Source: Amphiscolops sp. MND2022 (Eukaryota). From it: a stretch of DNA of 64,000 nt. Below are positions 1-64,000 of this stretch, in pieces. The translations under genes and the position numbers were made by a program. Each line of letters starts with the position of its first letter. Positions within the stretch are counted from its first letter, which is position 1. The stretch lies in assembly GCA_964187785.1 (NCBI GenBank), contig OZ076409.1:8682001-8746000 (forward strand), written 5' to 3'. The notes beneath the pieces were generated by a model. The model did no database searches and was not told where the DNA came from. It saw only the letters and a program-made list of their open reading frames with translations.

Positions 1-489
1 GACATAATCCCATCTTTTACATTTATTCACAGTCAAAGTGGCTCGATATATTTTATGGGGAAAGTTTGCGCTAAAATAAGGGACTTTCTATACGATTTTG
101 GCGTGTAAATTCTTATACAAAAAACTAATTGAAATCCCAACTAGAGTTTTTGCTTCGAGTTTTGTTATTTTTGGTCTTAAATATCAAAAATTGTCTATAA
201 ACGAATTTTTTTCTCGTCTCAAACTATTTAGCAAGGTATTTTATCCGAAAAGATTTTCTAGGACAATTTGCTGAAAATAAATGTCAGCTACGAGGCTTTC
301 CATGCCATACTTGAAATTTGTAGTATCATTGTAAAATCGCTCTTCCGAAGTTTGTTGTTTCAAACATCAAAAAGTTTTCGAACTCGATTTTTTTGGCATT
401 TTTCCCAAAAAACGAAAACTTTTCGTTCAGAGAAATTTGCAGATTTGTAGTAGCCCCTAGATCAGTCTAAATGACAGCCAGCAAGCCTC

Positions 490-993
490 TTTTTTTTTAG
501 TCGGCGCGTTTTCCTTTTAAGCAAAAAATGCCCGACTATAGCAGTGACCTTTTTTTTTCTTTTTTTCTTCAGACTACAATCCTCACACTGATCGGTCCAC
601 TTTTTACAATTCTGCGCAGAGCCCGTGGCCAAGTCCGCCCAAGGCAAACTTTACTCCAAAGGGTCCCCCTTTCATTTTTTACTTTTTCAAGGAAACATAC
701 AAAACCGGACGTGCCCAAAGGGTCCCCCCTTTGGATTTTTTTCGGAACTGTGCGACTTTTTTTCGAAAATTTTTTAATGTCCCCAAAGGGTCCCCCCTTT
801 GAGTTTTTGATATTTTGCAACGGAATGTTTGTTAATAAATCCACAAGGGTCCCCCTTTTACATTTTTCGGCACTATGCGACTTCTTTTGAAAGAAAAATT
901 TTTTTCAAAAATTTCAATTTTTTTTTCAAAAAAAGTGTTTTACGCTTTTTGAGCCTTAGATATGGCGCCGACTTTAGACGTTCTCGTCTTGTT
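490..993 (+). mobile_element. HINE/DINE-1-like (Helentron-associated) non-autonomous element, family A, representative copy
   Basis: T-tract plus 5' subTIR AGTCGGCGC with a nearby partial inverted copy (cccgacta); internal AAGGGTCCCCCTT repeats; 3' subTIR GCGCCGACT, hairpin AGACG-ttct-CGTCT, then TGTT; no TSD. Other copies (approximate): 6198-6746(-), 9598-10077, 12022-12378, 14307-14764, 41159-41417, 44475-44994, 47646-47933, 48890-49884(-), 56944-57402, 58062-58460(-), 58555-59200(-), 59542-59956. Confidence 0.75.
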
Positions 994-1131
994 CTAAACT
1001 GAATGAAATACCCTCGGATCCGTCACGAGAAGTCACGGGATCTTGATGTGTCTTGAAAAATATTCGAGAAAAGATTTATTCTACGATTCGGAAGCACTTT
1101 TTATTTGTTTCTCTCTGACTACCATCCGAAA

Positions 1132-1193
1132 ATGGCGCCGACGTCGGAAAACAGGACTACTTATTCAGCATCCACCCAGCGGAATTGGGGAGA
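1132..1193 (+). CDS. Probable first coding exon (MAPTSENRTTYSASTQRNWG)
   Basis: AAAATGG start context, open frame, GA|gtaaaa donor in phase 2 matching the phase-2 acceptor at 5926. Confidence 0.5.
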
Positions 1194-4100
1194 GTAAAAG
1201 TTAATTTCTCCAATGCCGCGGGGTGCGCGTTGAATAAGCAGATCTGCTTTTCTAAGTCGGCGCCCTTTCGGATACTTTCTCCCCATGAGCAAGCTACGGT
1301 ACCATATTTGCAGCCAAGTGGTCAAGCAATGGTGGGCTTGAAGCTGTGGTTTCAACGTGACTTGCTCAAGGTCTCAAAGGTCTGACTGCTCACCGTTGCT
1401 CTTTTTATTTTGCATTTCTCCGGCCAATGCGGTATTTTTGTCATACCACCATAATGAAGGACTATAATGACCATACCACTAAGCTAGGGATGAAGGACTT
1501 GCTTAGGGTCCAACAATGATGAGCTGAGAGAGATTCGAACCTGATACAGCCCCAGTACAGTCCAAATGCTCTAACCACTACACCATGCTCCCCGTGTGAA
1601 AAAAGTTGGGAAATAATCCCATAGAAGATCTTTTGTTCGAATCAACTTACAGTGTGCCACTGGCACATTGAAGCAATTGAAAACTGATGACGAAAAAGTA
1701 ATTTAATGATTCAAGAGCGTTTCTCACAGTGCCGAAAAACCCCAGAGTTAGGTAGTTGCCTTGGTGTCGTACGAACTAACATGGTTTGAAATTTTTGCAT
1801 CCATTCCAAGCTGCGAATACAGGAGAATAACTACATGTAGCTGAGAATAGAAAGGGAATATAATTGATGACAAATAATTTATAAAAAATAATTTATAATA
1901 ATTTTATAATAAGCTAAAACTATAACTTTTGACAAAACAAACTATGATAAAAAAGCATTCCGAAACACAGTTTCAACCCTCCCGTGGTAAGGATTTATCA
2001 ATGCCGTACAGCACCAGCCATGTTGTCTATGTTCATTACACTTTTATCGTTAAGTTTGGAGAAGCATGCCCCCCTCAAGAAAAAATTCATCAAATAAAAG
2101 CCAAAACCATCGATTCTCGGGAAACCTTGGTTCGATGATGAATGCAAAAAAGCTTTGGAAAACCGTCAAACACAATTCAATCTCTTTCGAGCGAAGCCAT
2201 CCATTGATCGTTGGACCGCCTACAAAGAAGCGAAACATCGTCTCAGTAACTTGATCAATACTAAACAAGGAACTTTTTCGCAAGACCTCGCATCGAACTT
2301 AGTGACTTCTAAACAAAAATGGAACTTCATCAACCATATCAGGAGATCCAAGGCTACTTCAGTTGAAATATCATGCCTGAAAAACTCTTTCGGAGACCTG
2401 ATTGTAGATGACAATGCAATTGCAAATCACTTGAATTTAGTGTTTTCAAATTTGGGAGAATATTTTGGTGATAAAAATGTATGCCCCAAAATTAATCTGA
2501 AAGAAGGTAATGGTGATTTCAGTTTTCATCCGATTTCTGAGAAACAATGTTTTGATATCTTTCGTGAGATTGATCCTAAAAAACCCACGGGTCCTTGTGC
2601 ATTACCTCCTTGGGTCTTTATTGATACAAAAGACTTGATAGTCCCACATCTAACCTTCATTTTCAATGAATGTATTAAGCAATCCTGTTTTCCTACAGAA
2701 CTCAAACGAGCATTTGTCACCCCGATATATAAAAAAGGCGATGCGTTAGATCCAACCAATTACAGACCGATATCGATTACTAATACTCTTTCCAAAGTTT
2801 TCGAGAAAATTTTACATCAACAAATTACTAACTATTTGGACAACACACGGAAAATGAGTCAAAATCAGTTCGGGTTCAGGAAAAAATTTTCCACGCAAGA
2901 TGCCCTCTTATTCTTCACTGAAACAATGAGGAAAGAAATTGATAGTCACAATATTGTACATGCTGTCTTCCTTGACTTGTCTAAAGCTTTTGATTCCATA
3001 TCACATAAGTTGTTGATGAAAAAACTCAGTGCTTTGAATTTTTCTGAATCTGCTTTGAAACTGATGGGGGATTTTCTTAATCAGCGTACTCAAAAGGTAA
3101 AAGTTAATGGCAAACAGTCTGATTGGATTGAGCTGGCCAGAGGCGTCCTTCAAGGTACAGTTTTAGGACCTTTAATGTTTAATCTTTATGTAAATGATTT
3201 AAACGACTGTATTGACAGCAACTCCCGATTAGTTCAATATGCAGATGATTGTCTAATCTTTTCCACTGGCACTGAATCGTCTAAAACATTGGTTGATCTA
3301 CAAAAGAACATTGCAAATATCGAAAATTACTTTAGCACCCATCAGCTTAATTTAAATGTCAGCAAAACTGAATTCATCACTTTTTCGCGTAAAAATGATA
3401 AACGTTGCACTGAGTCGCAGACAGTCACCATTGGAAAAACCCACGTGAATAAAGTGAACGCCTGTAAATATTTAGGTGTAACTATTGATGAACATCTCTC
3501 TTTTGGCCCGCAAGTTAAAAAAGTATTGCATAAAATGGCAATGGTAATCAAAACAATTGATACTATTAAGAAGCAACTTCCAACAACAACACTAATCATG
3601 CTTCTCCAACATCTAGTTTTGAGTCACTTGAGCTATCCCGCACTTTTATTTCCTTCTGTGTCTACAGCTTCTTTTAATTCACTTGAAAGGCAGCTGAACT
3701 GGGCTTTGAAATGTGTTTTCTTTCGCAGTCAACAAACTTGCTCTGAGGATATTCGGAAGTCTAAATATGTGATCAGCATGAGGAAATTGATTGATTTGAG
3801 ATGCTTAACATACTTTTTCCAGCTTCTTAAGCTCGAAAGACCGGCTTACCAATATACTAGTTTACCAACATCCGAATTTCATTTAAACGGTAGAACGTCA
3901 AAAATAATTCATCATGGAAACAGTTCATCTGCCTACATCTCTAGCTCTTTTATCCGTAAAGTCTCTACCAAGTGCAATTCACTCCCAGTATTTCTCAGGA
4001 ATGTCCAAATTTCTTCACAACTTTTCAAATCAAGATTGAAGAAGTATTTGATTTCTGAATCTCGTAATGAACTTCCATATTACTCTGTGAACACGTGGCG

Positions 4101-7100
4101 CGACTTTCGTATAAACTGAAAATTTTATAGGCGAGTGGGTTCCTGCTTTTAGTATCTGTCCTAATACTGTGCGGTCATCTTATTTAATTATTAATTAGTT
4201 CATTAATCTATTTTTTTAAAAAAAATTTTGTACACTTCATTACTATCCTGGGTTTTTATAACTATTTCTGATAGTTTTGAATATAGTGTTTCTTCTTCTT
4301 CTTCTTCTTCTTCTTGTCGGAACTTGAAAGGTCGTCGAAAAACGCGAATACGCTGTTACCGAATGCGTTGAATACGAATCATATGGTGTCATAACAAAAT
4401 TTCAACGCTTGGAAAAGGACGAAACCTCGGATCATTGTCACTTTTTTGTTCTCATAAGTATTGTTTGAATAGGCAGGCATTTTTTGCTCAAAATAAAATA
4501 CTGTTTTGTTACTAAATTGTTAGCTTGAAATTGTTTGTTTTCAACAATTGTCAAATCAAAATATTTGTCCTCGAAAGTTTCCTCCTTACTGTACCTCTGT
4601 TTCATGTTGCATGTTTTTTTCGTTCATCAAATTTGGGTCTTTCTGGTTTAAATTTGGTGATTATTGATGACTTAACGAAAGGTGTCATTTGATAACTTTA
4701 AAAAAAATCGAAATGAACAAACATCTTGACCTCACCAATTCAAGTGAAGTTCTATACATACTTTTAAACCTCATCGTATATTCAAATACCTTTTCAAATC
4801 ATGTTTCATGATATTTCGAAAGGATAACTGTAGATATAACCAAGCTATCCCCTTTCGCTTTTTTCCACTTTGATACATTTACCCGTAACTTTTCCGAAGT
4901 AGAGCCAAGGTCTCTCCCTCGAATCATTTGCTATGAACCTATGCTTTTCATCCCTACTCCACCCTCAATAGGACCAGTGTTGGAACCGGGTCATGATTTT
5001 CTACCCGAAGCCCGGCCCGAGCCCGTTTCAAAAATCCTAACACGCGATATTATTGGTGTAACATTTTTAATACCCGACGAAACTGCACGAAAACGAATTT
5101 GATACCCGAAACTAAATTGTAAATGATAATCAGCTATAAGCATCATGAGAATTCAAAAATCCCAGTTTTTACAACAGAATTCAAAAATTCAACATCTAAC
5201 ATTTTTTGGCAGACATCTGGGCTCTACGAACTGTGCGAATAAGACAAACTTGATTAAAGTTTCGTTAACTTTGAGCGAATAAAAGATTAATGTATAAATT
5301 TTCGATTCATTTTCCGAATTGTTATACCCGACCCGAAAAAATTTAAGCTCGAAAAAGCCCGGTTATAAGCCCGCCCGGCCCGGCAACATTTAATGACGTG
5401 ATTGGTTCCAACTCTGAATAGGACCCTACCGGTTTTTTTCATTGATCATTCAAATGTGATATTTTTTCTTCAGCGTGCTTTTGCTTTTGTTTGGCTCCCT
5501 GAGTTTGAAATACCCCTGCTTCGAACTGAATGCTCTTTTTCTGTTTTCCAGCATGGTTTTATACTTTTTGAGGTCCTTTTTTGTTCCCTCGATCAGTATT
5601 ACTTCATTTGGCATGGAAAGATTTCGGTTATCCAAGCGCATGTTCAAATTTTAATATTTGAAAGTTTTCGTTAAGGTTCAATTAAGGATGTACAGATCTC
5701 TGAAATACCTTTCAAAATTTTAAACACATACGTCCGTCGGAAAAACTTCCCAAGATTTTCGTATCCACAAACAGTCTTGCCGCTTTTCTTACAAAAAAAA
5801 ACAATTTTGAGTTTTTCCCAGAATTTTTGGATAACCGAATTTTTAATTAATTAATATAATTATTAATTAATTGATCAATAATTATAGCTCATGACTGTAT
5901 TCACCTGTTGAGTGCTTTCTTTCAGATCGAAGGCGGCCGACAAAAGTGGCGGTGGCGGTTGCGACATCAACTTTTTCGACACGCCCACTCTGACGGGGCG
6001 TGGCGGCAGCAGCAGTCGCAATGGCGGCCGTGGCGAGAAGTCGGAGCCCCTGGCAGCACTGTACCCCAACTACAGAAACGTCTTCTTCTCCAGACACGAG
6101 CAGGACTTCACTAACCCCTTCATGGAACTGCCCAAGACATTCACCATCGCTCTGCCCAACGGCCAACTCATTTCCAGGGCATTCCCCAGCAAGTTAGAAC
6201 AAGACGAGAACGTCTAAAGTCGGCGCTATATCTAGGGCTCAAAAAGCGCAAAACATTTTTTTGGAAAAAACTTGAAATTTTTGAATTTTTTTCTTTCAAA
6301 AAATGTCCCATAGTGCTGAAAAATGTAAAAGGGGGGCCCTTTTGGATTTATTAACATAAATTCTGTTGCAAAATTTCAAAAACTCGAAGGGAGACCCTTT
6401 GGGGACATTGAAAAATTTTCGAAAAAATGTCGCACAGTGCCGAAAAAAATCGAAAGAGGGGACCCTTCAGTCTCGTCCGGTTTTGTAGGTTACGTTAAAA
6501 AAGTAAAAATGAAAGGGGACCCTTTTGCACTAATTTCCGCTGACCGGACTTGGTCTTAAGGCCTTAGTAGTTTTAGTATTTTCTATTGTGGACCAATCAG
6601 AGTGAGATTGTTGTCTGACGAAAAAAAAAGAAAAAAACTAGCCACTGTAATAGTCGGGCTCTTTTGACTAGAAAAGAGCCGACTAAAAAGGTCACTGCTA
6701 TAGTTGGGCATTTTTCCTTGAGAGGATAAAGCGCCGACTAAAAAAACTTCAAACCGTCATTCATTCTTTTTCTCATCTTTCAATCGATCGACTTGCAGCA
6801 TCCGCCTCCTCTTTAGTAAAACGCAATTTACTTCGGCTATAACGTCAAAATTTCAGATATAGCTCAATATTGTCTTCATATCAGAAAAGGTATTCTATAT
6901 AATTATGTTCGCTAGGCCAAATGCTGCATTTCAAGATTTTTTAGAACCTTTGAAGAGCTATTTTGGCCAGTTCGTGTGGATTGGAATAAAAATGTGACGA
7001 TTATAGTGGCTTTTGGGCGTTTTTTGTAATCGACACGATCTGACCGAAATAGCCAGTCTTCAAAAGTTCTATAAAATCTTGAAATGCAGCATTTGGCCTA

Positions 7101-10100
7101 GCGAACATAAATATATAGAATACCTTTTCTGATATGAAGACAGTATTGCGCTATATCTGAAATTTTGACGTTATCGCCGAAGTAAATTGCGTTTTACTAA
7201 AGAGGAGGCGGTTCTTCAAAAGTGGTACAAAATCTTGAAATGCACCATTTCATTTGGCCTAGCGAACTGAACTACAGCAATAGTCTTTTTTGATATGAAC
7301 AAAATATTGCGCTATACCCGAATTTTTGACGTCATATCCGAATTATATTGCGTTTCACCAAAGAGGAGACGGTCCCATTTGTTCGAACATGCTATATCCG
7401 AACTTTTGACGTTATATCCGAAGTGAATTTGAAAAGTTAAACCGAAGCAGCGGACCTAGAGTGAAAAGAAAAATTCGTAAAAAGCCACAGAGCCGGAAAA
7501 GTTTTTTAACAAGTAATTGAGAAAAGTGTCATCAGTCCCACAGGACCAAAAATAACCAAAGAGGTCACCTTTTATGCTGGGAAAACGGTTTTACTTGAAG
7601 AAAACTTTAAAAAAATGTGTGGAAAAAGTTTTTTCTCAAAAATATTGGAAAATCTCTTCGATAAGTCGCCGCCTTAGCAGCCTACTTCTTCAAATTCTGA
7701 GTAGTTTTGCCAGTTGCCCATATTCTTAAGCAGAGTTTTTCACAAGTTGTTTGTATCGTATTTGGTTTGAATGGCACAAGCATTCTTTAACGTTGAGAAA
7801 AATGGGTTCTTCTGGCAAAAAACCGCAGATTTACCGAAATGCCCTGTAAGGCAAATTACAAATTTCTCAAAAGTCCTTGACCCATAGAAAACGGTTGTTA
7901 AACCACCGATAGTTGTTAAGCAGCTGATAAAATTAGCGTTAATCGTAAACTAAGAAGCTTTTGAAGAGGCATCATAGTTTTTATATGATTTCTATTAGAG
8001 GTTTGACACCGCTAAATAGCGATTTAGCGGCCGCGCAGAATTTTTGAAGCGATTTCATTCGCTATTCACATTAGCGGCAACTAATAGATTGTCCAACTTC
8101 AAAATTTCCTGGGAGCATACGCGAAGTTTCTTAATGAATTTCGACAAATTCCAAGTCTTGTCTTTGTAAAACCCATACAGTATGAAAAGTTCTAGTCTTT
8201 TTTTCTCGCAAAATCTGAATTGAGTCATTTCATAACATGCTCAAGTTAAACATTCAATTGTTAGCAGAAATAGCTTTTCCGCGGAATAGGCATTTCAAAA
8301 TTATCGGTTTAGCGATTAGCGAAAAAATAGCGATGTCAAAACCCTGATTTCAATAAACCTTTCTACATTCTATTTTGTGCTGTAAACAAAGCTGGCCCGT
8401 TTGTTTTGAACTGTTTCAAACAGCAGTAAAAATCAATAACGGAAAAAAACATAGTTTTTTTCACGTAGCTACCTCGCACCAAAGAAAAATCTTGAACCTG
8501 AAGAGTTCCGACAAGGCATGAGTTACATAGAAAACGCTACTTCGAGCTTTACCTATGGTTTTCTTTGAACAAATTTGGGTGTTGAGAAAGCTGGCAAGCT
8601 CGCATCTTCTTCCGACAGTTGAACGCTGAAAAATTGTCTTCTCTCTGTGCATTAAAATTAAGCTTTCAACCTTACTTTTGCAACAAAAAGGAAAAAAAGA
8701 ATAAAAAACAATTATTTTTTAAAATAAAACACGCTGTTTGTTTCATGCGGGTCAAAAACATGCCCTGAGTTAAATACAGCGTTACTTTCATCGCTGTTAA
8801 ATTGAGACATTTCGAATTTTCTTCCAACCACCGAAAAAATTTCTCGAAAAACGACGAATTTAGTTTTTCACACGGCCAGCTTTAACTGACCTCTCAGTCA
8901 GGCTTTTGACATCGCTATTTTTTTCGCTAAACCGCTATTTTCAAATTCGCTATTTCCCTGAAAAACTTTTCCTTCAAACTATTAAACGTTTGACTTCAAC
9001 TGTTTCAAAAAAATTTTCTTCATACTATCAAATGTTTGACTTCATGTACATTTTGAAATTAAATCATAGCTCTATTTAGTTTTTGCATTAAAAAAGTGAA
9101 TTTTCCATATCTTCTGGGTTTCACAAAGGTAAGAGTTGGAATTTTTCGACATTTTTTCGGTAAGAGTAGGAAATTTTCATTTTGGGCGGTTTATTAGTTG
9201 CCGCTGCTAATTTGAACCGCTAATGAAATCGCTAAAAATTTCTTGCGCGGCCGCTAAACCGCTAATTGTAAATTGTGGTTTTGTTTCAGCACCTCCGTGT
9301 ACGAAGTAGTGTCGCGTCTTGCCAGCGAATACGACTTTGACCCCACCCGCATAAGTGTGTCGCACAAGGGCAACGAGCTGCCTCCCAGCGCTGTCCTATT
9401 GGCTGACCTCGCACACGACTCCACCCTGAGACTCACCTTCCGCAAACGAAGACACCACCCGGGGGCAGGAGTGCCCGGCACCAACATGACTCTCCCCAAC
9501 ACCCCCTCTGTCAAGGTTAATCACCACTCAAAACACCTGACCCGAACTCTCCCCCCCGCGCCTGCCTGTCCTGCCTTCCTTTGTTTTGAAACGCTCATTT
9601 TTAGTCGGCGCATTTTCCATTGCCCGACTCTTGTGATGACTCGGACCTTTTTTTAAATCTCCAGACCACAGACCTCACACTGAAAGGTCCGCTTTTTTTA
9701 CAGAAACTACTGAAGCCAAGTCCGGCCAGCGGAAACTTAGTGCAGAGGGTCCCCCTTTCATTTTTACTTTTTTAAGGTAACCTACAAAACCGGACGAGAC
9801 CATTTCATTTTTTTCGGCGCTATGAGACTTTCAAAAAATTTTGTCTCCAAATGGTCCCCTCTTCAATTTTATTCAAGTCTACCCTCGTAATATCTATCCG
9901 AATTGAAGCGCTATATCCAAACTATTGACGTTATATCCGAACTATATTGCGTTTTATTAAGGAGGAGGCGGAGGTTCGAAAACAGGAGTTTTTCATGAAA
10001 ACGTCCTACGCATATTTTGAAAACTGCGCTTTTTGAGCCTTAGATATAGCGCCGACGTTAGACGCTCGCGTCTTGTTATTGCTAATTTGTATTGCTATCA

Positions 10101-13100
10101 AATGTTTCATGAAAAGTTTAGTTTGGAGTTGACTTTTGTGTCTGGGGCGGGGTGTTTCGTTTGGTGGGGTTTAAGGAACATGGTCCCTACACTGTATACC
10201 AAGAAGTATTTTCTTCCTGTTGACGGGGTATCAGTGAATGATAATAATATTGATCTAATAATAGTTAGCATGTATTAGTTAGCATTATGAAATATTCAAT
10301 ACTAAAACCCGTGGTTTGGGTATCAAACAGAGTAGCGGTTGGCCACAGAAATTGTTGGTCTCTCTCGTATTTGAGTTTGAAGCACCTTAATATGCCTCAT
10401 GTCGAGCGCTGCTGGTATTTTTGTGGCTTTTGTGTCCAAAAGCCAAAATTAGTCCAAAAATGACCAAATGACAATAAAGTCCGTAATTTTTTTTTCAATA
10501 TTATAATCCGTTTTTGACTCCTTTTACCGCACATGCAGCTCTGGTTTGCATATAGATATATTGCTTCCAAATAATTCATCACTCTGTTGAAGGGTCTGAT
10601 GATAATTTCGCCTAATCTACTTTTTCAAGGACATTCCAACGTGCTTCATTTGTTCACTAGCCGTAATTCATCAAGAAAATCCGTTATCCCGGGAGACTTT
10701 TTTCCGCATTTTTTGCAAGATGCGCGTTTTAATAACTATAGCTAGTGATAAAATATATGAATTCTGGTAATGAAGAGGTCTGGCCTGGTTTCTCAAGATA
10801 CAAACAATAGTAGGTTATTTTTTGCTTTTTTGTTGGTGTGTCAGTGACTGTTATGGAATGGAATTGTGCCGTTTTGCATGTAGGGATATTGTCAGTGTAC
10901 AACAAGGCGCATCGGAGTCATTGAAAAGAAGCACGCGTTTGAGCTAGTCGAATAAAAAACGGGAATTAATTCCATCTGAGTAGTATTGCATTGAAATGCA
11001 TTTATAACCTTTTGTGCTACTTCCAAAATTTATTATACCTCATGGTCGCATTCAACGAATCGTTTCAGTGAGAAACGATCATAACAAAAAAATCAGTTAT
11101 GTGTGCGTGTAATTGTTACGGTTTCTATTTCTGCTGTCTCGTGAAGGAAGACATGAATGGATGTAGTCCTCTTTTGTTTCATCTTTCGTTTTATCCCCTC
11201 TGGTTTTCCGATACATTATGACGAAGTTGAAACAAGTTAGTTCTTCTTTAATCGATTAATTAAATCATGCTCTGATTATAGGCGTGGCGTTATTCAGTCT
11301 ACCGTATTTTTTTCGAATACAGGCCGCGGCTTGTAAGACTTTTTCCCTAGTCTAGTGATTTCGCGGCCTATATTCGAAGAGATGCGGTAAGCTGTGGCTT
11401 TTAGGGTAAAATTTCAGTCTTAATGCGGCTTCTAATCGAGGACGACTTCTATTCGAAGAAATACGGTATACGTTAAGCTCTGGTTTGTTCGTAAATCGTT
11501 TTTTTTTTCACGCCTTCTGGTGAATTTCGAAGTTTGAAAACCTTTTTTAGTTTTGTTTTATACGAAACTCTGCGGGAATGAATAGGGCGTTCTTGTTTGA
11601 TTCCGACACTTTTTTCTGCAACGTTTCAAAAGGTGTCCTCAAGCAATCAAAAAGTGTTTTCAATCATATTTTTCAATAGCAGTACTTTTGCAATTTCAAC
11701 AGCATCCATTGTAGTAATCATGTTAGTTAGACGCAGAGTTTTGACATCGCTTAACAGCGAATTAGCGGCGGTGCAGGTACTTTTTAGTTAATAAAATTAG
11801 CGGTAACTGAAAGAATCCATATTTGAAATTATTTCAGAGTACATACTGAGTTTCAAAATGATTTTCGAAAACATTCAACTCTTTTGTAAATCCCACACAG
11901 TATTTTACAAATTCCAGTATTTTTTCTTGCAAAAACTAAACCAAGTTACCATTTATTTCCGAAACATACTTCAAACCAAACATTCAATAATTTCAAGTAA
12001 AACTTTTTCAGCCAAATATCGATTTTGTCGGCGCTTTTCTTAAGTCAGGGATTTTTTTTCGATACACCTGAAGTGTCCAAAATAGTTCTACCAAAAGTTC
12101 TACCCTTCAATTTTGGCAGTCTACATACTACCTTTGAACAGTAAAGGAGTAAAATGATTTACCGCAAACTGGACATAACGTATACCGGATATAACGACAC
12201 AACCCATACCGGATTTAACGCAACAGAATGGATGTTGAAAAATCCGAAAGGGCGCGCCAATTCGGTCCAACTTTTGGGTTTTTCGGGGACTGTAAAAGAG
12301 AATGCTTGACACTTCGAAGTCCTTTTGCTATTTTTGAAGCCTAGATTTGGCGCCGACTTGGGCCGTTCCCGGCTTGTTGAAAATTAGAGGGTATCAGAAG
12401 AGCTGGTTTTCGGGTAAATAGAGATAGAAATTGATGGTTGTCTTTTTTGTTGCAGGAAATGAACAATAATTACATCCAGTCCAAGAGCATGGGCAAGAGG
12501 TCAAAGAGCAGCAACCGTCCTGCCCCCACCCAACCTGCACCGATCCCGGGCAGCACCTCAGGTAAGATACATTCACTCCATTAGCCCCCCTCCCCGCCCC
12601 CAATTGAATGCCTAAAAACTTTTTTCATTTTTCTGAAAAACTGTCCATACGATTCGAGCGAAAGTTTCTACAGTCATTCTACACCATATTATGGTCCTAA
12701 GTGTGCAATTTTATCAGAATCGTATGACTGGGATTCGAGCGAGTCGGAAGAAAAAAGACCTAAGCCGACTCCTTTACCGCACATGCGGCTCTGGTCTATT
12801 GCCTGCCATTGGTTGTTTATCAATATAGAAGTGATATATCAAATGAAAGTTTACTCCGTTCGAAACCACTTCAACTTATCCTCGTCCTCAGACAGTGATT
12901 TTTTGCAATCAATAAAATACGAAACACAAAAACTAATAGGAAAACGAAAATTTGTCTTTCTTATCAACAATCTGTTGGACTAACTGGGGTGAGTTGTTAT
13001 TTGTGGCAATGTAGTTTTTTCCAAGCCACCGACAAAAGAGTAACTGGAAAAGTATTTCCGGAAAAAAAACGAAAAAAATGCAAAAATGACATTTCAAAGA

Positions 13101-16100
13101 ATTTGCTTTTTCTCAGTAACTGAGCAAGTGTTTGCTAATTTACTGTCCCATTTTAGTGACACAGTAGGGCATCAATAAAAACGCAAATAAAAGTATCAAT
13201 TAGCTATGAGTTCGTCCGGCATTTGAAAGAGAAAAGTTTTGCCTGCAAAATATTAACTGTTACAGAAGAAATTTTTATATCACAAATTTTTCAATACATT
13301 ACTTTTACGAATATTCGAACCTTTCGTGGTTTTTGAATGTTGGTTGGTAAAATATTTCAGGGCTAATCAATAAGCGCCTTGATGAGTCGTTTGAATGCAA
13401 TCAAGTTTTTTGCTCAATGTTGGTGTCAAACTGAAACTGGTTCTTAAAATCTCATTTTAATAATTAAATAATTGAATATCTCAAAGGTATCTTTTCGTGA
13501 ACGCTGTTAATTCTAATCAATATCACGAAATTTCTGACGACGAAATTTCTGACGACGAAATTTCCGCCTCTCGATTTTTTTCAGTTATGGCAATACTTGT
13601 CAAGAGCTTGAAGGGTCCTGTCTTTAAGTTTTTCGGCACTGCGATTTTTCCTCAAACAAATATCACGATCTTGGTTTTCTTTGATATTATCACATAAAGA
13701 ATAAAGTTTTCCGAGCACGAAAGACTCCCTTCGGGCATTTTTCGACTTTCTTTTGTTTAAAATTTTACTTAAATGCCTTGAGCATCTTTTGAAAAGTTTG
13801 AGCTTTTTGAGCCTTGAGCGGTGCGCCGACTTAAGACGTTCTAGTCTCCTTTGTTGATAATAAAAAACTCAAAAATCTTCACCTAACTACGTTTAGGCTG
13901 AACAATTTCATCTTTCACCCAAGATGTGTTACTAAGGATTGTGTTATTGGTGATGAAGTAAAGCTTTCTAAATTGTCGGCGCATTTTAGAAAGTGTGTCC
14001 GGTTATTACCGGCAATTTTTTGTTAGATGACAATATCAACACTGAATGGTCCACTTTTACATTCCTCACCCACCACACTCCTGCGGCCGCCGTGGCCCAG
14101 CATGCTTTATCCGAATTTTTGACGTTATATCGGAACTATAATGCGTTTTTCTACGGAGGAGGCGGAGGTCCCAAAAAAGCGCTACCATTTGTCTCAGTGC
14201 GCTATATCCGAACTTTTGACGTCATATTCGAAGTAAACAAAAACTTTGCATTTTTGAGCCTCAAGCGGGGCGACAACTTTAGACGTTCCCCTCTTGTTGA
14301 ATTGTCTTTTTCGTCGGCGCGTCATGAGTGAAACGCGACTATAATAGTGACTCTTTTTTTCAATTCACTCGAACTGACCAAAATAGTTCTACCAAGTTCT
14401 ACGAAACTTTAAAGTGCCAAATTGGATCATTTGGCCCAAGGAACTTAACCAAAAGGGTTATTCTTTTTTTCACCGCAACATACAATACCGGGCGAAACTA
14501 AAGTGCCCCCTTTAATTTTTTCGGCACTGTGAGACTTTTTCAAAAAAATTTTCACCAAAGGGTCCCCACTTCAATTTTTTTGATGTTTTGCGACAGAAGT
14601 GTTGAAAAATCTGAAAGTTTTCCCCTTTTTAGCAGGCCAGGGTTAGTTCGCTCCAACTTTTGGGTTTTTCGTGTACTGTAGAAGAGAATACTTGGCCCTT
14701 TGCAGTCCTTTTGCTATTTTTGAGCCTTAGATATGGCACCGACTTGGGCCGGTCCCGGCTTGTTAAATATTAAATTGACTCGATTCAGGCGAAGGAGGCG
14801 CGGGTCCTCCGCAACAGATAAAAGTGGAAGTCATCATTCCGGAGCTGTCCAACAAAATGGTCATCAGAATCAGTCCGGTGCTCACCTGCAAGGACCTGCT
14901 CAACATCGTGTGCCACGCCAAGAAGCTGGACAGGGGCACCCGGGAGATCCGACTGGCCGATCCCTCAGCGCCCCTCGAGGGGGGAGTGATCAACTCGGCT
15001 GCCAGTTCCCACGGCGTGGACAGTTCCAGACTGGTTGTCACTGTGGGCCAGTCTTTTGTCGTGTGTCCAAGTATGTAGTACAACTGATGCCAATCAATTA
15101 CTAATCATAATAAAATGGAGGAGTTGGACTTTGTCTGGGCTATTGACGTCATGTTCGCGCTTGAATTTCATTGGACACGACAATTTACGGCATCGAACTG
15201 AAGCGATCCGTATTTCTCATCCAATCAAAAAAGTCTGGAGTTGAAGAAAGAATTAAACGTCGTAATTAAACGACCTTTTTGTGTGTGAAATTAAACTAGC
15301 TTCGCCCTGAATGCTGTAAGGTTTGTTTCACAACTCTGGTTTTGGTTTTCAAACTGTTGTTTGTTCAGTGGTCGAATCAAAAACAGAGTTTAATCAGAAC
15401 TTTTGGTTACAAGCAGGCATGGCCTTTGGTCAGGGAGACTTGCTAGTCCTACTAATCCATCATACTTTTTCCTAAATGACTAGTGCCATTTTTAGTCACC
15501 GCTTTTTTTAAATGACTATAAACAAGTCTTTTCGTCAGTTTTTTCGATACACCTGATCTTTCCTGATGGTAGAATAAGTTCTACCATACTTCTATCAGAA
15601 GAGTTCTTCATTTTTTCGTATACAGTCAAACTCGGATAAAAGAAACTCAGAGGGCGGTGAGAAAAGAGTTTCTTTTATCCATAGTTTCTTTTATCAGTTG
15701 TCCTATTAACGTAGAAAATTCGACTTGCATAAAATCGGAGGAGTGAAAACGTTTCTTATATCCATAGTTTCTCTTATCCGAGTTCGACTGTACTTTTTCC
15801 AAGTGACTCGTATCATTTTTCATTGTGCGCTTTAACAGAAATGTGTTCATTAAGCAGGGTTTTTTTGATAATGCTATTTTTTGCTAATCGCTAAACCGCT
15901 AATGTCAAAACTTTTTCTTCCAAATATTAAATGTTTAACTTCAAATATGTTTTGAAATTGAATGATAACTTAATTCAGAGTTTACTGAAAAATGGCAAGA
16001 GCTTTTCTTACTATGTCGATTTTACACAAGTTTTCAGAATTCATATCGAGTAAATTTTGAATTTAAACAGTTTATTGGTTGCCGCTAATTTCAATCGCTA

Positions 16101-19100
16101 ATAAAATTGCTGAAAAAGTTCTGTGCGGCCGCTAATTCGCTAAATCGCTAATTAGCGGTGTCAAAACTCTGTTTTTCTACAAAAGTGTTCACAATTTAGC
16201 GATACTAGAAAGTATCGTGGCATTAATACAAGAATTGAATTTCCAAGAACAAATGATCCTCAGTTTAAACTTACTTTTTTGAGCGACAATTGGTTAAAAT
16301 TGTATAACTTTTCCCTGCCCTTGTAAATATAGTACTTAATTGGTAGCAAGACAAACGCCTCGGATTCGAATTTTTATTCGGTAAATTTTTGCTCTTTATT
16401 TTTTAGGACTCGGAAAAAATTTTTGACTACTTCTGAAAGCGTACCTTTTTTCTCCCGACCTTTCAATGAAAATATCAAATTTCTCAAAAACTGTACATAC
16501 TTTTTTTCTACAAATTTTAGCAGTCATTATAGACCCCAAGGTGCTTCTGCGTGCGCAATGGCATCAAAATCGTATAACTCGGATCTGAGAAACATAGCCA
16601 AAATTAGTCCGAAAATGGCGAAAAAACGGCCATTTTTGGACTTTTTTGATTTTCTCAAAAACTGTCGATACGATGCGAACGAAATTTTTTTGCAATCATT
16701 GTGCACCATGATAGGGTCCTATGTGTGCAATGGCATCAAAATCGTATGTCTGAGATCTGAGAAACAGCCAAAATTAACCCAAAAATGACCAACTAACAAA
16801 GTAGTTAAATTGTTTTCAATATTTTAATCCGTTTCCGACTCCTTTACCATACATGAGGCTCTGGTTTTTTTTGCTGAACTATACTTTTTCGAACTTTCTA
16901 AACAGTGGTTGGATTATTGACCTGACTTCGCTACAAAAGCATCCCATTCTAAGAAAACGGTCGAAAAAAATGAATCAGTTGTATTCAAACAAAATATTCT
17001 GGGCTACATGATTTACCTGACAGTAATTAGTTTCATTATTTTTTATTCACTTCAGTAGACTTTATTTCTCAGTTAAACCTGCAAAAGTCATTGAACAAAA
17101 TGAAGCTTGTTTGCAGTTTTGGGCGAAAATCCTTTCCTGATTTGGTTGAAATGTTCTTCGTATTTGGGTAATCAATAGTTTTCACGTTTTGAAGCTAAAA
17201 TTCTTCTCGCTTGAACTAAAGTTTTATGCTTTTAAGCAATTTAAAGACTTGTTTTCGAACAACAGCTAAGTTATTATCTAAGTCCCGTTCATTGACTACT
17301 GGTCTTTGTTTCTCAAATTTGTTATTGCTTTGCCAAGTTTTGAAAGCCGGCACAAATGAAAATTCGCAGAGAAGGTTTTCTTGTCAAGAATTACCATGTT
17401 TGCAATAAAACAGGAGTGGAAAGTTGGTCTATAGAAACTACAGGTTTCACTCTTTATACACGAGTCTCCCTGTTACATATTACCCCCGTTATTTTCTAGT
17501 GTTGCTTCTGAAAGCTTTTTTCACCTGTTTTGTATTTTTGCGCTATTTACAATCAATCGCTTTGGTAGTTTCTTGTAAGTTTGAGTAGTATCTTGAGTTT
17601 CTGTAGAATTTGTTTTATAAGCCGTGAATTCCTCAATATTCTTGCAGAAACTTTATATAGAACAGGGGGGGTTGTTCGTTGATGATTGCTTCTCAATGCA
17701 ATGCAAGGTAAGATTAAAGTTATCCCAGCGAATGTCACCTGGATAAAGTTTGCGTGTTGGGAGTAGTTGTGATAACTTTGGCAAAGAAACGGTTGTTTAA
17801 TACTGTTAATACCCGTGCCATTTGCTCACTGTTTAGGTTACAGGCTGTATGGCTTTGCACAGACTAATCCCCCTCAGTCTTGAATTCCCAGCGAGAATCG
17901 GCGGGAAAGTGTTCTTCCTGTCTAATTGGCAAAAGACAGCAGCCGCAGACTGTTACGTGATCAATATATTGATCACGTGACCAAATTACCTTGCTTAGGT
18001 AGTTCACCTGTGCTGCTTTCCGCTAATTTGCCGTCTCCATTGCGCAATAGACTGGGAGAAGTTTGAGCAATGTTTGGGGTTGTTAAGTCTCCTGTTGCGT
18101 GTTTCGAACCCATTTAAATCAATTTCATGTTTCAACTTCTTGTCCGATGAGTCATTCAACTCGTCAGCGTTTCTCGCCTTTTGTCCGTCCGATTGTGCAA
18201 TGTTATCTGGTGATTGATTATTGCGCAAATTATTGCGACAGTGAAGTCATGTTTTGAAGAGGAGGACTGTTTAATCACTGATTGGTATCGACGATTGTGT
18301 CATACCACTATTTGTTTCGTTTTATTCATCTTTCCATATTCATGCTTTCTATCTGTCTCTTTGAATCTACATAACGATGTTTCATTGCTTTTTGTTCGCT
18401 AAAAAGACACGGTTAAGACGTACAGACATGATTGTAAAAACTATCAGTAATTGTCAAAAAACACTGAAAAAAATATCCCAGAGGCTTCTATGCCACATGA
18501 GAAAAATTGTGCTACCAGTAAATTTGTTCATGGTAATACAAATAAGTGTTAATGAAAATTGGTTAGCCTTCAAAAATGAAAAGTTTTATCGGTTCAGTCG
18601 CTTGAGATAAATGCATTTTTATTGTCCAATATTCAAATATACATATTTTATACAGTCATGATTTTAAGTAGTCAATCACAAAAGTATTCTATTGTGAAAC
18701 AAGCGATCAATTGTGTTTTGTAGGTGTCAAACGGTTGTGATATACTTTTTTCAATGTTCCGCCTCACAATTTATTGTGTAGGAGGAAAATCACGGCTCTT
18801 TTCTGTTTTTCCCCCACCACCAAATTTTTTGAAAATAACTTTCCTTAAAACCTTAAGACTAGCCTAATTAAAAGTAAAACCTTCTTCCATAACAGGAAGT
18901 TAACTTCTATTAGAGGAGTTTTCCGCTGGAACAAAACATTGTTCACACATTTTGACTATAATCATGTTCGTATTAAGTGTTTATTGATGACTCAAAACAG
19001 GAAGCTCTTGATTTCTTCATCAAAAATTCGTAACATACATAAAGAAAAAGAGTGAACAAAGTTTGTTTCTGAATCCTAAACTGTCACACTAAGAATGAAT

Positions 19101-22100
19101 CTAAATTTGAAGCTTTCTGGTTTGTATTCAAGTCTATTTGCTATAAGATTTTCACTTATTCTCCAAAAAAAATTTGGTGGTGGGGGGGGGGGGGAACAGA
19201 AAAGAACCAAAATCACAATCTATGTAGCGTTTTTCCAAACTCTGCCAAATCTCCACTTTGTTACTCCATTTAATATTTAGTATGGATATTTTAGTCACCG
19301 TGGCCCAGTTAGTAGTGCGTCCGCCTGGCAGCCAGGAGGGGTCGTGGGTTCGAACCCGGGCTGGAGCCTGAAATTTTTGTGTTGGAAAGTCTTGTTCCCA
19401 TCTGTTTGTCTGTTCCTCTAATTGTATGCCTTTCCAAATCATTTGTCTGTCTGAAATTCAGGGCCTCCATAAAAATATTTTTTTAGTGAAATAATTGCCA
19501 TAAATAAATTTTTTCATGTAACTAATTATGGAAATAATTTATTTTCAGACCTTTAATGTGGAAGTAAATTACGCAACGTGAGCAATAATTTTGGCAATAA
19601 TTGTACTTTTATTTTTGTCATGTTTGGGGTATTCCTCTCATCAGACGCATGACGCAGTAGTTTGTTTATTTTGTGACGTATTGTATTGCATCTACTACTA
19701 CTACTACTAAAAGACTTTATTCCCTTCGATAAAAGGCATATTAGATAGTTATGAATGGTATTTACAAACGATGTCATTCAGCGTGAAAAATTAAGAACGA
19801 CAGATGCTACAAAAGCATTTAATAAACCATGAGCAGCTTCGATCCAAGTTGAAAGAGGGCACACAACTATGAAGATAGACGTTTACAGAGGACTTGAAAT
19901 TATCGCAAGATTGAGTAATGTCAATGTTTCTTTCGGATAAAAAATTGGACCATTGGCAGACACGTTGAAAGTAAGATTGTCTGGATGTGAACTTGTTGCA
20001 TTTCAAAACTGGGGTTAGCAACTGGCAATGGGAAGTTCGGAGATTTCTGACATTCGAGCTGAAACATATGAAATTTTGAATGTTTAGGTCGTATTTCCCT
20101 TTGATAGACTTGTTTAGGAAAATTAGGTCTTGAAGTACAGGATAAAAAGATATGGGCAAGGTACGTGTTCGCGAGAGTTGAAGATTGTAGTCCCAGAGAC
20201 CGGTGACCCAATATAAACATTTTCTGTTGAAAAGTTCTAGTTGTCTTCTTTGACTAATTGAGGGGTACCAGATTTGGGAGCCATAGAGAAGTATACTATG
20301 GACACAGAGGCGGTAATATAGAAGTTTTGTGGCGACAGAGACATTATGAGGGATCGTGCGTTTCAGAAATTGAAAAGACTTGCGAGCTGCCACTAACTTC
20401 GCCTGGATGTGACTTTTCCATGATATTGAGCTTTGGACATGAATACCCAAGTCTTTGATGCAGTTGACAATAGGAATTTCATTTCCGTCCAACGTGACAG
20501 TAGCACTTGATTTATTTAGCCCATCAAAGTAGAGACTTTTGCATTTATCAATATTGAAATACATGAGATTTTCTGTGGCCCATATCTGAAAGTTGACAAT
20601 GTCATGTTGTAGGTCAGGAATGGATCCAGATAGTAATTTGCTATCATCAGCAAACAGGTAACACGACGATTTTGTGATGTTGTCGGGTAGGTCGTTAATA
20701 AAAATGATAAAAAAGAGTGGTCCAACAACGCTTCCCTGCGGCACTCCGCTGGTTACTTTTGACAACTGTGATAGAACACCGTTGACAGAAACTTGCTGGA
20801 ACCTTGAGGAGAGATATGATTGGAAAAGTTCGAGGAAATCACTATCGAATCCAAAGTCAGCTAGTTTGTGAAGGAGGAGGTGATGAGGGACAAGATCAAA
20901 AGCTTTCCGAAAATCAAAATAGACAGCATAGCTGGGAATGTTTGAGTCCTTTCGATTATAGAGCTCATCTAGAAACGGCAGAAGCTGGGTTACTGTTGAC
21001 CGCTGTCTCATGAAACCGTGTTGTTCGGAGCAAACTTTTTTCCTCACGTGGGAATAGATATAGCGGAAGATTAGCTTCTCGAGTATAATTGACAGCTGAG
21101 GTAGAATACTGATAGGGCGATAATTTTCGACACTTTCGGGATCATCTGATTTGTAAATTGGTGTTATGGTTGAACACTTCCAGAGACATGGTCACTCTTT
21201 GGTTTTGATAATCATTTCAAATAGTTGTGTGACTAATGGTGCTAAAATATCTGGGCAGCGATTGAGGAGAAAGGTTGGGATTGGATCGGAGCTTCTACAG
21301 CTAGTTGAGGCCTTCAACAACAGTTCGGAAACTTCATTAATGTTAATTTTAAAATTGCGCAAAAAGATTTCAGGGTTTTGCGGAATAGGTAATGATGTAG
21401 AGAGACTCGTTCCATAGATAGAGCAGAAAAAAGAGTTGAAGAGATTTGCTATTGTTTTGCTTGAATTAGCAGATAAGTTTTGCCAATGCATTTGGTTCGG
21501 TAACAGATTTGAAGAGAAGGAGCGTAGATATTTGAAACAGGTACGCGTTGAATGCGGATAAAGGCTGTCAATTAAAAGAGTCTTGTCTAGCTCAATAGAC
21601 TGGTTGGCATCTTCACGGAGTTTTGAGATATATTCAAGATTATAGTTGTTTTTGACGGCAGTACGTAACTTGTTCAGCAAGTGGATTGTATACGAAGAGT
21701 AATAATAGGGAAACTGCATCCGGCGAGAAGTTTTCAAGGAGCAGGATTGAACGCAGGCATCGAAAATTGTTCTATGCCATAGCTCGAAATATTCTTCCAG
21801 AGTTGTTGAATACATGTCCGAATTGGGACAAGACAAGAGTGTGTAGAAGTTTGGAGAGGCTTTCATTGAAATGTGTCTTCGAGAAAGAAGACATTGAAAA
21901 ATTGGAAATAACCTCAGTAGTAGGTTCAGTCAGGGGTGATGGAATAGTGAAGAGAGCGAATACAGGATAATGGTCTGAGTATAAGTTCCCATCCACGAAC
22001 ACTGTAAAAAGTTCCGGAGAGGTAGATAGAATAATATCCAGAGTGTTTCCCGATATATGCGTAGATTCAAACACAAGTGGGCACAGATTAAGACTCTCCG

Positions 22101-25100
22101 CAACAGCTAATAAGGCTTTAGAATAATCAGATTTAGCAGTGATAGTTGCCCAACAAACGTCTTCAAGATTCAGATCACCTAACACAGTGAACGAATTAGT
22201 GGGTTGGTCTTGGAAGTGTTTATGACAGGTAGTAATGCACGCGCTGAGTTCGTCTGCTTGGATTCTGTAAGGAGATTTGGACGGAGGGTTGTACATCAAC
22301 AAGAACAAGTGGGAGCTTTCTCTAGCTAGGAAAGAGACTGCGACAGAGTAGTCGTTGAGGGTTTTAACTTGAGAGTAGTTCAAAGCAAAAGTTCTCTTCA
22401 CAGCAATAAGGACACCATCGTGTTCTCCAATGTCACGATCTTGTCGAGCAATGACGCGATAATTGGTTCTCAAAGGAAATACTTCTGAGTTAGAAATGCG
22501 ACTGTACAACCACGTCTCTGTTAAAAAAAAAAGAATATCGGGTGAATGCAGACTCAAGAACGTGAGGAATTTCAGGCGTTGTTGTAAACTTATGAGACTT
22601 TGCACGTTAACAAGGCTTGCTTTCAGTTGATGTCATTTCTGGAATTCAACCTCGTCACCATTTCTCAAAAGTTTCAGTCCTCTGATACGAAGCTCCTCAC
22701 GGGGGACTCCTTCACTGATCAGCTGATAGCGTTTTTCAAGAAGTTTGCGTTTAGTGGCCTGGTCATCCTTGCTGAGTGATTTGGAAATGAAAATTTTGGA
22801 TGGGTAATTCTTTAGTTTGTAAGCTCTTGATAAGCATTTTCTTACGTCCCATTCTGATGAAAAGCGAACAAGAAGAGGCCTTGGTCGGGTTGATTCTTTC
22901 TTGTATTGCCCGAGTCTTCGTGTATTTTCGATATTGAAATTGGAATTATCAAGGTATTTTAGAACATCTTGTAGTTTGTTGTTATCTGCCTCAATAAGGC
23001 TGTGTGCGTCACCTTTTTCCTCCATAAGACCAGTTATAACAATTTCTCTAGAGATTGCACTCTGAGTTTCGTGACTTTTTCCGGGTTCTAAAGGGGTTTT
23101 TAGAGTGGCTTTCATTTCATCAAGGGTGTTTTGAATGTTTTTCATGGTATTTTTTACTGTTTGATTTGTAATTACAGAAGTGTACTTAGCTTCGGAATTG
23201 AAGACGTTGTCGTCGAGGCAGGCATTGCACATCCAGAGACAACCGCTGATTCTCCCCAGAGTGGTGACATCTTGCTCGGAAAGACCAACACATGTACCAT
23301 GATACCAAGTAGAACAGTTGTCACACGCTATGCCAGTTTTGTCGACTTCTTTCACGACCTTTTTGCAACTTCCACATTTGGAGGATGATGTTGATGTCGT
23401 CTTGGTTACCATCACAACCGGAAACTATTTAATAAGTTTATCACAACAATTAGGCTTACAACAATTGAACGCATCATCCAATCAAAATTTGTACACTACT
23501 AAATTGTCAAGCATGTACAAGACTTTTTGGAACGCTGAACTTGTATCAAAAATTTTGTGATTTTTTTGCCAATTTACAATTATTGCAATTATTTATTTTT
23601 AACCAAGATTTATGGAAATACTCATTTCATAGCTTAGTTTATGGAAATAATTGAGAGAACATACACCATAATATGGCGATTATTTTTACGGAGGCCCTGC
23701 TGAAATTGCTCTGATTCTGAGTTGGATTACATGATATGGTGTCATCTCAGTGGAAAACAGCGCGTATACATTCAATGTTTAATGAATGTTTCAGTCATGC
23801 AAAGGTCAAATTCGCCCTCAGCCAGGGGCAACTTCAATCAGCACCCTCAGCAACAGGTAGCACCCTCTTCAATGGGAGCCCCACCTCCCGTGCAAGTGAC
23901 AATCTCCACCCCCAACACGCCCCTGACTAGCACGAAGGAGAAGAAGAAGAAACTGTCTTTCTTCAACCTCATGAAAAACAAAAAGACCTCTTCTAAGGTA
24001 ATACCCTGGTCGAACTCTCTCCCATCTATTTCTTGCACGAATCTCGCAGCAGTTGAACATATCAGACATTATCCGCAAGAATCTTGCAAGTATCTTACAC
24101 TTCAGACACTTTCTTGTGTCGTTTTCTGTTCGTTTTTGCGATCGCTGTTCTCAACTGGCCCTTTTTAGACCCAAATTTTCAAACAAAAATCTGATTAAAA
24201 CTTTTAAATCATGATGAATATCTCCACAACTACACATACCAGAGAAATGAACTATAGCGCGTTTGAAAGGCCTGGTACTGGGCTTTTATTTGGTAAGGTG
24301 AGCCCGCGGGGGCTTGTAGTAACAACATCATACCATTTGCTTTTACTGCACAAGGTCTTGTTGCAAAAGGATTTGGGGTTGCCTTTTTTTATGGGTCAAG
24401 GACTTTTGAGAAAACTGGATTTTGCCAAAAAGGGAATTTTGGAAAAGTATAACCTTTTGCAAGAAAAACCCATTTTTCGCAGCTTTGCAGAAAAATTCAC
24501 TTTTGCTAATATTTGCCGTTCAGAACTGTGCTGGATCCCAAGTTGCAAAAAGGTAGGTTGCTTTGAAGTACCGCTAGGTTGATTAGGGTTGATTTCTGCA
24601 GACAGAAGTGGATTCCAGTGCGATTCGATCTCTGCCCCATCGAGATGCTATCCAGAAAGAGGCCAGAAGACGGCTGAGACAGAGTCCCTCTCTGGACGGA
24701 GTTCTGGACGAGCAGCTGGAACGGCCTCTGTCGGTGCCCCACTTCGGCAGCAGTCTGGACATCAGCAGCAGCAGCACACAGCCGGCGCCCCCTCTAGACT
24801 CTGGCTCCAAGGGAGGTGTATCTGCAGAGTGCTCCACACTTCCTTCCAGAGACAGTAGCACCCATTTGGGAGCACCCACCAGTCACAGCTCTTCTAACTT
24901 ACATTCCTTCAAACAGGTTCAACATTCAAACATTCTTCATGTGCAATTCAACTAGCCCAACGTTATACATTCAAGGAAACAAAAAAAACTACCGACAAAA
25001 AGAACATCGTGGACGTTTTGAACTGATTCAATGTTCATAATTGTCTCGAAAACCTCTCTAAAACTTGCCGGGGGGTTAAACGAGAGAAAACTGAAGTTTA

Positions 25101-28100
25101 AAATCTTTACCATCGTTTTTAGTCAGCGCTTTTGAATAAAAGTGCCCGACTCTTTCAGTGGGTAGTTTTTTAGACGCTTAACATCCACTTTTTTGTTCAT
25201 TTGTTCAACAACTTGAACTACGGAGGCTCAAAACACTCGAACCTCAGAAGCTCGTCCAGAACAAAAAAAAACAAAACCGACGTCCAGAACCTCGAAAACT
25301 TACTTAGGATCCCCCTTTGGCTATCTTGGTGGTTTTTACTTGAATTTCTTCGGCACTCTGGGATTTGGTTTGAACCAAAGGGTGCCCCCTTCATTTGTTT
25401 CGATATTTTGCAACAGAATGGATGCTAAAAAATCCCAAAGGATCCCCTTTTACATTTTCGGCAGTGACACCGTTCAAAAACCTCATTTTTGATTTTTTCC
25501 GAATTTTTTTCAAAGACTCCCAATGGTCCCCTTCATTTTTTAATATTTCTGCTTTAGCAGGAATATTATTGTAACCTCAAACTTTCTACTTTTTTTTTCA
25601 GTACAAATATTTCGGACGATCTGAATAATTCAGATATTTTGTTCGGCAGTGAGTGTAAGCGTGGGAAAGCTGCCGACAACAATTCAATTCTAGTGCGATG
25701 GAACGAGCGAGTGGTAATTATCCATTCGTATGCTGACGTCATTGAGATGAAGCGAGCGAATGTTCGTAATTGTGCTTTCGTTGCCCCGAGTTATTGAGAT
25801 GAAGCGAATGAGTGTTAATTTTTCGTTCGTTGAGAGCTTCGCCTGCATACAAATGCGAATGCGAAACTTCGTCTACGCTTGGTAGTTATATTTTTTTTTA
25901 GTCCGAGAAGAATTAAAGGCGGTGTAAACTTGTACCGTGATTACAAGTAATTGTGCGCTAAATAATGATTGAACAGGAGTTTATTGATATTCCAGATATG
26001 ATTCTATTATTGAAAATGAAAGATAGAAGGGAGTGTGTTGATATTCCAGATATGACTTTATTATTGAAAATAAAAAAGGAGTGTAGCGAACATTCTACGT
26101 CTGATTGGAAAATTGTTTTGAATAACCGGCTTTTTACCATTGTTAACTTCCATAGGGGATAAGTTCTCTCGGTTTGAAAAATTGTTGATTATTTCCTGCA
26201 TTTTAGCTTTTCAAATGTCTTTAACTCTCAAAATGGCTTACTTCAGTATACTTCCATAGGGGATAAGTTCTTTCGGTTTGAAAAATTGTTGATTATTTCC
26301 TGCATTTTAGCTTTTCAAATGTCTTTAACTCTCAAAATGGCTTACTTCAGTATACTTCCATAGGGGATAAGTTCCTTCGGTTTGAAAAATTGTTGATTAT
26401 GTCCAGCATTTTAGTTTTTTAAATGTCTAATTCTCAAAATGGCTTACTTCAGTATACTTCGATAGGGGATAAGTTCTGTCGGTTTGAAAAATTGTTGATT
26501 AGGTCCGGCATTTAAGTCTTTAAGTCTCAAAATGGCTTAGTTCAGTATACTTCCATAGGTGATAAGTTCTGCCGGTTCGGAAAATTGTTGATTATGTCAA
26601 GCATTTTAGGTTCTTATTTGTCTTTAACTCAAAATGGCTTACTTCAGTGTACTTCCATAGGGGATAAGTTCTCTCGGTTTGAAAAATTGTTGATTATTTG
26701 CAGCATTTTAACTTTTCAGATGTCTTTAACTCTCAAAATGGCTTACTTCAGTGTACTTCCATAGAGGATAAGTTCTGTCGGTTTGAAAAATTGTTGATTA
26801 GGTACAGCATTTTAGTTTTTTTTGTCTTTAACTCTCAAAATGGCTTACTTTAGTGTACTTCTATATGGAATAAGTTCTGTCGGTTTGAAAAATTGTTGAT
26901 TATTTCCTGCATTTTAGCTTTTCAAATGTCTTTAACTCTCAAAATGGCTTACTTTAGTGTACTTCCATAGGGGATGGGTTCTGTCGGTTTGAAAAATTGT
27001 TGATTATGTTCAGCATTTTGGTTTTTTATTTTTCCTTATTTCAAAATGACTCACTTTAGTGTAATTCCAAAGGTGATAAGTTCTGTCGTTTCTAAAAATT
27101 GTTGAATATTTCCAGCATTTTAACTTTTCAATTGTCTTTAACTCTCAAAATGGCTTACTTTAGTGTACTTCCATAGGGGATAAGTTCTCTCGGTTTGAAA
27201 AATTGTTGATTATGTCAAGCATTTAAGTCTTTAACTCTCAAAATGGCTTAGTTCAGTATACATCCATAGGGGATAAGTTCTGCCGGTTTGGAAAATTGTT
27301 GATTATGTCAAGCATTTTAGGTTCTTATTTCTCTTTAACTCAAAATGGCTTACTTCAGTGTACTTCCATAAGGGATAAGTTTTCTCGGTTTGAAAAATTG
27401 TTGATTATTTGCAGCATTTTAACTTTTCAGATGTCTTTAACTCAAAATGGCTTACTTCAGTGTACTTCCATAGAGGATAAGTTCTGTCGGTTTGAAAAAT
27501 TGTTGATTAGGTCCAGCATTTTAGTTTTTTATTTGTCTTTAACTCTCAAAATGGCTTACTTTAGTGTACTTCTATATGGAATAAGTTCTGTCTTTTTGAA
27601 AAATTGTTGATTATTTCCTGCATTTTAGCTTTTCAAATGTCTTTAACTCTCAAAATGGCTGACTTCAGTATACTTCCATAGGGGATAAGTTCTGTCGGTT
27701 GGAAAAATTGTTGATTATGTCCAACGTTTTGGTTTTTTATTTTTCTTTAACTCAAAATGACTCACTTTAGTGAACTTCCATAGGTGATAAGTTCTGTCGT
27801 TTCTGAAAATTGTTGAATATTTCCAGCATTTTAACTTTTCAATTGTCTTTAACTCTCAAAATGGCTTACTTTAGTGTACTTCCATAGGGGATGGGTTCTG
27901 TCGGTTTGAAAGATTGTTGATTATGTTCAGCATTTTGGTTTTTTATTTTTCTTTAACTCAAAATGACTCACTTTAGTGTAATTCCAAAGGTGATAAGTTC
28001 TGTCGTTTCTAAAAATTGTTGAGTATTTCCAGCATTTTAACTTTTCAATTGTCTTTAACTCTCAAAATGGCTTTCTTTAGTGTACTTCCATAGGGGATAA

Positions 28101-31100
28101 GTTCTCTCGGTTTGAAAAATTGTTGATTATGTCAAGCATTTTAGGTTTTTATTTGTCTTCAACTCTCAAAATGGCTTATTTTAGTGTACTTCCATAGGAG
28201 ATAAGTTCTCTCGGTTTGAAAAATTCTTGATTATTTCCTGCATTTTAGCTTTTCAAATGTCTTTAACTCTCAAAATAGCTTACTTCAGTATACTTCCATA
28301 GGGGATAAGTTCTGTCGGTTTGAAAAATTGTTGATTATGTCCAGCATTTTGGTTTTTTATTTTTCTTTAACTCAAAATGACTCACTTTGGTGTACTTCCA
28401 TAGGTGATAAGTTCTGTCGTTTCTAAAAATTGTTGAATATTTCCAGCATTTTAACTTTTCAATTGTCTTTAACTCTCAAAATGGCTTACTTTAGCGTACT
28501 TCCATAGGGGATAAATTCTCTCGGTATGAAAAATTGTTGATTATTTCTAGCATTTTACCTTTTCAAAAGTCTTTAACTCTCAAAATGGCTTACTTTAGTG
28601 TACTTCCATAGGGGATAAGTTCTGTCGGTTTGAAAGTTGTTGATTATGTCCAGCACTTTGGTTTTTTATTTTTCTTTAACTCTCAAAATGACTCACTTTA
28701 GTGTAATTCCAAAGGTGATAAGTTCTGTCGTTTTTAAAAATTGTTGAATATTTCCAGCATTTTAACTTTTCAATTGTCTTTAACTCTCAAAATGGCTTAC
28801 TTTAGTGTACTTCCATAGGGGATAAGTTCTCTCGGTTTGAAAAATTGTTGTTTATTTCCTGCATTTTAGCTTTTCAAATGTCTTTAACTCTCAAAATGGC
28901 TTACTCCAGTATACTTCCATAGGGGATAAGTTCTGTCGGTTTGAAAATTTGTTGATTATGTCCAGCACTTTGGTTTTTTATTTTTCTTTAACTCTCAAAA
29001 TGACTCACTTTAGTGTACTTCCATAGGTGATAAGTTCTGTCGTTTCTAAAAATTGTTGAATATTTCCATCATTCTAACTTTTCAATTGTCTTTAACTCTT
29101 AAAATGGCTTACTTTAGTGTACTTCCATAGGGGATAAGTTCTGTCGGTTTGAAAAATTGGTGATTATGTCCAGCATTTTGGTTTTTTTATTTTTCTTTAA
29201 CTCTCAGAATGACTCACTTTAGTGTAATTCCATAGATGATAAGTTCTGTCGTTTCTAAAAATTGTTGAATATTTCCAGCATTTTAACTTTTCAATTGTCT
29301 TTAACTCTCAAAATGGCTTACTTTAGCGTACTTCCATAGGGGATAAATTCTCTCGGTTTGAAAAATTGTTGATTATTTCTAGCATTTTAACTTTTCAAAA
29401 GTCTTTAACTCTCAAAATGACTCATTTTAGTGTACTTCCATAGGGGATGAGTTCTGTCGGTTTGAAAAATTGTTGATTATGTCCAGCAATTTAACTTTTC
29501 AAATGTCTTTTACTCTCAAAATGGTTCACTTCAGTATACTTCCATAGGGGATGAGTCCTCTCGGTTTGAAAATTTGTTGAATCTTTCCAGCATTTTAACT
29601 TTTCAAATGTCTTTAACTCTCTAAATGGCCCTTTTTAGTGTACTTACATAGGGGATAAGTTCTGTCGGTTTGAAAAAATGTTGATTAGGTCCAGCATTTT
29701 AGTTTTTTATTTGTCTTTAACTCAAAATGGCTTACTTTAGTGTACTTCCATAGGGGATAAGTTCTGTCGGTTTCAAAAATAGTTGATTAGGTCCAGCATT
29801 TTAGTTTTTTGGTTTTAACTCTCAAAATGGCTTACTTTAGTGTACTTCCATAGGGGATAAGTTCTCTCGGTTTGAAAAATTGATTATTTCCAGCATTTTA
29901 ACTTTTCAAATGTCTTTAACTCTCAAAATCGCTTACTTTAGTGTACTTCCAAAGGGGATAAGTTCTCTCGGTTTGAAAAATTGTTGATTATGTCAAGCAT
30001 TTTAGCTTTTCAAATGTCTTCAACTCAGTATGGCTTACTTCAGTATACTTCCATAGGGGATATGCTCTGTCGGTTTGAAAAATTGTTGATTATGTCCAGC
30101 ATTTTTGTTTTTTGTCTTTAACTCTCAAAATGGCTTACTTTAGTGTACTTCCATAGGGGATAAGTTCTGTCGGTTTGAAAAATAATTGATTATGTCCAGC
30201 ATTTTAGTTTTTATTTGTTTTTATTTCAAAATGGCTTACTTTAGTGTACTTCCAAAGGGGATAAGTTCTCTCGGTTTGAAAAATTGTTGATTATGTCAAG
30301 CATTTTAGCTTTTCAAATGTCTTCAACTCAGTATGGCTTACTTCAGTATACTTCCATAGGGGATATGCTCTGTCGGTTTGAAAAATTGTTGATTATGTCC
30401 AGCATTTTTGTTTTTTGTCTTTAACTCTCAAAATGGCTTACTTTAGTGTACTTCCATAGGGGATAAGTTCTGTCGGTTTGAAAAATAATTGATTATGTCC
30501 AGCATTTTAGTTTTTATTTGTTTTTATTTCAAAATGGCTTACTTTAGTGTACTTCCAAAGGGGATAAGTTCTCTCGGTTTGAAAAATTGTTGATTATGTC
30601 AAGCATTTTAGCTTTTCAAATGTCTTTAACTCAGTATGGCTTACTTCAGTATACTTCCATAGGGGATATGCTCTGTCGGTTTGAAAAATTGTTGATTATG
30701 TCCAGCATTTTTGTTTTTTGTTTTTAACTCTCAAAATGACTCACTTTAGTGTACTTCCATAGGTGATAAGTTCTGTCGTTTCTAAAAATTGTTGATTTTT
30801 CCAGCATTTCAACTTTTCAATTGTCTTTAACTCTCAAAATGGCTTACTTTAGTGTACTTCCATAGGGGATAAGTTCTGTCGGTTTGAAAAATAATTGATT
30901 ATGTCCAGCATTTTAGTTTTTATTTGTTTTTATTTCAAAATGGCTTACTTTAGTGTACTTCCAAAGGGGATAAGTTCTCTCGGTTTGAAAAATTGTTGAT
31001 TATGTCAAGCATTTTAGCTTTTCAAATGTCTTTAACTCAGTATGGCTTACTTTAGTGTACTTCCATAGGGGATAAGTTCTGTCGGTTTGAAAAATAATTG

Positions 31101-34100
31101 ATTATGTCCAGCATTTTAGTTTTTATTTGTTTTTATTTCAAAATGGCTTACTTTAGTGTAATTCCAAAGGTGATAAGTTCTGTCGTTTTTAAAAATTGTT
31201 GAATATTTCCAGCATTTTAACTTTTCAATTGTCTTTAACTCTCAAAATGGCTTACTTTAGTGTACTTCCATAGGGGATAAGTTCTCTCGGTTTGAAAAAT
31301 TGTTGTTTATTTCCTGCATTTTAGCTTTTCAAATGTCTTTAACTCTCAAAATGGCTTACTCCAGTATACTTCCATAGGGGATAAGTTCTGTCGGTTTGAA
31401 AATTTGTTGATTATGTCCAGCACTTTGGTTTTTTATTTTTCTTTAACTCTCAAAATGACTCACTTTAGTGTACTTCCATAGGTGATAAGTTCTGTCGTTT
31501 CTAAAAATTGTTGAATATTTCCATCATTCTAACTTTTCAATTGTCTTTAACTCTTAAAATGGCTTACTTTAGTGTACTTCCATAGGGGATAAGTTCTGTC
31601 GGTTTGAAAAATTGGTGATTATGTCCAGCATTTTGGTTTTTTTATTTTTCTTTAACTCTCAGAATGACTCACTTTAGTGTAATTCCATAGATGATAAGTT
31701 CTGTCGTTTCTAAAAATTGTTGAATATTTCCAGCATTTTAACTTTTCAATTGTCTTTAACTCTCAAAATGGCTTACTTTAGCGTACTTCCATAGGGGATA
31801 AATTCTCTCGGTTTGAAAAATTGTTGATTATTTCTAGCATTTTAACTTTTCAAAAGTCTTTAACTCTCAAAATGACTCATTTTAGTGTACTTCCATAGGG
31901 GATGAGTTCTGTCGGTTTGAAAAATTGTTGATTATGTCCAGCAATTTAACTTTTCAAATGTCTTTTACTCTCAAAATGGTTCACTTCAGTATACTTCCAT
32001 AGGGGATGAGTCCTCTCGGTTTGAAAATTTGTTGAATCTTTCCAGCATTTTAACTTTTCAAATGTCTTTAACTCTCTAAATGGCCCTTTTTAGTGTACTT
32101 ACATAGGGGATAAGTTCTGTCGGTTTGAAAAAATGTTGATTAGGTCCAGCATTTTAGTTTTTTATTTGTCTTTAACTCAAAATGGCTTACTTTAGTGTAC
32201 TTCCATAGGGGATAAGTTCTGTCGGTTTCAAAAATAGTTGATTAGGTCCAGCATTTTAGTTTTTTGGTTTTAACTCTCAAAATGGCTTACTTTAGGGTAC
32301 TTCCATAGGGGATAAGTTCTCTCGGTTTGAAAAATTGATTATTTCCAGCATTTTAACTTTTCAAATGTCTTTAACTCTCAAAATCGCTTACTTTAGTGTA
32401 CTTCCAAAGGGGATAAGTTCTCTCGGTTTGAAAAATTGTTGATTATGTCAAGCATTTTAGCTTTTCAAATGTCTTCAACTCAGTATGGCTTACTTCAGTA
32501 TACTTCCATAGGGGATATGCTCTGTCGGTTTGAAAAATTGTTGATTATGTCCAGCATTTTTGTTTTTTGTCTTTAACTCTCAAAATGGCTTACTTTAGTG
32601 TACTTCCATAGGGGATAAGTTCTGTCGGTTTGAAAAATAATTGATTATGTCCAGCATTTTAGTTTTTATTTGTTTTTATTTCAAAATGGCTTACTTTAGT
32701 GTACTTCCAAAGGGGATAAGTTCTCTCGGTTTGAAAAATTGTTGATTATGTCAAGCATTTTAGCTTTTCAAATGTCTTCAACTCAGTATGGCTTACTTCA
32801 GTATACTTCCATAGGGGATATGCTCTGTCGGTTTGAAAAATTGTTGATTATGTCCAGCATTTTTGTTTTTTGTCTTTAATCCTCAAAATGGCTTACTTTA
32901 GTGTACTTCCAGAGGGGATAAGTTCTGTCGGTTTGAAAAATAATTGATTATGTCCAGCATTTTAGTTTTTATTTGTTTTTATTTCAAAATGGCTTACTTT
33001 AGTGTACTTCCAAAGGGGATAAGTTCTCTCGGTTTGAAAAATTGTTGATTATGTCAAGCATTTTAGCTTTTCAAATGTCTTCAACTCAGTATGGCTTACT
33101 TCAGTATACTTCCATAGGGGATATGCTCTGTCGGTTTGAAAAATTGTTGATTATGTCCAGCATTTTTGTTTTTTGTTTTTAACTCTCAAAATGACTCACT
33201 TTAGTGTACTTCCATAGGTGATAAGTTCTGTCGTTTCTAAAAATTGTTGATTTTTCCAGCATTTCAACTTTTCAATTGTCTTTAACTCTCAAAATGGCTT
33301 ACTTTAGTGTACTTCCATAGGGGATAAGTTCTGTCGGTTTGAAAAATAATTGATTATGTCCAGCATTTTAGTTTTTATTTGTTTTTATTTCAAAATGGCT
33401 TACTTTAGTGTACTTCCAAAGGGGATAAGTTCTCTCGGTTTGAAAAATTGTTGATTATGTCAAGCATTTTAGCTTTTCAAATGTCTTTAACTCAGTATGG
33501 CTTACTTCAGTATACTTCCATAGGGGATATGCTCTGTCGGTTTGAAAAATTGTTGATTATGTCCAGCATTTTTGTTTTTTGTTTTTAACTCTCAAAATGA
33601 CTCACTTTAGTGTAATTCCATAGATGATAAGTTCTGTCGTTTCTAAAAATTGTTGAATATTTCCAGCATTTTAACTTTTCAATTGTCTTTAACTCTCAAA
33701 ATGGCTTACTTTAGCGTACTTCCATAGGGGATAAATTCTCTCGGTTTGAAAAATTGTTGATTATTTCTAGCATTTTAACTTTTCAAAAGTCTTTAACTCT
33801 CAAAATGACTCATTTTAGTGTACTTCCATAGGGGATGAGTTCTGTCGGTTTGAAAAATTGTTGATTATGTCCAGCAATTTAACTTTTCAAATGTCTTTTA
33901 CTCTCAAAATGGTTCACTTCAGTATACTTCCATAGGGGATAAGTCCTCTCGGTTTGAAAATTTGTTGAATCTTTCCAGCATTTTAACTTTTCAAATGTCT
34001 TTAACTCTCAAAATGGCCCTTTTTAGTGTACTTACATAGGGGATAAGTTCTGTCGGTTTGAAAAATTGTTGATTAGGTCCAGCATTTTACTTTTTTATTT

Positions 34101-37100
34101 GTCTTTAACTCAAAATGGCTTACTTTAGTGTACTTCCATAGGGGATAAGTTCTGTCGGTTTCAAAAATAGTTGATTAGGTCCAGCATTTTAGTTTTTTGG
34201 TTTTAACTCTCAAAATGGCTTACTTTAGTGTACTTCCATAGGGGATAAGTTCTCTCGGTTTGAAAAATTGATTATTTCCAGCATTTTAACTTTTCAAATG
34301 TCTTTAACTCTCAAAATCGCTTACTTTAGTGTACTTCCAAAGGGGATAAGTTCTCTCGGTTTGAAAAATTGTTGATTATGTCCAGCATTTTTGTTTTTTG
34401 TTTTTAACTCAAAATGACTCACTTTAGTGTACTTCCATAGGTGATAAGTTCTGTCGTTTCTAAAAATTGTTGATTTTTTCCAGCATTTCAACTTTTCAAT
34501 TGTCTTTAACTCTCAAAATGGCTTACTTTAGTGTACTTCCATAGGGGATAAGTTCTCTCGGTTTGAAAAATTGATTATTTCCAGCATTTTAACTTTTCAA
34601 ATGTCTTTAACTCTCAAAATGGCTTACTTTAGCGTACTTCCATAGGGGATAAATTCTCTCGGTTTGAAAAATTGTTGATTATTTCTAGCATTTTAACTTT
34701 TCAAAAGTCTTTAACTCTCAAAATGACTCATTTTAGTGTACTTCCATAGGGGATGAGTTCTGTCGGTTTGAAAAATTGTTGATTATGTCCAGCAATTTAA
34801 CTTTTCAAATGTCTTTAACTCTCAAAATGGCCCTTTTTAGTGTACTTACATAGGGGATAAGTTCTGTCGGTTTGAAAAATTGTTGATTAGGTCCAGCATT
34901 TTACTTTTTTATTTGTCTTTAACTCAAAATGGCTTACTTTAGTGTACTTCCATAGGGGATAAGTTCTGTCGGTTTCAAAAATAGTTGATTAGGTCCAGCA
35001 TTTTAGTTTTTTGGTTTTAACTCTCAAAATGGCTTACTTTAGTGTACTTCCATAGGGGATAAGTTCTCTCGGTTTGAAAAATTGATTATTTCCAGCATTT
35101 TAACTTTTCAAATGTCTTTAACTCTCAAAATCGCTTACTTTAGTGTACTTCCAAAGGGGATAAGTTCTCTCGGTTTGAAAAATTGTTGATTATGTCCAGC
35201 ATTTTTGTTTTTTGTTTTTAACTCAAAATGACTCACTTTAGTGTACTTCCATAGGTGATAAGTTCTGTCGTTTCTAAAAATTGTTGATTTTTTCCAGCAT
35301 TTCAACTTTTCAATTGTCTTTAACTCTCAAAATGGCTTACTTTAGTGTACTTCCATAGGGGATAAGTTCTGTCGGTTTGAAAAATATGTGATTATGTCCA
35401 GCATTTTAGTTTTTATTTGTTTTTAACTCAAAATGGCTTACTTTAGTGTACTTCCATGGGGGATAAGTTCTGAAAAGTTGGTGATTATATCCAGCATTTT
35501 AGTTTTTTAAATGTCTAACTCTCCAAAGGTATTCGTTTCGAGTAATTTTTTAAGGTACCTGCTATGTTCGATTGAAAAAATATCGCTTTTATGCGGCATT
35601 TTGGTGAATAGTTTGTCTTTGTCTTATAAAATGGTTTTGTTCAGTATTTTTCAGTTTTTATTGATTATTCTTTCGGTTCCTTGTGCAAATTTTGTCTTCC
35701 TCTGATTTGCTATTTGGTAATTTCACTACTCCCATGATGTAGACACAATGTACTGGGTAAGACGGGCCTAACCCAGCCTGCACAGTACGAGTGTCTACTG
35801 GGTTCTTAGTATTGGTTGACCTCTCTTGAAGCAGGTAGACCGTTACAGCTCTACTCTTCAAGAATCGGGTTGAGGTTAACCCTAGACTCCAGTAGACACT
35901 CAAAATCTCTTGCACAAGTACTGATTCGATTCGATTCCAATCTTCACTTTTCTTCCCTTTTCGATTTAATTACCTCTACACTGACTATATCGCGGTATCA
36001 CATGTAAATTGTACAATTTCTCTACGTGGTATGGAATTACTGCAATATTGTTTTAATCAATTGTTCTTGAAATTAACTAGCTTGCTCCGTCATTATTTTT
36101 TACTTTTGCTGACTGCTCTTTTTTCGTGGAAATAGTTTTTCTGGCTATCGTTTTTTTGCTTCTGAAAGGGTATAAAAGCAGAAATAATCGTGTGCCCCGG
36201 AGGGGCCTATTTTTCTTATTTTCCAACAAACTGGAGTTTCAAAAAGCCCAAAAGGTCTAAGTTTTTCGGCACTATGAGACTGGTTCAAAATTCTCATTTT
36301 TCGTTTTTTTTTCAACAATTTTTCGAAAACTTCGAAAATTTTCTAATGTCTCCAAAATGTCCCCCTTCAGTTCTTCAAACATTGTGCAACAAACTGGATT
36401 TTCAAGAAGCCCAAATGGACCCCTTTTACAATTTTAAAAACTTCGCGCTTTTTGAGTCTTAGATATAGCGCCGACTTTGGCCGTTCCCGGCTTGTTACTA
36501 TTTCTACGATAGCAGGATCAAAATAGAAACTGAAAGGAGACGTTTTTTTTTCAGCCGAGTTTGTTAGTTAACAGAGTACCTACTGAAAAATTCAGATATT
36601 TTGTTCGGCAGTGAGTATAAGCCTGAGATTTAAATTTCTCAAGCTGCCGACGACAATTCAATTCTCGTGCGATGAAGCGAGGGAACGTGAATTATGCATT
36701 CGTACGCCGAATTCATTGAGATGAGAATTATTCGTTCGCCGAGAGGTTCGCCTGCTTTCAAATGTGAATGCGAAACTTCGTATACGCTTAGTAGTTATAT
36801 TCTTCTAGTCCGAGAAGAAATAAAGGTGGTGTAAATCGGTACATTGGTTAATTGTGCTCTATATAATGATTAAACTGTAGTGTATAGTTATTCCAGATAT
36901 GCTTCTATTATTGAGCATGAAAGCGTAAAGCATAAAATTATACTGTGCCCCGCAGCACAGGTCTATTTTGATAATCATCGTTTTTTTGAAAAAAAGTCAC
37001 CCCAGAATAATGAATCCCTCACAACTACTGATTGATCACCTGCAATCAATCAAGGCCCACTTTCCGATCGTTGATGGGCTAAGAAGGTTACATGATTGTC

Positions 37101-40100
37101 CCATTTCACAATAACAATCAGGAATGTTCGTTTTTGTTGAATGTTAAGAATTCTTTTTGAACCCACTGATGTGATGAGAAGAATCTTGGTCAACCTCACT
37201 TCATCTTCCAATGAGGATCCATTTTCTGGCATTTTATCGGTGTAATCTGTTTTAAACTAGTAACATTTTTTTCAAAGCAGACAAATTATCGGCTTATGTG
37301 ATTGAACTTTCAGCTGTGGTAGAATATATGTAGTTCCGTAGCGTTCTAAAATATCACAACTCCACTGCGTGAAATATCAAAATTCAAACTCAATTATCTC
37401 GTAAACTGTCACAAATACAAAAATTTGTTGGAGATGTATTTAGAAATTTGATTTTTTTGAAATATTGGAGGTTTTTCTATCAATTTTTACCAGCATCCTA
37501 AGATTTGGGAGCAAACACTGAGCTGAAAATTTTACAAAATGTTTTTCAATTTTTTGAAAATTGAGAAAAAGTGCAAAAATGATTAAATTTTGTGGAAATT
37601 TACTATTTCTAACGTTTGTAACTTTTTTAGCAGAACTTCAAATTGAACATTTTTTAAAAATACAAAAATTCTGAGAAACTTTCCTAGCTGGCAATTTTTT
37701 CTCTTCCTGACAGCATTCGAAATATTTGGTTTGGAATTTGTTATTTTGAGCAATGGAGTTGCAATATTATAGAACACTATTATATGTATGTGTATATGCT
37801 GTGAAATTGTGTCTGAATGTTTCAAGAAACTTTCAAGATATTTCAGTTATGCGTGGTTAGAAATTAATCGAAATAGAAAATCGTCGCTGACCTTTTGATT
37901 TTTTATTGTTCTTTTTGATTGATTGCTGAAAGCTACATTTTTCATTGTGATAATTTTTCCAATAACATTTGCATTCAACATTTTTTGCAGCATTTGAACG
38001 CTGATTTGATGGTAAGTTGTTTATAAGTCATGCACGAAAAACCTGTTAATTAAACTATTATAAGAATTATTGGCACGGAATTGCTTTGAAAATCCGGAGT
38101 TACTATTTTGAAATTCCCAGCCCAGATTTCTCCGAGCATGAATTGCTTTTTGCTGCGTATGTTTCAATACTTGGCTTGATTTTTTGCATCCTTTCGATAC
38201 CTTGGGTCAGACCAAAATTTGATTGAAAACAATCGCATGTTCACGCGGCTAGACCAAAATGGGCTTCATAATCAGTAATTTTTAAAATAAAAAACTAATT
38301 TGTGAAAATGTCAAACTTGGCAGATTTGTTTGAAAACTTTGCTTGAGCTTCTTTCTCCATCGGTGAAGTAGAGGCCAAATTTTCATGGTGCAACTTGAGT
38401 CCTAAACGACCAACAACTCAACTGAATTCAACTAGTTATCAATTGTGATCACCAATGGTTCGTTTGTGGGAGTCGGAAAAAAATATCATGCAATCGTACC
38501 TTTTATGCTCCCGACGTTTCAATGAAAATTTCAAATTTCTCAAAAACTGTTCTTACGATTTCTATGAATTTAACACGGTCATTGTACACCCAAAGGTACT
38601 CCTGCGTGCGCAATGACATCAAAATAGTATGACTGGGATCTGAGAAACATATCCAAATTTAGTGCAAAATGACCGAATGACAGTAAAGTACGTAATTTGT
38701 TTTGATCAATATTTGGATCCGTTTCCGACTCCTCTACCGCACATGCGGCGCTGCTTAAAGCTTCGTTTCTTTCAGGTCACAAAGTATCGGAGTGCCGAAA
38801 CGGTGTATTCAGGTGGTGGCGGCGGCGGCCCCAACGAACAGATGTCGAGTGCCTTCCCCTCCAAGGAGGGGAAGCTGAGTGCGGGGGGCTCCGCCTCGGG
38901 GGGTGGGGCTGGGGGCTGTCTGAGTGGGGGCAACTCCAGCAGCACCCTCAGCGGAGGCTGCGGCACCCACAGCACGGTGACCACGCCCAGCTACTCCATC
39001 AGGGACGCCTCAAACTCTTTCTCCACCTCCATCAGGTAAACAAATAAACAAATACATGTGTAAAACATCAACAGCAGCCAATTAGCCCCGTTCATGGTTT
39101 AACTGTCAAAGGATACTTTCAACGACTCCATGACTAATTTCGTAGACCTCAAAAATTCGATAAGGGGCTCTATGGCCCTTTCGTGCCTTCAAATATTGCC
39201 TTCGAAATTAGTCTCGCATAATGCAAAGGCTTTAGAGACCTTTTGGCTGCATTTTCTACTGAAACTTTACTTTGGTAAATTATCAACAAAAACATGGATT
39301 TGCGTATACTATGTAATGTGTAATGTATAGTTTACTACGATATAATCTACCTTTTGAAGTTAAATTCAACAAATTCCAGTCAGTTATACCATTGTTGACA
39401 TTTGTTGTTCGTTATCGAATGGTCAAGAGTTTATGTCGAGAATTCCACTTGAACCAAGATGTTCTGTGCCTCAGTGTCCCGGGGCATAGTCAAATATGGC
39501 AAATCCATCCAGATTATTGTGCAAGATACATATTTCCACCAGCAACTTGCAAAAAACTTGCAATTTTCTTTGGCGTCATGCCACAACCATTCATCCTGGC
39601 GCTATTCCAAAACAAATAGTTTTTACCCTTTTGTGTCGAAACACAACGGTATCCTCTCTCACCTTTTTTATCCCATCCAAAGGTGCGCCTAGTGTGAATG
39701 TTCACACCAAATTAGTCATTATGCAGTTTTCTGGCATTAACCACGTTTTTACTCTTGATCCAGTTTGCGTAGTCAAATCGTTCTTGGATTGCCTCAAACC
39801 AACGGAACGTGAACATATTTATAATAAATGTTATATTTCTGTCATTATATTTTCTATCACATATATCAGTTTCGTCGGTCTGTCACCTGTAAATTATTGC
39901 GATCAGCCGGAACATCTCTCGCTAACTTGATGTTGTGCGACATACCGTGCAGATGATTCGTCAGTGTTCGATCAGTCACTTGCAGTTTGGTAGGAAGTTG
40001 CAATTGTATGTTTAATTTTTTTTACCGTGATGAAGTTGTCTTTTTCGATGATTTTCAGCGATTTTCGGATGATTTCAGCGTCCAATTTTGTGTTTCTTGC

Positions 40101-43100
40101 ACCTCCTCGGTTGGTAGAAATTCTTCTGCGTCTTATAATAGAGTAAGCTGTCGTGCGCTGCACTCCAAGAACCCTAGCGGTTCCCAAAAAGTCTTCTCCC
40201 CTGTTTGACGCATGTATAATCCTTTCACTGTCGATACTAGATGTTGTTAATAATATCAATATCTATATATGATACGGTTATTGAAATATAAACGACAGTG
40301 TTGAATTTGAAACGGCAATACGTGTTTGTTGAATTTGAATTTCCTGCTTGTTGAAATTGATTTACGTTTTGCCACGTGTTGAGTGTACATAATATTTATT
40401 TTATTTTTCTTCGTTGTTGAGTTTGAACTTCAAAAGGTGTAATAAAGTTAGTGACGCAAAATGGTAGTTTACGACCATTGTAATGATAGTCTTTTGTAAC
40501 AACTTTTTCAAAAGCACCGATTCGAGGGCCGGAATGTGTAACATCTAAATTGAATGTTACCCAAAAATTGTCGCGAAGAAGTAAGGGGCCATTTTGTGAC
40601 GAGATGCTTCTATTTCTACGGTATAAATTTTTTGAATGTATTATTTTTTAAGTGAAATGCACATCATCAGAAACGTCATTTTTTTGCTTCAGTTTTTTGT
40701 CAAATGCACGAAACATGTTCCATAGTTTTTTTAACGAGAGGCCCCCGAGAACCGGGATTTTTTCCATCCTGAATAATCTGCAACAGCATAATAAAAAAGC
40801 TCGTGCAAAGCCCAAAAATCATGCCAACGGAAACGTTCTAGTTGTGTACAAAAAGTTCAAAAATTGAAACAAACTCACTGTTTTTGACTTGAAATTCGCC
40901 AAAATCGTTATTTTTAAAAGCGACTGAGTGGTTTCCGCTACGTAAGTGTGAAATCTGGGCGGAAAATGACAAAATCATGGCTTCCGCGTCACGTGACAAC
41001 TGGGGCGGAACTAGATATCAGGCGCGGAACTATTGGAAAATTAACTAGCGAATCTGTCACATTATCCATCAATTGTTGGAGCAATTTCAACAACGAATGG
41101 ATTTTGGGTTTCTGCATACAAAGTTTAAGAAATACCTACGTTGTTTTCATCAAGGATGTTTTTAGTCGGCGCATTTTTCTCTTAAAGCCCGCTTTCGATT
41201 TTTTTTCGGCACTGTGCGACTTTTTCCGAAAAAAAATGTATATTTTTGTTCCCAGTTGGGGAAAAGTGGTTTCCGAGTCTTATCGAGCATGAAAGACACC
41301 CTTTGAGTGTCTCGAAATTGTTTTCTGAGCTTTTGATAATAATGTCCTGGGCATATTTTAAACACTTTGCGCTTTTTGAGCCTTAGATTTTGCGCCGACT
41401 TTAGACGTTGTCTTGTTTTTGTTTCAAACGTGTTCGAAATTTTTTATCGAACAAATCATTTTTTGCAACCCTGTTTTACAATCGCAATCAGAATTTTCAC
41501 ATCGCTATTTTTTTCGATAATCGCTAAACCGCTATGTCAGTGAGGCTAGCCGAGCGGAGAAAACTAATTGTTGCTTCAATCATTTTTATGTTATTCAGTT
41601 TAGATGTATCTCGGAAATTCAGCTTTAGGTCTATTTCCTATAACTCAGCTCAAAGTGAAGAAAGTAAAGTGTTGATAATAAAGTTTTTTTTAAGTTGTAG
41701 AAAGATATTGCGAAGTTATACATACATGTTATCTACTAGGTGAACCATAAAAAACGGAATGCATAAAAATTTTCAAGCTCTCAAAGTTTCAAATATTTGT
41801 CAACAAACGTTTCAAAACAACTCTAATCATTGCAATTACGCTCGCCAGTCATTCAATTTGATATCTTTTTTTCGGAGCCAAGAAACTTTCACACATCAAA
41901 AGTGTGAACTAAATGACTGGTAAAGACGTCTAAGGCTATTTCTGAAGGTTCAGATTATTCTTTCTTGAAGAATTGATTACGTAATGAGAGGATGATTGAC
42001 GGAGAAAGTGAAAGATTCTCAGTGTGTTGTTTACAAATATTACGATTTTGAAGAGTGAATATTTTTTGTGCGTACCGTTTTTTTGGTTCACCTATAGATC
42101 GTTTCAAAAAGTTCGCGAGACTAGAACTAATTAATCGTCGCTGAAAATACCTTTTGTGAAGTCAAAAAATAAATCTCGACGGCACCAGTTACCTCGCCTA
42201 TCTTTTTTGAGCATTCGTAAGAACATCTTGTACAGCAACACGATTTTGAATATCCCAATTTTTCAAAACACGGTGTCCGTGGCATTGGAGACAAGTCGTC
42301 TGGCTGTAAGCAGAAGGTCAGAAAGCGGGAGTTTTGAGTTTCGATTCATGCGGCCCAGAAGCTGACGCTTGATTCTTCTTGTGAGTAAAAATTTTCGACC
42401 CAATTTGACTTTTTTCTACCCGATACGTCGCTTCAGGATTCCTCTAAGTGTTGACTCGGAAATCGAGAAAATCCGAGCAATTGCTGAGTTTGCGTAATCC
42501 GGGTTTGCATCTTTAAAACGGTATATCGATTTTGCAAGGTCGTCAGATGTGCGTTTGCCTCGCATGGTTGCAGGAATTGATACGATAGCATCGCATATTA
42601 AAAGACTGGTACCTAGTCTCGCGAACTTTTTGAAACGATCTATAGTAGTGAAACGTTTTGTATTGAATTAAGCGTCTTCTGTCTCTCCGTATCTGTCTCG
42701 GCCGCTTTCCTTCTCGCGGTTGATTACGTCTACTGTGTCATCCTGTGATTGGCTGGTCATCGTGATGACACGCTAATTTCGAAATCGCTTTTCCTCTGGA
42801 AAAGTTTTCAAACGTTTGAAGTCAAGTATGTTTCAAAACCCAATGATAATTAAATTTTTGCAAGAAAATTTGTCATACTGTGTGAGTTTTACGAGTGTAA
42901 GAGTTGGAAATTTTCGAAATTCATTTTCAAACTGCGTGTAAGTTTCTAAACAAACTTTGATTCTGAACATTACTTTGAACCGCCAATGAAATCGCTGAAT
43001 ATTTATGCGCGGCCGCTAATGCGCTAAATGGCTGATTAGCGGTGTAGTGGTATTTACGGGTTCAGTATTTAGGGTGTACAGTATTTAGGGGTTCAAACTC

Positions 43101-46100
43101 AAGGGATGTCAATTCCCTCATTTTTCAGACTTTCGTGAGTTTTGGTTATGGGTTGCAGTTTCCACAGAAACATAGAATTCTCCAAGTACCGAGTTGTTTT
43201 CGTTGTAGTGTTGATCTAAGGTGTCGAAACTGATTGCAATCATTTAATTCCAGGTCTGAGGCATCATCAAGCAGTCCGACCACATCCAACCCTGAGTCAC
43301 CTCTGCAACAGGCGATGGCCAGCAGCAGCGATAATAGCACAAGTCATCAAGAACTGAGAACTACTCCCAAACATGCTGCCCACTCTTCCACTCCCGATAT
43401 CATGAATGAAGTCCAAAGGTGACACAAGACACTCTCTGATTCCAAGAGTCTTCAGATCTTCAGAATCCAATACAGTGGAACCGCTTAATTCGTAACGCTA
43501 GAGGCCATATAAAATAGTACGAATAGGGAGAAATACGAATTAACAGGATGATATTACTTTAATTGTCGTGGAATGATACGGGTCTCAGATACATAAGAAT
43601 TACTAATTCAGTAAACGAAGCTCCGATTTATCCGGATACGAAATTGACGGAGTGGACTGGAGTTTAGAATCGAAAATTGCAGGCAGATTATTTAGATCTA
43701 ATTATCTAGGATCGAATTATACAGGATCGAAAATGATATTTTCAAAATATTATATTTTTAGAAACCGAAACTGGCTGTATGAATCAGCCTTCCTCATTCC
43801 GGGGAGCATTGCGTCCCTCCAGGTCGGTCTTACTCAGAACTTGTCGGTTGTCAAGTAGTGGCGCCTGCTTCTAGGGAGCTTTAGGTGTTCATTCATCTCT
43901 TTCGACCCCGGACTAAGTCAAATCATAATTCGATCCTAGATAATTTTGCAAACTTTTCGATTCTGCATGATTCGACTCTGCGAAGCAATTCCGATTCCAA
44001 TTGACTGTCTATTCAAAAAAGACTTTGCGTTTGTTTTTACTTCAACCATTTATATTTAGGAGGTTTTATTAACATTGTTATTTAACCTTGACTACTTGTG
44101 CACTCGTACTTTTTTTCTCCCGACTTTTTGATGAAAATTTCAAATTTGTCAAAAACTCCATACGATTTTGATAAAATTCAGCACAGTCATTCTACACCCA
44201 AAGGTACTCCTGCGTGCACAATGACATCAAAATCGTATGACTGCGATCTGAGAAGCATAGCCAAAAATAGTCCAAAATGACCAAATGACACTAAAGTGCG
44301 TAATTCGCTATTCAATATTTTTTTTCGTTTCCGACTCCTTGACAGCACATGCGGCTCTGGTTAGTTATACAGATTTAGTCTCTTTGATGCACTGACTGTT
44401 TTTCAAAGATATCGCGCTCTTCAAAGATGGGTCATTTTTTAAACACAATTCATTTGACCTTTTCTAAGATCTCCTTTTAGTCGGCGCTTTTCGTAGAAAA
44501 CGCAGACTATTGCACTGGCTTTTTTAAGACCAACGAAGTGACAGATTTTATAAGCTTTACAAGCTGGCTTCCACTAACTTCCACACTAAACTGCTACTTC
44601 TACTGGCACTTGGCATAGAGGTTGATTAGGATTTTTTGAGGTCTGCCAAGCAGAAGGACGTGGGTTCGAGTCTCGCCCTTGACCAAAATTTTTTGTGCAT
44701 GTTATTTCGGCTTTGTGAGACTTTTTTTCGCAAATTTTTTTAATGTCTCCAAAGGGCCCCCTCAGTTTTTTTCTATTTTGAATAGAATGGATGTTCAGAA
44801 AATCCCAAAGGGTCTCCCCTTTTACATTTTTCGGCACTATGCGACGTACCGGAGACTTGAAAAAAAAATCGAAATTTTTTTTGGAATTTTTTTCCCATTC
44901 GGGTACTGTAGAAGAGAATACTTGACACTTTGAAGTCCTTTTGCTATTTTTGAGCCTTAAATATGGCGCTGACTTGGTCCGTTCCCGGATTGTTTCTATT
45001 TTATGACACTGTTGCATTTGTTGTTGTTGTAGCGACGAAAATGGCTTTCTGTTGGTGTCAGATGTTGGCTGCTCCGGGACCGTGCCGACAGCCAGAGGAG
45101 CGACCAGCGGTGATCTGCCGGACACGTCGACGTTCAGTGGCGGACCCCCTCGCAGAAAGGCACCCCCTCCCCCACCCAAGAAACTGGCCACACTTTCCAC
45201 AGAAGATGCTCTGTCTTCGAGCCATCTGGACATGCTCAAGTGAGTCCAAATCACAGTTTTCACATCGCTTATTTTTTCGCTAAACCGCTAATTTCAAAAT
45301 CGCTATTTCGCTGAAAATACTTTTTCTTTAAACTATTAAATGTCTGATTTCAAGAATGTTTCAAATATAAACGATGACATTCAATGTTTGCAATAAAAAA
45401 AAACTAGAGTTTTATTATACACTGTGGGTTTTACAGATGAGGAGTTGCTATTTTTCGAAATTCATTTCGAAACTCCGTGTATTTTTCAAGGAAATTTTGA
45501 ATTTGCACAATCTGTTAGTTGCCGCTAATTTGAACCGCTGAAAAAATTCTGCGCGGTCGCTAAATCGCTGATTAGCGCGGTGTCAAAACTGTGGTTCAAA
45601 TTGACCATTCTAATTCGAAAATTGGAATTACCCTGTGTCATATCAGACATGGTTATCGGCATGGTAAAATTGATTTCATTGCTTTTTAGATAATGATGAT
45701 TTTTTATGAAATTAATCTTTATTAAACGGAACATTCTGGATTATAACTGATGTACCGTTCAACTACAGGATTCTTGTACCGAGTTTTTCGAGGGTAGTTA
45801 GTTGTAATTATAATTGAATTAGTTTGAAAAAACTTCGATAAATAAAGGTTATGTCCGAAGTTATTACAACGGCTTATTCAGAAATTGGAGACGACAAGAA
45901 ATTTTTGTGAAAAGAATAAATTATACAATTAAAAGCAGCTCACATGTCTCACTATGGTTAGGTTATCTTGCCATGATCTTGACAAGCGTTCCGTATATCA
46001 TGATTTGCCATGATCTTGACAAGGGTACCATGGTTAACCATGATTTAGCAAGATTAACCATGATCATGGCAAGCGTTCCATGGCTTCGAACACTGGGTAC

Positions 46101-49100
46101 TAAACATTTGTATCGCATCACTGAGTGAAATTTTTTTCCTTCAATTTTTTTTCGGCACATACTCATCCAATGAAATATAGGCGTGTCACGTCAACTATTT
46201 TTGGACCTCATCAAGGTCTGGTCTGAACCTTTTTTCAAAATCTATAAAGCTCTACTTTACTTAAATTTCAAATATTTTTTTATCCCAAATCATCGCATAG
46301 TAAAGTGTCTGTATCATGTTTCTTATTCCCCCAGGTACACCTTGTTTCGAATTAACAGCAAAGGTATGATTATGTCGACATCAAATATTTTATTGGAGCA
46401 AAATCTCAACTCATACGATGTCGACATAATGGTATTTGAACATCTCTTCTTTTAAAACGTCGTGGTGTAAAAAGTGACTCATTTCACGTTAGTGAGTTCA
46501 TTTTTTATGGTACACGCAGGTGTTTCATGCATGGAAGATTCCACGACAACATTTTTTTTCTTCTATTCAAAAACGTGGAAAAATAATCTCACGTTTTTCA
46601 AGTTAAGAATTTTCAAAAACACATTGTTTCTGCATGAACAGGTGAAACGCTTTCTAGGATTACATCAATTTTACATTGTACAAAGTGCCACTTCCTTGTC
46701 AATCAATGACGAAAATCTGTCTTTTACCTGTGTGTAAGGCCAGCATAAAATCACGCGCCAACATGCCCAAAAATCACGCTACTTCACTAAATTCACGCTA
46801 CTTTGAATATCGAAAATCACGCGGACAAATAATCGGAGCAATGACTGAATTCAATTCAATTTTTCGGAGTTTCAGTACAAAAACAACCGTTATTTGATAA
46901 TTTCTGGGCCCAACCTTTTGCAGTCCGAAGTGGCAATATTCCAAATCTAGAATAGTCACTTCAAAACAACCATATTCCGCCAATTTCTAGTTCCTTTTCA
47001 TTGTTCTATGTTGTTCGATTTTCTGGAATATTCTAGAATAGTTACTTCAAAACCATCATATCCGCCAACTGCTAGTTCCGCCGTAAAATCACGCCATGTC
47101 ACGGAGCATTCTAATTGGCTAGAAAATCACGCTAATTCACGCTCGTGATTTTATGCTGGCCTTGCCTGTGTGTAATGTCTACTATACCTATGGTTTTATT
47201 GTGTCAAAGGAACGAAGGCTCTTACGAGACGATCCCAGACGTGTCAAAAGACCCCCCTGCTATCCCCAAAAGAGTCGCTCTGGATGTGCAAGGGCGCCCA
47301 GAGGAGGACGACCAGCTGAGACCCAAACCAAAACCCCTTCCTCGAGTATCATCTCTGCAGGTCAGTTATCTCCGCAATGTTTCTAAAACGCTTGTCCCCA
47401 ACTAAAAACATCAAAAAACCAAACCCAATCTTCTGAGAATTGTTTCTTTAATGTCACTGTGCCGAAAAACCCAAAAGAATGGGAACCTTCAGGCTCAGAA
47501 AAAACTTTCTAGGTCTCACCATTGGTAAAGTGGTTAGCGTTACTGGGTTTGAACCTAGAGGGTGCTGGTTTTAAACCAAATGATGAAAAAAATTCGATAT
47601 TTTTCAGCCTATCAATTTCAAAAACCGTGATCGTGGCTGAAATACTTAGTCGGCGCCTTTTCCTTTAAGGAAAAAACCTGACTATTACAATGGGTAGTTT
47701 TTTTCAGTTCACTCCGAATGGCTCTCTTTTTTGTTGATTTGTTCAACTCTTTAGCCGAGAGGTCAACCCGGATTTTAGTTCGGATGTAATGTTTTCGAAG
47801 TTCGGATATAACGTTTTCAAAGTTCGTATGTAACGTTTTCATTTCCCGTATAACATTATCGATGTTTTCCCAAAAAATTCACCTAATTTGTTGAGCCTTA
47901 GATATGGCGCCGACTTGGGCCGTTCCCGGCTTGTATGTTACTAATTCCAAAACAGTCACTGACACACCAACAAAAAAGCAAACAAGCCGGGACCGGCCCA
48001 AGTCGGCGCCATATCTAAGGCTCAAAAATAGCAAAAGGACTTCAAAATGTCAAACTATTGGTTAATTGGGTACCCTTTTATGAAAAAAAATTGAAAAAAG
48101 TCTCACAATGCCGAAAAAACTTCCCGGCTTGTCTTTGATTGATCACCTTTTGCAGGGTGCGAAGGGGGGAGAGGTACCACCGAGTGTGGCGAGGATGAGA
48201 CAGAAGCATGGCGGCAAGTGGAGGGCAAGTGGCGGCGACGAGAACCGCAGACAGACTGTCACTGTGGAGTACAACCCCCACGCAGGTACTACAGACACAC
48301 TTTTTAATCCGATAAAAAATAATAATCACCCAGTTGATCATCAGATCTTTGATGTTACGCCTCTACGATGCATTCCCAAATAACATTGAAACTAAAACTA
48401 AATTAGTTTCAAATGACATAAAAATGAAATGAGTTTCACTAGACATAAAAATAAAATTGTTTACCAGAAAGTTTCAGTGGTCGAAAGCATTTACAATTCA
48501 AAAGAGTCACTGAAAAAAGTATTAAAATCATTTTAATTTTAAACATTTTTCTGTAATGATTACAGATAAAATTTCACGAGTTCGATTGTTTAACCGGGGT
48601 TTTCGGTTTTATTTTTATGTTATGTGAAACTAATTTCATTTTTTTGTTGAATGGAACTATTTTCATTTTTATGTTGAATGGGACTAATTTGATTTTTATG
48701 TTATTTGCTATTATGTTATTTGAGACGTGATCCGCCTCTACCACCGAAGCTTTAGCAAATTTATAAAGAGTTTCCTTGCAAAAATCTACAAAATTCGAGA
48801 ACCGTTTCTCAATTTTAGAAGTTTCTTCGGAAACTTTGTTTGTCATATGATGAAAACTTTGTTTGTCATAGATCAGATGTTTGTCTACATAAAAATGTAG
48901 AAGGAGGGACCCTTTGGGATTTATTAACATACATTCAGTTGCAAAATATGACAACACTCGAAGGGGGGACCCTTTTGAGACATTAAAAATTTTTTCGAAA
49001 AAAAGTCGCACAGTGCCAAAAAAAATCCAAAGGGGGGACCATTTAGGCACGTCCGGTTTTGTAGGTTTCCTTGAAAAGGTGAAAAAATGAAAGGGGGGCT

Positions 49101-52100
49101 CCTTTGCACTAAGTTTGCCTTGGCCCCTTTGCCGGACTGGGCGCCTTAGGTGATTTCAGGATTGTTTCTAAAAAGTGGACCGTTCAGTGTGAGGATTGTA
49201 GTCTGAAGAAAAACAAGACGGGAACGTCTAAAGTCGGCGCTATATCTAAGGCTCAAGAGGCGCAAAGTTTTCTAAATATGCTCAGGACGTATTCATGAAA
49301 AGCTTTGAAAACACTTTCGAAACACCCAAAGTGTGCCTCTCATGCTCGATATGACTGGAAAATCACTGTTTCCCGACTGGGAACAAAATTTGAAAACTTT
49401 TTGAAAAATTTTTTTTGAAAAAAAAACTTCGAAAATGTCGCATAGTGCCGAAAAATGAAAAGGGGGGACCCTTTGGGATTCATTGACAGACATTCTGTTG
49501 CAAAATATTAAAAAACTCGAAGGGGGGACTCTTTTGAGACCTTAAAAAATTTTCGAAAAAAATTCGCACAGTGCCGGAAAAAAAATTAAAGGGGGGACCC
49601 TTTGGTCTCTTTCGGTTTTGTAGGTTACGTAAAAAAGGTAAAAAATAAAAGGGGGGACCCTTTGCACTAAGTTTCCATTGGCCTGACTTGGCCTGAGTAG
49701 TCTTATCAGTTTCTGTAAAAAGTGGTACATACGCGATGAGCTCTGTGGTCTGACGAAAAAAAAAGAAAAAAAACTAGCCACTGTAATAGTCGGGCTTTTT
49801 TCCTTAAAGGAAAAGGCGCCGACTAAAAACAGTCACTGCTATAGTCGGGCATTTTTCCCTTAATGGAAAAGCGCCGACTAAAAACACTTTCACAAGATAT
49901 GCGAAGGTCATTTTCTGGCTACTATCAGAATTTAGTCTAATCGAAAGCATAGTTTTGACAAATCTAATTAGCGACTTAGCGACAGCTCAGGAATTTTTCT
50001 GCGATTTCATTAGCGATTCATATCAGCTGTAACTGGTGGAATGTCCCAATTCAAAATTTCTTTTGAGTATACTCGGATATTCAAGATGAATTTCGAAAAC
50101 TCCAATTCTTATCCCCGTAAAATTCGCACAGTATACAAAAATTCCAGGTTGTTTTTCCTGCAAAACCAAATTAGGTTATCATTCAGTTTTGAAAAATGCT
50201 TCATCATCAATAACTTAGATGTGTTTCCCAGGTATTCGTTTAGTTGAACAAAGTGAACAAAATTTCGTCGCATTCGAGACTGTCTTAAATGAAACAGATT
50301 AAAAAACGAGTGACCTGTAATAGTCGGGCTCTTTTATTCTAAAAGCTCAGACTAAAAAACGACCTTAGAAAACGTCAAATGATTTGTTAAAAAAGTGACC
50401 AATCTTTGGAAAACAACCAGTGTGTCAAGGAGACTAAATCTGTATAAGTAACCATATATCTGTGTGGTTAAGGAGTCGGAAACGGAAAAATATTGAAAAA
50501 CAATTCAATTACTTTGTTACTAAGAGGGACCTAAGTTTTGTTTTAAAGGAAAATGCGCCGACTAAAAAGACGAATTGTTTCATTTCAGGAAGTGTGGATG
50601 GTCTGGAACGAATAACGAGTTGTGTCTCGGACGAAGCCCTGGCGTCCCTGGAACTGCCTCCCCCGCCCCCGCCCGAGGACGCGATGGAGGACTCGGAGCC
50701 CCTGAAGTTCATCACCCGGCTGGGCGGCCACCAGCCGAGACCCCTGTCCACCTGCGAGTCTCTGTGCTCCTGCTCGTCCACATACGGGTATGTCTCAAAT
50801 GTCGACACCATCGACGACATGTGTCGAGACTGTTGTTCGTGTCGCAGCTCCACTGTCACACTCCTCCCTGAGAACGAAGATGGTGAGTCGTAGTCATTCG
50901 ACAATGTGGAACAAGACACCCGCTATTTACCGGGAGGATATTTTCCGCCTTGTTCTTATATTTCTGTTTTTCTCCGCCAATTGCATTGTTTTCTCCATTT
51001 GCATTGTTTTTTTCCATTTGCATTGTTTTCTCCAATTGCATTTTCCTCATGAAATATCTCATGATCTCCATGCCGATCTCAATCCACTACTTCATCCATC
51101 CTTTTCATCTATGAAACCAGAATATTCAAATAACTAAAATAGTCAAGTATTGAGGGAGGTCGATGTAGAAACTGGGAGGAATAATAAAAATCGTATGGAC
51201 AGATTTTGAGAAATTTGAAATTTTCATTGAAAGGTCGGAAATTTTTTTCGATTTCTAAAAAGAGTCATCAGTTGAATGAGTCCATACCCAGTGTTCGAAG
51301 CCATGGTACCCTTGCCAAGATCCATGGCAAGTTCCTTGCTAGCCTTACCAAGATCTTGCCATTATCTTGGCAAGGATACCATGGCCATGCAAGATCGTGC
51401 AAAGGCTAACCATGATTAACCATGATCTTGTAACAATGCCGTGCTCTCAACTAACAAAACTCGGTCAATAGGTGTAGCAAATTATTGAGCAAGTTTTGGA
51501 TAATTTTCAATTAAAAAACTATTTTCGATCAATAAATTTTATGTCTGAAGTAATTACAATGGCTAATTCAGAAATTGCAGACAAGGAATTTTCGCAAAAA
51601 TAAATTATGCACAATTAATACCAGCTTACATGTCTTACCATGGTTATCTTGGCAAGATCTTGCCATGATCTTGACAAGCGTTCCATGTATGATGATTTGC
51701 CATGATCTTGACAAGGGTACCATGGTTAACCATGATTTAGCAAGATTTACCATGATCATGGCAAGCGTTCCATGGCTTCGAACACTGGGTAGAATCTAAC
51801 AGTAGGTCTAACCTTTGTGTTGTTTTCCAGTTGTGATCGGATCGGTTTCATGTGTAGATCTTGCATATTCTATGCCATCGAAGAATTGCTGCAAAAGCAA
51901 ACATTGCTAAGTTGGTTTTTTGGCACATTTAGTATGTCCTGAAGTGTTTCGATGTGGATGTCAGAAAAATTATAGTTCAAAGATCATTACCGGATAAAGC
52001 CAAAGGACTCCTTTCGGAACCATATCAAAAAACCTTAAAACGGGATTATACTAATGGTATAAAAAAGTCCCGTCTTCCCGATTGCACTCCATAGGGTTGT

Positions 52101-55100
52101 TGGAACAGTTACGGCACGTCGCTTTGGGCCTGAATTTAAGGAGTCGGAAGTATGGGATCGTGGTTTGACACAATTGAATTTGTCAGCGACGCTTTTGGAT
52201 ACAAATAGAACGTTTGCGTCTGTACGTTTTTTACTTCCAACATGAGAATAAAGCATTTCTCATTTTCTTAGGGCTTGAACTGGGTGATTCCAGCAGGCAT
52301 AAAAAGATCTCCTTGGGCCTTTCAAGGCTCTCGTAAATCGGGCAATGCGCCTTTGAAAGTCGTTCCTGGTACAGTGTGATGCCTATTGTTGCTTAACCTA
52401 GTGGTTCTTTCAGTAAATACCAGATGAAATAAATTATTATATTATTATTTCTGCGATAGCAGGAATATTATTCAAGTCTCAAGATTTCAACTTTTTTCAG
52501 TAAAATATTTGTCGTGATACTGAAAAATTCTGATTTTGTTCGGCAGTGAGTATAAGCGGGAGATTTAAATTTTTCAAGCTGTCGACAACAATTCGTTTCT
52601 AGAGCGAGTGTGAATTATGCATTCGTACACCGAGTCATTGAGATGAAGCGAATAGTGTTAGTTATTCGTTCGCCGAGAGCTTCGCATGCATTCAAATGCG
52701 ACACTTCGTCTACGCTCAGTAGTTATATTTTTTTAGTCTGAGAAGAATTAAAGGCGGTGTAAACTGGTACAGTGATTAATTGTGCGCTATAGAAATGATT
52801 AAGATATACTTCTAATATTGAAGATGAAAGTCTAAAAGCAGAAAGAATACTGTGCCCCACAGGGGCTTTTTGAAGATGAAAGCCTAAAAGCAGAAATAAT
52901 ACTGTGCAGGGGCCTATTTTCGTATATTATTTCTCGTGCTAGCATAGCTTTTTAACAACAAAATACAATGAAATGTTTCTGGAAAGACGCAAAAATGCAC
53001 ACTTCATCGATTTTGATTGTTTCGTGTTTTTTTTCAGTTGAGGGATCTGAAACGGACAACATCAGCTTGAGATCGGAAACGAGCTTCGCGGTGGAAATGG
53101 ACAACTTGGTCAGCATGGCAGAACTGGCGCTGAGTGAGAACAGTCTGGAACTGGCCCTGAAGAGGAACGCCGCCTACCTTGACCCGGTCGGTGACCTGCT
53201 GATGACCTCCTCGTCTGCCAAGAACCGACCTCTCAGCTCCGCCTCTCTCGGGGACGAGTCAACTGGTGGTCTTCTCACTCCCAAAGCTGCTTCTCCGCGC
53301 TACCTGGTTAGTACCAGTTATTATTATTTTCCACCCACTCATAATGGGGGAGGAAAATCATTATGTTGCGTTTTTTCCAAATTCTGCCAAAACTCCGTTT
53401 TATTACTCCATTTAGTAAATTCTAGTCACCATAGCGCAGTTGGTACTGCGTCTGCCTGGCAGACACGAGGTCGCGGGTTCGAACCCGGGCCGATGCGTTA
53501 CATTTTTAGCGGAAAATATCCCGGTGCTTAACGGGCGTCTTGTTATTGTATTGGATAGGAAATACTCAGGTTTTAGGAGTCGGAAAATGACAAAATCGAC
53601 GAGGATTCCTCGGAAAGTATGTGTTACATCTCGTTTTTTTTCCTAATAAAATGGGAAAAAATCTTGGAAGATCTCCAATATTTTTATGTTAATGATTGAT
53701 ATATGACAAAATTTTTCAATCTTTTTGCCCGAAAAAGGTTTTGTGATTTTTTTCAAGTTTTCAGGAGTCGGGAAAATTTTAGACTCTTTATGCAATCGTA
53801 CTTTTTTCTCGCCCGATCTTTCAATGAAAATTTCAAATTTCTCAAAAACTATTCATACTATTTTTAAAATTTAGTACAGTCATTCGACACCCAAAGGTGC
53901 TCCGGTGTGCGCCATGACATCAAAATAATATGACTGGGAAGCAGCCAAAATTAGCTATGGCAAAAAAAACAGCCAGATTAAGATTTGTTGTACAAAAGTT
54001 GTAGATATGAATGTACGTTCTTGGATATTATTGAGTATTACAAAAACTTTTTGAGCTAAAAATTTCAAACACTTTTTGAGCTACAAAGGGTCTTGAAAAT
54101 TAGCGAGCTCTCAACCCCTGGTTCATGTATCCATTATTAGTCGTTACTATTCATGATATTCTTCTGTTCAGAGCTGTACAGACATTCCCGATGTCAGTTC
54201 CAGGCCAGATGACCTAAACATCAAAGAAGCGGATGCTGAAACTCTGAAAGTTTTGTTCAAGTCTCTTTTGAACCAACTTGATCAAGTTAAACATCAGCTG
54301 CTTGTTTTGGGCGAAGGTCAGTGGCTTTGCTCTCAAAGTACCTCACAGGAAACCCAAACAGACTCCGAGAATTCAACTCTTTCAAATCATCTGACGACGG
54401 CTGATGAAAAAGTCAGAATATCCTCGGCTGGCGCAACTTATAAAACTAGCACAGATAATGGGAGGAAGGAAACCTCGTATGCTGCCAAGGAAGGCGTTTT
54501 TACCCGCAAACCCAAAGACACCAAACAGTCTCCTCATTCGATCAGAAGATACCGAAGATCACGAGATTTCAGCAATGTCAGTCAGACCTCTAATGAAGCG
54601 AATTCTGCTGCTTCAAAACACGTGCCTCATGATTCGATACGTGAAAGAAACAATTTCGAGATCAATGATTTTCATCGAGCTGCGTATTTGAACCACGTTG
54701 ATAACCACCCGACTAGCAAAACCCAGTTGCAAAACGAACATGACGAGTTCCATGATTCGTATGAAGCTTTTAATAACAGAAACTCAAGTGACAGTAGTAA
54801 CTTCGATGCCGAGGAATGCGACAAGGAAGAAGACGAAGACGAAGACGAGGAAGAAGAAGCGGAGAATTATACTTTGAATGGAAATCTGTCGCTTTATGTG
54901 CCTGAGCCCAGTGATCACACGTGTTACATATCATTCGGAGACAACTCCCCTTCTTGTTCCCCTAGAACCACGACCATCGGTACTGTTCAGTCCCCGGGAT
55001 CGTCGGAGGTCGTGACGTCATTGGGAAAACCATTGGTCTCTAAATTGAAAAGTTCCCTCAGCAGCAGTACTGATTGCATCGTGAACGGATCTTACAAACA

Positions 55101-58100
55101 GGAATGGAATAAAATCCGATTTCAAAAAAAAATCAATCAAATCCGATTTTTTTAACTTTATGGTTGATTTTTTTTATTTTAATGATTTTTTTTATTTCTT
55201 TCTGGGAAAACAATATTGTTTAAAAAGATGAATTAAATTCGTTTCAAAGCTCTTCAAGCTTTGATTTACTCAAAACTTTGAAGCAGAATAAAAATTTGGC
55301 AGCTTTTTCGGTTCTTCGATCTTTCAAATTTCTCCCAAACATCGGGAGATTTTTGACTGGGAGTCATGCCTACCTGAAAAATATCAAAAAATCGATTTTC
55401 GGATTTTAATTTTTTAAAATCATCATTTCAATCAATGATATAAATCAACTATATAAATAAACCATTCCTGCTTACAAACAGTCTTCCAAAAAATCATCGG
55501 CACCCGGACCCCCATCTAACAACATGAAGAAGAGAAGTGTCTCTACCGCTGCTATCCCCAAACCTCAATCAGAGAAAGAGTCTCGAAACAGGACATCAAG
55601 TTTTGGTTCCGATGCGAGTGTGACTCCTACAAATCAGGAATCCCAGAGTGCCTCAAAAGGAAGTATTCCAACTACCCCAGAAGGCTTCGTTCCTGGAGCA
55701 GTGAAGGCTAGAAGAGCCATGTTCGAGACTCGTTCTAAACAGGAAAACAGTTTTGATGCTTTCAAACTCCGCAAAACTGCAAGTGGATCCAAAGAAGGCG
55801 TCTCTGGTGGAGGAATCTTTTGGGGCAAGAGCAAAATTGCCAAATCAGCATCTACCAGCGACCTTGTTATAATTGCTGATCAAGATGATGACGTTACTGT
55901 CAATCAATGTGAGTTTCCTAATACTTAATGGCCAAACTATAACTTTGCTTTTGACAACACATAAGTCGTTAAATATTTTAACCCTAAATGGACGACGGTA
56001 CGATTTCGTACCAGTTACTTTCTGCAATATTCTGAAGCCACCAGTTGACCGTATGGTAAGGAAAACTCTTGAATAGTATTTTCAGCCAATTTTACATAGC
56101 ATTACTCGCCTTTTCATCTAATATTGACTAAATGTCTCCAAAAATTAGGAAAACGGGACCAAAAAATCAAAAAAATAGAGCACAGATTTTCTGTTTTTCA
56201 AGTTTTCGTTTGTGAACATTTCGTTTTTCTGGTATCAAGATTGGGTCAAAGTTGCCCAACATGATTTAAAACATGCTGAAGTGCAGTCAAAGACACAAGG
56301 CGTGCAAAGTTTTGGCGCAAAGTCCGGAGCCAGTGCGGCGAATCCGCACGCCGGCGGAGGATTTCGCGCAAAAAAACTTTGCGCGCAAGGGGCCCGCGCT
56401 AGCGGTCCTCCAGCCCAGCAGTTCAAAAATCGATTTGAACGCCCTGATTGACTTCTTTCGAAGGCGTTGTAAATCGCTAGTCGGACTTGATTAGTTCAGG
56501 AGATATTGCGGTTTAAAGTTGAAGCACTGGATTTTTGGATGGATACGGAAATTTCTTTGTCCATTTAGGGTTAAGCATATTCGTTTTTTTACGATCAAGG
56601 GAATTTTCATTCCAAAGTAGTATTCGATATAGTAAAATTCTTTATCAATTTCAGGCAGCGCATTACGAAATAAACCAGGAACGGCCCAAGTTGGCACTCT
56701 CGATGTTCAAAAAGAGCAAAGTGTTACGAGTATGTGAAGCGACAATTAATGTCAAAATTTTATCAATATTACAGTTGCCAAAAATAGTCGAAGTGGTAGT
56801 CTTGAGACTCGAAAACCGCTTTTGTAATAGGAACCTAAATTTTTGAATGATTTCTAATTGAATTGCTATTTTTATTCACTTAATGCTGCTACACAACTTT
56901 TCATTGAAGCTTTGATGGTTTCAGTAACGAAGATCAATAGACTTTTTAGTCGGTGCATTTTATAAGCAAATGGGCCCGACTATTACATTTACTAGTTTCT
57001 TTTCGTAAGACCACATAAATCTATGTGAATAGTCCACTTTTCAACAAAGTTGGTTCACGCCGCAAGTAGTTAGGATGTTAGGATGAGAGCGTCCCAAGGA
57101 GACGGCCGTCGGTTCGATGCCTGCCGAGAATTAAATATCTTTGTTTGCATACCTTGAAGCGTCAAAAGGTTTTTAGGAACTGTGTCATTTTCAAAAGTTT
57201 CAAATTGACGTTTTTCAAGTCGAAAGGGTCCCATCTTTGCGCTTTCCGGCACTGTGTGACTTTTTTCGAAAAGTCTCCGTGTTAAAAGTTTTTCGAAAAC
57301 TTTATTTCTCAAACTTCATGAAAACAGAATTTTAACATATTTGAAAGACTGTGCGTTTTGAGCTTTAGGCGGGGCGGCGACTTTAGACGATCCCGTTTTG
57401 TTTATTGATGAAACAGTCCATCTGTGATAACTTAGAAAATCTCATTGTTTAGAAATTATATTAAAAGCAAACAAACCGGGAACGGTCCAAGTCGCTTACG
57501 CTTAAGAAAACGAAGTTTTCAAAATATGCAAAGGGACACTATTGTGAAACGTTTATCAAATTTACAGTGCCGAAAAATACCTGATAGGATACGCGTAAGA
57601 CTCGAAAATTGCTTTTCCCCAATTTGAAACGTCAAAAAACTTTTTCTATTTAAAAAAATTGAACTTTCCAAAAAAGTTTTTTCAGGCAAAAGTTTCATAG
57701 TGCTGAACAAGGTGCTTTAATCTCGCTAAACGTTTTTTTTCAGGCCAGAAACATTAAAGTAAAGTGATACCCTTTGATCAAATAAAAATTGTATCGAAAA
57801 AGGCAGTGTCGGAAAAACCGTAGGTCTTTCCATATCAGTTCTACAGGATCAAAAAAATTGCCAGGACTAAAAAAGTCTCACCAAGCCGAAAAAAACGGCA
57901 AAACCTTCTGAATTGTCTAGTAACGACAAATACTTTACCAACTATGGAAACCAAAGGTGGTACCCGTTGGAAGAACCAGAGATTGCTTGCTAGTAAAGTA
58001 GGAAGGCCCAGAGAAATTCTGTGAAAAGTGGACCTTTCAGTTTGAGTGCTAACGTCTGGAGAAACAAGACGGGAACGTCTAAAGTCGGCGCTATATCTAA

Positions 58101-61100
58101 GGCTCAAAAAGCTCAAACGACTTTCAGAAAATGTCGCATAGTGCCGAAAAAAATTCGAAAGGGGGACCCTTTAGTCTTGTCCGGTTTTGTAGGTTACGTT
58201 AAAAAAAGTAAACAATGAAAGGGGGACCCTTTTGCACTAATTTCCACTGACCGGACTTGGCCTTATGGTAGTTTTAATAGTTTTGATTGTAAGAAAAGTG
58301 GACCAATCAGAGTGAGATTGTAGTCTGATTAAAAAAAAGAAAAAAAACTAGCCACTGTAATAGTCGGGCTCTTTTCTCTAGAAAAGTGCCGACTTAAAAG
58401 AGCCACCGTAAGAGTCCAGCATTTTTTGTTTTTTGGTCTTACAAAACCCACCGACTAAAAACCATATAGACCTTTAGTAGTCTATAGAAAGCAATGTTTT
58501 ATAAAATACTATAGGTAGTTTACTTAAAAATCATTATTTCCATATTACGAAGTGAACAAGCCGAGAACGGCCAAAGTCGGCGCTATATCTAAGGCTCGAA
58601 ATTGTAAAAGGGGGGACTCTTTGGGTTTTGTGAAACTCCAGCTGGTGGCAAAATATGAAAAAAAATGAATTGAACAGTGTCACAGTGTCGAAAAATGTAA
58701 AAGGGGGGACCCTTTGGACTTTGTGAAACTCCAACTGGTTGCAAAATATGAAAAAAAATTGAAGGGGGGACCCTTTAAGGACTTAAAAATACTGCCCAAA
58801 AAAAATTTAAAATGTGATTTTTGAACAGTGTCACAGTGCCGAAAAATGTAAAAGGGGGACCCTTTGGAATTTTCTGACATCCATTGTGTTTTGAAATATC
58901 GAAACAAATAAAGGGGGGACCCTTTGGTGCAATCCAAAAAGTTTCAAAAAAGTCGCATAGTGCCGAAAAAAAGTGAGGGGGGGGAGGCTTAGGGGAGATC
59001 CTTAGTGTGTTGTCGAGGTTCTGTTTGTTTTGTTTTCTTTTTCGTTTTGGACGCGCTTCTTGGGTTCGCCAAGTTGTTGAAGAAATGAACTGAACAAAAA
59101 GAAAAGAAACAGCAGAAAGAAAAGTGGAACTTTCGTGTCTAAAAAAACTACCCACTGTAAGAGTCGGGCACATTTTCTACTAAAATGCGCCGACTAAAAA
59201 CGACAAAATTTAAAACAAATACAATCAATGCTAAAATACAGGTTACTATCTAAAGCGGCATTCACCTTCAACATGTTTTAATAGCATTGAGGTCTGTTAT
59301 AATCAGAAATTGATTCTTCAATTAAATGTTTTTAATTTAAATCTAACAATCATACTTTCCCTCAGCATTTATTTCTTGTGGTAAAGAATTCCACGTAGGT
59401 ACTATTCTTTTCTAAAAGCAATTTCGTATGAAACTTGTGTTAGCATTACTGTTGTACACTAGCTTTTTTGTTCTCTGTTGGCATTTAATGTTGGAAAGAA
59501 TTGACGATGTTTCATTGAAAATTGACAGCATGCCTGTTTTCTTTTTAGTCGGCGCTTCATGAAGTGAAACGCGACTATTATAGTGGCTTTTCTTTTTTTT
59601 TTCAATCCACACGAACTGACCAAAGTAGTTCTTAAAAGTTCTACAAAATATTATTGCACCAAATTGCACTATTTGGTCTAGCAAACTGAACCAAAAAAGT
59701 TTTTCCTGTTTTCCCGTATAACATACCATACCCGGCGAGACCAACGGGTCCCCCTTCCAATTTTTTTTCGGCACTGCGAGACTTTTTTTCCTCAAAGGGT
59801 TCCTCCTTCAACTGCGACAAAAATGTTGACAATTTCGGAAGTGTCCCCCTTTTAGCACTCCTTTTTTTCTAAAAGAGAATACTTGACACTTGGAAGTCTT
59901 TTTGCTATTTTTGAGCCTTGGATATGGCGCCGACTTGGGCCGGTCCCGGCTTGTTTAATAGTATAATTCGAGGGAAAAATGGAAAACCTTCTTTTTGTGC
60001 CAACAAATGACAATTAATTCCTTCATTTGTGAATTGTCACGAAAACAAATTACCTGTTCTGTGCAAAACATTTTCCCTTTAGTTTGGAAAGTAGGGTTCT
60101 TACATTTAATGGTGCTGCAGATGTTCATCGATTCGGCTGTTGGGCTTTGGGCGAGCGATTCAGTTTTATGTGGTTCTACAAATTTCTACCTTCAAAAGTT
60201 ATGGAACCTATATAGGATTTCTAAAACCTTAGCAGAACTTTCAAACTTTGAAAACCATTTTTGTTAAATACCGCAGTTTTTAAAAGGTTTTGTAATGTTT
60301 TAGCGAAAGGTGGTACGGGCAACACTTACACTCGTCCTTTGAAAGGCAAAGAGGGCTCCAGTTCGCAATCAAATGTACCGAAGAAGCCCGAGAGACTGTC
60401 GTTGCTTAAAGGGTCCAACATTAATTTGCGGCAGACAGAAAACAGTTGTTCCAATTCGGAGTCAGAGCTCGCACACTCGCGTGATCAACTCCTCGTTTCC
60501 AAAATGCGAACAGTGAGTTCTGTTCTCTTTTCTCATCAACAGATTCAAACGGCTATCCTGTTTGCTTGAAACCAAGGTTCGTTTTTCAGGCTATTTAGCC
60601 TAGCCACTCAAAAGTATTGTGCTTAAACTGTGTTGAACTCATTTCAATTCCAAAAAAATTACAAACTCATTTCACTGACACGCCCTCCTTGTAATAAGGG
60701 AACAAAATTTTCTCTCTCTACACCAAATCGCGGTTTCGGTATGCGCGGTCCTGTTTTTGAAATCAAGAACAAATATAAAAAGAGAAAAATGAAGATTTAA
60801 AAAAATCAAAATCAAAAAGTCCCGGGAAGTTATGAGAATTTAGTGGAAAAATTAACGGAAGCTACAGTCGTTGGGCTGAATAGTTGTCCGTTTCGAAAAA
60901 AAATCAGATAGCTTCTAGTGGATTTGTTCACTCTTTTCACTGATTTTCGGCGGAAGTCGTGAAAGAAAATTGACCAAATTTGAAATATCTCTTCATGGTG
61001 TGAAAACCATTTATTTCTTTTTCATCTTGTCCACTTTCCAACAGAAACTCATTTCGGAAAAAAATTGGGTTGAAGTCATTGCAAAGAATGTTTGTGTCAA

Positions 61101-61583
61101 ATTCGAAACAGTTATCAACAGAAAATAGGGAAAATGCTCAAGTGCAAATTTAATTCCTTTGTGTTTGCTCCAAAACTGTACATTGACAGCTTTCTAAACC
61201 GAGCGTGTTTTTGAAATGTTAGACGTGTTTTGAAAAAGATTTGGATATACTCAACTTCTTAATTTTAATGGACGGGTTTTACGCGCGTATCTGTTAAGCA
61301 ATTTGTGGGATTCGTTCCCCACGACGGGCTATGGAATTACGACCGGTCTTGATTTCAAATGAACTGAAATCTAGCAAAAGGTTGGATAATGAAATCAAGT
61401 TTAGGTCATAATGATTCTATTAGATGTGCATTTGTTTATTTTCAGGTTTTCGGGAAGGACACATTTGGCGGCAACAATGACTCAAAATCGAGCCGGAATT
61501 CTCTGAACAAAAGCCACACAGCGCAAGATTTGAACGACAGTGGTTGCAAATCGCCGGAGCCTCGCATGAATCATTTGCTATGA
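1132..61583 (+). CDS. Multi-exon gene, Cordon-bleu (COBL/COBLL1)-like protein, about 1546 aa. Exons: 1132-1193, 5926-6192, 9290-9515, 12456-12561, 14789-15070, 23795-23997, 24602-24916, 38776-39035, 43254-43418, 45033-45239, 47210-47360, 48156-48285, 50589-50882, 53038-53306, 54172-55101 (or 55080), 55482-55908, 60304-60512, 61446-61583
   Basis: Mostly GC-rich islands bounded by AG and GT. Intron phases match at all 17 junctions (2,2,0,1,1,0,0,2,2,2,0,1,1,0,0,1,0) and the total, 4641 nt, is divisible by 3. Ubiquitin-like fold 1 spans exons 2-3 (FTIALPNGQLISRAFPSNTSVYEVVSRL). Fold 2 is in exon 5 (VIRISPVLTCKDLLNIVC, recalling COBL VVRVSP..LQNILPVIC). KEKKKKLSFFNLMKNKK recalls COBL KEKKRFLGFFK, and RRKAPPPP recalls the COBL KRAP motif. 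Family call is from memory, not a search. Confidence 0.7.
1195..1593 (-). mobile_element. tRNA-derived SINE(s), probably two in tandem, with CORE-like domain; diverged relative at ~62825-62975 (+)
   Basis: Minus strand has A box TGGTGTAGTGG, B box GGTTCGAATC, CORE-like CCCTAAGCAAGTC and CCTTGAGCAAGTCAC, and an A-rich tail near 1400. Confidence 0.55.
2045..4316 (+). mobile_element. 5'-truncated CR1/L2-type LINE (RT ORF 2155-4119) with (TTC)n tail
   Basis: RT motifs NYRPIS, QFGFR, FLDLSKAFD, QGTVLGP, YADD, KYLG. Upstream in-frame LEKHAPLK and PWFDDECKK, with a stop at ~2095. No endonuclease domain. (TTC)8 at 4291-4315. Confidence 0.9.
4975..5416. mobile_element. hAT-type MITE
   Basis: TIR CAG(T/A)GTTGGAACC (12/13); perfect 8-bp TSD AATAGGAC at 4967-4974 and 5417-5424. 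Confidence 0.9.
5926..6192 (+). CDS. Exon 2; Gly-rich segment then start of ubiquitin-like domain 1
   Basis: ctttctttcag acceptor, AA|gttaga donor, GC-rich, in the frame of ORF 5912..6217. Confidence 0.85.
6802..7211. repeat. ~145-bp inverted repeat (6802-6947 and 7067-7211), followed by a further direct copy at 7212-7375
   Basis: Arms are reverse complements with few mismatches. Confidence 0.85.
7996..8346. mobile_element. hAT-type MITE of the CAG(A/G)GTTTTGACA family (others ~8899-9270, 11733-12040, 15854-16171, 45252-45593; fragments at 41488 and 42780-43045)
   Basis: Degenerate TIRs; 8-bp TSD ATTTCTAT/ATTTCAAT; the copy at 45252-45593 has TSD GTCCAAAT/GTTCAAAT. Confidence 0.8.
9290..9515 (+). 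CDS. Exon 3; rest of ubiquitin-like domain 1
   Basis: ttgtttcag acceptor, AAG|gttaat donor; joins exon 2 to make AAC (Asn). Confidence 0.85.
11302..11466. mobile_element. Tc1/mariner(pogo)-type MITE
   Basis: TA-CCGTATTT(T/C)TTCGAATA...TATTCGAAGAAATACGG-TA. Confidence 0.75.
12456..12561 (+). CDS. Exon 4 (EMNNNYIQSKSMGKRSKSSNRPAPTQPAPIPGSTS)
   Basis: tttttgttgcag acceptor, G|gtaaga donor, phase 0 to 1. Confidence 0.8.
14789..15070 (+). CDS. Exon 5; ubiquitin-like (Cobl-type) domain 2
   Basis: attcag acceptor, A|gtatgt donor; IKVEVIIPELSNKMVIRISPVLTCKDLLNIVCHAKKLD. Confidence 0.85.
15623..15790. mobile_element. Tigger/pogo-type MITE
   Basis: TA TSD; TIR CAGTC(A/G)AACTCGGATAA(A/G)AGAAAC. Confidence 0.85.
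16403..16868 (+). mobile_element. HINE-like family C, representative copy (others ~10400-10547, 12620-12796, 38469-38752, 44100-44362, 53574-53960)
   Basis: 5' AGGA(G/C)TCGGAAA, 3' TTTCCGACTCCT, followed in the best copies by a CCGCA-ca-TGCGG hairpin and CTGGTT. Confidence 0.65.
19294..19370 (+). mobile_element. tRNA-like SINE head or tRNA pseudogene (related copy at 53425-53497)
   Basis: A box TGGCCCAGTTAG, B box GGTTCGAACCC; acceptor stem does not pair; repeated in the window. Confidence 0.55.
19459..23699. mobile_element. hAT-type MITE with a nested full-length LINE
   Basis: TIR CAGGGCCTCC(A/G)TAAAAAT (17/18); perfect 8-bp TSD CTGAAATT at 19451-19458 and 23700-23707. Confidence 0.9.
19692..23470 (-). 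mobile_element. Near full-length CR1-clade LINE: ORF1 with PHD finger (22633-23415) and APE-RT ORF2 (22632-19791) broken by a frameshift near 21855 and a nonsense codon at 21192-21194; (TAG)n tail
   Basis: PHD CxxC..CxxC..HxxC..CxxC; APE motifs TETW, GDLN, LDIIL, SDHYPV; RT motifs YFDFRKAFD, PQGSVVGP, FADD, DLG; (CTA)n at 19692-19708. Confidence 0.92.
23795..23997 (+). CDS. Exon 6; basic KEKKKKLSFF motif
   Basis: gtttcag acceptor, AAG|gtaata donor, phase 1 to 0. Confidence 0.85.
24602..24916 (+). CDS. Exon 7; Ser-rich low complexity
   Basis: tttctgcag acceptor, CAG|gttcaa donor (weak), phase 0 to 0. Confidence 0.75.
26146..35520. repeat. Intronic satellite array, ~104-bp monomer, roughly 90 copies
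   Basis: Monomer ACTTCCATAGGGGATAAGTTCTGTCGGTTTGAAAAATTGTTGATTATGTCCAGCATTTT...CTCAAAATGGCTTACTTTAGTGT; first period 26146 to 26250. Confidence 0.97.
38776..39035 (+). CDS. Exon 8; Gly/Ser-rich
   Basis: tttctttcag acceptor, AG|gtaaac donor. Confidence 0.85.
39400..40260 (-). pseudogene. Decayed Tc1/IS630-like DDE transposase
   Basis: HTH-like ARVLGVQRTTAYSIIRR..RGG; NIHTRRTFGW..KGER downstream of the expected first Asp; IFDYAPGH resembles the DNAxxH motif; multiple stops and frameshifts. Confidence 0.7.
42093..42644. mobile_element. MITE with ~33-bp perfect TIRs
   Basis: CTATAGATCGTTTCAAAAAGTTCGCGAGACTAG at 42092 and its reverse complement ending 42645; TA-rich ends. Confidence 0.85.
43254..43418 (+). 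CDS. Exon 9; Ser/Thr-rich
   Basis: ttccag acceptor, AG|gtgaca donor, phase 2 to 2. Confidence 0.75.
45033..45239 (+). CDS. Exon 10; contains RRKAPPPPPKK (KRAP-like SH3-ligand motif)
   Basis: ttgttgtag acceptor, AA|gtgagt donor. Confidence 0.85.
47210..47360 (+). CDS. Exon 11; Pro-rich (PPAIPKR, RPKPKPLPR)
   Basis: tcaaag acceptor, CAG|gtcagt donor, phase 2 to 0. Confidence 0.75.
48156..48285 (+). CDS. Exon 12
   Basis: cttttgcag acceptor, G|gtacta donor. Confidence 0.8.
48600..48720. repeat. Degenerate ~27-bp minisatellite, about 4 copies
   Basis: TTTTATGTTGAATGGAACTAATTTCAT-like units. Confidence 0.6.
50589..50882 (+). CDS. Exon 13; LELPPPPPP and Cys-rich segment
   Basis: catttcag acceptor, G|gtgagt donor. 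Confidence 0.85.
51287..51789. mobile_element. TA-flanked MITE with internal CCATGATCTTG repeats (partial copy ~45800-46099)
   Basis: TA-CCCAGTGTTCGAAGCCATGG...CCATGGCTTCGAACACTGGG-TA. Confidence 0.85.
52444..52920 (+). mobile_element. HINE-like family B, representative copy (others 36498-36969, and 25542..36212 split)
   Basis: 5' TTATTTCTGC with adjacent inverted GCAGGAATA; 3' GCAGAAATAAT followed by a GCCCC..GGGGC hairpin and T-run; shared ~400-bp core in three copies. Confidence 0.65.
53038..53306 (+). CDS. Exon 14
   Basis: tttttttcag acceptor, CTG|gttagt donor. Confidence 0.85.
54172..55101 (+). CDS. Exon 15 (5' part of an ancestral ~1.36-kb exon split by a MITE); short amphipathic helix and acidic tract
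   Basis: cttctgttcag acceptor, frame of ORF 54253..55155; 3' boundary uncertain (55101 with a GA donor, or 55080 with a GT donor). Confidence 0.75.
55099..55470. mobile_element. hAT-type MITE inserted within coding sequence
   Basis: TIR CAGGAATGG...CCATTCCTG; 8-bp TSD CTTACAAA at 55091-55098 and 55471-55478. Confidence 0.88.
55482..55908 (+). CDS. Exon 16 (3' part of the split exon)
   Basis: Continues exon 15 in frame once the MITE and one TSD are removed (SYKQ-SSKKSSAPGPP); T|gtgagt donor. Confidence 0.8.
59240..59530 (-). mobile_element. Short 3' remnant of a CR1-type LINE
   Basis: Minus strand reads FIRNCF*KRIVPTWNSLPQEI, a typical C-terminal WNSLP motif. Confidence 0.5.
60304..60512 (+). 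CDS. Exon 17; weak WH2-like motifs (ERLSLLKGSNINLRQT; SRDQLLVSKMR)
   Basis: gtttttag acceptor, ACA|gtgagt donor, phase 1 to 0. Confidence 0.8.
61446..61583 (+). CDS. Exon 18; last coding exon, ends at TGA
   Basis: tattttcag acceptor, phase 0, frame of ORF 61389..61583. Confidence 0.75.
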   Translation, partial: VFGKDTFGGNNDSKSSRNSLNKSHTAQDLNDSGCKSPEPRMNHLL

Positions 61584-63764
61584 TAATTTTTCCGGAAAGA
61601 AAACGTTTCTCTATCGCTCTAACCACACAAAACTAATAATGACTTCAATTTCAATCTTTAATAATTTCCTAATCATTGCTCAATTCTCTACTATCTATTT
61701 GTATTGCATTCATTCAGTTTAGTTTTATTGTTTCTTCAGATGAAATTCAAAGTGCCTGTTCCGTTTTTTCAGGAGTAGAAGCAGCATCAAAATTGGAGTT
61801 TTGTTTTGTTTGCTTCCCTTCTCAAAATTTTTTAATGAAAAGAACTTTTATGAACATTCAATGTGATACTTTTTAAACAATGAGATTCTCTAAATTATCG
61901 TGGATCAACTGTTTCATCTGTCAAAAAAAGTTGGTTATTTTGTTCCAGACAGTAAGTTTGATCCCCATTGTTGACAAGCTGAGAAAAAGGTGACCATCAG
62001 TCGCCCGTTACTTTTCGTTTTTTAAAAAGGAAACTTTTTTGTTCTTTTTCTAACACTTATTTCCATTCGTTTGTTCACCATTGATGGCCAGTAACTTACA
62101 AGTAAAAACATGAGTTTTTCAATCCAGCAAAAGTGGCACGATACCAACTCCCTCTTGGGCAAAAAAATAAGTCCACCTTAATTTAAAAGTATTCGTTTAT
62201 TCACAACTTTGTCACCTCTTTATTGTAACAATTTAAGTGGCCATGTTTTAACCTCCGATGTTCTGCGCTTCGAGACCAAACAAGCAGTTCAGTCAAAACG
62301 TTGAGAATTTGTAGGTGCTTCTCTTCATTCATGACAAATTCTTTTAGTAATGCTCGTCAGTTGAGCAAACTTGGTCTGTAGTAGAGTTTCCCTAGAGTTT
62401 CCCAAACGGTATTCGAGATTTTGAGTTTGTGATGTTGAATATTTGGTGCTTTTGATTCATCTCGGCTGGCGGCCCAAATGACTACCCAAAAATATGAAAA
62501 CTGAGAAACATAGAGCATGAAAAGAAGACAGAAGATACTACAGAATTAGCAACTCAGAATCCCAATTTTTCTTTTGTAAGATGTTAAACTATAGTATAAC
62601 TTTTATAAAGTTCTTTATCTTCATCTTGAAACGGAGACCGGAAATGATTCGAATATTCTTGTCATCCACAGACAATCTTAGTCTGTGCATATAAGCAACC
62701 GGAAGTTGGCTCGGAGATCTCGGCTCTGGTATAGGTTTCATGGTTCACAGCCCAATTTTTTGTCTTTCAAAACTGAGCTCAGCTAACGTCAGCTTCTTAT
62801 CAACCGTTCATGGCAAAATGATCCGGATATATTGAGAAAGTCACTTTGAAACCACAGCGGTTGAAGATGACAATTGATGGACCATTCTGCTGTGAATATG
62901 GTATCATGACTTGCCGCTGCGAGATCGTATCGGAAAGGGTACCGACTTGAAAAATCAAACCTGTTTATTCGAGGCCTTAGTTGAGAGTGCTGGAACTTTT
63001 TACATGCTGCAGGCTTATATAAATTGTAATTTTCATAAAAAAGAAAATTCAATAAGCTTGCGGTGGTAAGTAAATCTTGCCGAATTACGCAGCATTTTCC
63101 ACTATTGAAATTGGAAAACCACGTTCTTTTTTTCAGTTTTTGATTTCTAAACTATTAATCGTGTAATCACTGGTTCTCAAAGAACACGCTGAAGATTGAA
63201 CACATTTGCTGTTTACATTGTGAATGAAGACCATTCGCATTAAAATGGCCGTAAATCAACATCTTAGTTGCATTTGAAAATGGAACTGCTTCTTATTGAA
63301 ATCTGTAAAATTTCAAACTTTGAGTTGCCACCAAATTAAGAATGTGCCTCTCAAGCAGCTTGATAGAATTCGAATACAACAAAATTTCACATGAAAACTT
63401 TCGCCAGTGTTTTAGAAAATTGTAATAAAAATTGATGGCAGCTTTGAAGAACATGCGAAAAAGTCAAGCAATTTCAACATGAGCGTCTGCCCAACGAAAT
63501 TAAGGAAACAAATTTTCTTCAGTTGTAACGTATTCGCGACGTGAAGCAATATCGTATTCATCGTATCGTACAGTGGTGTATCAGAAAAATGCGATTTAAG
63601 TGCGTGAAATGCAGGGTTGTCATGTTTTAAAACATGTTTTAAAACACGAGCATAAAAAACTGTTTTGAAACATGAGTATAAAACATGTTTTAAAACATTC
63701 AGACCCCTATTAGTATTGGTTGACTCGTATTCCAGCTAAAGATATCGAAGTTAATTGCACGCGA

Positions 63765-63950
63765 TCAGCCGTTCGTGGAAAACTTGTTCAAGGAAGCATA
63801 CAAAGAGCTTAAACCCGACACTTGGTGGAAATCCGGTGTCAAGATGGGATTCAATCCTGCCTTTGCGGAAGCAGCTGGAGCACTGGTTGCATCTGTGGCC
63901 TCCTCAGCTGGCTTGGAGAGATTGAATTCGAAGAATATTTTGCTGTAATT
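63765..63950 (-). CDS. Probable last coding exon of a convergent gene (NYSKIFFEFNLSKPAEEATDATSAPAASAKAGLNPILTPDFHQVSGLSSLYASLNKFSTNG*); product unknown
   Basis: Minus-strand gaaaacag acceptor, 62-codon open frame ending TGA, GC above background. Confidence 0.5.
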   Translation of the reverse strand, partial: NYSKIFFEFNLSKPAEEATDATSAPAASAKAGLNPILTPDFHQVSGLSSLYASLNKFSTNG

Positions 63951-64000
63951 CTGTTTTCAATGAGCCATTGACCAAGTGGAGGAAAAAACATAAAAAACCA

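Follow-up and report, generated by a model that had tools for sequence, protein, structure and literature searches.

A hAT-like MITE inside a coding exon of an Amphiscolops gene and its possible removal from the RNA

Can a gene survive a DNA transposon that has landed in the middle of one of its coding exons, and if so, by what route does the insert leave the message? The question is raised by the window analysed here, a stretch of 64,000 nucleotides from Amphiscolops sp. MND2022 (contig OZ076409.1), in which sequence reading and a repeat search identify a non-autonomous hAT-like MITE within a host coding exon (Table 1). A sequence-only reading of this DNA had proposed a recently gained, introner-like intron that is spliced out exactly between GA and AG. 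We find that removal of the MITE from the RNA, by whatever route, is probable on balance, and that its age and its way of removal are likely to differ from that proposal.

Table 1. Features of the host exon and its insert (window positions; a slash marks a splice border)
Feature	Position	Strand	Basis or remark
Upstream part of host exon	54172..55098	+	Open frame 54157..55155; tblastn; native acceptor
Nearest in-frame cryptic GT donor (ATC/GTGAAC), candidate	55081..55086	+	With AG at 55481 would give a 401-nt intron, VNGSYKQ lost
Left target-site duplication CTTACAAA	55091..55098	+	Codes for part of ...SYKQ
MITE, non-autonomous hAT-like, 372 bp	55099..55470	.	Family, ends, 8-bp duplications, G+C
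Left terminal inverted repeat CAGGAATGG	55099..55107	+	Proposed GA donor at 55102-55103, context CAG/GAATGG
First in-frame stop (TAA) if MITE retained in mRNA	55153..55155	+	Native donor 753 nt further on
Right terminal inverted repeat CCATTCCTG	55462..55470	+	Paired with left repeat in predicted RNA fold
Right target-site duplication	55471..55478	+	
Host CAG beyond the duplication	55479..55481	+	AG 55480-81 a candidate 3' splice site (ccattcctgcttacaaacag/TC)
Downstream part of host exon, up to native donor	55482..55908	+	Open frame; tblastn; native donor

The element is of the hAT type by its 8-bp duplication, its short ends, its small size, its non-coding sequence and its many copies. Both its 9-bp inverted ends and its target-site duplication (8/8) are perfect, the direct repeat CTTACAAACAG stands at both borders (55091-55101 and 55471-55481), no long open frame was found inside the element, and its G+C content is 26.6% versus 45% in the host exon. 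Terminal inverted repeats of hAT elements are short and start with CAG or TAG, and their preferred target is nTnnnnAn; across the family, T stands at position 2 and A at position 7 of the duplication in 8/13 copies each. At least 139 candidate copies occur in the same genome, and the 40 that were scored are 75-90% identical to the window copy. The CAGGAATGG and CCATTCCTG ends recur, with 8-bp flanking repeats, in each of the 13 other full-length copies that were read; six of these flanking repeats are perfect and seven have 1-2 differences. Because the element belongs to a real repeat family, the insertion is far beyond chance. What the sequence-only reading had said of the element, namely its 372 bp, its terminal repeats, its 8-bp duplication and the 11-nt direct repeat around it, thus stands in full.

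The host exon is internal and coding (54172-55908; 1357 nt without the insert) and has canonical splice sites at both borders, an acceptor ttctgttcag/ at 54162-54171 and a donor AAT/GTGAGT with its GT at 55909-10. The upstream frame reads ...NGSYKQEWNK... before it runs into the stop inside the MITE, as had been noted for an unspliced message, and the downstream frame (55461..55928) reads ...YKQSSKKSSAP.... In tblastn searches, residues 16-343 of a related species' protein (P0002) match 54166-55101 at 53% identity and residues 342-486 match 55476-55916 at 67%, the downstream half being the better conserved. The open frame of that relative (P0002/P0003) passes through the insertion site with a single KQ; therefore the empty exon is the older state and the insertion is derived. 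Ends, duplications, family and the relative's open frame thus bear out a hAT-type MITE in a once-continuous exon, and the empty site that the sequence-only reading had suggested seeking in relatives does exist. The host gene is single-copy, and its bearer is an animal, with Wnt-family genes at about four loci. A second assembly of the same species, possibly from the same individual, also has the insert, as seen from P0001, the only database protein from this species.

The claim of a recent gain fares less well. The window copy diverges from the majority consensus by 5.8% (21/362), with 4 indel events, and divergence from the consensus ranges from 3.1 to 9.6% in 26 copies. The family tree is star-like, with a median internal branch of 0.004 and a terminal branch of 0.072 leading to the window copy. 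Only two close pairs were seen (99.4% and 96.5%), and since both share their flanks they are duplications rather than fresh jumps; no independent young copies were found among the 26 compared. Judged from the element's own sequence, the insertion has probably resided for a long time in a host gene that is otherwise undecayed. In keeping with age, 6/13 of the other full-length copies have perfect duplications, where by arithmetic a share of about 0.38 would be expected had the copies aged in place. The sequence age is, however, that of the element, and a cut-and-paste element may bring old mutations along; a jump of recent date would explain the perfect 8/8 duplication no less well.

Beyond the insertion, the 426 coding nucleotides contain neither a stop nor a frameshift, in agreement with the earlier statement that the downstream frame is open, and they keep a conserved block, PTTPEG..VPGAVKARRAMFET...GGGIFWGKSKIAKSASTSDLVII. 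Stop-creating changes make up 51 of the 1278 single changes in this stretch, and the probability of no stop is 0.37-0.59 at 5.8-3.1% divergence. With frameshifts added at 0.08-0.12 indels per substitution, the probability of an intact frame under neutral decay falls to about 0.02-0.25 if the MITE aged in place, a figure that covers 426 nt and takes its indel rate from an A+T-rich repeat. The intact frame and the kept block favour removal of the MITE from the RNA and suggest continued selection on the downstream part.

Which route of removal would this genome offer? Our sample comprises 14 introns or borders, 12 introns from two CCT housekeeping genes plus the two native borders of the host exon. 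Of 256 dinucleotide pairs, GT-AG fits best, falling in exact register in 11 of the 12 CCT introns. These 12 suggest weak donor positions past GT and pyrimidine-rich acceptors with CAG; they are 292-2396 nt long, so an intron of 401 nt would fit. At the insertion itself, a deletion of 380 nt gives an identical product in all 12 registers, none of which is GT-AG, GC-AG or AT-AC, and no GT or GC occurs within 55099-55155. The sequence-only reading had seen this absence of donors between the terminal repeat and the stop. It had also pointed to the in-phase cryptic donor at 55081, which with AG at 55481 would indeed drop seven residues. Further in-frame GT donors for the same AG lie at 55036, 55012, 55009 (GAG/GTCGTG) and 54985, the residue loss across all five donors ranging from 7 to 39. 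All of them are weak, and that at 55081 has no G at -1 and none at +5. The VNGSYKQ region diverges from the relative, which has NAQTQKQ there.

The route we tentatively prefer, as a possibility somewhat short of probable, is removal by the ordinary spliceosome through an upstream cryptic GT and AG 55480-81, which would not be scar-free. With its high A+T content (27% G+C, as against 45% in the exon), the insert would be handled as an intron. Its 3' border would be AG 55480-81, which the host CAG just past the right-hand duplication supplies and ahead of which lies the MITE's pyrimidine-rich right end. Its 5' border would be a cryptic GT just upstream in the exon, most likely at 55081, with 55009 or 55012 as alternatives (31 or 30 residues lost). 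That the MITE is spliced from the pre-mRNA at all is our reading of the DNA.

The foremost alternative, which we hold to be only a little less likely, is a null or truncating allele, in which the MITE stays in the mRNA and translation ends at its stop; this far ahead of the native donor, the stop would expose the message to nonsense-mediated decay. The same estimate covers its two forms, a recent or polymorphic insertion made by an old copy that moved again, and a C-terminal part that is dispensable and still undecayed. The perfect duplication and inverted ends are in keeping with it, as are the weak donors nearby, the four AATAAA/ATTAAA hexamers that the MITE holds on the coding strand, and the single haplotype seen in this assembly. 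The same-species protein P0001 ends at 55153-55155, inside the MITE, although it is a mechanical open-frame call from the other assembly and not a transcript. Apparently intact hAT transposase frames, the longest of 697 aa and several with identical scores, are also present in the genome. The genome is rich in the hAT dimerisation domain, with 2215 candidates, 150 of which were scored and all lay above the cut-off, but in a look for an autonomous partner with the same ends CAGGAATGG occurred in 0/30 domain loci read with about 1.5 kb per side. Against retention stand the low odds of an intact downstream frame without selection, if the copy aged in place, and its divergence, which equals that of the rest of its family; a harmful allele would not last so long. 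Were the MITE not removed, the locus would represent an ordinary disrupting insertion.

Improbable, in our view, is excision by SOS splicing, in which paired inverted ends trigger spliceosome-independent excision near the ends and RTCB ligates the flanks. This process is described for Tc1, Tc3 and Tc4 in C. elegans mRNAs and for Tc1 and hsMar2 reporters in human cells (Zhao et al. 2025, PMC12779559). According to that account, every exonic DNA transposon tested was lost from 90-100% of its host mRNAs, non-autonomous elements are among the targets, end pairing is necessary and sufficient irrespective of end sequence, and excision sites are seldom GU-AG. In the window, a DNA transposon flanked by its inverted ends lies within an exon, and the minimum-energy and centroid folds both predict pairing of these ends (-90.4 kcal/mol, z -2.66, 0/100 shuffles as good). 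An RtcB gene is present in the genome, with six exon matches on one contig (C12). However, the predicted pairing is short, a 9-bp stem and a 10-bp stem past a 53-nt bulge as compared with the 54-nt repeats of Tc1, and the same paper gives the repeat features required as unknown (PMC12779559). The CAAP1 domain, which spans 63 positions and may be split by introns, was found in 0/30 scored candidates at a cut-off of E 0.01. SOS excision is also imprecise, so that only part of the products would be in frame, and its authors themselves regard long-term protection as doubtful on this ground (PMC12779559).

Scar-free loss of the MITE and one duplication from the message, by GA-AG splicing or by end-guided excision in a genome of otherwise ordinary introns, is very unlikely. 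If true, it would mean a new intron whose transposon hallmarks are still perfect, kept over evolutionary time. Its spliceosomal form, in which 55102-55481 would be cut out exactly between GA and AG, is highly improbable and is the least likely route of all; AG 55480-81 with a cryptic GT, or SOS splicing, would be likelier. As sequence, the earlier claim is accurate: removing this segment restores the ancestral protein, and it is the sole register among the 12 that ends in AG, its start being GA. Its donor context, CAG/GAATGG, would presumably keep 6/9 pairs with U1. That context also matches the AG/GAA reported for GA-AG introns (PMC7072748). The habits of this genome speak against it, since both native borders of the host exon are canonical and GA-AG fits 3/12 of the same CCT introns, near a background mean of 2.2. 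Among 12 U1 genes read, eight have the standard ATACTTACCTG and none has a compensating change opposite +2 that would pair with +2A. Thus, the 12 CCT introns, the exon's two borders and the 12 U1 genes give no sign of GA donor use in this animal, although a GA-AG share of about 10% may be compatible with the 14-intron sample. GA-AG introns are described as common in two animal groups, tunicates and arthropods (PMC7072748). A genome search gave no match to cellulose synthase, a tunicate marker, or to arthropod cuticle proteins; the host is therefore probably outside both of these GA-rich groups.

If the MITE is indeed removed from the RNA, as we think probable, this locus would show, in nature and apparently over a long time, how an animal gene can tolerate a DNA transposon within one of its coding exons. 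It would then bear on a question put in the 2025 paper on SOS splicing, whether RNA-level excision protects genes over evolutionary time (PMC12779559), and on an intron-gain literature that has few animal examples. The locus is favourable for testing, with a single-copy exon, a known empty ancestral state and three distinguishable types of predicted junction.

Among known systems, insertions of the maize hAT elements Ds1/Ds reportedly act as introns, and the ends of Ds1 are said to provide splice sites themselves. They resemble the window element in being non-autonomous hAT insertions of about 400 bp in exon sequence with an 8-bp duplication, and their removal from the message by splicing is usually inexact, as would be the case on the route preferred here. 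They differ in belonging to a plant and in splicing that is shown by cDNA; moreover, the first 57 nt of our MITE hold no GT or GC, so that, unlike in Ds1, the exon would have to supply the donor. We know of no euglenid-type splicing machinery in animals. Register 55096-55475 places CAG and CTG exactly where euglenid non-conventional introns have them (CAG at +4 to +6, CTG at -8 to -6; review PMC11282704), but we reject such an intron: the host is an animal, and we take the agreement to be a side effect of hAT geometry, since it arises whenever a CAG...CTG element makes an 8-bp duplication.

Introners, MITE-like transposons whose insertion creates introns (Gozashti et al. 2022 preprint; review PMC11282704) and that the preprint reports from just two animal groups, share with our locus the inverted ends and target duplication bordering a coding insert, and one splice site, here a candidate, at the duplication. 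They are described, however, as intron families with many members whose GY-AG sites are brought along or co-opted, and the label introner-like is not supported here: the element brings no GT, neither it nor its duplication yields a GY..AG (0/12 registers), and the AG is host sequence past the duplication. The proposed search for further copies in exons found none in a sample of 13, as in-silico removal of the element and one duplication left a convincing coding frame around 0/13 other full-length copies, the longest being 87+56 and 68+45 aa with a low-complexity look, compared with 314+149 aa in the window. In Oikopleura dioica and Eurytemora affinis, GA-AG introns share the donor context AG/GAA but occur in genomes with percent-level GA-AG use (Frey and Pucker 2020, PMC7072748), of which our 14-intron sample gives no sign. 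Finally, Tc1, Tc3 and Tc4 under SOS splicing are likewise DNA transposons with inverted ends in animal coding exons, where the gene may stay usable through removal at the RNA level. Tc1 has 54-nt ends as opposed to the 9-bp hAT ends here, and excision from our locus is a mere possibility; unlike those laboratory alleles, the insertion in the window seems to be evolutionarily old.

The element interrupts an internal coding exon whose two borders are canonical and which measures 1357 nt once the insert is subtracted. From upstream, the frame (...DCIVNGSYKQ) runs on into the element and ends at a stop within it; beyond the insert the protein resumes as ...YKQSSKKSSAP... Since the insert and one duplication together make 380 nt, the reading frame is shifted. 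A 380-nt deletion gives the same product from any of 12 registers. None of these is GT-AG, GC-AG or AT-AC, so exact excision of a U12-type (AT-AC) or GC-AG intron is ruled out, and the sole register ending in AG, 55102-55481, starts with GA. No GT or GC occurs from the element's left end to the stop. The sequence-only reading had described the repeat, the stop, the downstream frame, the GA..AG register and the lack of GT or GC in the same way, and each of these was confirmed.

Positions of the insertion, its host exon and other features of the window
Feature	Position	Remarks
Host exon start	54172	after ttctgttcag; canonical acceptor
Host exon end	before GTGAGT at 55909	canonical donor
Direct repeat, 11 nt, CTTACAAACAG	55091-55101 and 55471-55481	repeat search
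Inter-repeat insert, 372 bases	55099-55470	starts CAGGAATGG, ends CCATTCCTG
Upstream frame	54157-55155	stop at 55153-55155
Downstream frame	55461-55928	
LINE-like retrotransposon	2098-4116 (+)	
LINE-like retrotransposon	19794-23424 (-)	
Putative tRNA-derived SINE	53412-53646 and 19228-19483	
Satellite	26146-35472	
Interspersed repeat, both strands	501-890, 48574-49155, 58775-59176, elsewhere in the window	

Both flanks of the insert are single-copy in the assembly. When a second haplotype was sought there, the 399-nt upstream flank returned its own locus and three low-complexity matches of 40-49 nt only, and the 458-nt downstream flank returned only itself. When the upstream part of the exon was compared exhaustively by phmmer with 1.84 billion representative proteins, just two came up, P0001 and P0002, and no same-species protein with an empty or spliced site was among them; word searches for longer proteins gave nothing, or P0002 only. 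P0001, which lies on a 217-kb contig in another assembly of the same species, is 100% identical, runs into the element and ends at the same TAA. Its first residue is M although the window encodes L there, and we therefore regard it as a mechanical open-frame call; because it reads into the element, the insert must be present there too. A second haplotype was not found in the window's own assembly. P0002, a 500-aa frame from a related species (near-twin P0003), is uninterrupted; it aligns to 54166-55101 (53% identity) and 55476-55916 (67%), and both duplication copies align to the same two residues, KQ. The site is therefore empty in the relative, which makes the insertion a derived state of the window's lineage and bears out the earlier view of a transposon in a once-continuous exon. 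The alignment suggests that the relative's frame also retains the acceptor (VQ/S) and the donor (GTGAGTTT-type codons ...EF). Pfam recognized no family in 14 window frames, the host frame included, or in P0002; 'CRBG1 fragment' was rejected as the gene's identity, its best Atlas match (0.86) lying under the tool's own trust level.

Searching the assembly (1.07 Gb, 1929 contigs) with the element gave 139 first-look candidates, the best 40 of which scored 75-90% identity to the window copy. All 13 other full-length copies read, among which L024 and L030 are one duplicated locus, share these ends and are flanked by 8-bp repeats, of which six are perfect and seven show one or two differences; T occupies position 2 of the duplication in 8/13, as does A position 7. 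The hAT superfamily is known for characteristic ends, starting CAG, and for such a target preference; by its 8-bp duplication, its ends and its targets, the MITE carries the marks of that superfamily. At one copy (L005, C13:46549014-46549384 of the same genome), the duplication reads CTTACAAC / TTTACAAC and follows 'at'. In otherwise unrelated flanks this is nearly the window's own target, atCTTACAAA, which may reflect target preference or chance. Remains of hAT transposase are abundant: 2215 candidates, the best 150 of which were scored and all exceeded the Pfam cut-off, with frames of up to 697 aa. The MITE's ends, and hence an autonomous partner, were found at none of 30 hAT loci read. Transposase matches at C1:77183102, C1:82932543 and C2:22745381, and likewise at C3:11861948, C4:62392027 and C13:19965496, form groups that score identically and have 610-650 aa open; they may represent another hAT family whose autonomous elements were active until recently. 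Restoration of the gene by somatic excision from DNA was discounted, since a footprint normally remains where a hAT element has left.

The insertion had been called a recent, introner-like intron gain. Neither adjective is supported, as none of the 13 other copies lies in a convincing frame and the insertion, by the look of its sequence, is not young. Relative to a majority consensus of 26 copies, which themselves diverge by 3.1-9.6%, the window copy has differences at 21 of 362 sites (5.8%) and four indel events; the set was picked by likeness to the window copy, so that this distance is, if anything, understated. The tree is star-like, with a median internal branch of 0.004 and terminal branches of 0.004-0.14 (window copy, 0.072). 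Only two pairs are close (99.4% and 96.5%), L021/L025 and L006/L007, on different chromosomes or at distant sites. Their 600-nt flanks are shared at 90-98% identity, which marks them as duplications of a larger repeat containing the MITE, copied later, rather than fresh jumps. By our own arithmetic, a fraction of 0.38 perfect duplications is expected after about 6% decay in place, and 6/13 are perfect. From the divergence, the tree, the lack of fresh jumps and the decay of the duplications, the family looks long silent. Nevertheless, old mutations travel with a cut-and-paste element to each new site, and a late move would also be compatible with the perfect duplication of the window copy.

Other repeats populate the window. 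In one of the two LINE-like elements RVT_1 lies in a 673-aa frame; the second is nearly complete, with PHD-finger, endonuclease (Exo_endo_phos_2) and RVT_1 frames. The satellite (9.3 kb) comprises 91 copies of a 104-bp unit, alternatively read as a 303-bp period, with 83% matches and a strong T-over-A skew, and lies within an apparently large intron. Two segments whose translations have a common tRNA-like motif (...AQLV.R.PG...GSNPG...) suggest a tRNA-derived SINE; ARAGORN detected no tRNA gene in the window. The many-copy, unclassified interspersed repeat has frames reading ...PKGSPL..FFGTVRLF... and ...SALCDFF...

Does the gene still function? The 426 coding bases after the insert contain no stop and no frameshift. 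Among their 1278 possible single changes 51 create a stop, and the probability of acquiring none falls from 0.59 at 3.1% divergence to 0.37 at 5.8%. Summed over the MITE family there are 134 indel events to 559 substitutions; with a more conservative rate of 0.08-0.12 indels per substitution assumed for coding sequence, we calculate that neutral decay would leave the frame intact with a probability of roughly 0.02-0.25. The downstream half is also better conserved against the relative than the upstream half, and a 69-residue block within it has six differences from P0003. Such evidence is moderate and falls short of proving that translation of the C-terminal part continued after the insertion; if it did, the element must leave the RNA.

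We tentatively put first a spliceosomal route, in which a cryptic exonic GT would be paired with the AG at 55480-81 to remove the element. Paired with that AG, the GT donors at 55081, 55036, 55012, 55009 and 54985 keep the frame; all five are weak against the textbook consensus. For comparison we surveyed 12 introns of two CCT genes, whose donors are loose after the GT, with AG before it in most (they were chosen for their register, possibly wrongly in a few cases). The acceptor ccattcctgcttacaaacag is similar to those of the CCT genes. The insert has 26.6% G+C and the exon 45%, and CCT introns span 292-2396 nt; low G+C and these sizes make recognition of the insert as an intron plausible. Use of 55081 would cost the protein VNGSYKQ, a stretch not conserved in the relative. 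Elsewhere in the genome, some CCT (Cpn60_TCP1) genes are nearly intronless, the whole 490-position profile matching in one or two pieces (C1:33715344-33716813, C3:14611213-14612598, C3:83596308-83597582), whereas other CCT genes have 6-8 exons; they may be retrogenes or reflect uneven intron loss.

If the element instead stays in the RNA, the allele is null, which we consider somewhat unlikely given the intact downstream frame. Its stop lies 753 nt ahead of the next exon junction, where the usual rule predicts nonsense-mediated decay, and the element contains four poly(A)-like hexamers. Excision from RNA of the SOS type is a fainter prospect: the predicted fold brings the two ends together (z -2.66), but their pairing amounts to just one 9-bp and one 10-bp stem. 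RtcB is present in the genome; a search for the CAAP1 domain, whose 63 positions may be split by introns, gave no match at E 0.01 or better among the 30 candidates scored. The remaining probability goes to other arrangements, such as separate transcripts for the two halves.

Exact GA-AG splicing of 55102-55481 is very improbable: nothing further favours it, and GT-AG was the top pair overall, fitting 11/12 CCT introns (GA-AG fits 3; mean of all pairs, 2.2). The U1 search gave 23 matches; among the 12 genes read, eight have a standard 5' end and none has a change opposite intron position +2. The survey used an exact-register test with 256 dinucleotide pairs as control because loose tolerances give chance GT-AG solutions (145-269 candidates per intron); the 14 canonical borders are a small sample, compatible with a GA share of some percent. 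U1 occurs in two sequence types, ATACTTACCTGACATCGAGA... and ATACTTACCTGGCGCCGGCA..., the former with many copies clustered on C12 (e.g. L072-L075, L079), as opposed to loci on C8, C13 and C7 (L070, L071, L076, L078); at the 5' end a few copies are altered (ATACTTACTTG, ATTCTTACCTG, ATACTTACCTTG). A euglenid-type intron is ruled out since the host, with Wnt genes at about four loci, is an animal; six-frame genome searches for cellulose synthase and for the arthropod cuticle-protein family gave no match, each weak as an absence.

In conclusion, the locus offers a good, cheap experimental test case for the fate of an exonic transposon. SOS splicing is the known system of PMC12779559 (2025), which shows that C. 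elegans and human cells remove DNA transposons lying in exons from their mRNAs independently of the spliceosome. There, pairing of the inverted ends is the trigger, RTCB acts with AKAP17A and CAAP1 in sealing, and excision is efficient yet imprecise (PMC12779559).
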